NCBI GenBank assembly: GCA_964057225.1
Contig: OZ059899.1
Span: 10,912,001-10,976,000 of the forward strand
Source of the DNA: Auanema rhodensis
Taxonomy: Eukaryota > Animalia > Nematoda
Direction of reading: 5' to 3'
Length of the DNA stretch: 64,000 nt
The translations under genes were made by a program, and so were the position numbers. Of the stretch, positions 1 to 64,000 are shown piece after piece (position 1 is the first letter of the stretch; each line of letters opens with the position of its first letter). The notes beneath the pieces were generated by a model. The model was not told the origin of the DNA, ran no database searches, and worked only from the letters and a program-made list of their open reading frames with translations.

Positions 1-65
1 TTTGTAACGATAGATCGTAATAGGATATGAATTGCTATAATATGAAAAAATACAAGACATAGTCA
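1..65. repeat. Partial unit of the 666-bp tRNA-Ile tandem array; the array probably continues left of the window
   Basis: Matches the array spacer tttgtaacgatagatcgtaatagga[t/a]atgaattgc...caagacatagtca seen in every downstream unit. Confidence 0.95.
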
Positions 66-1153
66 GTCGACATACAGACAAGACATTCTGCCTCAGCTTT
101 AATATGGTTAAAATAAAATAGAAGATCGGTTACCAGCCTTCTGGTTGATAGATCATCGGCTTGAAGAGCGGTTAGCTGATCGGCGTAGCTAGAAAAAAAT
201 CCTGCCCTACAAAAAACTGCACGCAAAAACTTTTTCTGTACGTTTTCTATACGAGCTTTGTTTTTGTTATCCTGTGGTGACCATACGACTGATGCGTACT
301 CAAGAATAGGACGAACATAGCAACAAAAAAGTCTAAACATTAAGACCGGGGATATAGAATGAAAACAACGTAGGATAATGCGGCATTTTTGAGCTGCCAA
401 GTTGCTAACATAGTTGATGTGACTACCAAATGATAAGTTTTGGTCTGTTAAAACTCCGAGGTCTTTATAGCTTGATGCTAGAGACAAAGGGAACTCACCG
501 AAAGAAAACGTTTTTTTAATGTTTTGAGATGAGCTATCATCAGAAAACACCATTATTTTAGTTTTGCTTGTGTTGACTCTCATTCCGTTGTTGTTACACC
601 AATCATTAAGAGAATTGAGTGCATTTTGAAGACTTACCCGGTTAGTGCTGTACAGCTTGAGATCGTCAGCAAATAAAGTGGAATGAACGTCATCAGGGAG
701 AAAAGATGTGATGTCGTTGATGTAAAAAAGAAAAAGAAGAGGGCCTAAAACAGTACCTTGAGGAACGCCACACAATAAATTGGTAGAGTTGGAGAGAGAA
801 TTATTGACCAAAACTGAGTAAGATCTGTTTGTGATGAAATTTTTGAGAAATGATAGAAGAGAGCCACGCACACCAATGGAGTGAAGTTTGTGGATCAGTA
901 TAGAGTGATTGATGAGGTCAAATGCTTTTGAGAAATCTATGAATGCAACAAAAACTGGTAAGGTTGAAATGCCAAAGTTGAGAAGAGGAGAGCTTATAAG
1001 ACGCTCAAAAACCTTGGAGAGACTAGGAGTAAGAGATATAGGACGATAATTGGAAGGAGTAGAACGATTGCCGGATTTGAAGATTGGTCGAATCCAAGCT
1101 TTTTTCCAAGCAGGAGGACAGGATGAGGAAACGAGAAGATTGTGAAAAATAAA
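66..1153 (-). mobile_element. Non-LTR retrotransposon (LINE, CR1/L2-like clade) RT fragment, truncated at both ends and internally deleted
   Basis: ORF 35..1225(-) has PPAWKKAWIRPIFKSG, YRPISLTPSLSKVFER, FIDFSKAFD, GVPQGTVLGPLLF, FADD, DLGV, YVRPILEYASVVWSP and IENVQKKF. The first ~24 and last ~9 codons of that ORF are array sequence. No endonuclease, 3' UTR or tail is present. Confidence 0.92.
87..1153 (-). pseudogene. LINE ORF2 reverse transcriptase remnant lacking RT subdomain 2 (QxGF)
   Basis: Only ~20 aa lie between SKVFER and DFSKAFD and the QxGF motif is absent. There is no native start or stop. Confidence 0.8.
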
Positions 1154-1376
1154 AGTTTTGTAACGATAGATCGTAATAGGAAATGAATTGCTATAATATG
1201 AAAAAATACAAGACATAGTCAACATTGATTTCCAAAAATAGTATCATGTTTGTTTGTTATTCAATTAGAACACTTATTTTTTGATTGTTTTCTTGAAATA
1301 TTCTTTTTTTTTCTTTAACAAAGTTATGACTGAGATCAAAATTTGAACTTACTTTTGAACAATTAAACAGAAATTT

Positions 1377-1382
1377 AAAAAA
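1377..1382 (-). terminator. Pol III oligo-T terminator (T6), present in nearly every unit
   Basis: TTTTTT on the minus strand, 4 nt after the discriminator base. Confidence 0.85.
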
Positions 1383-1386
1383 TATT

Positions 1387-1460
1387 TGCCGCCAGCAGGG
1401 GTCGAACCTGCGACCTTGGGCTTATTAGACCCACGCTCTAACCGACTGAGCTATGGCGGC
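1387..1460 (-). tRNA. tRNA-Ile, anticodon AAT (first copy; consensus sequence of the array)
   Basis: The reverse complement GCCGCCA TA GCTC AGTCGGTTA GAGC G TGGGT CTAATAA GCCCA AGGTC GCAGG TTCGACC CCTGC TGGCGGC A folds into a full cloverleaf. A and B boxes are intact; there is no intron and no encoded CCA. Confidence 0.97.
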
Positions 1461-1488
1461 TACGAAAGTACGAAATAACAAAGCGCTG

Positions 1489-1494
1489 ATTATA
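1489..1494 (-). promoter_or_regulatory. TATA-like element (TATAAT) about -34 to -29 from the mature tRNA 5' end, in each unit
   Basis: The plus-strand tgattatagg reads cctataatca on the minus strand, at the position expected for TFIIIB/TBP binding. Confidence 0.55.
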
Positions 1495-2051
1495 GGAAAC
1501 GTGAATGAATGCAGATATTCTCAATTCCGATTCATTAACTAGATCGTGGTCAGCATTTTACAACATTGATAAAATAGAAACTGAGAAAAAACATCAACAA
1601 ATGACACTATTAACTTGGTTTTTTGAACAGCTTTCTTATATTTCTTTTTTCACTATGAGAGAACTTATATTTATTGCTTTTTCAAAATTTTCCATTTTTA
1701 ACATTATACATCTTGACTATCACACATTGAGAACAACAGTTGGCAATGTTGGTTGTCACGTCATATTTCATGCAGTTAGATTTTCAGACACATTAATACC
1801 TTTAACCATTCTTCTAAAGAGTTTTGTAACGATAGATCGTAATAGAATATGAATTGCTATAATATGAAAAAATACAAGACATAGTCAACATTGATTTCCA
1901 AAAATAGTATCATGTTTGCTTGTTATTCAATTAGAACACTTATTTTTTGATTGTTTTCTTGAAATTTTCTTTTTTTTTTTTAACAAAGTTATGACTGAGA
2001 TCAAAATTTGAACTTACTTTTGAACAATTAAACAGAAATTTAAAAAATATT

Positions 2052-2125
2052 TGCCGCCGGCAGGGGTCGAACCTGCGACCTTGGGCTTATTAGACCCACG
2101 CTCTAACCGACTGAGCTATGGCGGC
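2052..2125 (-). tRNA. tRNA-Ile(AAT) variant with an acceptor-stem mismatch (T66>C)
   Basis: gccgccGgc instead of gccgccagc at 2059. Confidence 0.85.
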
Positions 2126-4051
2126 TACGAAAGTACGAAATAACAAAGCGCTGATTATAGGAAACGTGAATGAATGCAGATATTCTCAATTCCGATTCAT
2201 TAACTAGATCGTGGTCAGCATTTTACAACATTGATAAAATAGAAACTGAGAAAAAAACATCAACAAATAACACTATTAACTTGGTTTTTTAACAGCTTTT
2301 TTATATTTCTTTTTTCACTATGAGAGAACTTATATTTATTGCTTTTTCAAAATTTTCCATTTTTAACATTATACATCTTGACTATCACACATTGAGAACA
2401 ACAGTTGGCAATGTTGGTTGTCACGTCATATTTCATGCAGTTAGATTTTCAGACACATTAATACCTTTGACCATTCTTCTTATGAGTTTTGTAACAATAG
2501 ATCGTAATAGGAAATGAATTGCTATAATATGAAAAAATACAAGACATAGTCAACATTGATTTCCAAAAATAGTATCATGTTTGTTTGTTATTCAATTAGA
2601 ACACTTATTTTTTGATTGTTTTCTTGAAATATTCTTTTTTTTTCTTTAACAAAGTTATGACTGAGATCAAAATTTGAACTTACTTTTGAACAATTAAACA
2701 GAAATTTAAAAAATATTTGCCGCCAGCAGGGGTCGAACCTGCGACCTTGGGCTTATTAGACCCACGCTCTAACCGACTGAGCTATGGCGGCTACGAAAGT
2801 ACGAAATAACAAAGCGCTGATTATAGGAAACGTGAATGAATGCAGATATTCTCAATTCCGATTCATTAACTAGATCGTGGTCAGCATTTTACAACATTGA
2901 TAAAATAGAAACTGAGAAAAAAACATCAACAAATGACACTATTAACTTGGTTTTTTTAACAGCTTTTTTATATTTCTTTTTTCACTATGAGAGAACTTAT
3001 ATTTATTGTTTTTTCAAAATTTTCCATTTTTAACATTATACATCTTGACTATCACACATTGAGAACAACAGTTGGCAATGTTGGTTGTCACGTCATATTT
3101 CATGCAGATAGATTTTCAGACACATTAATACCTTTGACCATTCTTCTTATGAGTTTTGTAACAATAGATCGTAATAGGAAATGAATTGCTATAATATGAA
3201 AAAATACAAGACATAGTCAACATTGATTTCCAAAAATAGTATCATGTTTGTTTGTTATTCAATTAGAACACTTATTTTTTGATTGTTTTCTTGAAATATT
3301 CTTTTTTTTTCTTTAACAAAGTTATGACTGAGATCAAAATTTGAACTTACTTTTGAACAATTAAACAGAAATTTAAAAAATATTTGCCGCCAGCAGGGGT
3401 CGAACCTGCGACCTTGGGCTTATTAGACCCACGCTCTAACCGACTGAGCTATGGCGGCTACGAAAGTACGAAATAACAAAGCGCTGATTATAGGAAACGT
3501 GAATGAATGCAGATATTCTCAATTCCGATTCATTAACTAGATCGTGGTCAGCATTTTACAACATTGATAAAATAGAAACTGAGAAAAAAACATCAACAAA
3601 TGACACTATTAACTTGGTTTTTTTAACAGCTTTTTTATATTTCTTTTTTCACTATGAGAGAACTTATATTTATTGTTTTTTCAAAATTTTCCATTTTTAA
3701 CATTATACATCTTGACTATCACACATTGAGAACAACAGTTGGCAATGTTGGTTGTCACGTCAAGTTTCATGCAGTTAGATTTTCAGACACATTAATACCT
3801 TTGACCATTCTTCTTATGAGTTTTGTAACGATAGATCGTAATAGGAAATGAATTGCTATAATATGAAAAAATACAAGACATAGTCAACATTGATTTCCGA
3901 AAATAGTATCATGTTTGCTTGTTATTCAATTAGAACACTTATTTTTTGATTATTTTCTTGAAATATTCTTTTTTTTTCTTTAACAAAGTTATGACTGAGA
4001 TCAAAATTTGAACTTACTTTTGAACAATTAAACAGAAATTTAAAAAATATT

Positions 4052-4125
4052 TGCCGCCAGCAGGGGTCGAACCTGCGACCTTGGGCTAATTAGACCCACG
4101 CTCTAACCGACTGAGCTATGGCGGC
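4052..4125 (-). tRNA. tRNA-Ile(AAT) variant, A37>T
   Basis: gggctAattagac instead of gggcttattagac at 4088. Confidence 0.85.
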
Positions 4126-7100
4126 TACGAAAGTACGAAATAACAAAGCGCTGATTATAGGAAACGTGAATGAATGCAGATATTCTCAATTCCGATTCAT
4201 TAACTAGATCGTGGTCAGCATTTTACAACATTGATAAAATAGAAACTGAGAAAAAAACATCAACAAATAACACTATTAACTTGGTTTTTTAACAGCTTTT
4301 TTATATTTTTTTTCACTATGAGAGAACTTATATTTATTGCTTTTTCAAAATTTTCCATTTTTAACATTATACATCTTGACTATCACACATTGAGAACAAC
4401 AGTTGGCAATGTTGGTTGTCACGTCATATTTCATGCAGTTAGATTTTCAGACACATTAATACCTTTGACCATTCTTCTTATGAGTTTTGTAACAATAGAT
4501 CGTAATAGGAAATGAATTGCTATAATATGAAAAAATACAAGACATAGTCAACATTGATTTCCAAAAATAGTATCATGTTTGCTTGTTATTCAATTAGAAC
4601 ACTTATTTTTTGATTGTTTTCTTGAAATTTTCTTTTTTTTTTTTTAACAAAGTTATGACTGAGATCAAAATTTGAACTTACTTTTGAACAATTAAACAGA
4701 AATTTAAAAAATATTTGCCGCCAGCAGGGGTCGAACCTGCGACCTTGGGCTTATTAGACCCACGCTCTAACCGACTGAGCTATGGCGGCTACGAAAGTAC
4801 GAAATAACAAAGCGCTGATTATAGGAAACGTGAATGAATGCAGATATTCTCAATTCCGATTCATTAACTAGATCGTGGTCAGCATTTTACAACATTGATA
4901 AAATAGAAACTGAGAAAAAAACATCAACAAATAACACTATTAACTTGGTTTTTTAACAGCTTTTTTATATTTCTTTTTTCACTATGAGAGAACTTATATT
5001 TATTGCTTTTTCAAAATTTTCCATTTTTAACATTAAACATCTTGACTATCACACATTGAGAACAACAGTTGGCAATGTTGGTTGTCACGTCATATTTCAT
5101 GCAGTTAGATTTTCAGACACATTAATACCTTTGACCATTCTTCTTATGAGTTTTGTAACAATAGATCGTAATAGGAAATGAATTGCTATAATATGAAAAA
5201 ATACAAGACATAGTCAACATTGATTTCCAAAAATAGTATCATGTTTGCTTGTTATTCAATTAGAACACTTATTTTTTGATTGTTTTCTTGAAATATTCTT
5301 TTTTTTTTCTTTAACAAAGTTATGACTGAGATCAAAATTTGAACTTACTTTTGAACAATTAAACAGAAATTTAAAAAATATTTGCCGCCAGCAGGGGTCG
5401 AACCTGCGACCTTGGGCTTATTAGACCCACGCTCTAACCGACTGAGCTATGGCGGCTACGAAAGTACGAAATAACAAAGCGCTGATTATAGGAAACGTGA
5501 ATGAATGCAGATATTCTCAATTCCGATTCATTAACTAGATCGTGGTCAGCATTTTACAACATTGATAAAAAAGAAACTGAGAAAAAAACATCAACAAATA
5601 ACACTATTAACTTGGTTTTTTAACAGCTTTTTTATATTTTTTTTCACTATGAGAGAACTTATATTTATTGCTTTTTCAAAATTTTCCATTTTTAACATTA
5701 TACATCTTGACTATCACACATTGAGAACAACAGTTGGCAATGTTGGTTGTCACGTCATATTTCATGCAGTTAGATTTTCAGACACATTAATACCTTTGAC
5801 CATTCTTCTTATGAGTTTTGTAACAATAGATCGTAATAGGAAATGAATTGCTATAATATGAAAAAATACAAGACATAGTCAACATTGATTTCCAAAAATA
5901 GTATCATGTTTGCTTGTTATTCAATTAGAACACTTATTTTTTGATTGTTTTCTTGAAATATTCTTTTTTTTTCTTTAACAAAGTTATGACTGAGATCAAA
6001 ATTTGAACTTACTTTTGAACAATTAAACAGAAATTTAAAAAATATTTGCCGCCAGCAGGGGTCGAACCTGCGACCTTGGGCTTATTAGACCCACGCTCTA
6101 ACCGACTGAGCTATGGCGGCTACGAAAGTACGAAATAACAAAGCGCTGATTATAGGAAACGTGAATGAATGCAGATATTCTCAATTCCGATTCATTAACT
6201 AGATCGTGGTCAGCATTTTACAACATTGATAAAATAGAAACTGAGAAAAAAACATCAACAAATAACACTATTAACTTGGTTTTTTAACAGCTTTTTTATA
6301 TTTCTTTTTTCACTATGAGAGAACTTATATTTATTGCTTTTTCAAAATTTTCCATTTTTAACATTAAACATCTTGACTATCACACATTGAGAACAACAGT
6401 TGGCAATGTTGGTTGTCACGTCATATTTCATGCAGTTAGATTTTCAGACACATTAATACCTTTGACCATTCTTCTTATGAGTTTTGTAACAATAGATCGT
6501 AATAGGAAATGAATTGCTATAATATGAAAAAATACAAGACATAGTCAACATTGATTTCCAAAAATAGTATCATGTTTGCTTGTTATTCAATTAGAACACT
6601 TATTTTTTGATTGTTTTCTTGAAATATTCTTTTTTTTTTCTTTAACAAAGTTATGACTGAGATCAAAATTTGAACTTACTTTTGAACAATTAAACAGAAA
6701 TTTAAAAAATATTTGCCGCCAGCAGGGGTCGAACCTGCGACCTTGGGCTTATTAGACCCACGCTCTAACCGACTGAGCTATGGCGGCTACGAAAGTACGA
6801 AATAACAAAGCGCTGATTATAGGAAACGTGAATGAATGCAGATATTCTCAATTCCGATTCATTAACTAGATCGTGGTCAGCATTTTACAACATTGATAAA
6901 AAAGAAACTGAGAAAAAAACATCAACAAATAACACTATTAACTTGGTTTTTTAACAGCTTTTTTATATTTTTTTTCACTATGAGAGAACTTATATTTATT
7001 GCTTTTTCAAAATTTTCCATTTTTAACATTATACATCTTGACTATCACACATTGAGAACAACAGTTGGCAATGTTGGTTGTCACGTCATATTTCATGCAG

Positions 7101-10100
7101 TTAGATTTTCAGACACATTAATACCTTTGACCATTCTTCTTATGAGTTTTGTAACAATAGATCGTAATAGGAAATGAATTGCTATAATATGAAAAAATAC
7201 AAGACATAGTCAACATTGATTTCCAAAAATAGTATCATGTTTGCTTGTTATTCAATTAGAACACTTATTTTTTGATTGTTTTCTTGAAATTTTCTTTTTT
7301 TTTTTTCAACAAAGTTATGACTGAGATCAAAATTTGAACTTACTTTTGAACAATTAAACAGAAATTTAAAAAATATTTGCCGCCAGCAGGGGTCGAACCT
7401 GCGACCTTGGGCTTATTAGACCCACGCTCTAACCGACTGAGCTATGGCGGCTACGAAAGTACGAAATAACAAAGCGCTGATTATAGGAAACGTGAATGAA
7501 TGCAGATATTCTCAATTCCGATTCATTAACTAGATCGTGGTCAGCATTTTACAACATTGATAAAATAGAAACTGAGAAAAAAACATCAACAAATAACACT
7601 ATTAACTTGGTTTTTTAACAGCTTTTTTATATTTCTTTTTTCACTATGAGAGAACTTATATTTATTGCTTTTTCAAAATTTTCCATTTTTAACATTAAAC
7701 ATCTTGACTATCACACATTGAGAACAACAGTTGGCAATGTTGGTTGTCACGTCATATTTCATGCAGTTAGATTTTCAGACACATTAATACCTTTGACCAT
7801 TCTTCTTATGAGTTTTGTAACAATAGATCGTAATAGGAAATGAATTGCTATAATATGAAAAAATACAAGACATAGTCAACATTGATTTCCAAAAATAGTA
7901 TCATGTTTGCTTGTTATTCAATTAGAACACTTATTTTTTGATTGTTTTCTTGAAATATTCTTTTTTTTTTCTTTAACAAAGTTATGACTGAGATCAAAAT
8001 TTGAACTTACTTTTGAACAATTAAACAGAAATTTAAAAAATATTTGCCGCTAGCAGGGGTCGAACCTGCGACCTTGGGCTTATTAGACCCACGCTCTAAC
8101 CGACTGAGCTATGGCGGCTACGAAAGTACGAAATAACAAAGCGCTGATTATAGGAAACGTGAATGAATGAGATATTCTCAATTCCGATTCATTAACTAGA
8201 TCGTGGTCAGCATTTTACAACATTGATAAAATAGAAACTGAGAAAAAAACATCAACAAATAACACTATTAACTTGGTTTTTTAACAGCTTTTTTATATTT
8301 TTTTTCACTATGAGAGAACTTATATTTATTGCTTTTTCAAAATTTTCCATTTTTAACATTATACATCTTGACTATCACACATTGAGAACAACAGTTGGCA
8401 ATGTTGGTTGTCACGTCATATTTCATGCAGTTAGATTTTCAGACACATTAATACCTTTGACCATTCTTCTTATGAGTTTTGTAACAATAGATCGTAATAG
8501 GAAATGAATTGCTATAATATGAAAAAATACAAGACATAGTCAACATTGATTTCCAAAAATAGTATCATGTTTGCTTGTTATTCAATTAGAACAATTATTT
8601 TTTGATTGTTTTCTTGAAATATTCTTTTTTTTTTCTTTAACAAAGTTATGACTGAGATCAAAATTTGAACTTACTTTTGAACAATTAAACAGAAATTTAA
8701 AAAATATTTGCCGCCAGCAGGGGTCGAACCTGCGACCTTGGGCTTATTAGACCCACGCTCTAACCGACTGAGCTATGGCGGCTACGAAAGTGCGAAATAA
8801 CAAAGCGCTGATTATAGGAAACGTGAATGAATGAGATATTCTCAATTCCGATTCATTAACTAGATCGTGGTCAGCATTTTACAACATTGATAAAATAGAA
8901 ACTGAGAAAAAAACATCAACAAATGACACTATTAACTTGGTTTTTTTAACAGCTTTTTTATATTTCTTTTTTCACTATGAGAGAACTTATATTTATTGCT
9001 TTTTCAAAATTTTCCATTTTTAACATTATACATCTTGACTATCACACATTGAGAACAACAGTTGGCAATGTTGGTTGTCACGTCATGTTTCATGCAGTTA
9101 GATTTTCAGACACATTAATACCTTTGACCATTCTTCTTATGAGTTTTGTAACGATAGATCGTAATAGGAAATGAATTGCTATAATATGAAAAAATACAAG
9201 ACATAGTCAACATTGATTTCCCCAAATAGTATCATGTTTGCTTGTTATTCAATTAGAACACTTATTTTTTGATTGTTTTCTTGAAATATTCTTTTTTTTT
9301 TCTTTAACAAAGTTATGACTGAGATCAAAATTTGAACTTACTTTTGAACAATTAAACAGAAATTTAAAAAATATTTGCCGCCAGCAGGGGTCGAACCTGC
9401 GACCTTGGGCTTATTAGACCCACGCTCTAACCGACTGAGCTATGGCGGCTACGAAAGTACGAAATAACAGAGCGCTGATTATAGGAAACGTGAATGAATG
9501 CAGATATTCTCAATTCCGATTCATTAACTAGATCGTGGTCAGCATTTTACAACATTGATAAAATAGAAACTGAGAAAAAAACATCAACAAATAACACTAT
9601 TAACTTGGTTTTTTAACAGCTTTTTTATATTTCTTTTTTCACTATGAGAGAACTTATATTTATTGCTTTTTCAAAATTTTCCATTTTTAACATTATACAT
9701 CTTGACTATCACACATTGAGAACAACAGTTGGCAATGTTGGTTGTCACGTCATATTTCATGCAGTTAGATTTTCAGACACATTAATACCTTTGACCATTC
9801 TTCTTATGAGTTTTGTAACAATAGATCGTAATAGGAAATGAATTGCTATAATATGAAAAAATACAAGACATAGTCAACATTGATTTCCAAAAATAGTATC
9901 ATGTTTGTTTGTTATTCAATTAGAACACTTATTTTTTGATTGTTTTCTTGAAATATTCTTTTTTTTTCTTTAACAAAGTTATGACTGAGATCAAAATTTG
10001 AACTTACTTTTGAACAATTAAACAGAAATTTAAAAAATATTTGCCGCCAGCAGGGGTCGAACCTGCGACCTTGGGCTTATTAGACCCACGCTCTAACCGA

Positions 10101-13100
10101 CTGAGCTATGGCGGCTACGAAAGTACGAAATAACAAAGCGCTGATTATAGGAAACGTGAATGAATGCAGATATTCTCAATTCCGATTCATTAACTAGATC
10201 GTGGTCAGCATTTTACAACATTGATAAAATAGAAACTGAGAAAAAAACATCAACAAATAACACTATTAACTTGGTTTTTTAACAGCTTTTTTATATTTCT
10301 TTTTTCACTATGAGAGAACTTATATTTATTGCTTTTTCAAAATTTTCCATTTTTAACATTAAACATCTTGACTATCACACATTGAGAACAACAGTTGGCA
10401 ATGTTGGTTGTCACGTCATATTTCATGCAGTTAGATTTTCAGACACATTAATACCTTTGACCATTCTTCTTATGAGTTTTGTAACAATAGATCGTAATAG
10501 GAAATGAATTGCTATAATATGAAAAAATACAAGACATAGTCAACATTGATTTCCAAAAATAGTATCATGTTTGCTTGTTATTCAATTAGAACAATTATTT
10601 TTTGATTGTTTTCTTGAAATATTCTTTTTTTTTTCTTTAACAAAGTTATGACTGAGATCAAAATTTGAACTTACTTTTGAACAATTAAACAGAAATTTAA
10701 AAAATATTTGCCGCCAGCAGGGGTCGAACCTGCGACCTTGGGCTTATTAGACCCACGCTCTAACCGACTGAGCTATGGCGGCTACGAAAGTACGAAATAA
10801 CAAAGCGCTGATTATAGGAAACGTGAATGAATGAGATATTCTCAATTCCGATTCATTAACTAGATCGTGGTCAGCATTTTACAACATTGATAAAATAGAA
10901 ACTGAGAAAAAAACATCAACAAATGACACTATTAACTTGGTTTTTTTAACAGCTTTTTTATATTTCTTTTTTCACTATGAGAGAACTTATATTTATTGCT
11001 TTTTCAAAATTTTCCATTTTTAACATTATACATCTTGACTATCACACATTGAGAACAACAGTTGGCAATGTTGGTTGTCACGTCATGTTTCATGCAGTTA
11101 GATTTTCAGACACATTAATACCTTTGACCATTCTTCTTATGAGTTTTGTAACGATAGATCGTAATAGGAAATGAATTGCTATAATATGAAAAAATACAAG
11201 ACATAGTCAACATTGATTTCCCCAAATAGTATCATGTTTGCTTGTTATTCAATTAGAACACTTATTTTTTGATTGTTTTCTTGAAATATTCTTTTTTTTT
11301 CTTTAACAAAGTTATGACTGAGATCAAAATTTGAACTTACTTTTGAACAATTAAACAGAAATTTAAAAAATATTTGCCGCCAGCAGGGGTCGAACCTGCG
11401 ACCTTGGGCTTATTAGACCCACGCTCTAACCGACTGAGCTATGGCGGCTACGAAAGTACGAAATAACAAAGCGCTGATTATAGGAAACGTGAATGAATGC
11501 AGATATTCTCAATTCCGATTCATTAACTAGATCGTGGTCAGCATTTTACAACATTGATAAAATAGAAACTGAGAAAAAAACATCAACAAATGACACTATT
11601 AACTTGGTTTTTTTAACAGCTTTTTTATATTTCTTTTTTCACTATGAGAGAACTTATATTTATTGCTTTTTCAAAATTTTCCATTTTTAACATTATACAT
11701 CTTGACTATCACACATTGAGAACAACAGTTGGCAATGTTGGTTGTCACGTCATGTTTCATGCAGTTAGATTTTCAGACACATTAATACCTTTGACCATTC
11801 TTCTCATGAGTTTTGTAACGATAGATCGTAATAGGAAATGAATTGCTATAATATGAAAAAATACAAGACATAGTCAACATTGATTTCCGAAAATAGTATC
11901 ATGTTTGCTTGTTATTCAATTAGAACACTTATTTTTTGATTATTTTCTTGAAATATTCTTTTTTTTTCTTTAACAAAGTTATGACTGAGATCAAAATTTG
12001 AACTTACTTTTGAACAATTAAACAGAAATTTAAAAAATATTTGCCGCCAGCAGGGGTCGAACCTGCGACCTTGGGCTTATTAGACCCACGCTCTAACCGA
12101 CTGAGCTATGGCGGCTACGAAAGTACGAAATAACAAAGCGCTGATTATAGGAAACGTGAATGAATGCAGATATTCTCAATTCCGATTCATTAACTAGATC
12201 GTGGTCAGCATTTTACAACATTGATAAAATAGAAACTGAGAAAAAACATCAACAAATGACACTATTAACTTGGTTTTTTGAACAGCTTTTTTATATTTCT
12301 TTTTTCACTATGAGAGAACTTATATTTATTGCTTTTTCAAAATTTTCCATTTTTAACATTATACATCTTGACTATCACACATTGAGAACAACAGTTGGCA
12401 ATGTTGGTTGTCACGTCATATTTCATGCAGTTAGATTTTCAGACACATTAATACCTTTAACCATTCTTCTTATGAGTTTTGTAACGATAGATCGTAATAG
12501 GATATGAATTGCTATAATATGAAAAAATACAAGACATAGTCAACATTGATTTCCCCAAATAGTATCATGTTTGCTTGTTATTCAATTATAACACTTTTTT
12601 TTTGATTGTTTTCTTGAAATATTCTTTTTTTTCTTTAACAAAGTTATGACTGAGATCAAAATTTGAACTTACTTTTGAACAATTAAACAGAAATTTAGAA
12701 AATATTTGCCGCCAGCAGGGGTCGAACCTGCGACCTTGGGCTTATTAGACCCACGCTCTAACCGACTGAGCTATGGCGGCTACGAAAGTACGAAATAACA
12801 AAGCGCTGATTATAGGAAACGTGAATGAATGCAGATATTCTCAATTCCGATTCATTAACTAGATCGTGGTCAGCATTTTACAACATTGATAAAATAGAAA
12901 CTGAGAAAAAACATCAACAAATGACACTATTAACTTGGTTTTTTGAACAGCTTTTTTATATTTCTTTTTTCACTATTAGAGAACTTATATTTATTGCTTT
13001 TTCAAAATTTTCCATTTTTAACATTATACATCTTGACTATCACACATTGAGAACAACAGTTGGCAATGTTGGTTGTCACGTCATATTTCATGCAGTTAGA

Positions 13101-16100
13101 TTTTCAGACACATTAATACCTTTAACCATTCTTCTTATGAGTTTTGTAACGATAGATCGTAATAGGATATGAATTGCTATAATATGAAAAAATACAAGAC
13201 ATAGTCAACATTGATTTCCCCAAATAGTATCATGTTTGCTTGTTATTCAATTATAACACTTTTTTTTTGATTGTTTTCTTGAAATATTCTTTTTTTTCTT
13301 TAACAAAGTTATGACTGAGATCAAAATTCGAACTTACTTTTGAACAATTAAACAGAAATTTAAAAAATATTTGCCGCCAGCAGGGGTCGAACCTGCGACC
13401 TTGGGCTTATTAGACCCACGCTCTAACCGACTGAGCTATGGCGGCTACGAAAGTACGAAATTACAAAGCGCTGATTATAGGAAACGTGAATGAATGCAGA
13501 TATTCTCAATTCCGATTCATTAACTAGATCGTGGTCAGCATTTTACAACATTGATAAAATAGAAACTGAGAAAAAAACATCAACAAATGACACTATTAAC
13601 TTGGTTTTTTAACAGCTTTTTTATATTTCTTTTTTCACTATGAGAGAACTTATATTTATTGCTTTTTCAAAATTTTCCATTTTTAACATTATACATCTTG
13701 ACTATCACACATTGAGAACAACAGTTGGCAATGTTGGTTGTCACGTCATGTTTCATGCAGTTAGATTTTCAGACACATTAATACCTTTGACCATTCTTCT
13801 TATGAGTTTTGTAACGATAGATCGTAATAGGAAATGAATTGCTATAATATGAAAAAATACAAGACATAGTCAACATTGATTTCCGAAAATAGTATCATGT
13901 TTGCTTGTTATTCAATTAGAACACTTATTTTTTGATTGTTTTCTTGAAATATTCTTTTTTTTTCTTTAACAAAGTTATGACTGAGATCAAAATTTGAACT
14001 TACTTTTGAACAATTAAACAGAAATTTAAAAAATATTTGCCGCCAGCAGGGGTCGAACCGGCGACCTTGGGCTTATTAGACCCACGCTCTAACCGACTGA
14101 GCTATGGCGGCTACGAAAGTACGAAATAACAAAGCGCTGATTATAGGAAACGTGAATGAATGCAGATATTCTCAATTCCGATTCATTAACTAGATCGTGG
14201 TCAGCATTTTACAACATTGATAAAATAGAAACTGAGAAAAAACATCAACAAATGACACTATTAACTTGGTTTTTTGAACAGCTTTTTTATATTTCTTTTT
14301 TCACTATGAGAGAACTTATATTTATTGCTTTTTCAAAATTTTCCATTTTTAACATTATACATCTTGACTATCACACATTGAGAACAACAGTTGGCAATGT
14401 TGGTTGTCACGTCATGTTTCATGCAGTTAGATTTTCAGACACATTAATACCTTTGACCATTCTTCTTATGAGTTTTGTAACGATAGATCGTAATAGGAAA
14501 TGAATTGCTATAATATGAAAAAATACAAGACATAGTCAACATTGATTTCCCCAAATAGTATCATGTTTGCTTGTTATTCAATTAGAACACTTTTTTTTTG
14601 ATTGTTTTCTTGAAATATTCTTTTTTTTTCTTTAACAAAGTTATGACTGAGATCAAAATTTGAACTTACTTTTGAACAATTAAACAGAAATTTAAAAAAT
14701 ATTTGCCGCCAGCAGGGGTCGAACCTGCGACCTTGGGCTTATTAGACCCACGCTCTAACCGACCGAGCTATGGCGGCTACGAAAGTACGAAATAACAAAG
14801 CGCTGATTATAGGAAACGTGAATGAATGAGATATTCTCAATTCCGATTCATTAACTAGATCGTGGTCAGCATTTTACAACATTGATAAAATAGAAACTGA
14901 GAAAAAAACATCAACAAATGACACTATTAACTTGGTTTTTTTAACAGCTTTTTTATATTTCTTTTTTCACTATGAGAGAACTTATATTTATTGCTTTTTC
15001 AAAATTTTCCATTTTTAACATTATACATCTTGACTATCACACATTGAGAACAACAGTTGGCAATGTTGGTTGTCACGTCATGTTTCATGCAGTTAGATTT
15101 TCAGACACATTAATACCTTTGACCATTCTTCTTATGAGTTTTGTAACGATAGATCGTAATAGGAAATGAATTGCTATAATATGAAAAAATACAAGACATA
15201 GTCAACATTGATTTCCCCAAATAGTATCATGTTTGCTTGTTATTCAATTAGAACACTTATTTTTTGATTGTTTTCTTGAAATATTCTTTTTTTTTCTTTA
15301 ACAAAGTTATGACTGAGATCAAAATTTGAACTTACTTTTGAACAATTAAACAGAAATTTAAAAAATATTTGCCGCCAGCAGGGGTCGAACCTGCGACCTT
15401 GGGCTTATTAGACCCACGCTCTAACCGACTGAGCTATGGCGGCTACGAAAGTACGAAATAACAAAGCGCTGATTATAGGAAACGTGAATGAATGCAGATA
15501 TTCTCAATTCCGATTCATTAACTAGATCGTGGTCAGCATTTTACAACATTGATAAAATAGAAACTGAGAAAAAACATCAACAAATGACACTATTAACTTG
15601 GTTTTTTGAACAGCTTTTTTATATTTCTTTTTTCATTATGAGAGAACTCATATTTATTGCTTTTTCAAAATTTTCCATTTTTAACATTATACATCTTGAC
15701 TATCACACATTGAGAACAACAGTTGGCAATGTTGGTTGTCACGTCATATTTCATGCAGTTAGATTTTCAGACACATTAATACCTTTGACCATTCTTCTTA
15801 TGAGTTTTGTAACGATAGATCGTAATAGGAAATGAATTGCTATAATATGAAAAAATACAAGACATAGTCAACATTGATTTCCGAAAATAGTATCATGTTT
15901 GCTTGTTATTCAATTAGAACACTTATTTTTTGATTATTTTCTTGAAATATTCTTTTTTTTTCTTTAACAAAGTTATGACTGAGATCAAAATTTGAACTTA
16001 CTTTTGAACAATTAAACAGAAATTTAAAAAATATTTGCCGCCAGCAGGGGTCGAACCTGCGACCTTGGGCTTATTAGACCCACGCTCTAACCGACTGAGC

Positions 16101-18031
16101 TATGGCGGCTACGAAAGTACGAAATAACAAAGCGCTGATTATAGGAAACGTGAATGAATGCAGATATTCTCAATTCCGATTCATTAACTAGATCGTGGTC
16201 AGCATTTTACAACATTGATAAAATAGAAACTGAGAAAAAACATCAACAAATGACACTATTAACTTGGTTTTTTGAACAGCTTTTTTATATTTCTTTTTTC
16301 ACTATGAGAGAACTTATATTTATTGCTTTTTCAAAATTTTCCATTTTTAACATTATACATCTTGACTATCACACATTGAGAACAACAGTTGGCAATGTTG
16401 GTTGTCACGTCATATTTCATGCAGTTAGATTTTCAGACACATTAATACCTTTAACCATTCTTCTTATGAGTTTTGTAACGATAGATCGTAATAGGATATG
16501 AATTGCTATAATATGAAAAAATACAAGACATAGTCAACATTGATTTCCCCAAATAGTATCATGTTTGCTTGTTATTCAATTATAACACTTTTTTTTTGAT
16601 TGTTTTCTTGAAATATTCTTTTTTTTCTTTAACAAAGTTATGACTGAGATCAAAATTTGAACTTACTTTTGAACAATTAAACAGAAATTTAGAAAATATT
16701 TGCCGCCAGCAGGGGTCGAACCTGCGACCTTGGGCTTATTAGACCCACGCTCTAACCGACTGAGCTATGGCGGCTACGAAAGTACGAAATAACAAAGCGC
16801 TGATTATAGGAAACGTGAATGAATGCAGATATTCTCAATTCCGATTCATTAACTAGATCGTGGTCAGCATTTTACAACATTGATAAAATAGAAACTGAGA
16901 AAAAACATCAACAAATGACACTATTAACTTGGTTTTTTGAACAGCTTTTTTATATTTCTTTTTTCACTATTAGAGAACTTATATTTATTGCTTTTTCAAA
17001 ATTTTCCATTTTTAACATTATACATCTTGACTATCACACATTGAGAACAACAGTTGGCAATGTTGGTTGTCACGTCATATTTCATGCAGTTAGATTTTCA
17101 GACACATTAATACCTTTAACCATTCTTCTTATGAGTTTTGTAACGATAGATCGTAATAGGATATGAATTGCTATAATATGAAAAAATACAAGACATAGTC
17201 AACATTGATTTCCCCAAATAGTATCATGTTTGCTTGTTATTCAATTATAACACTTTTTTTTTGATTGTTTTCTTGAAATATTCTTTTTTTTCTTTAACAA
17301 AGTTATGACTGAGATCAAAATTCGAACTTACTTTTGAACAATTAAACAGAAATTTAAAAAATATTTGCCGCCAGCAGGGGTCGAACCTGCGACCTTGGGC
17401 TTATTAGACCCACGCTCTAACCGACTGAGCTATGGCGGCTACGAAAGTACGAAATTACAAAGCGCTGATTATAGGAAACGTGAATGAATGCAGATATTCT
17501 CAATTCCGATTCATTAACTAGATCGTGGTCAGCATTTTACAACATTGATAAAATAGAAACTGAGAAAAAAACATCAACAAATGACACTATTAACTTGGTT
17601 TTTTAACAGCTTTTTTATATTTCTTTTTTCACTATGAGAGAACTTATATTTATTGCTTTTTCAAAATTTTCCATTTTTAACATTATACATCTTGACTATC
17701 ACACATTGAGAACAACAGTTGGCAATGTTGGTTGTCACGTCATATTTCATGCAGTTAGATTTTCAGACACATTAATACCTTTAACCATTCTTCTTATGAG
17801 TTTTGTAACGATAGATCGTAATAGGAAATGAATTGCTATAATATGAAAAAATACAAGACATAGTCAACATTGATTTCCCCAAATAGTATCATGTTTGCTT
17901 GTTATTCAATTAGAACACTTTTTTTTTTGATTGTTTTCTTGAAATATTCTTTTTTTTCTTTAACAAAGTTATGACTGAGATCAAAATTTGAACTTACTTT
18001 TGAACAATTAAACAGAAATTTAAAAAATATT

Positions 18032-18105
18032 TGCCGCCAGCAAGGGTCGAATCTGCGACCTTGGGCTTATTAGACCCACGCTCTAACCGACTGAGCTATG
18101 GCGGC
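18032..18105 (-). pseudogene. tRNA-Ile(AAT) copy with a damaged T-arm/B box (G53>A, C62>T)
   Basis: caAgggtcgaaTctgc instead of caggggtcgaacctgc (changes at 18043 and 18052). Confidence 0.7.
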
Positions 18106-21100
18106 TACGAAAGTACGAAATAACAAAGCGCTGATTATAGGAAACGTGAATGAATGCAGATATTCTCAATTCCGATTCATTAACTAGATCGTGGTCAGCA
18201 TTTTACAACATTGATAAAATAGAAACTGAGAAAAAAACATCAACAAATGACACTATTAACTTGGTTTTTTTAACAGCTTTTTTATATTTCTTTTTTCACT
18301 ATGAGAGAACTTATATTTATTGCTTTTTCAAAATGTTCCATTTTTAACATTATACATCTTGACTATCACACATTGAGAACAACAGTTGGCAATGTTGGTT
18401 GTCACGTCATATTTCATGCAGTTAGATTTTCAGACACATTAATACCTTTAACCATTCTTCTTATGAGTTTTGTAACGATAGATCGTAATAGGATATGAAT
18501 TGCTATAATATGAAAAAATACAAGACATAGTCAACATTGATTTCCCCAAATAGTATCATGTTTGCTTGTTATTCAATTAGAACACTTTTTTTTTGATTGT
18601 TTTCTTGAAATATTCTTTTTTTTTCTTTAACAAAGTTATGACTGAGATCAAAATTTGAACTTACTTTTGAACAATTAAACAGAAATTTAGAAAATATTTG
18701 CCGCCAGCAGGGGTCGAACCTGCGACCTTGGGCTTATTAGACCCACGCTCTAACCGACTGAGCTATGGCGGCTACGAAAGTACGAAATAACAAAGCGCTG
18801 ATTATAGGAAACGTGAATGAATGCAGATATTCTCAATTCCGATTCATTAACTAGATCGTGGTCAGCATATTACAACATTGATAAAATAGAAACTGAGAAA
18901 AAAACATCAACAAATGACACTATTAACTTGGTTTTTTAACATCTTTTTTATATTTCTTTTTTCACTATGAGAGAACTTATATTTATTGCTTTTTCAAAAT
19001 TTTCCATTTTTAATATTATACATCTTGACTATCACACATTGAGAACAACAGTTGGCAATGTTGGTTGTCACGTCATATTTCATGCAGTTAGATTTTCAGA
19101 CACATTAATACCTTTAACCATTCTTCTTATGAGTTTTGTAACGATAGATCGTAATAGGATATGAATTGCTATAATATGAAAAAATACAAGACATAGTCAA
19201 CATTGATTTCCCCAAATAGTATCATGTTTGCTTGTTATTCAATTAGAACACTTATTTTTTGATTGTTTTCTTGAAATATTCTTTTTTTTTCTTTAACAAA
19301 GTTATGACTGAGATCAAAATTTGAACTTACTTTTGAACAATTAAACAGAAATTTAAAAAATATTTGCCGCCAGCAGGGGTCGAACCTGCGACCTTGGGCT
19401 TATTAGACCCACGCTCTAACCGACTGAGCTATGGCGGCTACGAAAGTACGATATAACAAAGCGCTGATTATAGGAAACGTGAATGAATGCAGATATTCTC
19501 AATTCCGATTCATTAACTAGATCGTGGTCAGCATTTTACAACATTGATAAAATAGAAACTGAGAAAAAAACATCAACAAATGACACTATTAACTTGGTTT
19601 TTTAACAGCTTTTTTATATTTCTTTTTTCACTATGAGAGAACTTATATTTATTGCTTTTTCAAAATTAACATTATACATCTTGACTATCACACATTGAGA
19701 ACAACAGTTGGCAATGTTGGTTGTCACGTCATGTTTCATGCAGTTAGATTTTCAGACACATTAATACCTTTGACCACTCTTCTTATGAGTTTTGTAACGA
19801 TAGATCGTAATAGGAAATGAATTGCTATGATATGAAAAAATACAAGACATAGTCAACATTGATTTCCCCAAATAGTATCATGTTTGCTTGTTATTCAATT
19901 AGAACACTTATTTTTTGATTGTTTTCTTGAAATATTCTTTTTTTTTCTTTAACAAAGTTATGACTGAGATCAAAATTTGAACTTACTTTTGAACAATTAA
20001 ACAGAAATTTAAAAAATATTTGCCGCCAGCAGGGGTCGAACCTGCGACCTTGGGCTTATTAGACCCACGCTCTAACCGACTGAGCTATGGCGGCTACGAA
20101 AGTACGATATAACAAAGCGCTGATTATAGGAAACGTGAATGAATGCAGATATTCTCAATTCCGATTCATTAACTAGATCGTGGTCAGCATTTTACAACAT
20201 TGATAAAATAGAAACTGAGAAAAAACATCAACAAATGACACTATTAACTTGGTTTTTTGAACAGCTTTTTTATATTTCTTTTTTCACTATGAGAGAACTT
20301 ATATTTATTGCTTTTTCAAAATTTTCCATTTTTAACATTATACATCTTGACTATCACACATTGAGAACAACAGTTGGCAATGTTGGTTGTCACGTCATAT
20401 TTCATGCAGTTAGATTTTCAGACACATTAATACCTTTGACCATTCTTCTTATGAGTTTTGTAACGATAGATCGTAATAGGAAATGAATTGCTATAATATG
20501 AAAAAATACAAGACATAGTCAACATTGATTTCCGAAAATAGTATCATGTTTGCTTGTTATTCAATTAGAACACTTATTTTTTGATTGTTTTTTTGAAATA
20601 TTCTTTTTTTTTCTTCAACAAAGTTATGACTGAGATCAAAATTTGAACTTACTTTTGAACAATTAAACAGAAATTTAAAAAATATTTGCCGCCAGCAGGG
20701 GTCGAACCTGCGACCTTGGGCTTATTAGACCCACGCTCTAACCGACTGAGCTATGGCGGCTACGAAAGTACGAAATAACAAAGCGCTGATTATAGGAAAC
20801 GTGAATGAATGCAGATATTCTCAATTCCGATTCATTAACTAGATCGTGGTCAGCATTTTACAACATTGATAAAATAGAAACTGAGAAAAAAACATCAACA
20901 AATGACACTATTAACTTGGTTTTTTTAACAGCTTTTTTATATTTCTTTTTTCACTATGAGAGAACTTATATTTATTGCTTTTTCAAAATTTTCCATTTTT
21001 AACATTATACATCTTGACTATCACACATTGAGAACAACAGTTGGCAATGTTGGTTGTCACGTCATGTTTCATGCAGTTAGATTTTCAGACACATTAATAC

Positions 21101-24100
21101 CTTTGACCATTCTTCTTATGAGTTTTGTAACGATAGATCGTAATAGGAAATGAATTGCTATAATATGAAAAAATACGAGACATAGTCAACATTGATTTCC
21201 CCAAATAGTATCATGTTTGCTTGTTATTCAATTAGAACACTTATTTTTTGATTGTTTTCTTGAAATATTCTTTTTTTTTCTTTAACAAAGTTATGACTGA
21301 GATCAAAATTTGAACTTACTTTTGAACAATTAAACAGAAATTTAAAAAATATTTGCCGCCAGCAGGGGTCGAACCTGCGACCTTGGGCTTATTAGACCCA
21401 CGCTCTAACCGACTGAGCTATGGCGGCTACGAAAGTACGATATAACAAAGCGCTGATTATAGGAAACGTGAATGAATGCAGATATTCTCAATTCCGATTC
21501 ATTAACTAGATCGTGGTCAGCATTTTACAACATTGATAAAATAGAAACTGAGAAAAAAACATCAACAAATAACACTATTAACTTGGTTTTTTAACAGCTT
21601 TTTTATATTTCTTTTTTCACTATGAGAGAACTTATATTTATTGCTTTTTCAAAATTTTCCATTTTTAACATTATACATCTTGACTATCACACATTGAGAA
21701 CAACAGTTGGCAATGTTGGTTGTCACGTCATATTTCATGCAGTTAGATTTTCAGACACATTAATACCTTTGACCATTCTTCTTATGAGTTTTGTAACAAT
21801 AGATCGTAATAGGAAATGAATTGCTATAATATGAAAAAATACAAGACATAGTCAACATTGATTTCCAAAAATAGTATCATGTTTGCTTGTTATTCAATTA
21901 GAACACTTATTTTTTGATTGTTTTCTTGAAATATTCTTTTTTTTTCTTTAACAAAGTTATGACTGAGATCAAAATTTGAACTTACTTTTGAACAATTAAA
22001 CAGAAATTTAAAAAATATTTGCCGCCAGCAGGGGTCGAACCTGCGACCTTGGGCTTATTAGACCCACGCTCTAACCGACCGAGCTATGGCGGCTACGAAA
22101 GTACGAAATAACAAAGCGCTGATTATAGGAAACGTGAATGAATGAGATATTCTCAATTCCGATTCATTAACTAGATCGTGGTCAGCATTTTACAACATTG
22201 ATAAAATAGAAACTGAGAAAAAAACATCAACAAATGACACTATTAACTTGGTTTTTTTAACAGCTTTTTTATATTTCTTTTTTCACTATGAGAGAACTTA
22301 TATTTATTGCTTTTTCAAAATTTTCCATTTTTAACATTATACATCTTGACTATCACACATTGAGAACAACAGTTGGCAATGTTGGTTGTCACGTCATGTT
22401 TCATGCAGTTAGATTTTCAGACACATTAATACCTTTGACCATTCTTCTTATGAGTTTTGTAACGATAGATCGTAATAGGAAATGAATTGCTATAATATGA
22501 AAAAATACAAGACATAGTCAACATTGATTTCCCCAAATAGTATCATGTTTGCTTGTTATTCAATTAGAACACTTATTTTTTGATTGTTTTCTTGAAATAT
22601 TCTTTTTTTTTCTTTAACAAAGTTATGACTGAGATCAAAATTTGAACTTACTTTTGAACAATTAAACAGAAATTTAAAAAATATTTGCCGCCAGCAGGGG
22701 TCGAACCTGCGACCTTGGGCTTATTAGACCCACGCTCTAACCGACTGAGCTATGGCGGCTACGAAAGTACGAAATAACAAAGCGCTGATTATAGGAAACG
22801 TGAATGAATGCAGATATTCTCAATTCCGATTCATTAACTAGATCGTGGTCAGCATTTTACAACATTGATAAAATAGAAACTGAGAAAAAACATCAACAAA
22901 TGACACTATTAACTTGGTTTTTTGAACAGCTTTTTTATATTTCTTTTTTCACTATGAGAGAACTCATATTTATTGCTTTTTCAAAATTTTCCATTTTTAA
23001 CATTATACATCTTGACTATCACACATTGAGAACAACAGTTGGCAATGTTGGTTGTCACGTCATATTTCATGCAGTTAGATTTTCAGACACATTAATACCT
23101 TTGACCATTCTTCTTATGAGTTTTGTAACGATAGATCGTAATAGGAAATGAATTGCTATAATATGAAAAAATACAAGACATAGTCAACATTGATTTCCGA
23201 AAATAGTATCATGTTTGCTTGTTATTCAATTAGAACACTTATTTTTTGATTGTTTTTTTGAAATATTCTTTTTTTTTCTTCAACAAAGTTATGACTGAGA
23301 TCAAAATTTGAACTTACTTTTGAACAATTAAACAGAAATTTAAAAAATATTTGCCGCCAGCAGGGGTCGAACCTGCGACCTTGGGCTTATTAGACCCACG
23401 CTCTAACCGACTGAGCTATGGCGGCTACGAAAGTACGAAATAACAAAGCGCTGATTATAGGAAACGTGAATGAATGCAGATATTCTCAATTCCGATTCAT
23501 TAACTAGTCGTGGTCAGCATTTTACAACATTGATAAAATAGAAACTGAGAAAAAAACATCAACAAATGACACTATTAACTTGGTTTTTTTAACAGCTTTT
23601 TTATATTTCTTTTTTCACTATGAGAGAACTTATATTTATTGCTTTTTCAAAATTTTCCATTTTTAACATTATACATCTTGACTATCACACATTGAGAACA
23701 ACAGTTGGCAATGTTGGTTGTCACGTCATGTTTCATGCAGTTAGATTTTCAGACACATTAATACCTTTGACCATTCTTCTTATGAGTTTTGTAACGATAG
23801 ATCGTAATAGGAAATGAATTGCTATAATATGAAAAAATACAAGACATAGTCAACATTGATTTCCCCAAATAGTATCATGTTTGCTTGTTATTCAATTAGA
23901 ACACTTATTTTTTGATTGTTTTCTTGAAATATTCTTTTTTTTTCTTTAACAAAGTTATGACTGAGATCAAAATTTGAACTTACTTTTGAACAATTAAACA
24001 GAAATTTAAAAAATATTTGCCGCCAGCAGGGGTCGAACCTGCGACCTTGGGCTTATTAGACCCACGCTCTAACCGACTGAACTATAGCGGCTACGAAAGT

Positions 24101-24682
24101 ACGAAATAACAAAGCGCTGATTATAGGAAACGTGAATGAATGCAGATATTCTCAATTCCGATTCATTAACTAGATCGTGGTCAGCATTTTACAACATTGA
24201 TAAAATAGAAACTGAGAAAAAAACATCAACAAATAACACTATTAACTTGGTTTTTTAACAGCTTTTTTATATTTCTTTTTTCACTATGAGAGAACTTATA
24301 TTTATTGCTTTTTCAAAATTTTCCATTTTTAACATTATACATCTTGACTATCACACATTGAGAACAACAGTTGGCAATGTTGGTTGTCACGTCATATTTC
24401 ATGCAGTTAGATTTTCAGACACATTAATACCTTTGACCATTCTTCTTATGAGTTTTGTAACAATAGATCGTAATAGGAAATGAATTGCTATAATATGAAA
24501 AAATACAAGACATAGTCAACATTGATTTCCAAAAATAGTATCATGTTTGTTTGTTATTCAATTAGAACACTTATTTTTTGATTGTTTTCTTGAAATATTC
24601 TTTTTTTTCTTTAACAAAGTTATGACTGAGATCAAAATTTGAACTTACTTTTGAACAATTAAACAGAAATTTAAAAAATATT

Positions 24683-24756
24683 TGCCGCCAGCAGGGGTCA
24701 AACCTGCGACCTTGGGCTTATTAGACCCACGCTCTAACCGACTGAGCTATGGCGGC
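24683..24756 (-). pseudogene. tRNA-Ile(AAT) copy with C56>T in the B box
   Basis: ggggtcAaacc at 24700, so GTTCGA becomes GTTTGA. Confidence 0.7.
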
Positions 24757-27700
24757 TACGAAAGTACGAAATAACAAAGCGCTGATTATAGGAAACGTGA
24801 ATGAATGCAGATATTCTCAATTCCGATTCATTAACTAGATCGTGGTCAGCATTTTACAACATTGATAAAATAGAAACTGAGAAAAAAACATCAACAAATG
24901 ACACTATTAACTTGGTTTTTTTAACAGCTTTTTTATATTTCTTTTTTCACTATGAGAGAACTTATATTTATTGCTTTTTCAAAATTTTCCATTTTTAACA
25001 TTATACATCTTGACTATCACACATTGAGAACAACAGTTGGCAATGTTGGTTGTCACGTCATGTTTCATGCAGTTAGATTTTCAGACACATTAATACCTTT
25101 GACCATTCTTCTTATGAGTTTTGTAACGATAGATCGTAATAGGAAATGAATTGCTATAATATGAAAAAATACAAGACATAGTCAACATTGATTTCCGAAA
25201 ATAGTATCATGTTTGCTTGTTATTCAATTAGAACACTTATTTTTTGATTATTTTCTTGAAATATTCTTTTTTTTTCTTTAACAAAGTTATGACTGAGATC
25301 AAAATTTGAACTTACTTTTGAACAATTAAACAGAAATTTAAAAAATATGTGCCGCCAGCAGGGGTCGAACCTGCGACCTTGGGCTTATTAGACCCACGCT
25401 CTAACCGACTGAGCTATGGCGGCTACGAAAGTACGAAATAACAAAGCGCTGATTATAGGAAACGTGAATGAATGCAGATATTCTCAATTCCGATTCATTA
25501 ACTAGATCGTGGTCAGCATTTTACAACATTGATAAAATAGAAACTGAGAAAAAAACATCAACAAATGACACTATTAACTTGGTTTTTTTAACAGCTTTTT
25601 TATATTTCTTTTTTCACTATGAGAGAACTTATATTTATTGCTTTTTCAAAATTTTCCATTTTTAACATTATACATCTTGACTATCACACATTGAGAACAA
25701 CAGTTGGCAATGTTGGTTGTCACGTCATGTTTCATGCAGTTAGATTTTCAGACACATTAATACCTTTGACCATTCTTCTTATGAGTTTTGTAACGATAGA
25801 TCGTAATAGGAAATGAATTGCTATAATATGAAAAAATACAAGACATAGTCAACATTGATTTCCGAAAATAGTATCATGTTTGCTTGTTATTCAATTAGAA
25901 CACTTATTTTTTGATTATTTTCTTGAAATATTCTTTTTTTTTCTTTAACAAAGTTATGACTGAGATCAAAATTTGAACTTACTTTTGAACAATTAAACAG
26001 AAATTTAAAAAATATTTGCCGCCAGCAGGGGTCGAACCTGCGACCTTGGGCTTATTAGACCCACGCTCTAACCGACTGAGCTATGGCGGCTACGAAAATA
26101 CGAAATAACAAAGCGCTGATTATAGGAAACGTGAATGAATGCAGATATTCTCAATTCCGATTCATTAACTAGATCGTGGTCAGCATTTTACAACATTGAT
26201 AAAATAGAAACTGAGAAAAAAACATCAACAAATAACACTATTAACTTGGTTTTTTAACAGCTTTTTTATATTTCTTTTTTCACTATGAGAGAACTTATAT
26301 TTATTGCTTTTTCAAAATTTTCCATTTTTAACATTATACATCTTGACTATCACACATTGAGAACAACAGTTGGCAATGTTGGTTGTCACGTCATATTTCA
26401 TGCAGTTAGATTTTCAGACACATTAATACCTTCGACCATTCTTCTTATGAGTTTTGTAACGATAGATCGTAATAGGAAATGAATTGCTATAATATGAAAA
26501 AATACAAGACATAGTCAACATTGATTTCCAAAAATAGTATCATGTTTGCTTGTTATTCAATTAGAACACTTATTTTATGATTGTTTTCTTGAAATATTCT
26601 TTTTTTTTTTTAACAAAGTTATGACTGAGATCAAAATTTGAACTTACTTTTGAACAATTAAACAGAAATTTAAAAAATATTTGCCGCCAGCAGGGGTCGA
26701 ACCTGCGACCTTGGGCTTATTAGACCCACGCTCTAACCGACTGAGCTATGGCGGCTACGAAAGTACGAAATAACAAAGCGCTGATTATAGGAAACGTGAA
26801 TGAATGCAGATATTCTCAATTCCGATTCATTAACTAGATCGTGGTCAGCATTTTACAACATTGATAAAATAGAAACTGAGAAAAAAACATCAACAAATAA
26901 CACTATTAACTTGGTTTTTTAACAGCTTTTTTATATTTCTTTTTTCACTATGAGAGAACTTATATTTATTGCTTTTTCAAAATTTTCCATTTTTAACATT
27001 ATACATCTTGACTATCACACATTGAGAACAACAGTTGGCAATGTTGGTTGTCACGTCATATTTCATGCAGTTAGATTTTCAGACACATTAATACCTTTGA
27101 CCATTCTTCTTATGAGTTTTGTAACAATAGATCGTAATAGGAAATGAATTGCTATAATATGAAAAAATACAAGACATAGTCAACATTGATTTCCAAAAAT
27201 AGTATCATGTTTGCTTGTTATTCAATTAGAACACTTATTTTTTGATTGTTTTCTTGAAATATTCTTTTTTTTTCTTTAACAAAGTTATGACTGAGATCAA
27301 AATTTGAACTTACTTTTGAACAATTAAACAGAAATTTAAAAAATATTTGCCGCCAGCAGGGGTCGAACCTGCGACCTTGGGCTTATTAGACCCACGCTCT
27401 AACCGACTGAGCTATGGCGGCTACGAAAGTACGAAATAACAAAGCGCTGATTATAGGAAACGTGAATGAATGCAGATATTCTCAATTCCGATTCATTAAC
27501 TAGATCGTGGTCAGCATTTTACAACATTGATAAAATAGAAACTGAGAAAAAAACATCAACAAATGACACTATTAACTTGGTTTCTTAACAGCTTTTTTAT
27601 ATTTCTTTTTTCACTATGAGAGAACTTATATTTATTGCTTTTTCAAAATTTTCCATTTTTAACATTATACATCTTGACTATCACACATTGAGAACAACAG

Positions 27701-30700
27701 TTGGCAATGTTGGTTGTCACGTCATGTTTCATGCAGTTAGATTTTCAGACACATTAATACCTTTGACCATTCTTCTTATGAGTTTTGTAACGATAGATCG
27801 TAATAGGAAATGAATTGCTATAATATGAAAAAATACAAGACATAGTCAACATTGATTTCCGAAAATAGTATCATGTTTGCTTGTTATTCAATTAGAACAC
27901 TTATTTTTTGATTGTTTTCTTGAAATATTCTTTTTTTTTCTTTAACAAAGTTATGACTGAGATCAAAATTTGAACTTACTTTTGAACAATTAAACAGAAA
28001 TTTAAAAAATATTTGCCGCCAGCAGGGGTCGAACCTGCGACCTTGGGCTTATTAGACCCACGCTCTAACCGACTGAGCTATGGCGGCTACGAAAGTACGA
28101 AATAACAAAGCGCTGATTATAGGAAACGTGAATGAATGCAGATATTCTCAATTCCGATTCATTAACTAGATCGTGGTCAGCATTTTACAACATTGATAAA
28201 ATAGAAACTGAGAAAAAACATCAACAAATGACACTATTAACTTGGTTTTTTGAACAGCTTTTTTCTATTTCTTTTTTCACTATGAGAGAACTTATATTTA
28301 TTGCTTTTTCAAAATTTTCCATTTTTAACATTATACATCTTGACTATCACACATTGAGAACAACAGTTGGCAATGTTGGTTGTCACGTCATATTTCATGC
28401 AGTTAGATTTTCAGACACATTAATACCTTTGACCATTCTTCTTATGAGTTTTGTAACGATAGATCGTAATAGGAAATGAATTGCTATAATATGAAAAAAT
28501 ACAAGACATAGTCAACATTGATTTCCAAAAATAGTATCATGTTTGTTTGTTATTCAATTAGAACACTTATTTTTTGATTGTTTTCTTGAAATATTCTTTT
28601 TTTTTCTTTAACAAAGTTATGACTGAGATCAAAATTTGAACTTACTTTTGAACAATTAAACAGAAATTTAAAAAATATTTGCCGCCAGCAGGGGTCGAAC
28701 CTGCGACCTTGGGCTTATTAGACCCACGCTCTAACCGACTGAGCTATGGCGGCTACGAAAGTACGAAATAACAAAGCGCTGATTATAGGAAACGTGAATG
28801 AATGCAGATATTCTCAATTCCGATTCATTAACTAGATCGTGGTCAGCATTTTACAACATTGATAAAATAGAAACTGAGAAAAAAACATCAACAAATGACA
28901 CTATTAACTTGGTTTTTTTAACAGCTTTTTTATATTTCTTTTTTCACTATGAGAGAACTTATATTTATTGTTTTTTCAAAATTTTCCATTTTTAACATTA
29001 TACATCTTGACTATCACACATTGAGAACAACAGTTGGCAATGTTGGTTGTCACGTCAAGTTTCATGCAGTTAGATTTTCAGACACATTAATACCTTTGAC
29101 CATTCTTCTTATGAGTTTTGTAACGATAGATCGTAATAGGAAATGAATTGCTATAATATGAAAAAATACAAGACATAGTCAACATTGATTTCCGAAAATA
29201 GTATCATGTTTGCTTGTTATTCAATTAGAACACTTATTTTTTGATTATTTTCTTGAAATATTCTTTTTTTTTCTTTAACAAAGTTATGACTGAGATCAAA
29301 ATTTGAACTTACTTTTGAACAATTAAACAGAAATTTAAAAAATATTTGCCGCCAGCAGGGGTCGAACCTGCGACCTTGGGCTTATTAGACCCACGCTCTA
29401 ACCGACTGAGCTATGGCGGCTACGAAAGTACGAAATAACAAAGCGCTGATTATAGGAAACGTGAATGAATGCAGATATTCTCAATTCCGATTCATTAACT
29501 AGATCGTGGTCAGCATTTTACAACATTGATAAAATAGAAACTGAGAAAAAAACATCAACAAATAACACTATTAACTTGGTTTTTTGAACAGCTTTTTTAT
29601 ATTTCTTTTTTCACTATGAGAGAACTTATATTTATTGCTTTTTCAAAATTTTCCATTTTTAACATTATACATCTTGACTATCACACATTGAGAACAACAG
29701 TTGGCAATGTTGGCTGTCACGTCATATTTCATGCAGTTAGATTTTCAGACACATTAATACCTTTAACCATTCTTCTTATGAGTTTTGTAACGATAGATCG
29801 TAATAGGATATGAATTGCTATAATATGAAAAAATACAAGACATAGTCAACATTGATTTCCCCAAATAGTATCATGTTTGCTTGTTATTCAATTAGAACAC
29901 TTTTTTTTTTGATTGTTTTCTTGAAATATTCTTTTTTTTCTTTAACAAAGTTATGACTGAGATCAAAATTTGAACTTACTTTTGAACAATTAAACAGAAA
30001 TTTAAAAAATATTTGCCGCCAGCAGGGGTCGAACCTGCGACCTTGGGCTTATTAGACCCACGCTCTAACCGACTGAGCTATGGCGGCTACGAAAGTACGA
30101 AATAACAAAGCGCTGATTATAGGAAACGTGAATGAATGCAGATATTCTCAATTCCGATTCATTAACTAGATCGTGGTCAGCATTTTACAACATTGATAAA
30201 ATAGAAACTGAGAAAAAACATCAACAAATAACACTATTAACTTGGTTTTTTAACAGCTTTTTTATATTTCTTTTTTCACTATGAGAGAACTTATATTTAT
30301 TGCTTTTTCAAAATTTTCCATTTTTAACATTATACATCTTGACTATCACACATTGAGAACAACAGTTGGCAATGTTGGTTGTCACGTCATATTTCATGCA
30401 GTTAGATTTTCAGACACATTAATACCTTTGACCATTCTTCTTATGAGTTTTGTAACAATAGATCGTAATAGGAAATGAATTGCTATAATATGAAAAAATA
30501 CAAGACATAGTCAACATTGATTTCCAAAAATAGTATCATGTTTGTTTGTTATTCAATTAGAACACTTATTTTTTGATTGTTTTCTTGAAATATTCTTTTT
30601 TTTTCTTTAACACAGTTATGACTGAGATCAAAATTTGAACTTACTTTTGAACAATTAAACAGAAATTTAAAAAATATTTGCCGCCAGCAGGGGTCGAACC

Positions 30701-33700
30701 TGCGACCTTGGGCTTATTAGACCCACGCTCTAACCGACTGAGCTATGGCGGCTACAAAAGTACGAAATAACAAAGCGCTGATTATAGGAAACGTGAATGA
30801 ATGCAGATATTCTCAATTCCGATTCATTAACTAGATCGTGGTCAGCATTTTACAACATTGATAAAATAGAAACTGAGAAAAAAACATCAACAAATGACAC
30901 TATTAACTTGGTTTTTTTAACAGCTTTTTTATATTTCTTTTTTCACTATGAGAGAACTTATATTTATTGCTTTTTCAAAATTTTCCATTTTTAACATTAT
31001 ACATCTTGACTATCACACATTGAGAACAACAGTTGGCAATGTTGGTTGTCACGTCATATTTCATGCAGTTAGATTTTCAGACACATTAATACCTTTAACC
31101 ATTCTTCTTATGAGTTTTGTAACGATAGATCGTAATAGGATATGAATTGCTATAATATGAAAAAATACAAGACATAGTCAACATTGATTTCCGAAAATAG
31201 TATCATGTTTGCTTGTTATTCAATTAGAACACTTATTTTTTGATTATTTTCTTGAAATATTCTTTTTTTTTCTTTAACAAAGTTATGACTGAGATCAAAA
31301 TTTGAACTTACTTTTGAACAATTAAACAGAAATTTAAAAAATATTTGCCGCCAGCAGGGGTCGAACCTGCGACCTTGGGCTTATTAGACCCACGCTCTAA
31401 CCGACTGAGCTATGGCGGCTACGAAAGTACGAAATAACAAAGCGCTGATTATAGGAAACGTGAATGAATGCAGATATTCTCAATTCCGATTCATTAACTA
31501 GATCGTGGTCAGCATTTTACAACATTGATAAAATAGAAACTGAGAAAAAAACATCAACAAATGACACTATTAACTTGGTTTTTTTAACAGCTTTTTTATA
31601 TTTCTTTTTTCACTATGAGAGAACTTATATTTATTGTTTTTTCAAAATTTTCCATTTTTAACATTATACATCTTGACTATCACACATTGAGAACAACAGT
31701 TGGCAATGTTGGTTGTCACGTCAAGTTTCATGCAGTTAGATTTTCAGACACATTAATACCTTTGACCATTCTTCTTATGAGTTTTGTAACGATAGATCGT
31801 AATAGGAAATGAATTGCTATAATATGAAAAAATACAAGACATAGTCAACATTGATTTCCGAAAATAGTATCATGTTTGCTTGTTATTCAATTAGAACACT
31901 TATTTTTTGATTATTTTCTTGAAATATTCTTTTTTTTTCTTTAACAAAGTTATGACTGAGATCAAAATTTGAACTTACTTTTGAACAATTAAACAGAAAT
32001 TTAAAAAATATTTGCCGCCAGCAGGGGTCGAACCTGCGACCTTGGGCTTATTAGACCCACGCTCTAACCGACTGAGCTATGGCGGCTACGAAAGTACGAA
32101 ATAACAAAGCGCTGATTATAGGAAACGTGAATGAATGCAGATATTCTCAATTCCGATTCATTAACTAGATCGTGGTCAGCATTTTACAACATTGATAAAA
32201 TAGAAACTGAGAAAAAAACATCAACAAATAACACTATTAACTTGGTTTTTTGAACAGCTTTTTTATATTTCTTTTTTCACTATGAGAGAACTTATATTTA
32301 TTGCTTTTTCAAAATTTTCCATTTTTAACATTATACATCTTGACTATCACACATTGAGAACAACAGTTGGCAATGTTGGCTGTCACGTCATATTTCATGC
32401 AGTTAGATTTTCAGACACATTAATACCTTTAACCATTCTTCTTATGAGTTTTGTAACGATAGATCGTAATAGGATATGAATTGCTATAATATGAAAAAAT
32501 ACAAGACATAGTCAACATTGATTTCCCCAAATAGTATCATGTTTGCTTGTTATTCAATTAGAACACTTTTTTTTTTGATTGTTTTCTTGAAATATTCTTT
32601 TTTTTCTTTAACAAAGTTATGACTGAGATCAAAATTTGAACTTACTTTTGAACAATTAAACAGAAATTTAAAAAATATTTGCCGCCAGCAGGGGTCGAAC
32701 CTGCGACCTTGGGCTTATTAGACCCACGCTCTAACCGACTGAGCTATGGCGGCTACGAAAGTACGAAATAACAAAGCGCTGATTATAGGAAACGTGAATG
32801 AATGCAGATATTCTCAATTCCGATTCATTAACTAGATCGTGGTCAGCATTTTACAACATTGATAAAATAGAAACTGAGAAAAAAACATCAACAAATAACA
32901 CTATTAACTTGGTTTTTTGAACAGCTTTTTTATATTTCTTTTTTCACTATGAGAGAACTTATATTTATTGCTTTTTCAAAATTTTCCATTTTTAACATTA
33001 TACATCTTGACTATCACACATTGAGAACAACAGTTGGCAATGTTGGCTGTCACGTCATATTTCATGCAGTTAGATTTTCAGACACATTAATACCTTTAAC
33101 CATTCTTCTTATGAGTTTTGTAACGATAGATCGTAATAGGATATGAATTGCTATAATATGAAAAAATACAAGACATAGTCAACATTGATTTCCCCAAATA
33201 GTATCATGTTTGCTTGTTATTCAATTAGAACACTTTTTTTTTTGATTGTTTTCTTGAAATATTCTTTTTTTTCTTTAACAAAGTTATGACTGAGATCAAA
33301 ATTTGAACTTACTTTTGAACAATTAAACAGAAATTTAAAAAATATTTGCCGCCAGCAGGGGTCGAACCTGCGACCTTGGGCTTATTAGACCCACGCTCTA
33401 ACCGACTGAGCTATGGCGGCTACGAAAGTACGAAATAACAAAGCGCTGATTATAGGAAACGTGAATGAATGCAGATATTCTCAATTCCGATTCATTAACT
33501 AGATCGTGGTCAGCATTTTACAACATTGATAAAATAGAAACTGAGAAAAAACATCAACAAATAACACTATTAACTTGGTTTTTTAACAGCTTTTTTATAT
33601 TTCTTTTTTCACTATGAGAGAACTTATATTTATTGCTTTTTCAAAATTTTCCATTTTTAACATTATACATCTTGACTATCACACATTGAGAACAACAGTT

Positions 33701-36700
33701 GGCAATGTTGGTTGTCACGTCATATTTCATGCAGTTAGATTTTCAGACACATTAATACCTTTGACCATTCTTCTTATGAGTTTTGTAACAATAGATCGTA
33801 ATAGGAAATGAATTGCTATAATATGAAAAAATACAAGACATAGTCAACATTGATTTCCAAAAATAGTATCATGTTTGTTTGTTATTCAATTAGAACACTT
33901 ATTTTTTGATTGTTTTCTTGAAATATTCTTTTTTTTTCTTTAACAAAGTTATGACTGAGATCAAAATTTGAACTTACTTTTGAACAATTAAACAGAAATT
34001 TAAAAAATATTTGCCGCCAGCAGGGGTCGAACCTGCGACCTTGGGCTTATTAGACCCACGCTCTAACCGACTGAGCTATGGCGGCTACAAAAGTACGAAA
34101 TAACAAAGCGCTGATTATAGGAAACGTGAATGAATGCAGATATTCTCAATTCCGATTCATTAACTAGATCGTGGTCAGCATTTTACAACATTGATAAAAT
34201 AGAAACTGAGAAAAAAACATCAACAAATGACACTATTAACTTGGTTTTTTTAACAGCTTTTTTATATTTCTTTTTTCACTATGAGAGAACTTATATTTAT
34301 TGCTTTTTCAAAATTTTCCATTTTTAACATTATACATCTTGACTATCACACATTGAGAACAACAGTTGGCAATGTTGGTTGTCACGTCATATTTCATGCA
34401 GTTAGATTTTCAGACACATTAATACCTTTAACCATTCTTCTTATGAGTTTTGTAACGATAGATCGTAATAGGATATGAATTGCTATAATATGAAAAAATA
34501 CAAGACATAGTCAACATTGATTTCCGAAAATAGTATCATGTTTGCTTGTTATTCAATTAGAACACTTATTTTTTGATTATTTTCTTGAAATATTCTTTTT
34601 TTTTCTTTAACAAAGTTATGACTGAGATCAAAATTTGAACTTACTTTTGAACAATTAAACAGAAATTTAAAAAATATTTGCCGCCAGCAGGGGTCGAACC
34701 TGCGACCTTGGGCTTATTAGACCCACGCTCTAACCGACTGAGCTATGGCGGCTACGAAAGTACGAAATAACAAAGCGCTGATTATAGGAAACGTGAATGA
34801 ATGCAGATATTCTCAATTCCGATTCATTAACTAGATCGTGGTCAGCATTTTACAACATTGATAAAATAGAAACTGAGAAAAAACATCAACAAATAACACT
34901 ATTAACTTGGTTTTTTGAACAGCTTTTTTATATTTCTTTTTTCACTATGAGAGAACTTATATTTATTGCTTTTTCAAAATTTTCCATTTTTAACATTATA
35001 CATCTTGACTATCACACATTGAGAACAACAGTTGGCAATGTTGGCTGTCACGTCATATTTCATGCAGTTAGATTTTCAGACACATTAATACCTTTAACCA
35101 TTCTTCTTATGAGTTTTGTAACGATAGATCGTAATAGGATATGAATTGCTATAATATGAAAAAATACAAGACATAGTCAACATTGATTTCCCCAAATAGT
35201 ATCATGTTTGTTTGTTATTCAATTAGAACACTTTTTTTTTTGATTGTTTTCTTGAAATATTCTTTTTTTTCTTTAACAAAGTTATGACTGAGATCAAAAT
35301 TTGAACTTACTTTTGAACAATTAAACAGAAATTTAAAAAATATTTGCCGCCAGCAGGGGTCGAACCTGCGACCTTGGGCTTATTAGACCCACGCTCTAAC
35401 CGACTGAGCTATGGCGGCTACGAAAGTACGAAATAACAAAGCGCTGATTATAGGAAACGTGAATGAATGCAGATATTCTCAATTCCGATTCATTAACTAG
35501 ATCGTGGTCAGCATTTTACAACATTGATAAAATAGAAACTGAGAAAAAACATCAACAAATAACACTATTAACTTGGTTTTTTGAACAGCTTTTTTATATT
35601 TCTTTTTTCACTATGAGAGAACTTATATTTATTGCTTTTTCAAAATTTTCCATTTTTAACATTATACATCTTGACTATCACACATTGAGAACAACAGTTG
35701 GCAATGTTGGCTGTCACGTCATATTTCATGCAGTTAGATTTTCAGACACATTAATACCTTTAACCATTCTTCTTATGAGTTTTGTAACGATAGATCGTAA
35801 TAGGATATGAATTGCTATAATATGAAAAAATACAAGACATAGTCAACATTGATTTCCCCAAATAGTATCATGTTTGTTTGTTATTCAATTAGAACACTTT
35901 TTTTTTTGATTGTTTTCTTGAAATATTCTTTTTTTTCTTTAACAAAGTTATGACTGAGATCAAAATTTGAACTTACTTTTGAACAATTAAACAGAAATTT
36001 AAAAAATATTTGCCGCCAGCAGGGGTCGAACCTGCGACCTTGGGCTTATTAGACCCACGCTCTAACCGACTGAGCTATGGCGGCTACGAAAGTACGAAAT
36101 AACAAAGCGCTGATTATAGGAAACGTGAATGAATGCAGATATTCTCAATTCCGATTCATTAACTAGATCGTGGTCAGCATTTTACAACATTGATAAAATA
36201 GAAACTGAGAAAAAAACATCAACAAATAACACTATTAACTTGGTTTTTTAACAGCTTTTTTATATTTCTTTTTTCACTATGAGAGAACTTATATTTATTG
36301 CTTTTTCAAAATTTTCCATTTTTAACATTATACATCTTGACTATCACACATTGAGAACAACAGTTGGCAATGTTGGTTGTCACGTCATATTTCATGCAGT
36401 TAGATTTTCAGACACATTAATACCTTTGACCATTCTTCTTATGAGTTTTGTAACAATAGATCGTAATAGGAAATGAATTGCTATAATATGAAAAAATACA
36501 AGACATAGTCAACATTGATTTCCAAAAATAGTATCATGTTTGTTTGTTATTCAATTAGAACACTTATTTTTTGATTGTTTTCTTGAAATATTCTTTTTTT
36601 TTCTTTAACAAAGTTATGACTGAGATCAAAATTTGAACTTACTTTTGAACAATTAAACAGAAATTTAAAAAATATTTGCCGCCAGCAGGGGTCGAACCTG

Positions 36701-39700
36701 CGACCTTGGGCTTATTAGACCCACGCTCTAACCGACTGAGCTATGGCGGCTACAAAAGTACGAAATAACAAAGCGCTGATTATAGGAAACGTGAATGAAT
36801 GCAGATATTCTCAATTCCGATTCATTAACTAGATCGTGGTCAGCATTTTACAACATTGATAAAATAGAAACTGAGAAAAAAACATCAACAAATGACACTA
36901 TTAACTTGGTTTTTTGAACAGCTTTTTTATATTTCTTTTTTCACTATTAGAGAACTTATATTTATTGCTTTTTCAAAATTTTCCATTTTTAACATTATAC
37001 ATCTTGACTATCACACATTGAGAACAACAGTTGGCAATGTTGGTTGTCACGTCATATTTCATGCAGTTAGATTTTCAGACACATTAATACCTTTAACCAT
37101 TCTTCTTATGAGTTTTGTAACGATAGATCGTAATAGGATATGAATTGCTATAATATGAAAAAATACAAGACATAGTCAACATTGATTTCCCCAAATAGTA
37201 TCATGTTTGCTTGTTATTCAATTAGAACACTTATTTTATGATTGTTTTCTTGAAATATTCTTTTTTTTTTTTAACAAAGTTATGACTGAGATCAAAATTT
37301 GAACTTACTTTTGAACAATTAAACAGAAATTTAAAAAATATTTGCCGCCAGCAGGGGTCGAACCTGCGACCTTGGGCTTATTAGACCCACGCTCTAACCG
37401 ACTGAGCTATGGCGGCTACGAAAGTACGAAATAACAAAGCGCTGATTATAGGAAACGTGAATGAATGCAGATATTCTCAATTCCGATTCATTAACTAGAT
37501 CGTGGTCAGCATTTTACAACATTGATAAAATAGAAACTGAGAAAAAAACATCAACAAATAACACTATTAACTTGGTTTTTTAACAGCTTTTTTATATTTC
37601 TTTTTTCACTATGAGAGAACTTATATTTATTGCTTTTTCAAAATTTTCCATTTTTAACATTATACATCTTGACTATCACACATTGAGAACAACAGTTGGC
37701 AATGTTGGTTGTCACGTCATATTTCATGCAGTTAGATTTTCAGACACATTAATACCTTTGACCATTCTTCTTATGAGTTTTGTAACAATAGATCGTAATA
37801 GGAAATGAATTGCTATAATATGAAAAAATACAAGACATAGTCAACATTGATTTCCAAAAATAGTATCATGTTTGTTTGTTATTCAATTAGAACACTTATT
37901 TTTTGATTGTTTTCTTGAAATATTCTTTTTTTTTCTTTAACAAAGTTATGACTGAGATCAAAATTTGAACTTACTTTTGAACAATTAAACAGAAATTTAA
38001 AAAATATTTGCCGCCAGCAGGGGTCGAACCTGCGACCTTGGGCTTATTAGACCCACGCTCTAACCGACTGAGCTATGGCGGCTACAAAAGTACGAAATAA
38101 CAAAGCGCTGATTATAGGAAACGTGAATGAATGCAGATATTCTCAATTCCGATTCATTAACTAGATCGTGGTCAGCATTTTACAACATTGATAAAATAGA
38201 AACTGAGAAAAAAACATCAACAAATGACACTATTAACTTGGTTTTTTGAACAGCTTTTTTATATTTCTTTTTTCACTATTAGAGAACTTATATTTATTGC
38301 TTTTTCAAAATTTTCCATTTTTAACATTATACATCTTGACTATCACACATTGAGAACAACAGTTGGCAATGTTGGTTGTCACGTCATATTTCATGCAGTT
38401 AGATTTTCAGACACATTAATACCTTTAACCATTCTTCTTATGAGTTTTGTAACGATAGATCGTAATAGGATATGAATTGCTATAATATGAAAAAATACAA
38501 GACATAGTCAACATTGATTTCCCCAAATAGTATCATGTTTGCTTGTTATTCAATTAGAACACTTATTTTATGATTGTTTTCTTGAAATATTCTTTTTTTT
38601 TTTTAACAAAGTTATGACTGAGATCAAAATTTGAACTTACTTTTGAACAATTAAACAGAAATTTAAAAAATATTTGCCGCCAGCAGGGGTCGAACCTGCG
38701 ACCTTGGGCTTATTAGACCCACGCTCTAACCGACTGAGCTATGGCGGCTACGAAAGTACGAAATAACAAAGCGCTGATTATAGGAAACGTGAATGAATGC
38801 AGATATTCTCAATTCCGATTCATTAACTAGATCGTGGTCAGCATTTTACAACATTGATAAAATAGAAACTGAGAAAAAAACATCAACAAATAACACTATT
38901 AACTTGGTTTTTTAACAGCTTTTTTATATTTCTTTTTTCACTATGAGAGAACTTATATTTATTGCTTTTTCAAAATTTTCCATTTTTAACATTATACATC
39001 TTGACTATCACACATTGAGAACAACAGTTGGCAATGTTGGTTGTCACGTCATATTTCATGCAGTTAGATTTTCAGACACATTAATACCTTTGACCATTCT
39101 TCTTATGAGTTTTGTAACAATAGATCGTAATAGGAAATGAATTGCTATAATATGAAAAAATACAAGACATAGTCAACATTGATTTCCAAAAATAGTATCA
39201 TGTTTGCTTGTTATTCAATTAGAACACTTATTTTTTGATTGTTTTCTTGAAATATTCTTTTTTTTTCTTTAACAAAGTTATGACTGAGATCAAAATTTGA
39301 ACTTACTTTTGAACAATTAAACAGAAATTTAAAAAATATTTGCCGCCAGCAGGGGTCGAACCTGCGACCTTGGGCTTATTAGACCCACGCTCTAACCGAC
39401 TGAGCTATGGCGGCTACGAAAGTACGAAATAACAAAGCGCTGATTATAGGAAACGTGAATGAATGCAGATATTCTCAATTCCGATTCATTAACTAGATCG
39501 TGGTCAGCATTTTACAACATTGATAAAATAGAAACTGAGAAAAAAACATCAACAAATGACACTATTAACTTGGTTTTTTAACAGCTTTTTTATATTTCTT
39601 TTTTCACTATGAGAGAACTTATATTTATTGCTTTTTCAAAATTTTCCATTTTTAACATTATACATCTTGACTATCACACATTGAGAACAACAGTTGGCAA

Positions 39701-40005
39701 TGTTGGTTGTCACGTCATATTTCATGCAGTTAGATTTTCAGACACATTAATACCTTTAACCATTCTTCTTATGAGTTTTGTAACGATAGATCGTAATAGG
39801 ATATGAATTGCTATAATATGAAAAAATACAAGACATAGTCAACATTGATTTCCCCAAATAGTATCATGTTTGCTTGTTATTCAATTATAACACTTTTTTT
39901 TTGATTGTTTTCTTGAAATATTCTTTTTTTTCTTTAACAAAGTTATGACTGAGATCAAAATTTGAACTTACTTTTGAACAATTAAACAGAAATTTAAAAA
40001 ATATT

Positions 40006-40079
40006 TGCCGCCAGCAGGGGTCGAACCTGCGACCTTGGGCTTATTAGACCCACGCTCTAACCGACTGAGCTATGGCGGC
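40006..40079 (-). tRNA. tRNA-Ile(AAT), last copy before the LTR element
   Basis: Identical to the consensus copy. Confidence 0.97.
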
Positions 40080-40563
40080 TACGAAAGTACGAAATAACAA
40101 AGCGCTGATTATAGGAAACGTGAATGAATGCAGATATTCTCAATTCCGATTCATTAACTAGATCGTGGTCAGCATTTTACAACATTGATAAAATAGAAAC
40201 TGAGAAAAAAACATCAACAAATAACACTATTAACTTGGTTTTTTAACAGCTTTTTTATATTTCTTTTTTCACTATGAGAGAACTTATATTTATTGCTTTT
40301 TCAAAATTTTCCATTTTTAACATTATACATCTTGACTATCACACATTGAGAACAACAGTTGGCAATGTTGGTTGTCACGTCATATTTCATGCAGTTAGAT
40401 TTTCAGACACATTAATACCTTTGACCATTCTTCTTATGAGTTTTGTAACAATAGATCGTAATAGGAAATGAATTGCTATAATATGAAAAAATACAAGACA
40501 TAGTCAACATTGATTTCCAAAAATAGTATCATGTTTGCTTGTTATTCAATTAGAACACTTATT

Positions 40564-40921
40564 CGTTCCATTCGGATGATCAATGCATTACATTCATATG
40601 ACGAAGCTGTAGCAGGCGGGTTAGAGTCAGAGAATGCGAGACTGAGAGAAGACGACCCGCCCTTTTCCATATTACAACACTTCAGCTTTGCCTCAGGGAC
40701 GATCATGGATGGTTGGTCGTTCTCTCTCTGTTCTCTATTAGTTTAACCTTTACTTAGTTATATGTATCTTATTGTAATCACGTAGATATAATAAACCAAT
40801 CTTTCTCGAGTCTTATGTTTATCCTTATGCTCCATGTTTAACCGCTACATCTGGAATACTACCACGCTCATCTTGTAGACTCCATTGGTCTGTAAGATCG
40901 ACGCGGGAGCATAACGGAACG
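40564..40921 (+). repeat. 5' LTR (358 bp), termini CGTTCC...GGAACG
   Basis: Starts exactly where array sequence stops (cacttatt|cgttcc) and ends directly before the PBS. It has a terminal inverted repeat and AATAAA at 40790-40795. Confidence 0.85.
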
Positions 40922-40934
40922 TGGAGGTTCCACC
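40922..40934 (+). promoter_or_regulatory. Primer-binding site complementary to the tRNA-Gln 3' end
   Basis: TGGAGGTTCCACC is the complement of GGTGGAACCT-CCA, the conserved metazoan tRNA-Gln 3' end (recalled sequence). Confidence 0.85.
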
Positions 40935-42428
40935 TCGAACTTATCACAATTTTTTTTTCCTTCTCTTTAATGTTTGTGTTGTTAATTCATTTTCAAATTT
41001 CTTTCATCTCTCTTTTTCTCATACCATCTACTCTATGTCTTAACACAATACGGAGGGGCCAACAACGTTAAATGGGAACAGAGGCAAGGAATCCTTTTTT
41101 TTTTAAAGAAGGATTATACGTTTCGAGATTATTATTTTCCCGTTTGTTCACAAAAATTCTTTCGTCTGAACCTTTAAATTTCGTATCCTTGCTTATAACA
41201 TCTGAAATGCTCTGTTACCCAACCTTGAAGCTTGATGAGGGCTTTAGGCTGAATTAGTGAACAAATTCACCTAAAGTAATTGTTATTTCGTATTTCCCAC
41301 GCTTTCTCCTTTTTAAGGATTAATTTTGGCTTCAAGGAAAGAATAACTTCGGTTATATCTTTATATTTCGTGGATGAAGTTTGTTTTGCGATCAGGACTA
41401 TTTTATTTGGCGTTACGATTTCGTTCAGACAAATTTTGCTTCTAACATCCTAAATTTATAATCAGTACGCATGAAAAAAATTACACGGGAAACCTCACCA
41501 AAAAGGGAGGATTGTTAATTTATAGATCGCTATAGTCCGAAAAATCCTGTTGAAAAATGTTATCTCGAATTTGAATCATGATTAACACAGGTCGTGTTGG
41601 CTAAAGCATATCGGTTTGGATTTTCTCCCCTTACTGAATGTCACCTTCCTCATACCGTTATTGTTGTTCAGAAGCATAAGACTCACGCATTGAACCTTAT
41701 TCCAACTTTAATACTAGTTCTTGTAATATTTAGCCATTTAACTCTGCTTTTATTTCAAAATTCGATTTCTGATCACGAAATACCTACATTCATCATTGCG
41801 AAACGCTCTTTTGTAAAACTAATATTACGAATCCCATGACTTTTGTTACAACGAAACATGCGAGCTACACCAAATGTATTTGAAAACCAGATTGTAAAGA
41901 AACAAAAATTATTTTTGGTCACAAAAGAGAAATTGGTGCACATTTATTGTTAAACTGCTCTTTTATCAAAAGCATGTTACGAATTACACCATAAGTTTTG
42001 TTGCAAGATGACACACCACATGGCCGAGAAACTAGTGTAACAAAACATAAGTTTAGTCAGCATGAGGAAAATGGTTGCATACAAATCAGTAAAATGTGCT
42101 GTAATTGAACGAATATTACGAATTACACTAAACGTTTTGTAAAATAACAGCTTGGTCACCCCAGATGTTTTGTGAATCAGATTTTCAACTACAGAGAAAA
42201 TACGGAGAGCACCAGAGTCCCGATATCACACAGTAGAAGGCGGATCCATCGCCATTGGCCAAGGCATCGACCTCATTCTCACAAGTTGTCGATACGACAC
42301 CGGTCGCTCTCCAAAGCCTTTCTCATTTTGCCTACATCCTCATCCTTATTCACCGCATTCTTTAACGTCTCAACATCCCACACGTTACCAAGCACTCAAG
42401 GTTTTTTCAAACCAAGAGTTCTAGCAAG

Positions 42429-45400
42429 GTGGCTAAGAGATTCCATTCAGCCGTACCTATAAGTACGCATTTCGATTCCCAAGACTCAGCTCCCTTTACC
42501 AGAAGTCGAGCTCGAGCTCAAGACGTCGCTATATTAGAAGAGGAGCAGAAAGTCGACAAGAAGCCGGATAATTTCCTTATTCCTACTACTGATTCTGTCT
42601 CACCTACTGAACAACTAGGCGACCCGGACTACGTACCTACTATAGAAGAAGAACTATCAATCATTGTGGAGGAACAAACACCGATCACTCCTAAAAAGGT
42701 ACGCTCCTCTAATTCTAATAAAAATAAGAAAAATCAAAACATCAGCGACGCTTCTCTCTCTCTCTCACTAACTGAACCAACCGATTCCCCTTTACTTTCA
42801 AAAACTTCTAGCGCGGGTGGGCTTAGTTCTCTTAGAAACATTGTTACTGATCTTTTTAACCTTTCGCCTAAAGATAAAACTTTCAACACCAAGCGCAAAA
42901 GCAGATATTCATCAGTCCCTAACATTAATATCTCACCAATTCAACCACCTGCACCAAATACCAGTATTCATCAAACTTCTACTCCCATCTTAACAACAAC
43001 AGACTCACTTCCTAAGGCACCCAATAGACCTATTCCATCCACGCAAACAACCCCTATTTTGGAGACCCCACCAATAACAGGTAGAACGATCAAAATACCA
43101 TCTACCCGTACGAATAACATCATGACGGAAGCTGTTTCCTCACTACCTGGGGCAGGGAAAACAACAATCGCGCAAGCCTTACTTTCGCCTTACTGTCCAA
43201 CTTACGACGGCAGTCGTAACTTCCGTGATTTTACGGGTAAATTCAACTTGTTTGCTAATGCCATTGGCCTTGTTATCCCTGAAAGGTTAGCACTTCTTCC
43301 TTTGCTTCTCAAAAATGAAGCAGCAGAAGAAGCTTACAGACAAGTTCCTGAACAACTTAAAACAACTGGTTCGTGGAATGATCTGATTAGAGCACTAACA
43401 TCGAAGCTCTGCCCTGAATATAACCAAGACCCTGCACTTATTAACCTTCAAAACACCACGCAAGGGGAATTGACAATTGATGCATACGCCCAAGCATTAA
43501 GAACAATGGCATTGAGTGCATTTGCATCTGATGACCCACATAAAGATCAAATACTGAGATCAACATTCCTCAGAGGACTTAAAAATTCTCTAAAACCAGC
43601 TGTGATCCGAGCAAAGCCAAAATCCTTCACAGAAGCGATTGAAGCAGCTCGCTGGGAGGAATCGATAGTGAACCAAACAACAGACACGCAATCGATGTTG
43701 GTCAACGCTGTGAACAAAGCACTAGCACCCTTTGCGCGTAATGATGAGAGACGAGATAGCCAAACATTTAATCGCAATTATCAACGCGATAACCAAATGA
43801 TAAGAAATAATCAAAATTATCAAAATAATCAAAATTATCAAAATTATCAAAAAAATAAAAACTTTTCTAATTTCAATAATAATCGAAACCGTTACGGTTC
43901 TTTCGCTAATAATAATCGCCGTACAAATTATAACGAACAAGATAATAGGCAATCGAGTTCTGATTGGCATCAAAGAAATTATAATTTTCGTCATAACAAC
44001 CAACGAGGTAGATTCAATAACAACAACGGACAAAGAAGAGTTCAATTCAAAAATCCAAGAGACAACTCAAGAGGAAGAGATAGAAGCTCAACAAGAATAA
44101 ACTCGGTCACCCTTTCGCCTTTGACGCTCACAGTTATCATGGCAATAACAGCAGCAATATTCTTGCCCTGTGCATCTACATATCAAATCTGTACAAGAGC
44201 AACAGGAGGCGCATTACTTATGCCACCAACAATCAGAAAATGCAGATTAACAGAGAAAAACCATGTGCTACGTACAGAAGTTCATCTGTACACAAGAAAT
44301 CACACAGCACACGAATGGGATGCGTGGCGTTGTTCAGAGGAAGTACACAAGTTATGCGTACGAGACCTGCTATTCCTCCGCGATACGAACAGAACAATAA
44401 ATAGAATACAGCCCATAGGAGAGCGCGAATGCAGACAGGCGATCCGCGATCGCAAGTGGAATAACATAGAACTGCAACGCATTGATAGTATCACCCAAGC
44501 AACTCCGGAGCCCTCCTATGACCCAGCGCGCGCGTTCAACCGCGACGCGTGCGAGGAGCGGTCACGTCTAATATTAGAGCGCGGAGTCATGACCCGTATG
44601 CCTGACGATACAATATTGTCAAACTTAATATTAAACACGGAAGGATGCAATGCACATCATGGTAATTGTGAATCAAGTACATCAATAATAATATGGGACC
44701 CACAAACCACTGCTTCACGTTGTAATTACATCGATATGCATACATATGACGCTATCATTAGTCAAGATACTATTTTAATCCCTAGTACACAATCGGCACT
44801 TATTCTTTCGAGCAAACCAACTCCGAAACCTATTTCTTCTTGCTTCAGGCAGCCAGCGTTCCATACGACATCAGGAAATTATATCATTCTTCCTAAATTT
44901 CCAAACGACAACAATATAACCACCCTTATTGAAAGAGAGTTCAAAAAGCTGCCGTTTAAAAGACCAAAACGTGCAGTCACCGAAGGATGTTCTTTCCCAC
45001 TGGATCAAGATCGGATCAACGAAGTTGAAGATTATGAAACAGTATTGCTTCACGTCTGTCCATATACTTTCCTAAGACCATTAATGAGTAATCCCGGTAT
45101 TACTTCAATTATTCCTATAATCAAAGGAAGACGTTTAGTAGATCCAACATACTCTCTAAAGGCATGGATAACATCACATAAAGAAAAATTCGAATTTTTC
45201 TTCAGAATTCAAATAAATGAACATTCTGTTCGACATTTTCTCAAGCAATACGATTTCAGTGATAAAGAAGAAGCTCTGCTATATTATATAGCACAAAGAG
45301 AATTAGCCATTACTACAAAGGCAGCAATATCATACTTGACATCTGAACAGCTTCTCGAACAAATATCAGATCGTTTGACAGTAATCGAATTCGATGAAAT

Positions 45401-48400
45401 CATAAGGAAGAAAGAAGGTTCATATCGCGAACGAATTGAAAGCATAGCTCTCAATTTAACCAATACACCAGTTATAATTGAAGAAGGACTGACAGTTCCA
45501 TCACGACAAGAAGTCCTACAAACGTTCATACAAATGCCACCAATAAGGAAACGTATACTAACTGACGAGGAAGAGAAGAAAAGCGAATTCATTAAGGCAA
45601 CGATCAATTTACTAAGAGAACTAAAAACCCTCACAACAGTACGATGGAATAAAACTGCAGCATTTATTGATGACAGAAAATTTATAAAATTGCCAGCATC
45701 ACGACAATTCATGCCAAATACAGATAAACTATTTTATGACAGGAAGAATAATTATGGAATACCGATCGGTCCACACCCTAAGCTGATCAAGCCCAGCAAT
45801 CTTTCAAAGAAATTATTATTGGAAATATTTTTACCCCTGCTCAATAATGTAAAAACACCTTATACATCGAGTAGGATAACACAAGAACAACTTCAAATCT
45901 TAATGGCAGAGAAAAATGAAACAAATTTTCGGCAAATCGCAACGCGGACATCCAGCGTCGCGGCAGGCGGCGCGGCTAGCGTCGCTGCAGGCGGCGCGGC
46001 TAGCGGCGCGGTTGTGACACCAGTCCAACCTTTGATCGAACAGAAGGGAACAATCCAATCAGTTACCACAATACAGCCGCATATAACGAACAATCCTCAC
46101 ACAAATGCAACAACCACCACAAGAGCACCATCATGGAGGCAACAGCCATCAACAACGGCGCCTCACACGACCGCTGCGACAACAGCACGCACAACAACAT
46201 CAACCGCTCGTTCGCCAACAACAACAAGAAGCTATGCCATATACAAAGACGCACAGATTCCAAAAATACAAGAGACAACCGAAGCCTCTCCAACATTGAT
46301 TCGAAAAAACCGAGCTTCCTCAACACCATCAGTAGAAACCTCAAATTTAGTGGAAGCAAATGCGAGATACATAGCAACGAAAATTGACTCGGTACAAGAG
46401 TTTCGTCAAAATATATCGAACAAAATAGCCCAAGATCATTTACAGTATGCTACTACAATGATCCAAGAGGAATTGCAGAAACATTTTGAAGAATCATACG
46501 AATCGATTTGCGAGATACAAAATCGGTATCTGGAATTATGGAAATCAATTCTACAAATTGAACCAACAATCGCAATGCGAACAATACTGGGAAGAGAAGA
46601 TATAGCCGCACGGTTTGTAGGCAATGAAATTTTGCATATACATGTATGCCCTACAGTGCTAGAGAAAACCATTTATCACAATCACACCGTAAATGGCACA
46701 TGCTATCTCGAAACCCCAGTCTGGACACAAGACGGACAGTTACTGTTTGCAGCACCCGGATCCAAGGATCTTTTACCTCATGGTAAAGAAATAAGCTGTG
46801 ATCACGTACCAACAGATATCTGGTCTAGCGAAGGTGAATGGAAAGGAATTAATGGGACTGCAGACGTCAATCTTGTATCAATGTGGGACGGACTTCATCA
46901 CGAAAAAATAACACCATTAAAATTCACCGGAGCTCACTTATACACTAATTTATCGTCTCGTGTATACTCAATGACCACAGCCATAGCTTACGGTGCGAGT
47001 TTAGCATCGATTCGTCAGAATCACGTTCTTCACACAATTCACAATGATCCAAAGATATCAGCTACATTCAGTGTACTAAAGAAAAGTAGCGACTACATAT
47101 CGAAAGCTCAAGAATTCACCAAGAGCACATGGAAGTCATTCATCGATACAATTGCAGGAACGATTGAGCGAACACTAATAACGATCGGTGCAATTACATT
47201 ATTTACCATCATACTCTTTGTGATAGGTTTCATTGTAAAGATCTATTTCTTCAAACCAGTAGGCATACCAGTTATGCATATTGCACTCAAAGATCACGAC
47301 AGTGATCTACCAACATACGAAGAAACTTTGGAATTAGTTAGTCATCCGGATCAACCGATTCCAAGACACATAATGAAACAATACTATCCATCAATGCTCA
47401 CATTCATACCAATCGCACTACCATTAGTTTGCTCGATTTCCAAAAAGAAAGATCAAGCACTACCACTTCTATGGATGACTGTTAATGATAGACTGATCCT
47501 AACTTTATGGGACTCAGGTTCGTCCGTCAGTTACATAAGAATATCGACACTACACTACTTAGCTTTGAATGACTTTGTTAAGAAGAATACATTAAGAGCA
47601 ACAACAGCGAACGGATCAGAATTTGTATTCATTGGTACTATCGACTTAACCGTCGAAATAGCCGGTTACGAAATCGACCATACATTCTTCATATCAGACG
47701 ACAAAGACTGTCCATCGCCAGCGTTGATTGGATTAGATTTCATGAAAACACTTGACTGTCAAAACATTGGCATGAAACTAAGACCATACAAAAGAACACT
47801 GGAAATTGGAAATCATGTAGTACCTTTGGCTAGCGGAATTAACGGGGATATTAACAGGATATCAAAAACTGTTAATTTGATAACCTTGGAGCCGCGGAGT
47901 CTACTTCCTCGACAAGTTTTTAATTTCCAAGTCCAATTAGAGAACCCAATCGGAGAAGACTTAATCGCTATGATTAAACCAAACGACAATACTCCTCTCT
48001 CACCTCGATACGACACAGCATTTCGCGATGTTAACTCCATCAATATCCAATTCCGGAACAATTCTAAAGAATTCATAGAAATACCGGCCGGCACTGTGAT
48101 TGCAGAAGCCGAAATAGGATCTATACCGGACTATGAAATCTTCTCAACAGAACAACAGTACGACTATATTCCACCAGAAGCAGACTGGGAAGGCAAATTA
48201 CCTCACTTCCCTGGTGATTTCATGAAAGAACTTGACCTAAAAGAGGCTGATCTTACGCAACGACAAAAAGACGAACTACGAAACATCATTCGTCAACGTA
48301 AGAAGGCATTCCTCAATGAAGATAAAAAGATAGGATTGTTCAAAGGACCAGTAGAACACAAGATACCACTACGAACGGATATGGATATGCCAAAGCCACG

Positions 48401-51158
48401 AATTTCACGTATACCTCTCGGGAAACAAGAAGAGGTAGAAAGACAAGTCCAAGAAATGCTCGAGCAAGGGATAATAGAACGATCGACATCTTTGTTCAAC
48501 AGCCCTGTCGTTCTCGTTAAGAAAAAAGACGAAACATTCCGTTTCGTTACGGATTTCCGAGCCTTAAATAACGTTACAAGAAAACAAACATATGTGATTC
48601 CTAACATCTCTGATATCATTGACTTAGCGGCTGGATCACAATACTTTTCTAATTTTGATCTTGTTTCTGGCTTTTTCCAAATACCATTATTGAAGAAGGA
48701 TAGACCACTCACATCCTTTACCACCAATAGTGGGACTTATCAATACAGGAGAATGCCTATGGGATTATGTGGTGCGCCACATACCTTTCAAACAGCCGTG
48801 AGATATCTCCAAAGTAAATGTAAATGCCGACTATTTGTCTATTTGGACGATTTACTAGTCATATCAGACAGCGCAGAACAACACCTCGAAGACATCAAAG
48901 AAGTATTACTCGCTGTAGAAAGACTAGGATTTAAGATTAAACTCAAGAAATGTTCATTTGCAAGACCAGAAGTGAAATTTCTCGGACTCATTGTCGGAAG
49001 AGACGGAGTTAAGCCCGATCAACAGAAAGTTTCCGCCATCCGCGATTACCCTGCTCCTCAAACACCCACAGGAGTAAGAGCATTCTTAGGAATGGTCGGA
49101 TTCTTTAGAAAATTTATTAAAGATTTTGCACATATAGCAAGTCCGCTGTATGACCTTACTAAGCTAGACGCAGACTTCAATTGGACTAGCGAATGTCAAC
49201 GTTCACTAGATAAGCTAAAGGAACGACTAATCGAAGCACCGGTACTGAAACCACCACGATCAGACCGAACTTTCATCATTGAAAGTGATGGCAGCAACAT
49301 CGCCATAGGCGCAGTATTACTGCAGCCCGAAGATCCAAACGAACCATTCAAGAACTTACATCCAATTGCTTTCGCAAGTAGGAAATTAGTAAAAGCAGAA
49401 CGTAACTATGCTCCCATAGAGATAGAAGCCTTAGGCTTAGTTTACGCTCTAGCACAGTTTCGAACATACATACTTGGATCACATTCAATTTGCATCACCG
49501 ATCATCGCCCATTGACAAGCTTACTAACTAGAAGAGACCTATTTGGAAGACTAGCAAAGTTCCAATTGGTCATACAGGAATACGATATTGAGATCAAATA
49601 TCGAGAAGGCAGATTAAACAAAGTCTGTGACGCACTCTCTAGATACATTGGAGATGAAGCTAACGATCCAAAGACGTCGAACAAGAAACAAAAGACGAAT
49701 TCGAAAGAGAAAATTGAGACACAACAAGTAAATGTTGTGAAGTTACCAGAATTCAGCTCAATCCAACAAAATACTCCTTGGATCAAGAGAACAATAGCTG
49801 AGATTGAATACAGAACGAAGAAAAATATGATTCAAAATGATCGTTATTGTGTTATAAACAACTTACTCTACACAAAACCAAGCGTCAAAAGACCTCATCC
49901 AGCGTTAATATTGCCATCGGATAGTGATATAATTAACAAAATCATTGAAGAATTTCATGAAGACCCAACAATCGGGGCGCATCAAGGAATCAACAAAACA
50001 AAAGAAGCCATATTACGAAGATTTTCCTGGACTAACATGCAGAACGACATAGCAAAATACGTAAAACAGTGCATCAAATGTGCACAACGAAAGAAAGATC
50101 CTCATGCTATGACCGTACAACCAATGGGTCAATTTAACATACCAACAAAACCATTTGAGAGAATACATATGGATATCATGGGACCATTCCCAACATCAAA
50201 AAGGAACAACAGCTATGTCCTCACAATACAAGACTCTTTCTCCAAATGGGCTACAACTATCGCCATACCAACAATTGTTAGTGAAGTTGTCATTGATAGA
50301 TTCCTCAGAAACTTTGTATATGTCTATGGACCACCGAATCGCTTAATAACAGACCGCGGTTCCAACTTCCTATCAAGGAAATTTGAAGACATGTGCGAAA
50401 AACTCGGTATCAAACATGAATCAACACTCCCACATCAGAAGAATTCCAATGGACAAGTAGAAAGACTTCATAGAACGTTAGAAGAAGGACTAACACATTA
50501 TCTCAACGAAGATGTCACTGATTGGGACATGTTTTTGCCAAAAATTACCTTTGCATTGAACACCACAACGCATGCAACCACAGGAATATCACCATACGTT
50601 GTACTATTCGGGAAAGAAAGCCGTTTGAGATTGGATAAAGATTTATACCCCGAAACAACTGAACCAAAGGAAATTTCAAAGGAGATTGAAAATATTGAGA
50701 AAATCCGAAGCAAACAGAAAACAATCATTCAAGAAAATTTGGAAAAGCATCAAGAATTAGCAAAAAAGAAACATGATGCTCGATTACGCACTCACGAAAG
50801 AGATATACAAGAAGGAGACTGCGTTATGTTAGCTGTGAAAATGCACAAGCCAGGACAAAAGCTTCGGAAAGCTTATGATGGACCATTTGAAGTTATAAAT
50901 GTGAAGGGAAACATGGTTCAAATCAAAAACCTTTTCGGAAAGATTCAAGACGTTCACAAGGACAATCTCAAATTATTTAATCGAGAAACAGATGACGGAA
51001 TCCCACATAAGCCCAGTACACGTACAGACAGCTCAGACGATGACAGCGATATCGAAATCATAGAGGTTATCAACGGAAACAACAACGAGGAAGACTCTTA
51101 TGACGAACCAGAAGACCTTTCGGATACAAATTGGCTACCATCAAGAAAAAACCATTAA
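42429..51158 (+). CDS. Single Gag-Env-Pol polyprotein: capsid, N/Q/R-rich NC, signal peptide, class III-like glycoprotein, TM, aspartic protease, RT, RNase H, integrase
   Basis: Capsid motifs PTYDGSRNF and QGELTIDAY; hydrophobic segment 44106-44180; RPKR 44961-44972; TM 47175-47252; LWDSGS with D at 47511; YLDD 48840-48851; RNase H ESDGS and NYAPIEIEAL; IN HHCC 49956-50081; D(50172), D(50352)-35-E(50460); GPF motif. The true start is uncertain: the frame opens at 42366 and the first ATG is at 43122. Confidence 0.93.
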   Translation: MAKRFHSAVPISTHFDSQDSAPFTRSRARAQDVAILEEEQKVDKKPDNFLIPTTDSVSPTEQLGDPDYVPTIEEELSIIVEEQTPITPKKVRSSNSNKNKKNQNISDASLSLSLTEPTDSPLLSKTSSAGGLSSLRNIVTDLFNLSPKDKTFNTKRKSRYSSVPNINISPIQPPAPNTSIHQTSTPILTTTDSLPKAPNRPIPSTQTTPILETPPITGRTIKIPSTRTNNIMTEAVSSLPGAGKTTIAQALLSPYCPTYDGSRNFRDFTGKFNLFANAIGLVIPERLALLPLLLKNEAAEEAYRQVPEQLKTTGSWNDLIRALTSKLCPEYNQDPALINLQNTTQGELTIDAYAQALRTMALSAFASDDPHKDQILRSTFLRGLKNSLKPAVIRAKPKSFTEAIEAARWEESIVNQTTDTQSMLVNAVNKALAPFARNDERRDSQTFNRNYQRDNQMIRNNQNYQNNQNYQNYQKNKNFSNFNNNRNRYGSFANNNRRTNYNEQDNRQSSSDWHQRNYNFRHNNQRGRFNNNNGQRRVQFKNPRDNSRGRDRSSTRINSVTLSPLTLTVIMAITAAIFLPCASTYQICTRATGGALLMPPTIRKCRLTEKNHVLRTEVHLYTRNHTAHEWDAWRCSEEVHKLCVRDLLFLRDTNRTINRIQPIGERECRQAIRDRKWNNIELQRIDSITQATPEPSYDPARAFNRDACEERSRLILERGVMTRMPDDTILSNLILNTEGCNAHHGNCESSTSIIIWDPQTTASRCNYIDMHTYDAIISQDTILIPSTQSALILSSKPTPKPISSCFRQPAFHTTSGNYIILPKFPNDNNITTLIEREFKKLPFKRPKRAVTEGCSFPLDQDRINEVEDYETVLLHVCPYTFLRPLMSNPGITSIIPIIKGRRLVDPTYSLKAWITSHKEKFEFFFRIQINEHSVRHFLKQYDFSDKEEALLYYIAQRELAITTKAAISYLTSEQLLEQISDRLTVIEFDEIIRKKEGSYRERIESIALNLTNTPVIIEEGLTVPSRQEVLQTFIQMPPIRKRILTDEEEKKSEFIKATINLLRELKTLTTVRWNKTAAFIDDRKFIKLPASRQFMPNTDKLFYDRKNNYGIPIGPHPKLIKPSNLSKKLLLEIFLPLLNNVKTPYTSSRITQEQLQILMAEKNETNFRQIATRTSSVAAGGAASVAAGGAASGAVVTPVQPLIEQKGTIQSVTTIQPHITNNPHTNATTTTRAPSWRQQPSTTAPHTTAATTARTTTSTARSPTTTRSYAIYKDAQIPKIQETTEASPTLIRKNRASSTPSVETSNLVEANARYIATKIDSVQEFRQNISNKIAQDHLQYATTMIQEELQKHFEESYESICEIQNRYLELWKSILQIEPTIAMRTILGREDIAARFVGNEILHIHVCPTVLEKTIYHNHTVNGTCYLETPVWTQDGQLLFAAPGSKDLLPHGKEISCDHVPTDIWSSEGEWKGINGTADVNLVSMWDGLHHEKITPLKFTGAHLYTNLSSRVYSMTTAIAYGASLASIRQNHVLHTIHNDPKISATFSVLKKSSDYISKAQEFTKSTWKSFIDTIAGTIERTLITIGAITLFTIILFVIGFIVKIYFFKPVGIPVMHIALKDHDSDLPTYEETLELVSHPDQPIPRHIMKQYYPSMLTFIPIALPLVCSISKKKDQALPLLWMTVNDRLILTLWDSGSSVSYIRISTLHYLALNDFVKKNTLRATTANGSEFVFIGTIDLTVEIAGYEIDHTFFISDDKDCPSPALIGLDFMKTLDCQNIGMKLRPYKRTLEIGNHVVPLASGINGDINRISKTVNLITLEPRSLLPRQVFNFQVQLENPIGEDLIAMIKPNDNTPLSPRYDTAFRDVNSINIQFRNNSKEFIEIPAGTVIAEAEIGSIPDYEIFSTEQQYDYIPPEADWEGKLPHFPGDFMKELDLKEADLTQRQKDELRNIIRQRKKAFLNEDKKIGLFKGPVEHKIPLRTDMDMPKPRISRIPLGKQEEVERQVQEMLEQGIIERSTSLFNSPVVLVKKKDETFRFVTDFRALNNVTRKQTYVIPNISDIIDLAAGSQYFSNFDLVSGFFQIPLLKKDRPLTSFTTNSGTYQYRRMPMGLCGAPHTFQTAVRYLQSKCKCRLFVYLDDLLVISDSAEQHLEDIKEVLLAVERLGFKIKLKKCSFARPEVKFLGLIVGRDGVKPDQQKVSAIRDYPAPQTPTGVRAFLGMVGFFRKFIKDFAHIASPLYDLTKLDADFNWTSECQRSLDKLKERLIEAPVLKPPRSDRTFIIESDGSNIAIGAVLLQPEDPNEPFKNLHPIAFASRKLVKAERNYAPIEIEALGLVYALAQFRTYILGSHSICITDHRPLTSLLTRRDLFGRLAKFQLVIQEYDIEIKYREGRLNKVCDALSRYIGDEANDPKTSNKKQKTNSKEKIETQQVNVVKLPEFSSIQQNTPWIKRTIAEIEYRTKKNMIQNDRYCVINNLLYTKPSVKRPHPALILPSDSDIINKIIEEFHEDPTIGAHQGINKTKEAILRRFSWTNMQNDIAKYVKQCIKCAQRKKDPHAMTVQPMGQFNIPTKPFERIHMDIMGPFPTSKRNNSYVLTIQDSFSKWATTIAIPTIVSEVVIDRFLRNFVYVYGPPNRLITDRGSNFLSRKFEDMCEKLGIKHESTLPHQKNSNGQVERLHRTLEEGLTHYLNEDVTDWDMFLPKITFALNTTTHATTGISPYVVLFGKESRLRLDKDLYPETTEPKEISKEIENIEKIRSKQKTIIQENLEKHQELAKKKHDARLRTHERDIQEGDCVMLAVKMHKPGQKLRKAYDGPFEVINVKGNMVQIKNLFGKIQDVHKDNLKLFNRETDDGIPHKPSTRTDSSDDDSDIEIIEVINGNNNEEDSYDEPEDLSDTNWLPSRKNH
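44106..47252 (+). other. Env-like glycoprotein region inside the polyprotein (about aa 560-1608)
   Basis: Signal-like segment, Cys-rich ectodomain with NxS/T sequons (NHT, NRT, NIT, NLT, NKT, NGT, NLS), a furin site, a Thr-rich mucin-like stretch, a gB-like C-terminal half (LQY..., ICEIQN, IEPTIAMRTILGREDIAARFVG, CYLETPV) and a C-terminal TM helix. Confidence 0.8.
45954..46011 (+). repeat. GC-rich 24-bp in-frame tandem duplication (SVAAGGAA x2 plus a partial copy)
   Basis: agcgtcgcggcaggcggcgcggct agcgtcgctgcaggcggcgcggct agcggcgcgg. Confidence 0.9.
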
Positions 51159-51840
51159 CTCATGAGATATTATTGTAAATTGTTTTGTAATAACTTTCTT
51201 TAAAGTAATACTAGAACACAAATTTTGTAACGACTCCTCTAAAACAAGTCACTCTTAAGTCAAAAAGTAAACTAGAGCATAATGAACACGGGAAATGTGA
51301 GAAGATAATTCTTTTATCATATAGTTCGAACCTTCCTAATTTCAACTAACTTCCCCATACTAGATGAGATGAAAAATGAAAGACATAGTTTGCAACAATA
51401 TCTGAGCAACAGTCTTCACTTGAGTAATCAATGACTCAATTTGGAAGTTATTTGGTATTACGCAAAACTTTTCTTTTTTTTTCTAAACTCACACAAATTG
51501 AAACAAACAACCGAGCTCTAGCAAAAAAAAAATAGTTAACTTTTTATCTACACTTGTTGGAGCGCTATGCTTAAAAACTTTTTTTTTTATTTTATAAGCA
51601 CGTTCGCCAATAAAACATAGTCTAGTATTCGTTAAAGAGGGTTAAAACTTTCATAATTTGGTTAAAAAATTTTTTTAATTCTTTTCAGATACTGATGTTT
51701 TATATTGTATTATGTTCATATTATAAGAATTTTACGTAAAATATTGTATTGTAACATGTACTTTAATACACACATTAACCCTTCTGCTACAGTTAATCAA
51801 GTCAAAACTTTTGATTGTCGCGAGGACGCGACATAAACTC

Positions 51841-51849
51841 GAAAAAGGG
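51841..51849 (+). promoter_or_regulatory. Polypurine tract
   Basis: GAAAAAGGG lies 2 nt before the second LTR and is preceded by the hairpin TGTCGCG-AGGA-CGCGACA. Confidence 0.7.
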
Positions 51850-51851
51850 CA

Positions 51852-52209
51852 CGTTCCATTCGGATGATCAATGCATTACATTCATATGACGAAGCTGTAG
51901 CAGGCGGGTTAGAGTCAGAGAATGCGAGACTGAGAGAAGACGACCCGCCCTTTTCCATATTACAACACTTCAGCTTTGCCTCAGGGACGATCATGGATGG
52001 TTGGTCGTTCTCTCTCTGTTCTCTATTAGTTTAACCTTTACTTAGTTATATGTATCTTATTGTAATCACGTAGATATAATAAACCAATCTTTCTCGAGTC
52101 TTATGTTTATCCTTATGCTCCATGTTTAACCGCTACATCTGGAATACTACCACGCTCATCTTGTAGACTCCATTGGTCTGTAAGATCGACGCGGGAGCAT
52201 AACGGAACG
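51852..52209 (+). repeat. Second LTR: 3' LTR of copy 1 and 5' LTR of copy 2
   Basis: Identical by eye to 40564-40921 (offset 11288) and again followed by the PBS at 52210-52222. Confidence 0.88.
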
Positions 52210-55200
52210 TGGAGGTTCCACCTCGAACTTATCACAATTTTTTTTTCCTTCTCTTTAATGTTTGTGTTGTTAATTCATTTTCAAATTTCTTTCATCTCTC
52301 TTTTTCTCATACCATCTACTCTATGTCTTAACACAATACGGAGGGGCCAACAACGTTAAATGGGAACAGAGGCAAGGAATCCTTTTTTTTTTAAAGAAGG
52401 ATTATACGTTTCGAGATTATTATTTTCCCGTTTGTTCACAAAAATTCTTTCGTCTGAACCTTTAAATTTCGTATCCTTGCTTATAACATCTGAAATGCTC
52501 TGTTACCCAACCTTGAAGCTTGATGAGGGCTTTAGGCTGAATTAGTGAACAAATTCACCTAAAGTAATTGTTATTTCGTATTTCCCACGCTTTCTCCTTT
52601 TTAAGGATTAATTTTGGCTTCAAGGAAAGAATAACTTCGGTTATATCTTTATATTTCGTGGATGAAGTTTGTTTTGCGATCAGGACTATTTTATTTGGCG
52701 TTACGATTTCGTTCAGACAAATTTTGCTTCTAACATCCTAAATTTATAATCAGTACGCATGAAAAAAATTACACGGGAAACCTCACCAAAAAGGGAGGAT
52801 TGTTAATTTATAGATCGCTATAGTCCGAAAAATCCTGTTGAAAAATGTTATCTCGAATTTGAATCATGATTAACACAGGTCGTGTTGGCTAAAGCATATC
52901 GGTTTGGATTTTCTCCCCTTACTGAATGTCACCTTCCTCATACCGTTATTGTTGTTCAGAAGCATAAGACTCACGCATTGAACCTTATTCCAACTTTAAT
53001 ACTAGTTCTTGTAATATTTAGCCATTTAACTCTGCTTTTATTTCAAAATTCGATTTCTGATCACGAAATACCTACATTCATCATTGCGAAACGCTCTTTT
53101 GTAAAACTAATATTACGAATCCCATGACTTTTGTTACAACGAAACATGCGAGCTACACCAAATGTATTTGAAAACCAGATTGTAAAGAAACAAAAATTAT
53201 TTTTGGTCACAAAAGAGAAATTGGTGCACATTTATTGTTAAACTGCTCTTTTATCAAAAGCATGTTACGAATTACACCATAAGTTTTGTTGCAAGATGAC
53301 ACACCACATGGCCGAGAAACTAGTGTAACAAAACATAAGTTTAGTCAGCATGAGGAAAATGGTTGCATACAAATCAGTAAAATGTGCTGTAATTGAACGA
53401 ATATTACGAATTACACTAAACGTTTTGTAAAATAACAGCTTGGTCACCCCAGATGTTTTGTGAATCAGATTTTCAACTACAGAGAAAATACGGAGAGCAC
53501 CAGAGTCCCGATATCACACAGTAGAAGGCGGATCCATCGCCATTGGCCAAGGCATCGACCTCATTCTCACAAGTTGTCGATACGACACCGGTCGCTCTCC
53601 AAAGCCTTTCTCATTTTGCCTACATCCTCATCCTTATTCACCGCATTCTTTAACGTCTCAACATCCCACACGTTACCAAGCACTCAAGGTTTTTTCAAAC
53701 CAAGAGTTCTAGCAAGGTGGCTAAGAGATTCCATTCAGCCGTACCTATAAGTACGCATTTCGATTCCCAAGACTCAGCTCCCTTTACCAGAAGTCGAGCT
53801 CGAGCTCAAGACGTCGCTATATTAGAAGAGGAGCAGAAAGTCGACAAGAAGCCGGATAATTTCCTTATTCCTACTACTGATTCTGTCTCACCTACTGAAC
53901 AACTAGGCGACCCGGACTACGTACCTACTATAGAAGAAGAACTATCAATCATTGTGGAGGAACAAACACCGATCACTCCTAAAAAGGTACGCTCCTCTAA
54001 TTCTAATAAAAATAAGAAAAATCAAAACATCAGCGACGCTTCTCTCTCTCTCTCACTAACTGAACCAACCGATTCCCCTTTACTTTCAAAAACTTCTAGC
54101 GCGGGTGGGCTTAGTTCTCTTAGAAACATTGTTACTGATCTTTTTAACCTTTCGCCTAAAGATAAAACTTTCAACACCAAGCGCAAAAGCAGATATTCAT
54201 CAGTCCCTAACATTAATATCTCACCAATTCAACCACCTGCACCAAATACCAGTATTCATCAAACTTCTACTCCCATCTTAACAACAACAGACTCACTTCC
54301 TAAGGCACCCAATAGACCTATTCCATCCACGCAAACAACCCCTATTTTGGAGACCCCACCAATAACAGGTAGAACGATCAAAATACCATCTACCCGTACG
54401 AATAACATCATGACGGAAGCTGTTTCCTCACTACCTGGGGCAGGGAAAACAACAATCGCGCAAGCCTTACTTTCGCCTTACTGTCCAACTTACGACGGCA
54501 GTCGTAACTTCCGTGATTTTACGGGTAAATTCAACTTGTTTGCTAATGCCATTGGCCTTGTTATCCCTGAAAGGTTAGCACTTCTTCCTTTGCTTCTCAA
54601 AAATGAAGCAGCAGAAGAAGCTTACAGACAAGTTCCTGAACAACTTAAAACAACTGGTTCGTGGAATGATCTGATTAGAGCACTAACATCGAAGCTCTGC
54701 CCTGAATATAACCAAGACCCTGCACTTATTAACCTTCAAAACACCACGCAAGGGGAATTGACAATTGATGCATACGCCCAAGCATTAAGAACAATGGCAT
54801 TGAGTGCATTTGCATCTGATGACCCACATAAAGATCAAATACTGAGATCAACATTCCTCAGAGGACTTAAAAATTCTCTAAAACCAGCTGTGATCCGAGC
54901 AAAGCCAAAATCCTTCACAGAAGCGATTGAAGCAGCTCGCTGGGAGGAATCGATAGTGAACCAAACAACAGACACGCAATCGATGTTGGTCAACGCTGTG
55001 AACAAAGCACTAGCACCCTTTGCGCGTAATGATGAGAGACGAGATAGCCAAACATTTAATCGCAATTATCAACGCGATAACCAAATGATAAGAAATAATC
55101 AAAATTATCAAAATAATCAAAATTATCAAAATTATCAAAAAAATAAAAACTTTTCTAATTTCAATAATAATCGAAACCGTTACGGTTCTTTCGCTAATAA

Positions 55201-56607
55201 TAATCGCCGTACAAATTATAACGAACAAGATAATAGGCAATCGAGTTCTGATTGGCATCAAAGAAATTATAATTTTCGTCATAACAACCAACGAGGTAGA
55301 TTCAATAACAACAACGGACAAAGAAGAGTTCAATTCAAAAATCCAAGAGACAACTCAAGAGGAAGAGATAGAAGCTCAACAAGAATAAACTCGGTCACCC
55401 TTTCGCCTTTGACGCTCACAGTTATCATGGCAATAACAGCAGCAATATTCTTGCCCTGTGCATCTACATATCAAATCTGTACAAGAGCAACAGGAGGCGC
55501 ATTACTTATGCCACCAACAATCAGAAAATGCAGATTAACAGAGAAAAACCATGTGCTACGTACAGAAGTTCATCTGTACACAAGAAATCACACAGCACAC
55601 GAATGGGATGCGTGGCGTTGTTCAGAGGAAGTACACAAGTTATGCGTACGAGACCTGCTATTCCTCCGCGATACGAACAGAACAATAAATAGAATACAGC
55701 CCATAGGAGAGCGCGAATGCAGACAGGCGATCCGCGATCGCAAGTGGAATAACATAGAACTGCAACGCATTGATAGTATCACCCAAGCAACTCCGGAGCC
55801 CTCCTATGACCCAGCGCGCGCGTTCAACCGCGACGCGTGCGAGGAGCGGTCACGTCTAATATTAGAGCGCGGAGTCATGACCCGTATGCCTGACGATACA
55901 ATATTGTCAAACTTAATATTAAACACGGAAGGATGCAATGCACATCATGGTAATTGTGAATCAAGTACATCAATAATAATATGGGACCCACAAACCACTG
56001 CTTCACGTTGTAATTACATCGATATGCATACATATGACGCTATCATTAGTCAAGATACTATTTTAATCCCTAGTACACAATCGGCACTTATTCTTTCGAG
56101 CAAACCAACTCCGAAACCTATTTCTTCTTGCTTCAGGCAGCCAGCGTTCCATACGACATCAGGAAATTATATCATTCTTCCTAAATTTCCAAACGACAAC
56201 AATATAACCACCCTTATTGAAAGAGAGTTCAAAAAGCTGCCGTTTAAAAGACCAAAACGTGCAGTCACCGAAGGATGTTCTTTCCCACTGGATCAAGATC
56301 GGATCAACGAAGTTGAAGATTATGAAACAGTATTGCTTCACGTCTGTCCATATACTTTCCTAAGACCATTAATGAGTAATCCCGGTATTACTTCAATTAT
56401 TCCTATAATCAAAGGAAGACGTTTAGTAGATCCAACATACTCTCTAAAGGCATGGATAACATCACATAAAGAAAAATTCGAATTTTTCTTCAGAATTCAA
56501 ATAAATGAACATTCTGTTCGACATTTTCTCAAGCAATACGATTTCAGTGATAAAGAAGAAGCTCTGCTATATTATATAGCACAAAGAGAATTAGCCATTA
56601 CTACAAA
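52210..56607 (+). mobile_element. Second, tandem, 3'-truncated copy of the internal region of the Gypsy element
   Basis: Repeats 40922-45319 at offset 11288 and breaks within env at ...ccattactacaaa. Confidence 0.95.
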
Positions 56608-56653
56608 CTACATTCCATTTTTAACATTATACATCTTGACTATCACACATTGA
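53717..56653 (+). pseudogene. Truncated Gag-Env ORF running out into array sequence
   Basis: The translation is identical to the first ~963 aa of the full ORF; the tail NYIPFLTLYILTITH comes from junction filler and array sequence. Confidence 0.88.
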
Positions 56654-56974
56654 GAACAACAGTTGGCAATGTTGGTTGTCACGTCATATTTCATGCAGTT
56701 AGATTTTCAGACACATTAATACCTTTAACCATTCTTCTTATGAGTTTTGTAACGATAGATCGTAATAGGATATGAATTGCTATAATATGAAAAAATACAA
56801 GACATAGTCAACATTGATTTCCCCAAATAGTATCATGTTTGCTTGTTATTCAATTATAACACTTTTTTTTTGATTGTTTTCTTGAAATATTCTTTTTTTT
56901 CTTTAACAAAGTTATGACTGAGATCAAAATTTGAACTTACTTTTGAACAATTAAACAGAAATTTAAAAAATATT

Positions 56975-57048
56975 TGCCGCCAGCAGGGGTCGAACCTGCG
57001 ACCTTGGGCTTATTAGACCCACGCTCTAACCGACTGAGCTATGGCGGC
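56975..57048 (-). tRNA. tRNA-Ile(AAT), first copy right of the LTR element
   Basis: Identical to the consensus copy. Confidence 0.97.
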
Positions 57049-60000
57049 TACGAAAGTACGAAATAACAAAGCGCTGATTATAGGAAACGTGAATGAATGC
57101 AGATATTCTCAATTCCGATTCATTAACTAGATCGTGGTCAGCATTTTACAACATTGATAAAATAGAAACTGAGAAAAAAACATCAACAAATAACACTATT
57201 AACTTGGTTTTTTAACAGCTTTTTTATATTTCTTTTTTTACTATGAGAGAACTTATATTTAATGCTTTTTCAAAATTTTCCATTTTTAACATTATACATC
57301 TTGACTATCACACATTGAGAACAACAGTTGGCAATGTTGGTTGTCACGTCATATTTCATGCAGTTAGATTTTCAGACACATTAATACCTTTGACCATTCT
57401 TCTTATGAGTTTTGTAACGATAGATCGTAATAGGAAATGAATTGCTATAATATGAAAAAATACAAGACATAGTCAACATTGATTTCCAAAAATAGTATCA
57501 TGTTTGCTTGTTATTCAATTAGAACACTTATTTTTTGATTGTTTTCTTGAAATATTCTTTTTTTTTCTTTAACAAAGTTATGACTGAGATCAAAATTTGA
57601 ACTTACTTTTGAACAATTAAACAGAAATTTAAAAAATATTTGCCGCCAGCAGGGGTCGAACCTGCGACCTTGGGCTTATTAGACCCACGCTCTAACCGAC
57701 TGAGCTATGGCGGCTACGAAAGTACGAAATAACAAAGCGCTGATTATAGGAAACGTGAATGAATGCAGATATTCTCAATTCCGATTCATTAACTAGATCG
57801 TGGTCAGCATTTTACAACATTGATAAAATAGAAACTGAGAAAAAAACATCAACAAATGACACTATTAACTTGGTTTTTTTAACAGCTTTTTTATATTTCT
57901 TTTTTCACTATGAGAGAACTTATATTTATTGCTTTTTCAAAATTTTCCATTTTTAACATTATACATCTTGACTATCACACATTGAGAACAACAGTTGGCA
58001 ATGTTGGTTGTCACGTCATATTTCATGCAGTTAGATTTTCAGACACATTAATACCTTTGACCATTCTTCTTATGAGTTTTGTAACAATAGATCGTAATAG
58101 GAAATGAATTGCTATAATATGAAAAAATACAAGACATAGTCAACATTGATTTCCAAAAATAGTATCATGTTTGCTTGTTATTCAATTAGAACACTTATTT
58201 TTTGATTGTTTTCTTGAAATATTCTTTTTTTTTCTTTAACAAAGTTATGACTGAGATCAAAATTTGAACTTACTTTTGAACAATTAAACAGAAATTTAAA
58301 AAATATTTGCCGCCAGCAGGGGTCGAACCTGCGACCTTGGGCTTATTAGACCCACGCTCTAACCGACTGAGCTATGGCGGCTACGAAAGTACGAAATAAC
58401 AAAGCGCTGATTATAGGAAACGTGAATGAATGCAGATATTCTCAATTCCGATTCATTAACTAGATCGTGGTCAGCATTTTACAACATTGATAAAATAGAA
58501 ACTGAGAAAAAAACATCAACAAATGACACTATTAACTTGGTTTTTTAACAGCTTTTTTATATTTCTTTTTTCACTATGAGAGAACTTATATTTATTGCTT
58601 TTTCAAAATTTTCCATTTTTAACATTATACATCTTGACTATCACACATTGAGAACAACAGTTGGCAATGTTGGTTGTCACGTCATGTTTCATGCAGTTAG
58701 ATTTTCAGACACATTAATACCTTTGACCATTCTTCTTATGAGTTTTGTAACGATAAATCGTAATAGGAAATGAATTGCTATAATATGAAAAAATACAAGA
58801 CATAGTCAACATTGATTTCCGAAAATAGTATCATGTTTGCTTGTTATTCAATTAGAACACTTATTTTTTGATTGTTTTCTTGAAATATTCTTTTTTTTTC
58901 TTTAACAAAGTTATGACTGAGATCAAAATTTGAACTTACTTTTGAACAATTAAACAGAAATTTAAAAAATATTTGCCGCCAGCAGGGGTCGAACCTGCGA
59001 CCTTGGGCTTATTAGACCCACGCTCTAACCGACTGAGCTATGGCGGCTACAAAAGTACGAAATAACAAAGCGCTGATTATAGGAAACGTGAATGAATGCA
59101 GATATTCTCAATTCCGATTCATTAACTAGATCGTGGTCAGCATTTTACAACATTGATAAAATAGAAACTGAGAAAAAACATCAACAAATGACACTATTAA
59201 CTTGGTTTTTTGAACAGCTTTTTTATATTTCTTTTTTCACTATGAGAGAACTTATATTTATTGCTTTTTCAAAATTTTCCATTTTTAACATTATACATCT
59301 TGACTATCACACATTGAGAACAACAGTTGGCAATGTTGGTTGTCACGTCATTTTTCATGCAGTTAGATTTTCAGACACATTAATACCTTTAACCATTCTT
59401 CTTATGAGTTTTGTAACGATAGATCGTAATAGGATATGAATTGCTATAATATGAAAAAATACAAGACATAGTCAACATTGATTTCCCCAAATAGTATCAT
59501 GTTTGCTTGTTATTCAATTATAACACTTTTTTTTTGATTGTTTTCTTGAAATATTCTTTTTTTTCTTTAACAAAGTTATTACTGAGATCAAAATTTGAAC
59601 TTACTTTTGAACAATTAAACAGAAATTTAAAAAATATTTGCCGCCAGCAGGGGTCGAACCTGCGACCTTGGGCTTATTAGACCCACGCTCTAACCGACTG
59701 AGCTATGGCGGCTACGAAAGTACGAAATAACAAAGCGCTGATTATAGGAAACGTGAATGAATGCAGATATTCTCAATTCCGATTCATTAACTAGATCGTG
59801 GTCAGCATTTTACAACATTGATAAAATAGAAACTGAGAAAAAAACATCAACAAATAACACTATTAACTTGGTTTTTTAACAGCTTTTTTATATTTCTTTT
59901 TTAACTATGAGAGAACTTATATTTAATGCTTTTTCAAAATTTTCCATTTTTAACATTATACATCTTGACTATCACACATTGAGAACAACAGTTGGCAATG

Positions 60001-61637
60001 TTGGTTGTCACGTCATATTTCATGCAGTTAGATTTTCAGACACATTAATACCTTTAACCATTCTTCTTATGAGTTTTGTAACGATAGATCGTAATAGGAT
60101 ATGAATTGCTATAATATGAAAAAATACAAGACATAGTCAACATTGATTTCCCCAAATAGTATCATGTTTGCTTGTTATTCAATTATAACACTTTTTTTTT
60201 GATTGTTTTCTTGAAATATTCTTTTTTTTCTTTAACAAAGTTATGACTGAGATCAAAATTTGAACTTACTTTTGAACAATTAAACAGAAATTTAAAAAAT
60301 ATTTGCCGCCAGCAGGGGTCGAACCTGCGACCTTGGGCTTATTAGACCCACGCTCTAACCGACTGAGCTATGGCGGCTACGAAAGTACGAAATAACAAAG
60401 CGCTGATTATAGGAAACGTGAATGAATGCAGATATTCTCAATTCCGATTCATTAACTAGATCGTGGTCAGCATTTTACAACATTGATAAAATAGAAACTG
60501 AGAAAAAAACATCAACAAATAACACTATTAACTTGGTTTTTTAACAGCTTTTTTATATTTCTTTTTTTACTATGAGAGAACTTATATTTAATGCTTTTTC
60601 AAAATTTTCCATTTTTAACATTATACATCTTGACTATCACACATTGAGAACAACAGTTGGCAATGTTGGTTGTCACGTCATATTTCATGCAGTTAGATTT
60701 TCAGACACATTAATACCTTTGACCATTCTTCTTATGAGTTTTGTAACGATAGATCGTAATAGGAAATGAATTGCTATAATATGAAAAAATACAAGACATA
60801 GTCAACATTGATTTCCAAAAATAGTATCATGTTTGCTTGTTATTCAATTAGAACACTTATTTTTTGATTGTTTTCTTGAAATATTCTTTTTTTTTCTTTA
60901 ACAAAGTTATGACTGAGATCAAAATTTGAACTTACTTTTGAACAATTAAACAGAAATTTAAAAAATATTTGCCGCCAGCAGGGGTCGAACCTGCGACCTT
61001 GGGCTTATTAGACCCACGCTCTAACCGACTGAGCTATGGCGGCTACGAAAGTACGAAATAACAAAGCGCTGATTATAGGAAACGTGAATGAATGCAGATA
61101 TTCTCAATTCCGATTCATTAACTAGATCGTGGTCAGCATTTTACAACATTGATAAAATAGAAACTGAGAAAAAAACATCAACAAATGACACTATTAACTT
61201 GGTTTTTTTAACAGCTTTTTTATATTTCTTTTTTCACTATGAGAGAACTTATATTTATTGCTTTTTCAAAATTTTCCATTTTTAACATTATACATCTTGA
61301 CTATCACACATTGAGAACAACAGTTGGCAATGTTGGTTGTCACGTCATATTTCATGCAGTTAGATTTTCAGACACATTAATACCTTTGACCATTCTTCTT
61401 ATGAGTTTTGTAACGATAGATCGTAATAGGAAATGAATTGCTATAATATGAAAAAATACAAGACATAGTCAACATTGATTTCCCCAAATAGTATCATGTT
61501 TGCTTGTTATTCAATTAGAACACTTATTTTTTGATTGTTTTCTTGAAATATTCTTTTTTTTTTCTTTAACAAAGTTATGACTGAGATCAAAATTTGAACT
61601 TACTTTTGAACAATTAAACAGAAATTTAAAAAATATT

Positions 61638-61711
61638 TGCCGCCAGCAGGGCTCGAACCTGCGACCTTGGGCTTATTAGACCCACGTTCTAACCGACTGA
61701 GCTATGGCGGC
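61638..61711 (-). tRNA. tRNA-Ile(AAT) variant with two substitutions (T-loop change and D-stem mismatch)
   Basis: gggCtcgaac at 61652 and cacgTtcta at 61687. Confidence 0.8.
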
Positions 61712-61798
61712 TACGAAAGTACGAAATAACAAAGCGCTGATTATAGGAAACGTGAATGAATGCAGATATTCTCAATTCCGATTCATTAACTAGATCGT

Positions 61799-62149
61799 TG
61801 TCGCGATAAGCGAGTGAGTTTGTATAAATTTTATCTTCAACAATTGTTTTATTTGTCTCTCCTGTTCTCTCCCTCTCTCTCTCTCTCTCTCTCTCCTCTT
61901 TCTTCTTTCTTGTAACTTCCTAAGTAATTTTTATCCATACCACATGTTGTGTTATACATGTGGCATGACTAACTCTTTGTTTCAGGCTGACGACCGCCCA
62001 CGAGAAGAGATCAGTCTTACATTTTTAACGTTCGCAGTCAGTGATTCTATTCCGTGCTTGTCTTGTTAATTCATCAATAAACCCTTTTCTACATATTCGC
62101 TTTGTGTTTTATTTCCAACCATACTATACACTTGCGGTATAACGCCACA
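61799..62149 (+). repeat. 5' LTR of the BEL/Pao element (351 bp)
   Basis: Begins TGTCGCGAT where the array stops (tagatcgt|tg) and ends AACGCCACA (7/9 inverted match), 3 nt before the PBS. It contains a (CT)n run at about 61873-61895 and an AATAAA. Confidence 0.8.
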
Positions 62150-62152
62150 AAT

Positions 62153-62164
62153 TGGTGCATCGGC
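62153..62164 (+). promoter_or_regulatory. Primer-binding site complementary to the tRNA-Gly(GCC) 3' end
   Basis: TGGTGCATCGGC is the complement of GCCGATGCA-CCA (recalled tRNA-Gly end). Confidence 0.8.
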
Positions 62165-62427
62165 TAGTTCAGATCTTAGCCGCTTCAAGTCCCGCGTGGC
62201 AGGTGAGATACAGCTCAAACCAAGCGTGTTTGAGCAAAAAACATACTTAATAGAAATCGTGGCAACCATTAGTCCACGTCAAGTCACACCAAAAAGACTT
62301 GAACCATAAGCAAACTCTGCAGACAGAAACAGAGATTCACTATCACATATACTGTGATCACCAAACAAACAAAAAAAAAAGAGAAAGTAAAAGGAATATA
62401 AGCGTTATTCCTACATCTACGACAAAA

Positions 62428-64000
62428 ATGTCACTCCTTTTTGTCAATCATATCAAACAGTCTAACCAGTTTCTCGGAGAATTACTTACACGATACGAGA
62501 TGGAAGTGAAGGACCTTCCTGGTATTCTGGTAGATTGCGACTTCCACACTGAGGAAGAAGAGGAAACCCTCTCTTGCCTTATCATTCGCTGGACAAAAGT
62601 CCAACACCAATTCAAAGAATCGTTGAAAAATCATCAAGATAACGAGAAAAAATTCCAAAAATTTTACGAAGCATCAGACAAAACGCTTCGTAAAGCATTA
62701 GACGAACAGTATATCGCCTTCACATCCGATGAAGACTTTGAACCCAACATTAAAAAGGTTCAAAACGCCATTATTGAGCTTGACGAACACATCATGAAAG
62801 CCGAACGCATACTTAGAAAGCTGAGAAAAACGCTTCATAAGAATGAATCTGAGCACAACAGCAATCGCTCAACAGAAAACAATGAAACAGAAAACAAATC
62901 GAATGATCAATTTCTGGAAATTATCAAGTCATTCCTACACATCCAACAAACTAGTATCCAAAAACCAGCGATGTCGCTACCTACATTTGATGGCAAACCA
63001 GAGAACTTCAAATCATTCTGGGGCCGTTTTGATAGACTTGTTCATGATAATGAACAGTTTACAACCTTAGAAAAGGTAAACCTACTCTGTGAAAGCCTCA
63101 AAGGCGATTCACAAATAGCAATCAGAGGAATAGAACCCTCTGCTCAAAATTATGAGCTTATGCGTGAAGCATTAGTTTCTGAATTTGGAGACTATTCGTC
63201 GGATATCAACTCTCTTTTGACACAACTACGTAATTTGAAATTTGCAAGCAATAATGCAAAAGCATGCAAAGAAACATTTGGAGAAACCAAGGCACTTATC
63301 AGGCAAATTGAAGCAGCCGGAGCTACAGTATCCCGCGAAATGTGTACCGCGATGATTCTCAACAAATTCCCATACCACATCGTGGAAGACATTCTAATTC
63401 ATCCAAACAACTACCATTCTACTAAAGAAATGCTGACAGCTGTAGACCACAAAATCTATTCCTTTTTTCTAAAAGAACAAACAAGAAATAGTCATGAACA
63501 AAAGTTTCGAAATCACAAAGACAATGTCACATCTGTTTCACATAAAGACAGCACTGCAGAACAACGGAAAACCCAAACTTGGCCATGTGTCTTTTGCGAC
63601 TCATCCGAGCATCGTTTTTATCAATGCACCACATTTGAAACACCAGAGAAAAGAAGGTACCGCATTCGCGGAAAGGCCATCTGTTGGATTTGCTTTTCCG
63701 ATAAACACAAAAGTTCGGAATGCAGAAAACAAAAATGTCGCAATTGCCAAGGAGATCATAATTCCGCCTTGTGCTCACAAGGAAGAAAAAGTGTACAAAA
63801 TATCCAAAAAGATAAAGAAACTCCCACAATTAAAAAAGATCAGGCTTTACTGATCACCACAGAAGAATTATTGAATAAAAAAACAACAGAATATAAACAA
63901 GAATCTGACACTAATAATCGAATCCCTACTGAGGCACTTAATGCACCAGTATCGCTTAATCACATTGCTGACACACATAATATTGAAGAAAGTCAAGTAA
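62428..64000 (+). CDS. BEL/Pao Gag(-Pol) polyprotein, N-terminal part, open to the window end (absent from the ORF track)
   Basis: Manual translation from ATG 62428: MSLLFVNHIK...SLPTFDGKPENFKSFWGRFDRLVH...EKVNLLCESLKG...CVFCDSSEHRFYQC...CWICFSDKHKSSEC..KCRNCQGDHNSALC. No stop was seen in ~524 codons. Confidence 0.9.
   Translation, partial: MSLLFVNHIKQSNQFLGELLTRYEMEVKDLPGILVDCDFHTEEEEETLSCLIIRWTKVQHQFKESLKNHQDNEKKFQKFYEASDKTLRKALDEQYIAFTSDEDFEPNIKKVQNAIIELDEHIMKAERILRKLRKTLHKNESEHNSNRSTENNETENKSNDQFLEIIKSFLHIQQTSIQKPAMSLPTFDGKPENFKSFWGRFDRLVHDNEQFTTLEKVNLLCESLKGDSQIAIRGIEPSAQNYELMREALVSEFGDYSSDINSLLTQLRNLKFASNNAKACKETFGETKALIRQIEAAGATVSREMCTAMILNKFPYHIVEDILIHPNNYHSTKEMLTAVDHKIYSFFLKEQTRNSHEQKFRNHKDNVTSVSHKDSTAEQRKTQTWPCVFCDSSEHRFYQCTTFETPEKRRYRIRGKAICWICFSDKHKSSECRKQKCRNCQGDHNSALCSQGRKSVQNIQKDKETPTIKKDQALLITTEELLNKKTTEYKQESDTNNRIPTEALNAPVSLNHIADTHNIEESQV

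Follow-up and report, generated by a model that had tools for sequence, protein, structure and literature searches.

The CA-3' dinucleotide at which integrases join element DNA to the host is invariant in retroviruses and matters for the Ty1 integrase in vitro. The original prediction for the locus described here had taken this terminal CA-3' to be almost invariant across retroviral and LTR-element integrases; the statement holds for retroviruses but is too strong for LTR elements at large, as insect errantiviruses and the non-TGCA elements of plants illustrate. The LTRs of the Drosophila errantiviruses end in AGT...AnT, and because these ends depart from TG...CA, the errantivirus integrase must accept another terminus. 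In plants, the LTR_retriever survey recorded seven non-TGCA LTR motifs, all of which keep the first T. We found no report of LTRs with CG...CG ends in a literature search that was limited in reach.

Envelope-bearing elements of the Ty3/gypsy order are also known from nematodes, where a group of gag-env-pol elements encodes a gB-type envelope (Sacco et al. 2022, J Gen Virol, as cited in PMC13524379). A recent survey of 'errantiviruses' (eLife 2026, PMC13524379) covers this gB-type nematode group and delimits LTRs by self-BLAST; the accessible parts of its text do not discuss the terminal bases. The class of element considered below is already described, and it is the ends of its LTRs that concern us here.

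The window, as we call the whole stretch of 64,000 nucleotides that was analyzed, consists from position 1 to 61798 of 666-bp tandem units with tRNA-Ile(AAT) genes on the minus strand (n = 67). The main block of this array is as follows.

1154 to 40563, resuming at 56613 to 61798, minus strand: tRNA-Ile(AAT) tandem array with a 666-bp unit and one tRNA gene per unit

The array is broken at three places, namely 66-1153, 40564-56607, and 61799 to the window end, and three unrelated retroelements are thus found within 64 kb of array, at differing distances from the tRNA genes. The first break is a 1088-bp piece with a minus-strand reverse-transcriptase frame (RVT_1) and the same array sequence, at least 65 bp of it, on either side; it is probably a truncated non-LTR element. 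The second, the subject of this report, lies ~485 bp away from the nearest tRNA-Ile gene. The third (61799-64000) is another LTR element, with a DUF1759 gag and a frame that stays open to the window end. A search of the window against Rfam returned the array tRNAs and gave no match on the retrovirus-like element of the second break.

We consider it probable that the second break opens with the left end of an endogenous Ty3/gypsy-order element in the tRNA-Ile array, with 358-bp LTRs whose integrated ends read 5'-CGTT...AACG-3'. The features on which this reading is built are listed below.

40564 to 40921, plus strand: left LTR, 358 bp, starting CGTTCC and ending GGAACG; identical to 51852-52209, with array identity stopping at 40563
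40564 to 40572, plus strand: left arm of the terminal inverted repeat, 8/9 complementary to 40913-40921
40913 to 40921, plus strand: right arm of the terminal inverted repeat, the final 9 nt ahead of the primer-binding site
40922 to 40939, plus strand: primer-binding site (PBS), 18 nt, starting TGG, complementary to a tRNA-Gln-like 3' end
51841 to 51849, plus strand: polypurine tract GAAAAAGGG, 9 nt, identified from the sequence
51850 to 51851, plus strand: CA, the two bases separating the purine tract and the LTR, complementary to the TG after the LTR right end
51852 to 52209, plus strand: second LTR, with the purine tract to its left and the PBS to its right

The two LTRs are spaced 11288 bp apart and show zero differences. 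The left end can be read directly against host DNA. Positions 40300-40563 match intact array units at 100%, and at the very next base the intact units carry T where the window has C40564, which bears out the earlier claim that the host array ends exactly at CGTTCC. The base preceding the LTR is T in the left copy and A in the inner copy, which fixes where the repeat begins without ambiguity. The left integrated end is thus CG, seen at a host junction in one copy and in agreement with the purine tract plus two nucleotides that precede the other.

No TG occurs within 13 nt of this left end, and the nearest CA at the other end lies 10 nt before the PBS. The nearest such pair, TG at 40577/51865 and CA at 40910/52198, could in principle be a set of canonical ends lying further in, the outer 13 and 10 nt then being spacers. 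We regard this as very improbable. In the left copy, the 13 nt ahead of the TG do not belong to the array. The reading also calls for unusually long spacers, 15 nt behind the purine tract and 10 nt in front of the PBS, and inspection by eye reveals no obvious inverted repeat at the TG and CA positions.

The inner copy supplies a second landmark for the left end. It had been claimed that a polypurine tract plus 2 nt precedes the inner CGTTCC, and this is what we find: GAAAAAGGG occupies 51841-51849, CA follows at 51850-51851, and CGTTCC begins at 51852. A different start was considered as well, in which the LTR would begin with the TG at 51816, 36 nt further left, the left copy having lost its first 36 bp. 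What speaks for it is that the 8-mer TGTCGCGA found there also opens the canonical LTR of the element at 61799, which is unrelated. That element, however, is BEL/Pao-like, with a DUF1759 gag of the kind typical of BEL/Pao, and it is otherwise dissimilar. The main LTR shows no homology to the LTR of the 61799 element except for one shared 9-mer, TTGTCGCGA, which is TGTCGCGA with the preceding T, and the sharing of TGTCGCGA between 51816 and 61799-61806 appears to be due to chance. Moreover, no purine tract lies ahead of the TG at 51816, and an inverted repeat with the only nearby CA reaches 4/10 (read by eye) as against 8/9 for the CG ends. We also considered a 7-bp hairpin at 51816-51833 as a meaningful structure and rejected it, as it is no better than those of shuffled sequences (z = -1.2). 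An LTR starting from TG 51816, which the original prediction had named as the outcome that would overturn it, is therefore not favored within the window, and we think it improbable.

The same BEL/Pao-like neighbor provides an internal check on how such ends are mapped. Its left LTR (61799-62149) has TG at the array junction and a 7/9 inverted repeat ending in CA, followed by three bases and a PBS starting with TGG. Because this element lies in the same array and, mapped likewise, shows TG...CA ends, the reading of junctions against the array evidently works.

At the right end of the LTR, the evidence is of another kind. The TGG of the PBS starts at 40922 and 52210, immediately 3' of GGAACG in both copies. 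Compared with human tRNA-Gln-CUG (as printed in PMC11096365), the complement of the PBS is identical over the last 13 nt and agrees at 15/18 nt overall. The proposal that a tRNA-Gln PBS abuts GGAACG at 40921 and 52209 accordingly stands, on a 13-nt match to the 3' end of the human tRNA. The 8/9 terminal inverted repeat was likewise recovered, the first and last 9 nt of the LTR being complementary at 8/9 positions, and it extends to 10/11 when the two bases beyond each end (CA...TG) are included. Among positions taken at random in the element, ~0.3% have a match of at least 8/9 to the left end at a distance of 0-6 nt.

Two further repeats touch the LTR/PBS border. The LTR end GGAAC and the GTTCC of the PBS form a 5-bp inverted repeat across it (40916-40931), and the 6-mer GTTCCA is found both at the LTR start (40565-40570) and inside the PBS. 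Since GTTCCA is shared by the LTR start and the PBS, the LTR ends look like the acceptor stem of the tRNA that serves as primer.

Of the CG...CG termini originally claimed, then, the left CG is seen at the host junction. Both LTR right ends lie in the same LTR/PBS context, and the CG-3' at the right is accordingly deduced from PBS adjacency and the inverted repeat. The ends fit the form xGTT...AACx of the general motif TGTTRNR...YNYAACA, in which the outermost pair alone is changed, and changed symmetrically. This close fit leaves room for the idea that the family is canonical (TGTT...AACA) and that the parent of this copy carried point changes at both outermost bases, so that CG...CG would be a one-off: the ends depart from the common motif at the outermost pair and nowhere else. 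Two independent changes at both terminal positions would be needed, however, in a parent that was still integrating, and symmetrical changes are what is expected of a co-adapted recognition site. We give the one-off explanation very little weight.

Identity between the two copies does not stop at the LTR. Positions 40564-45319 equal 51852-56607 at 100% over 4756 bp, and the layout is an LTR, a full internal region (40922-51851), a second LTR, and a repeat of the internal region's first 4398 bp, after which the insertion ends as listed here.

52210 to 56607, plus strand: truncated second internal copy, identical to 40922-45319, stopping within the coding frame
56608 to 56612, no strand assigned: irregular right junction made up of five filler bases, with the array restarting at 56613

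The array restarts 255 bp out of register relative to the left break, a shift that can be read in a tandem array as a 255-bp duplication or as the loss of 411 bp plus whole units. Nowhere in the window does the right end of an LTR meet host DNA. As the right edge falls within coding sequence, neither a right LTR/host junction nor a target-site duplication, which in this order of elements measures 4-6 bp, can be read. The arrangement of LTR, internal region, LTR, and truncated internal region reflects either secondary rearrangement or faulty assembly, and it removes the right-end evidence; it could have arisen by unequal LTR exchange followed by deletion, by irregular integration, or by an error of assembly. 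The 100% identity of the LTRs may partly stem from this duplication and is for that reason no proof of recent activity with CG ends.

The irregularity on the right bears on the left as well. The evidence against the proposed ends is that one copy of the family and one LTR/host junction are at hand, and that with an irregular right side the left could be irregular too. The junction at 40563/40564 might then be a rearrangement or assembly breakpoint, with the true LTR end differing by a few or many bases. An irregular left junction is the most serious rival to our reading, and it draws on the character of the right edge (it falls in internal sequence, has 5 filler bases, and shifts the register by 255 bp) and on the 4756 bp repeated at 100%, as would be seen in a collapsed or chimeric assembly or after a recent rearrangement. 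Such a breakpoint, however, would have to fall at the very base that starts the inverted repeat and that, in the other copy, comes two bases behind the purine tract, and we judge it unlikely, if less so than the other alternatives.

The internal region between the LTRs encodes the domains listed below.

42429 to 51158, plus strand: single frame of 2909 codons without a stop, first ATG at 43122, covering gag, a gB-like envelope, protease, RT, RNase H, and integrase
43299 to 43685, plus strand: gag (Retrotrans_gag / Ty3 capsid-like), residues 291-419, by Pfam
46431 to 47255, plus strand: class III fusion glycoprotein-like domain (Monjiviricetes_fusion PF24664 / herpesvirus gB PF00606), residues 1335-1609, by Pfam
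47478 to 49583, plus strand: aspartyl protease (residues 1684-1773), RT, and RNase H, by Pfam
49923 to 50432, plus strand: integrase zinc-binding (HHCC) domain and catalytic core, by Pfam, with D2582 and D2642 inside the span

The first ATG appears only at codon 232, and the leader is ~2.2 kb long. Pfam places the pol domains in the order protease, RT, RNase H, integrase, all in one frame. Hydrophobic stretches are present at residues ~559-585 and ~1579-1613; the latter, which is anchor-like, is located where the Pfam gB-like match ends C-terminally, and the former lies well upstream of that match. The nearest proteins share this domain set, being 46-58% identical across pol and 53% identical across the envelope part, and their hosts are the rhabditid nematodes Caenorhabditis auriculariae, C. 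nigoni, C. remanei, C. brenneri, Diploscapter pachys, Auanema sp. JU1783, and Acrobeloides nanus. As the relatives come from nematodes and belong to the same group, the host of the present element is indicated to be a nematode.

The sequence identifies a retrovirus-like element with an apparently intact frame, belonging to the Ty3/gypsy order (Metaviridae). Direct LTRs, the order PR-RT-RNase H-IN, a tRNA PBS, and a purine tract, all features of that order, are present. The inverted-repeat ends in TG...CA that are usual, though not universal, in the order are absent: the inverted repeat is there, but the ends are CG...CG. The architecture it shares with its closest relatives places the element among the gag-env-pol elements of nematodes whose envelope is of gB type.

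The integrase itself looks conventional. Its best relatives among solved structures are the Ty3 integrase (7q5b, E = 3e-26, covering the zinc, core, and C-terminal parts) and the PFV integrase. The HHCC motif and the residues D2582, D2642, and E2678 are present, E2678 lying just outside the Pfam core match, and the D,D35E spacing (35 residues between D2642 and E2678) is ordinary. Alignment with the Ty3 and PFV integrases revealed no mark of altered end specificity. The residue seven positions after the catalytic E was tried as a specificity marker and set aside: PFV has K there, Ty3 has N, and the present integrase has E, and the position is uninformative because Ty3, with its N, uses CA ends. 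The limited literature checked gives no list of base-specific integrase contacts.

How CG...CG ends might be generated can be outlined from these landmarks. If plus-strand synthesis starts from the purine tract, the left cDNA end would carry two extra bases, which are absent from the integrated copy; a two-base loss at the left end would parallel that of retroviruses and Ty3. At the right, the cDNA end would be fixed by whichever base is copied first next to the tRNA primer. This would leave ...AACG-3' at both joined ends, and the integrase would join a 3'-terminal G (CG-OH) and not A (CA-OH). Whether a nematode envelope-bearing lineage has shifted the outermost pair of both LTR ends, with an integrase that joins CG-OH, is a proposition for which we see the case as evenly balanced. 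If true, it would be the first LTR family described that lacks the T at the front of the end motif as well as the A (or T) at its close. With the left end set against host DNA in a single copy, the CG...CG ends are a credible lead and not an established rule.

The closest described system is the gB-type nematode group. The present element has the same gag-gB-pol order and a Ty3/gypsy-type pol, and differs in that all domains are contained in one 2909-codon frame. Like the Drosophila errantiviruses (the gypsy, ZAM, and Idefix subgroups), it is an envelope-bearing Ty3/gypsy element with non-TG...CA ends. The errantiviruses, however, have a 3'-terminal T and another type of envelope, located after pol, whereas here the ends are CG...CG and the envelope-like domain is upstream of pol. 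The plant non-TGCA elements, such as Tos17 (TG..GA), AtRE1 (TA..TA), and TARE1 (TA..CA), are likewise non-canonical and missed by motif filters; unlike this element, whose first base is C, they are mostly Copia and have T as the first base. The expectation that LTR finders filtering for TG..CA would miss the family is in keeping with the LTR_retriever motif list, from which CG..CG is absent. If CG...CG holds in other copies, annotation pipelines restricted to TG...CA or to the listed plant motifs would overlook the family in nematode genomes or set its limits wrongly, the range of ends accepted by retroviral-type integrases would be wider, and a natural case would be at hand for asking which parts of an integrase read the terminal bases. 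A final comparison is with Ty3 of yeast, whose DNA ends need 3' processing before integration, as we propose for the left end here. Ty3 has TG...CA ends and inserts at the start sites of tRNA genes, whereas the A. rhodensis element appears to end in CG...CG and sits hundreds of base pairs from the nearest gene of the array that it interrupts.

What the first reader, a model, noticed from the sequence alone, without database searches (positions are those of the whole stretch)
42429..51158. Gypsy-type element with env embedded in frame between gag and pol (Gag-Env-Pol single polyprotein)
Seen: one uninterrupted frame holds capsid and NC, then a ~25-aa hydrophobic segment (VTLSPLTLTVIMAITAAIFLPCAST), a ~1000-aa Cys- and sequon-rich region, a second TM (LITIGAITLFTIILFVIGFIVKIYFF), then PR, RT, RH and IN. 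Established: in retroviruses, errantiviruses and env-bearing BEL/Pao elements env lies 3' of integrase, and Pol is normally packaged as a Gag-Pol fusion. Inference: the polyprotein threads the ER membrane twice, as flavivirus and alphavirus polyproteins do. Signal peptidase would separate membrane-anchored Gag from an Env-Pol fusion, so Pol would be recruited to particles through the Env cytoplasmic tail at about 1:1:1 stoichiometry unless splicing intervenes. This is a candidate infectious nematode retrovirus-like lineage; I cannot check whether relatives have already been described.
Basis: partly seen in the sequence, partly recalled or inferred. Interest (0 to 1): 0.95.

Follow-up and report, generated by a model that had tools for sequence, protein, structure and literature searches.

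The report
Nematode Gag-Env-Pol retrovirus-like element
This is an intact virus-like jumping gene, likely of a roundworm, whose capsid, herpes-gB-like membrane-fusion protein and copying enzymes are written in one reading frame and are likely separated by the cell's signal peptidase and the element's own protease; the gene order is unusual but already published for nematode elements.

Summary
Observation confirmed, novelty not. One stop-free frame (42366-51158, 2930 codons) holds capsid, a signal-peptide-like segment, a class III (herpes gB/mononegavirus-type) fusogen, a transmembrane anchor, then PR-RT-RH-IN, between identical 358-bp LTRs with a tRNA-Gln primer site. Public DNA contigs bridge both env junctions. 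GAG-ENV-POL is published: in-frame in planarian Burro (PMC6431247), and in nematodes (PMC13524379, citing Sacco 2022). This scan noted the planarian form earlier. The element groups with Auanema and Caenorhabditis relatives of the same layout. The two-pass membrane topology is well supported by conservation. Possibly new details: a 320-aa helical domain with no fold match inserted after the furin site, CG...CG LTR ends, a 252-codon Met-less open N-terminus, and residence in a tRNA-Ile array. Expression and infectivity untested.

The parts
40564..40921 (+). 5' LTR, 358 bp, ends CGTTCC...GGAACG (6-bp inverted termini, CG...CG rather than TG...CA); AATAAA at 40790
   Evidence: public contigs start at 40564 and leave at 40921
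40922..40933 (+). Primer-binding site, complement of the tRNA-Gln 3' end listed for Clat_errantivirus_4 and Ctro_errantivirus_1
   Evidence: against supplement rows
42366..43121 (+). 252 stop-free, Met-free codons in frame with the polyprotein; S/T/P-rich; start unknown (GTG at 42429 is a candidate)
   Evidence: 0 of 20000 base shuffles stop-free (mean 12.6 stops); no homolog among 270 held proteins
43122..44105 (+). Gag from first ATG: capsid domain (43299-43685) and R/K/N/Q-rich NC-like stretch without zinc knuckle
44106..44180 (+). Internal signal-peptide-like segment (aa 581-605), preceded by the INSV motif
44181..44960 (+). Env N-terminal beta-rich, Cys-rich part (gB domains I/II-like)
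44961..44972 (+). Furin-type site RPKR (aa 866-869)
   Evidence: cleavage inferred
44979..45935 (+). Inserted all-helical domain (aa 872-1190), no Pfam or fold match
45936..46355 (+). S/T/P-rich (40%) disordered mucin-like linker; carries an in-frame 24-nt repeat absent from three public runs
   Evidence: table 4
46356..47177 (+). Env C-terminal part: long central helix and gB domain IV-like region
47178..47252 (+). Transmembrane anchor (aa 1605-1629)
47253..47453 (+). Predicted cytosolic Env tail / spacer before protease
47454..51158 (+). Pol: PR (DSG aa 1716), RT (YLDD aa 2159), RNase H, integrase (H2C2, rve, weak SH3); stop at 51156-51158
51841..51849 (+). Polypurine tract, followed by CA and the 3' LTR
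51852..52209 (+). 3' LTR, identical to the 5' LTR
52210..56607 (+). Second, truncated tandem copy (PBS, leader, gag, 5' env) sharing the middle LTR, 100% identical, cut inside the env insert and joined to the array through 5 filler bases
1387..61711 (-). Host context: ~666-bp tandem array, one tRNA-Ile(AAT) gene per unit (67 genes), interrupted by the element

Best explanation
This is an intact, recently inserted Ty3/gypsy element with a gB-type envelope gene in frame between gag and pol, likely of a rhabditid nematode, whose single polyprotein is predicted to cross the ER membrane twice and is likely cut apart by signal peptidase, furin and the element's own protease. Shown: gene order, LTR/PBS/PPT anatomy, intact catalytic motifs, gB-like fold of the model. 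Inferred steps: (1) Gag is made in the cytosol; the segment at aa 581-605 acts as an internal signal sequence and signal peptidase cuts on its luminal side; (2) the ectodomain is glycosylated, trimerises and is furin-cut at RPKR; (3) the anchor at aa 1605-1629 stops transfer, leaving Pol cytosolic on the Env tail; (4) Gag and Pol are first co-tethered to the same membrane, which replaces both a matrix domain and a Gag-Pol frameshift; crowding lets PR dimerise and cut at [VI]-N-x-[VIL]-type sites at the CA end, in front of the signal peptide, in the Env tail and between enzymes; (5) translation is equimolar but only part of the Pol is packaged, the excess being degraded or left out. Enveloped particles likely move the element between cells of one animal (soma to germline), as in Drosophila errantiviruses.
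For: Single frame and domains. Env profile hits herpes gB (best E 4.6e-15) and rhabdovirus G; AF2 model pLDDT 72.6 matches gB by Foldseek (E 2.7e-11) and VIA-align (prefusion EBV gB Z 13.1, rmsd 5.7, 378 aligned). Hydrophobic segment between gag and env in 34 of 34 proteins examined versus 42 of 2229 control windows in Pol; TM before PR in 38 of 39, with 74 K/R in the 10 residues after it against 32 in the 8 before (38 proteins). Motif [VI]N.[VIL]: 20 of 34 within 40 aa before the signal segment (shuffle mean 1.1), 25 of 37 tails (3.3), 19 of 34 CA ends (2.0), 11 of 23 RH/IN linkers (2.4); 1 of 33 inside RT and 0 of 36 inside the ectodomain. Env precedes Pol in 57 of 60 held proteins with both; 13 have gag<env<RT<IN in one chain. 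RT-RH tree: 12-row clade (SH-like 99) all env-before-PR. Volume arithmetic: at most 124-393 Pol at 100% fill for inner radii 17-25 nm, against 540 Gag in a Ty3 T=9 shell (recalled).
Against: No SignalP/DeepTMHMM was available; only hydropathy. The protease motif was chosen by eye from these same sequences, relatives are not independent, enrichment after PR is weak (10 of 31, mean 5.0; 13 of 1000 shuffles reach it), it is not enriched at RH/IN of env-less relatives (7 of 71, mean 5.1), and the window's own Env tail lacks the exact motif. Many relatives are eukaryotic gene models that may hide introns or frameshifts. No expression, protein or particle data. Host is inferred from relatives only.
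Confidence: 0.62

Rival explanations
1. One reading: Gag stays anchored by the signal segment, Pol stays fused to the Env tail until after budding, and particles hold Gag, Env and Pol at about 1:1:1.
For: One frame with no stop or frameshift; both membrane segments conserved; no consensus splice donor found in 43100-47800. Transient co-tethering is part of my model too.
Against: Candidate protease sites before the signal segment and in the tail across the family; equimolar Pol does not fit a Ty3-sized shell (capsid size recalled).
Confidence: 0.13
2. Stoichiometry is set at the RNA level: spliced or prematurely polyadenylated RNAs give Gag alone, Gag-Pol or Env, and the full polyprotein is a minor product.
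For: C. elegans Cer1, another single-polyprotein nematode gypsy element, makes a spliced product (PMC10309623, passages). The Met-less 252-codon N-terminus may need an upstream exon. An AATAAA lies at 44096 at the Gag end.
Against: No GTRAG-type donor matched in 43100-47800 and no TTTCAG acceptor in frame near PR; six AATAAA in an A-rich 8.8-kb ORF is unremarkable.
Confidence: 0.18
3. The envelope is vestigial or used only inside the cell; the element transposes intracellularly.
For: Furin site and fusion activity untested; PMC13524379 (section 9) states that entry mechanism and transmission are unknown for gB-type elements.
Against: Env sits inside the only frame leading to Pol, keeps cysteines and both membrane segments across relatives at 20-48% identity, and folds like prefusion gB. 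In-frame position alone would keep the frame open but not the cysteines.
Confidence: 0.07

Closest known systems
Nematode HSV/gB-type GAG-ENV-POL errantiviruses (Chary and Hayashi, eLife 2026, PMC13524379; read sections 5 part 1, 6 part 1, 9 part 1, 14, word-search passages, 36 Nematoda rows of supplement 1)
   Same: Gene order, gB-type Env flanked by signal peptide and TM, LTR size (358 bp versus 173-470 bp), PBS directly after the LTR, tRNA-Gln primer identical to two Caenorhabditis elements. Their genome table lists ENV-POL hits in two Auanema assemblies.
   Different: No Auanema element is among the 36 listed. The main text has no occurrence of 'polyprotein', 'single ORF', 'in-frame', 'splic': topology, processing and stoichiometry are not treated there. 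I saw no mention of the inserted domain or CG ends in the parts read.
NERV, nematode endogenous retroviruses (Sacco et al. 2022, J Gen Virol 103:1739; not held, seen only as cited in PMC13524379; abstract recalled)
   Same: Cited as nematode ERVs with env and pol flipped; recalled as a continuous gag-env-pro-pol ORF with RNA-virus-like glycoprotein.
   Different: Recalled accessory ORFs (small protein, helicase) have no counterpart over 62 aa here. I could not check what that paper says about topology or inserts.
Planarian Burro elements (Arkhipova and Yushenova 2019, PMC6431247, passages)
   Same: [quoted passage not shown]
   Different: Far larger, CCHC knuckles, BCL2/BIR/ubiquitin-like domains; different host clade.
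Herpesvirus gB / mononegavirus class III fusogens (PF00606, PF24664)
   Same: Fold, central helix, furin site between domain II and the central helix.
   Different: About 460 extra residues at that position; cytosolic tail continues into a protease.
Closest proteins: P0002 and P0007 (named Auanema sp. JU1783), P0006 (C. auriculariae), P0009 (C. remanei)
   Same: Same fused order; Env 48% (P0002), RT-RH 65% (P0007).
   Different: Insert length and content vary; P0008 and P0009 have spacers under 80 aa.

Membership tests
HSV/gB-type GAG-ENV-POL Ty3/gypsy errantivirus (Chary and Hayashi) | Ty3/gypsy Pol in the order PR-RT-RH-IN, uninterrupted | tested here: met
   GyDB profiles not available, tree among gypsy-type hits
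HSV/gB-type GAG-ENV-POL Ty3/gypsy errantivirus (Chary and Hayashi) | gB-like Env ectodomain | tested here: met
HSV/gB-type GAG-ENV-POL Ty3/gypsy errantivirus (Chary and Hayashi) | Env between Gag and Pol | tested here: met
HSV/gB-type GAG-ENV-POL Ty3/gypsy errantivirus (Chary and Hayashi) | Ectodomain flanked by signal peptide (or TM) and TM | tested here: met
   hydropathy and family conservation only; no dedicated predictor
HSV/gB-type GAG-ENV-POL Ty3/gypsy errantivirus (Chary and Hayashi) | Near-identical LTRs 5-14 kb apart with tRNA PBS | tested here: met
   identical 358-bp LTRs 11,288 bp apart; tRNA-Gln PBS
HSV/gB-type GAG-ENV-POL Ty3/gypsy errantivirus (Chary and Hayashi) | Multiple intact copies (typical, not required) | tested here: inconclusive
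   no genome held; two other 3' LTR flanks and variant copies in public contigs
NERV (Sacco 2022; features recalled) | Continuous gag-env-pro-pol ORF | tested here: met
NERV (Sacco 2022; features recalled) | RT groups with the named NERV sequences | not testable with these tools
   paper and its sequences not held; window groups with Caenorhabditis/Auanema/Diploscapter env-before-PR proteins
NERV (Sacco 2022; features recalled) | Host in Chromadorea | tested here: inconclusive
   inferred from nearest named relatives; source of the window not determined
BEL/Pao env elements (Atlas, Tas, Anakin) | Env 3' of integrase; BEL-type Gag/Pol | tested here: not met
   env is 5' of PR; Gag is Ty3-type
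Infectious retrovirus-like agent | Enveloped particles that enter new cells | not testable with these tools
   no particle or expression data

The most novel reading that the evidence does not exclude
These elements process one membrane-threaded polyprotein like a flavivirus, with a single recurring protease motif releasing Gag and Pol from their membrane tethers, and this sub-lineage has bolted a helical domain of undescribed fold plus a mucin-like stalk into a hypervariable slot behind the furin site of its gB-like fusogen as its receptor-binding or shielding module, supplying what gD/gH/gL do for herpes gB; its integrase also joins CG ends and favours tRNA genes, which would be Ty3-like Pol III targeting in an animal.
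Probability: 0.2. Interest if true: 0.68.

Novelty: new member of a known kind. Interest (0 to 1): 0.33.

Why it matters
The gene order itself is known, so the headline claim is not new. The copy is still useful: it is intact, young and probably from a culturable free-living nematode group, and how Gag-Env-Pol elements set stoichiometry, package Pol and enter cells is not addressed in the papers I could read. The conserved candidate cleavage motif, the variable insert slot in Env, the CG LTR ends and the tRNA association give concrete, testable handles on those open questions.

Tried and rejected
No whole genome held, so copy number and target-site duplications were not measured. Sacco 2022 not held; phrase searches found only PMC13524379 citing it (one search gave unrelated papers). 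No RNA holder listed for the ORF; the one guessed RNA run laid (X13) gave a 239-nt piece in integrase at depth 2.4 and pieces of related leaders: no conclusion on expression or splicing. No related loci in metagenome or viral contigs. Insert domain: no Pfam hit under E 0.007, no Foldseek match in PDB or BFVD, best VIA-align Z 3.3 of 48,161 chains, ESM Atlas best 0.85 to an unnamed cluster; absence of a match does not show a new fold. Trimer prediction of the insert gave no verdict. A late domain in the Env tail: LPxY/PPxY occurs only in the window and P0002 (2 of 37, chance level); P[ST]AP occurs in 5 of 37 tails (shuffle mean 0.16) but not in the window, so left as a lead. A first guess that the LTR ends at 40849 (TG...CA) was dropped: PBS, PPT and contig ends fix it at 40564-40921. 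Thirteen variants from public contigs were too few for a selection test. The maximum-likelihood tree did not finish; FastTree used. Five tree rows labelled 'noenv' (P0026, P0031, P0034, P0041, P0060) carry PF24664 (before PR in the two checked) and form a separate clade. Search for CG-ended LTRs or tRNA-targeting nematode LTR elements in print listed nothing specific; only listings were seen.

Full report
Observation. One frame on the plus strand is open from 42366 to the stop at 51158, 2930 codons. Pfam places Ty3-type capsid at aa 312-440, Monjiviricetes_fusion and Glycoprotein_B at aa 1356-1630, then protease, RT, RNase H and integrase. Catalytic motifs DSG and YLDD are intact, and the RNase H and integrase acidic motifs are visible in the translation. 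Contigs from public DNA runs bridge gag-env and env-pol, so the fusion is genuine.

Anatomy. The element has identical 358-bp LTRs at 40564-40921 and 51852-52209. Contigs in four runs start at 40564 or leave at 40921, confirming the limits. The ends read CG...CG. The 12 bases after the LTR are the complement of the tRNA-Gln 3' end listed for two Caenorhabditis elements in supplement 1 of PMC13524379. A polypurine tract precedes the 3' LTR. A second copy follows in tandem, identical for 4756 bp and cut at 56607. The whole lies in an array of 666-bp units with one tRNA-Ile gene each, which also holds a LINE fragment and a BEL/Pao element.

The envelope. A 74-sequence alignment finds herpes gB at E 4.6e-15 and rhabdovirus-type glycoproteins at about 1e-5. 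The AlphaFold model (pLDDT 72.6, pTM 0.50) matches gB by Foldseek and by VIA-align, best prefusion EBV gB at Z 13.1 with 378 residues aligned at rmsd 5.7. It is a class III fusogen. Between the furin-type site RPKR (aa 866-869) and the central helix lie about 460 extra residues: a helical domain (aa 872-1190; model pLDDT 75.6, pTM 0.73) and an S/T/P-rich disordered linker. Among 86 held proteins over 600 aa with both env halves, this spacer ranges from about zero to 495 with median 43; the window's is the longest. The domain aligns with nine other proteins, and its first ~70-residue module is also detected in seven more, including C. auriculariae, C. japonica and C. nigoni proteins. It has no assignable family or fold (see Tried and rejected). 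A role in receptor binding or shielding is inference from position only.

Relatives. The nearest Env is P0002, named Auanema sp. JU1783, 48% identical with the same fused order. A Pol search returns Auanema, Caenorhabditis and Diploscapter polyproteins that also carry PF24664. Of 60 held proteins with both env and pol hits, 57 have env first; 13 have gag, env, RT and IN in one chain, though eukaryotic gene models may hide introns. In a FastTree of 127 RT-RH stretches the window sits in a 12-row clade (support 99) of such proteins, beside P0007. Other env-before-PR proteins fall in separate clades, as PMC13524379 reports. The host is therefore likely a rhabditid nematode; I did not determine the source.

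Mechanism. A signal-peptide-like segment separates gag from env in 34 of 34 proteins that passed the filter (gag hit before an env hit starting near the first cysteine; window included), against 42 of 2229 control windows; a TM segment precedes PR in 38 of 39, followed by basic residues. That supports two membrane passes with Gag and Pol cytosolic. A [VI]-N-x-[VIL] motif is enriched before the signal segment (20 of 34), in the Env tail (25 of 37 after dropping one near-duplicate and one without TM), at the CA end (19 of 34) and at RH/IN (11 of 23), and nearly absent inside RT (1 of 33) and the ectodomain (0 of 36). Its position at domain boundaries makes it a likely site for the element's protease. 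Against: it was picked post hoc, relatives share ancestry, the signal after PR is weak (10 of 31), and the window's own tail lacks an exact match although it has the motif at aa 446, 578, 1836 and 2455. If right, Gag and Pol are tethered only transiently. Equimolar packaging is unlikely on volume grounds: 124-393 Pol copies at full packing for inner radii of 17-25 nm versus 540 Gag in a Ty3 shell (recalled). Excess Pol is likely degraded, as recalled for the single-ORF element Tf1, or RNA processing intervenes; I found no consensus donor in 43100-47800, but have no RNA data. The 252 Met-free codons before the first ATG are open beyond chance (0 of 20000 shuffles), so the true start is unresolved.

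What is known. [quoted passage not shown] PMC13524379 (supplement rows in 25, 29, 30, 101) reports that nematode, bryozoan and flatworm elements carry gB-type env in the order GAG-ENV-POL, lists 36 nematode elements, and cites Sacco et al. 2022 for the nematode group; I recall that paper's abstract describing a continuous gag-env-pro-pol ORF but could not read it. The eLife main text does not discuss polyprotein processing. Its figures and the bioRxiv supplements were not visible and may bear on the insert and LTR ends.

Verdict. A real, intact, young member of a published kind. Residual interest lies in the processing map, the insert domain, the CG ends and a possible tRNA preference resting on one flank. 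Interest 0.33.

Noticed in passing
window 1387-61711: Tandem array of ~666-bp units, each with one tRNA-Ile(AAT) gene (67 in the window). A preprint on Auanema rhodense (10.64898/2026.08.27.747507, passages) reports 19,554 tRNA loci and tRNA arrays among germline-restricted repeats; whether this window belongs to such DNA was not determined.
   Followed up: partly
window 40564-40921, 51852-52209: LTR ends are CG...CG. With the CA after the PPT and the TG opening the PBS they form an 8-bp inverted repeat whose outer two bases are absent at the left host junction, as expected if integrase trims two bases behind CG instead of CA.
   Followed up: partly
public contig of run X1 at LTR end 40921: Another insertion's flank begins 5 bases before a tRNA-like 5' arm with an A box; the other flank seen (X4, X6) is AT-rich. 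The window's copy lies 484 bp upstream of one tRNA start, so no fixed distance is shown.
   Followed up: partly
window 40896-40945: Many high-depth short contigs share only the LTR end plus PBS, pointing to abundant related families with the same terminus.
   Followed up: no
window 42366-43121: 252 in-frame codons without stop or Met before the first ATG; likely translated from a non-AUG start or a spliced leader, possibly giving two Gag forms.
   Followed up: partly
window 52210-56612: Truncated tandem second copy, 100% identical over 4756 bp with the LTR, ending with a 5-base filler that repeats adjacent bases (end-joining-like scar); array phase shifts from 557 to 303, so no target-site duplication can be read. 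Real or assembly duplication not settled.
   Followed up: partly
window 43477-50519: DNA contigs of runs X1 and X2 join these places: internally deleted copies exist in DNA.
   Followed up: no
window 61803-64000: 5' part of a BEL/Pao element (TG-start LTR, DUF1759 Gag with zinc knuckles) inserted in the same array about 90 bp upstream of a tRNA start.
   Followed up: partly
window 66-1153 (minus): 5'-truncated non-LTR retrotransposon RT fragment in the array, flanked by a duplicated stretch of the unit.
   Followed up: partly
P0026, P0031, P0034, P0041, P0060: A separate clade of env-before-PR polyproteins with strong PF24664; P0041 has an Ig domain after integrase.
   Followed up: no
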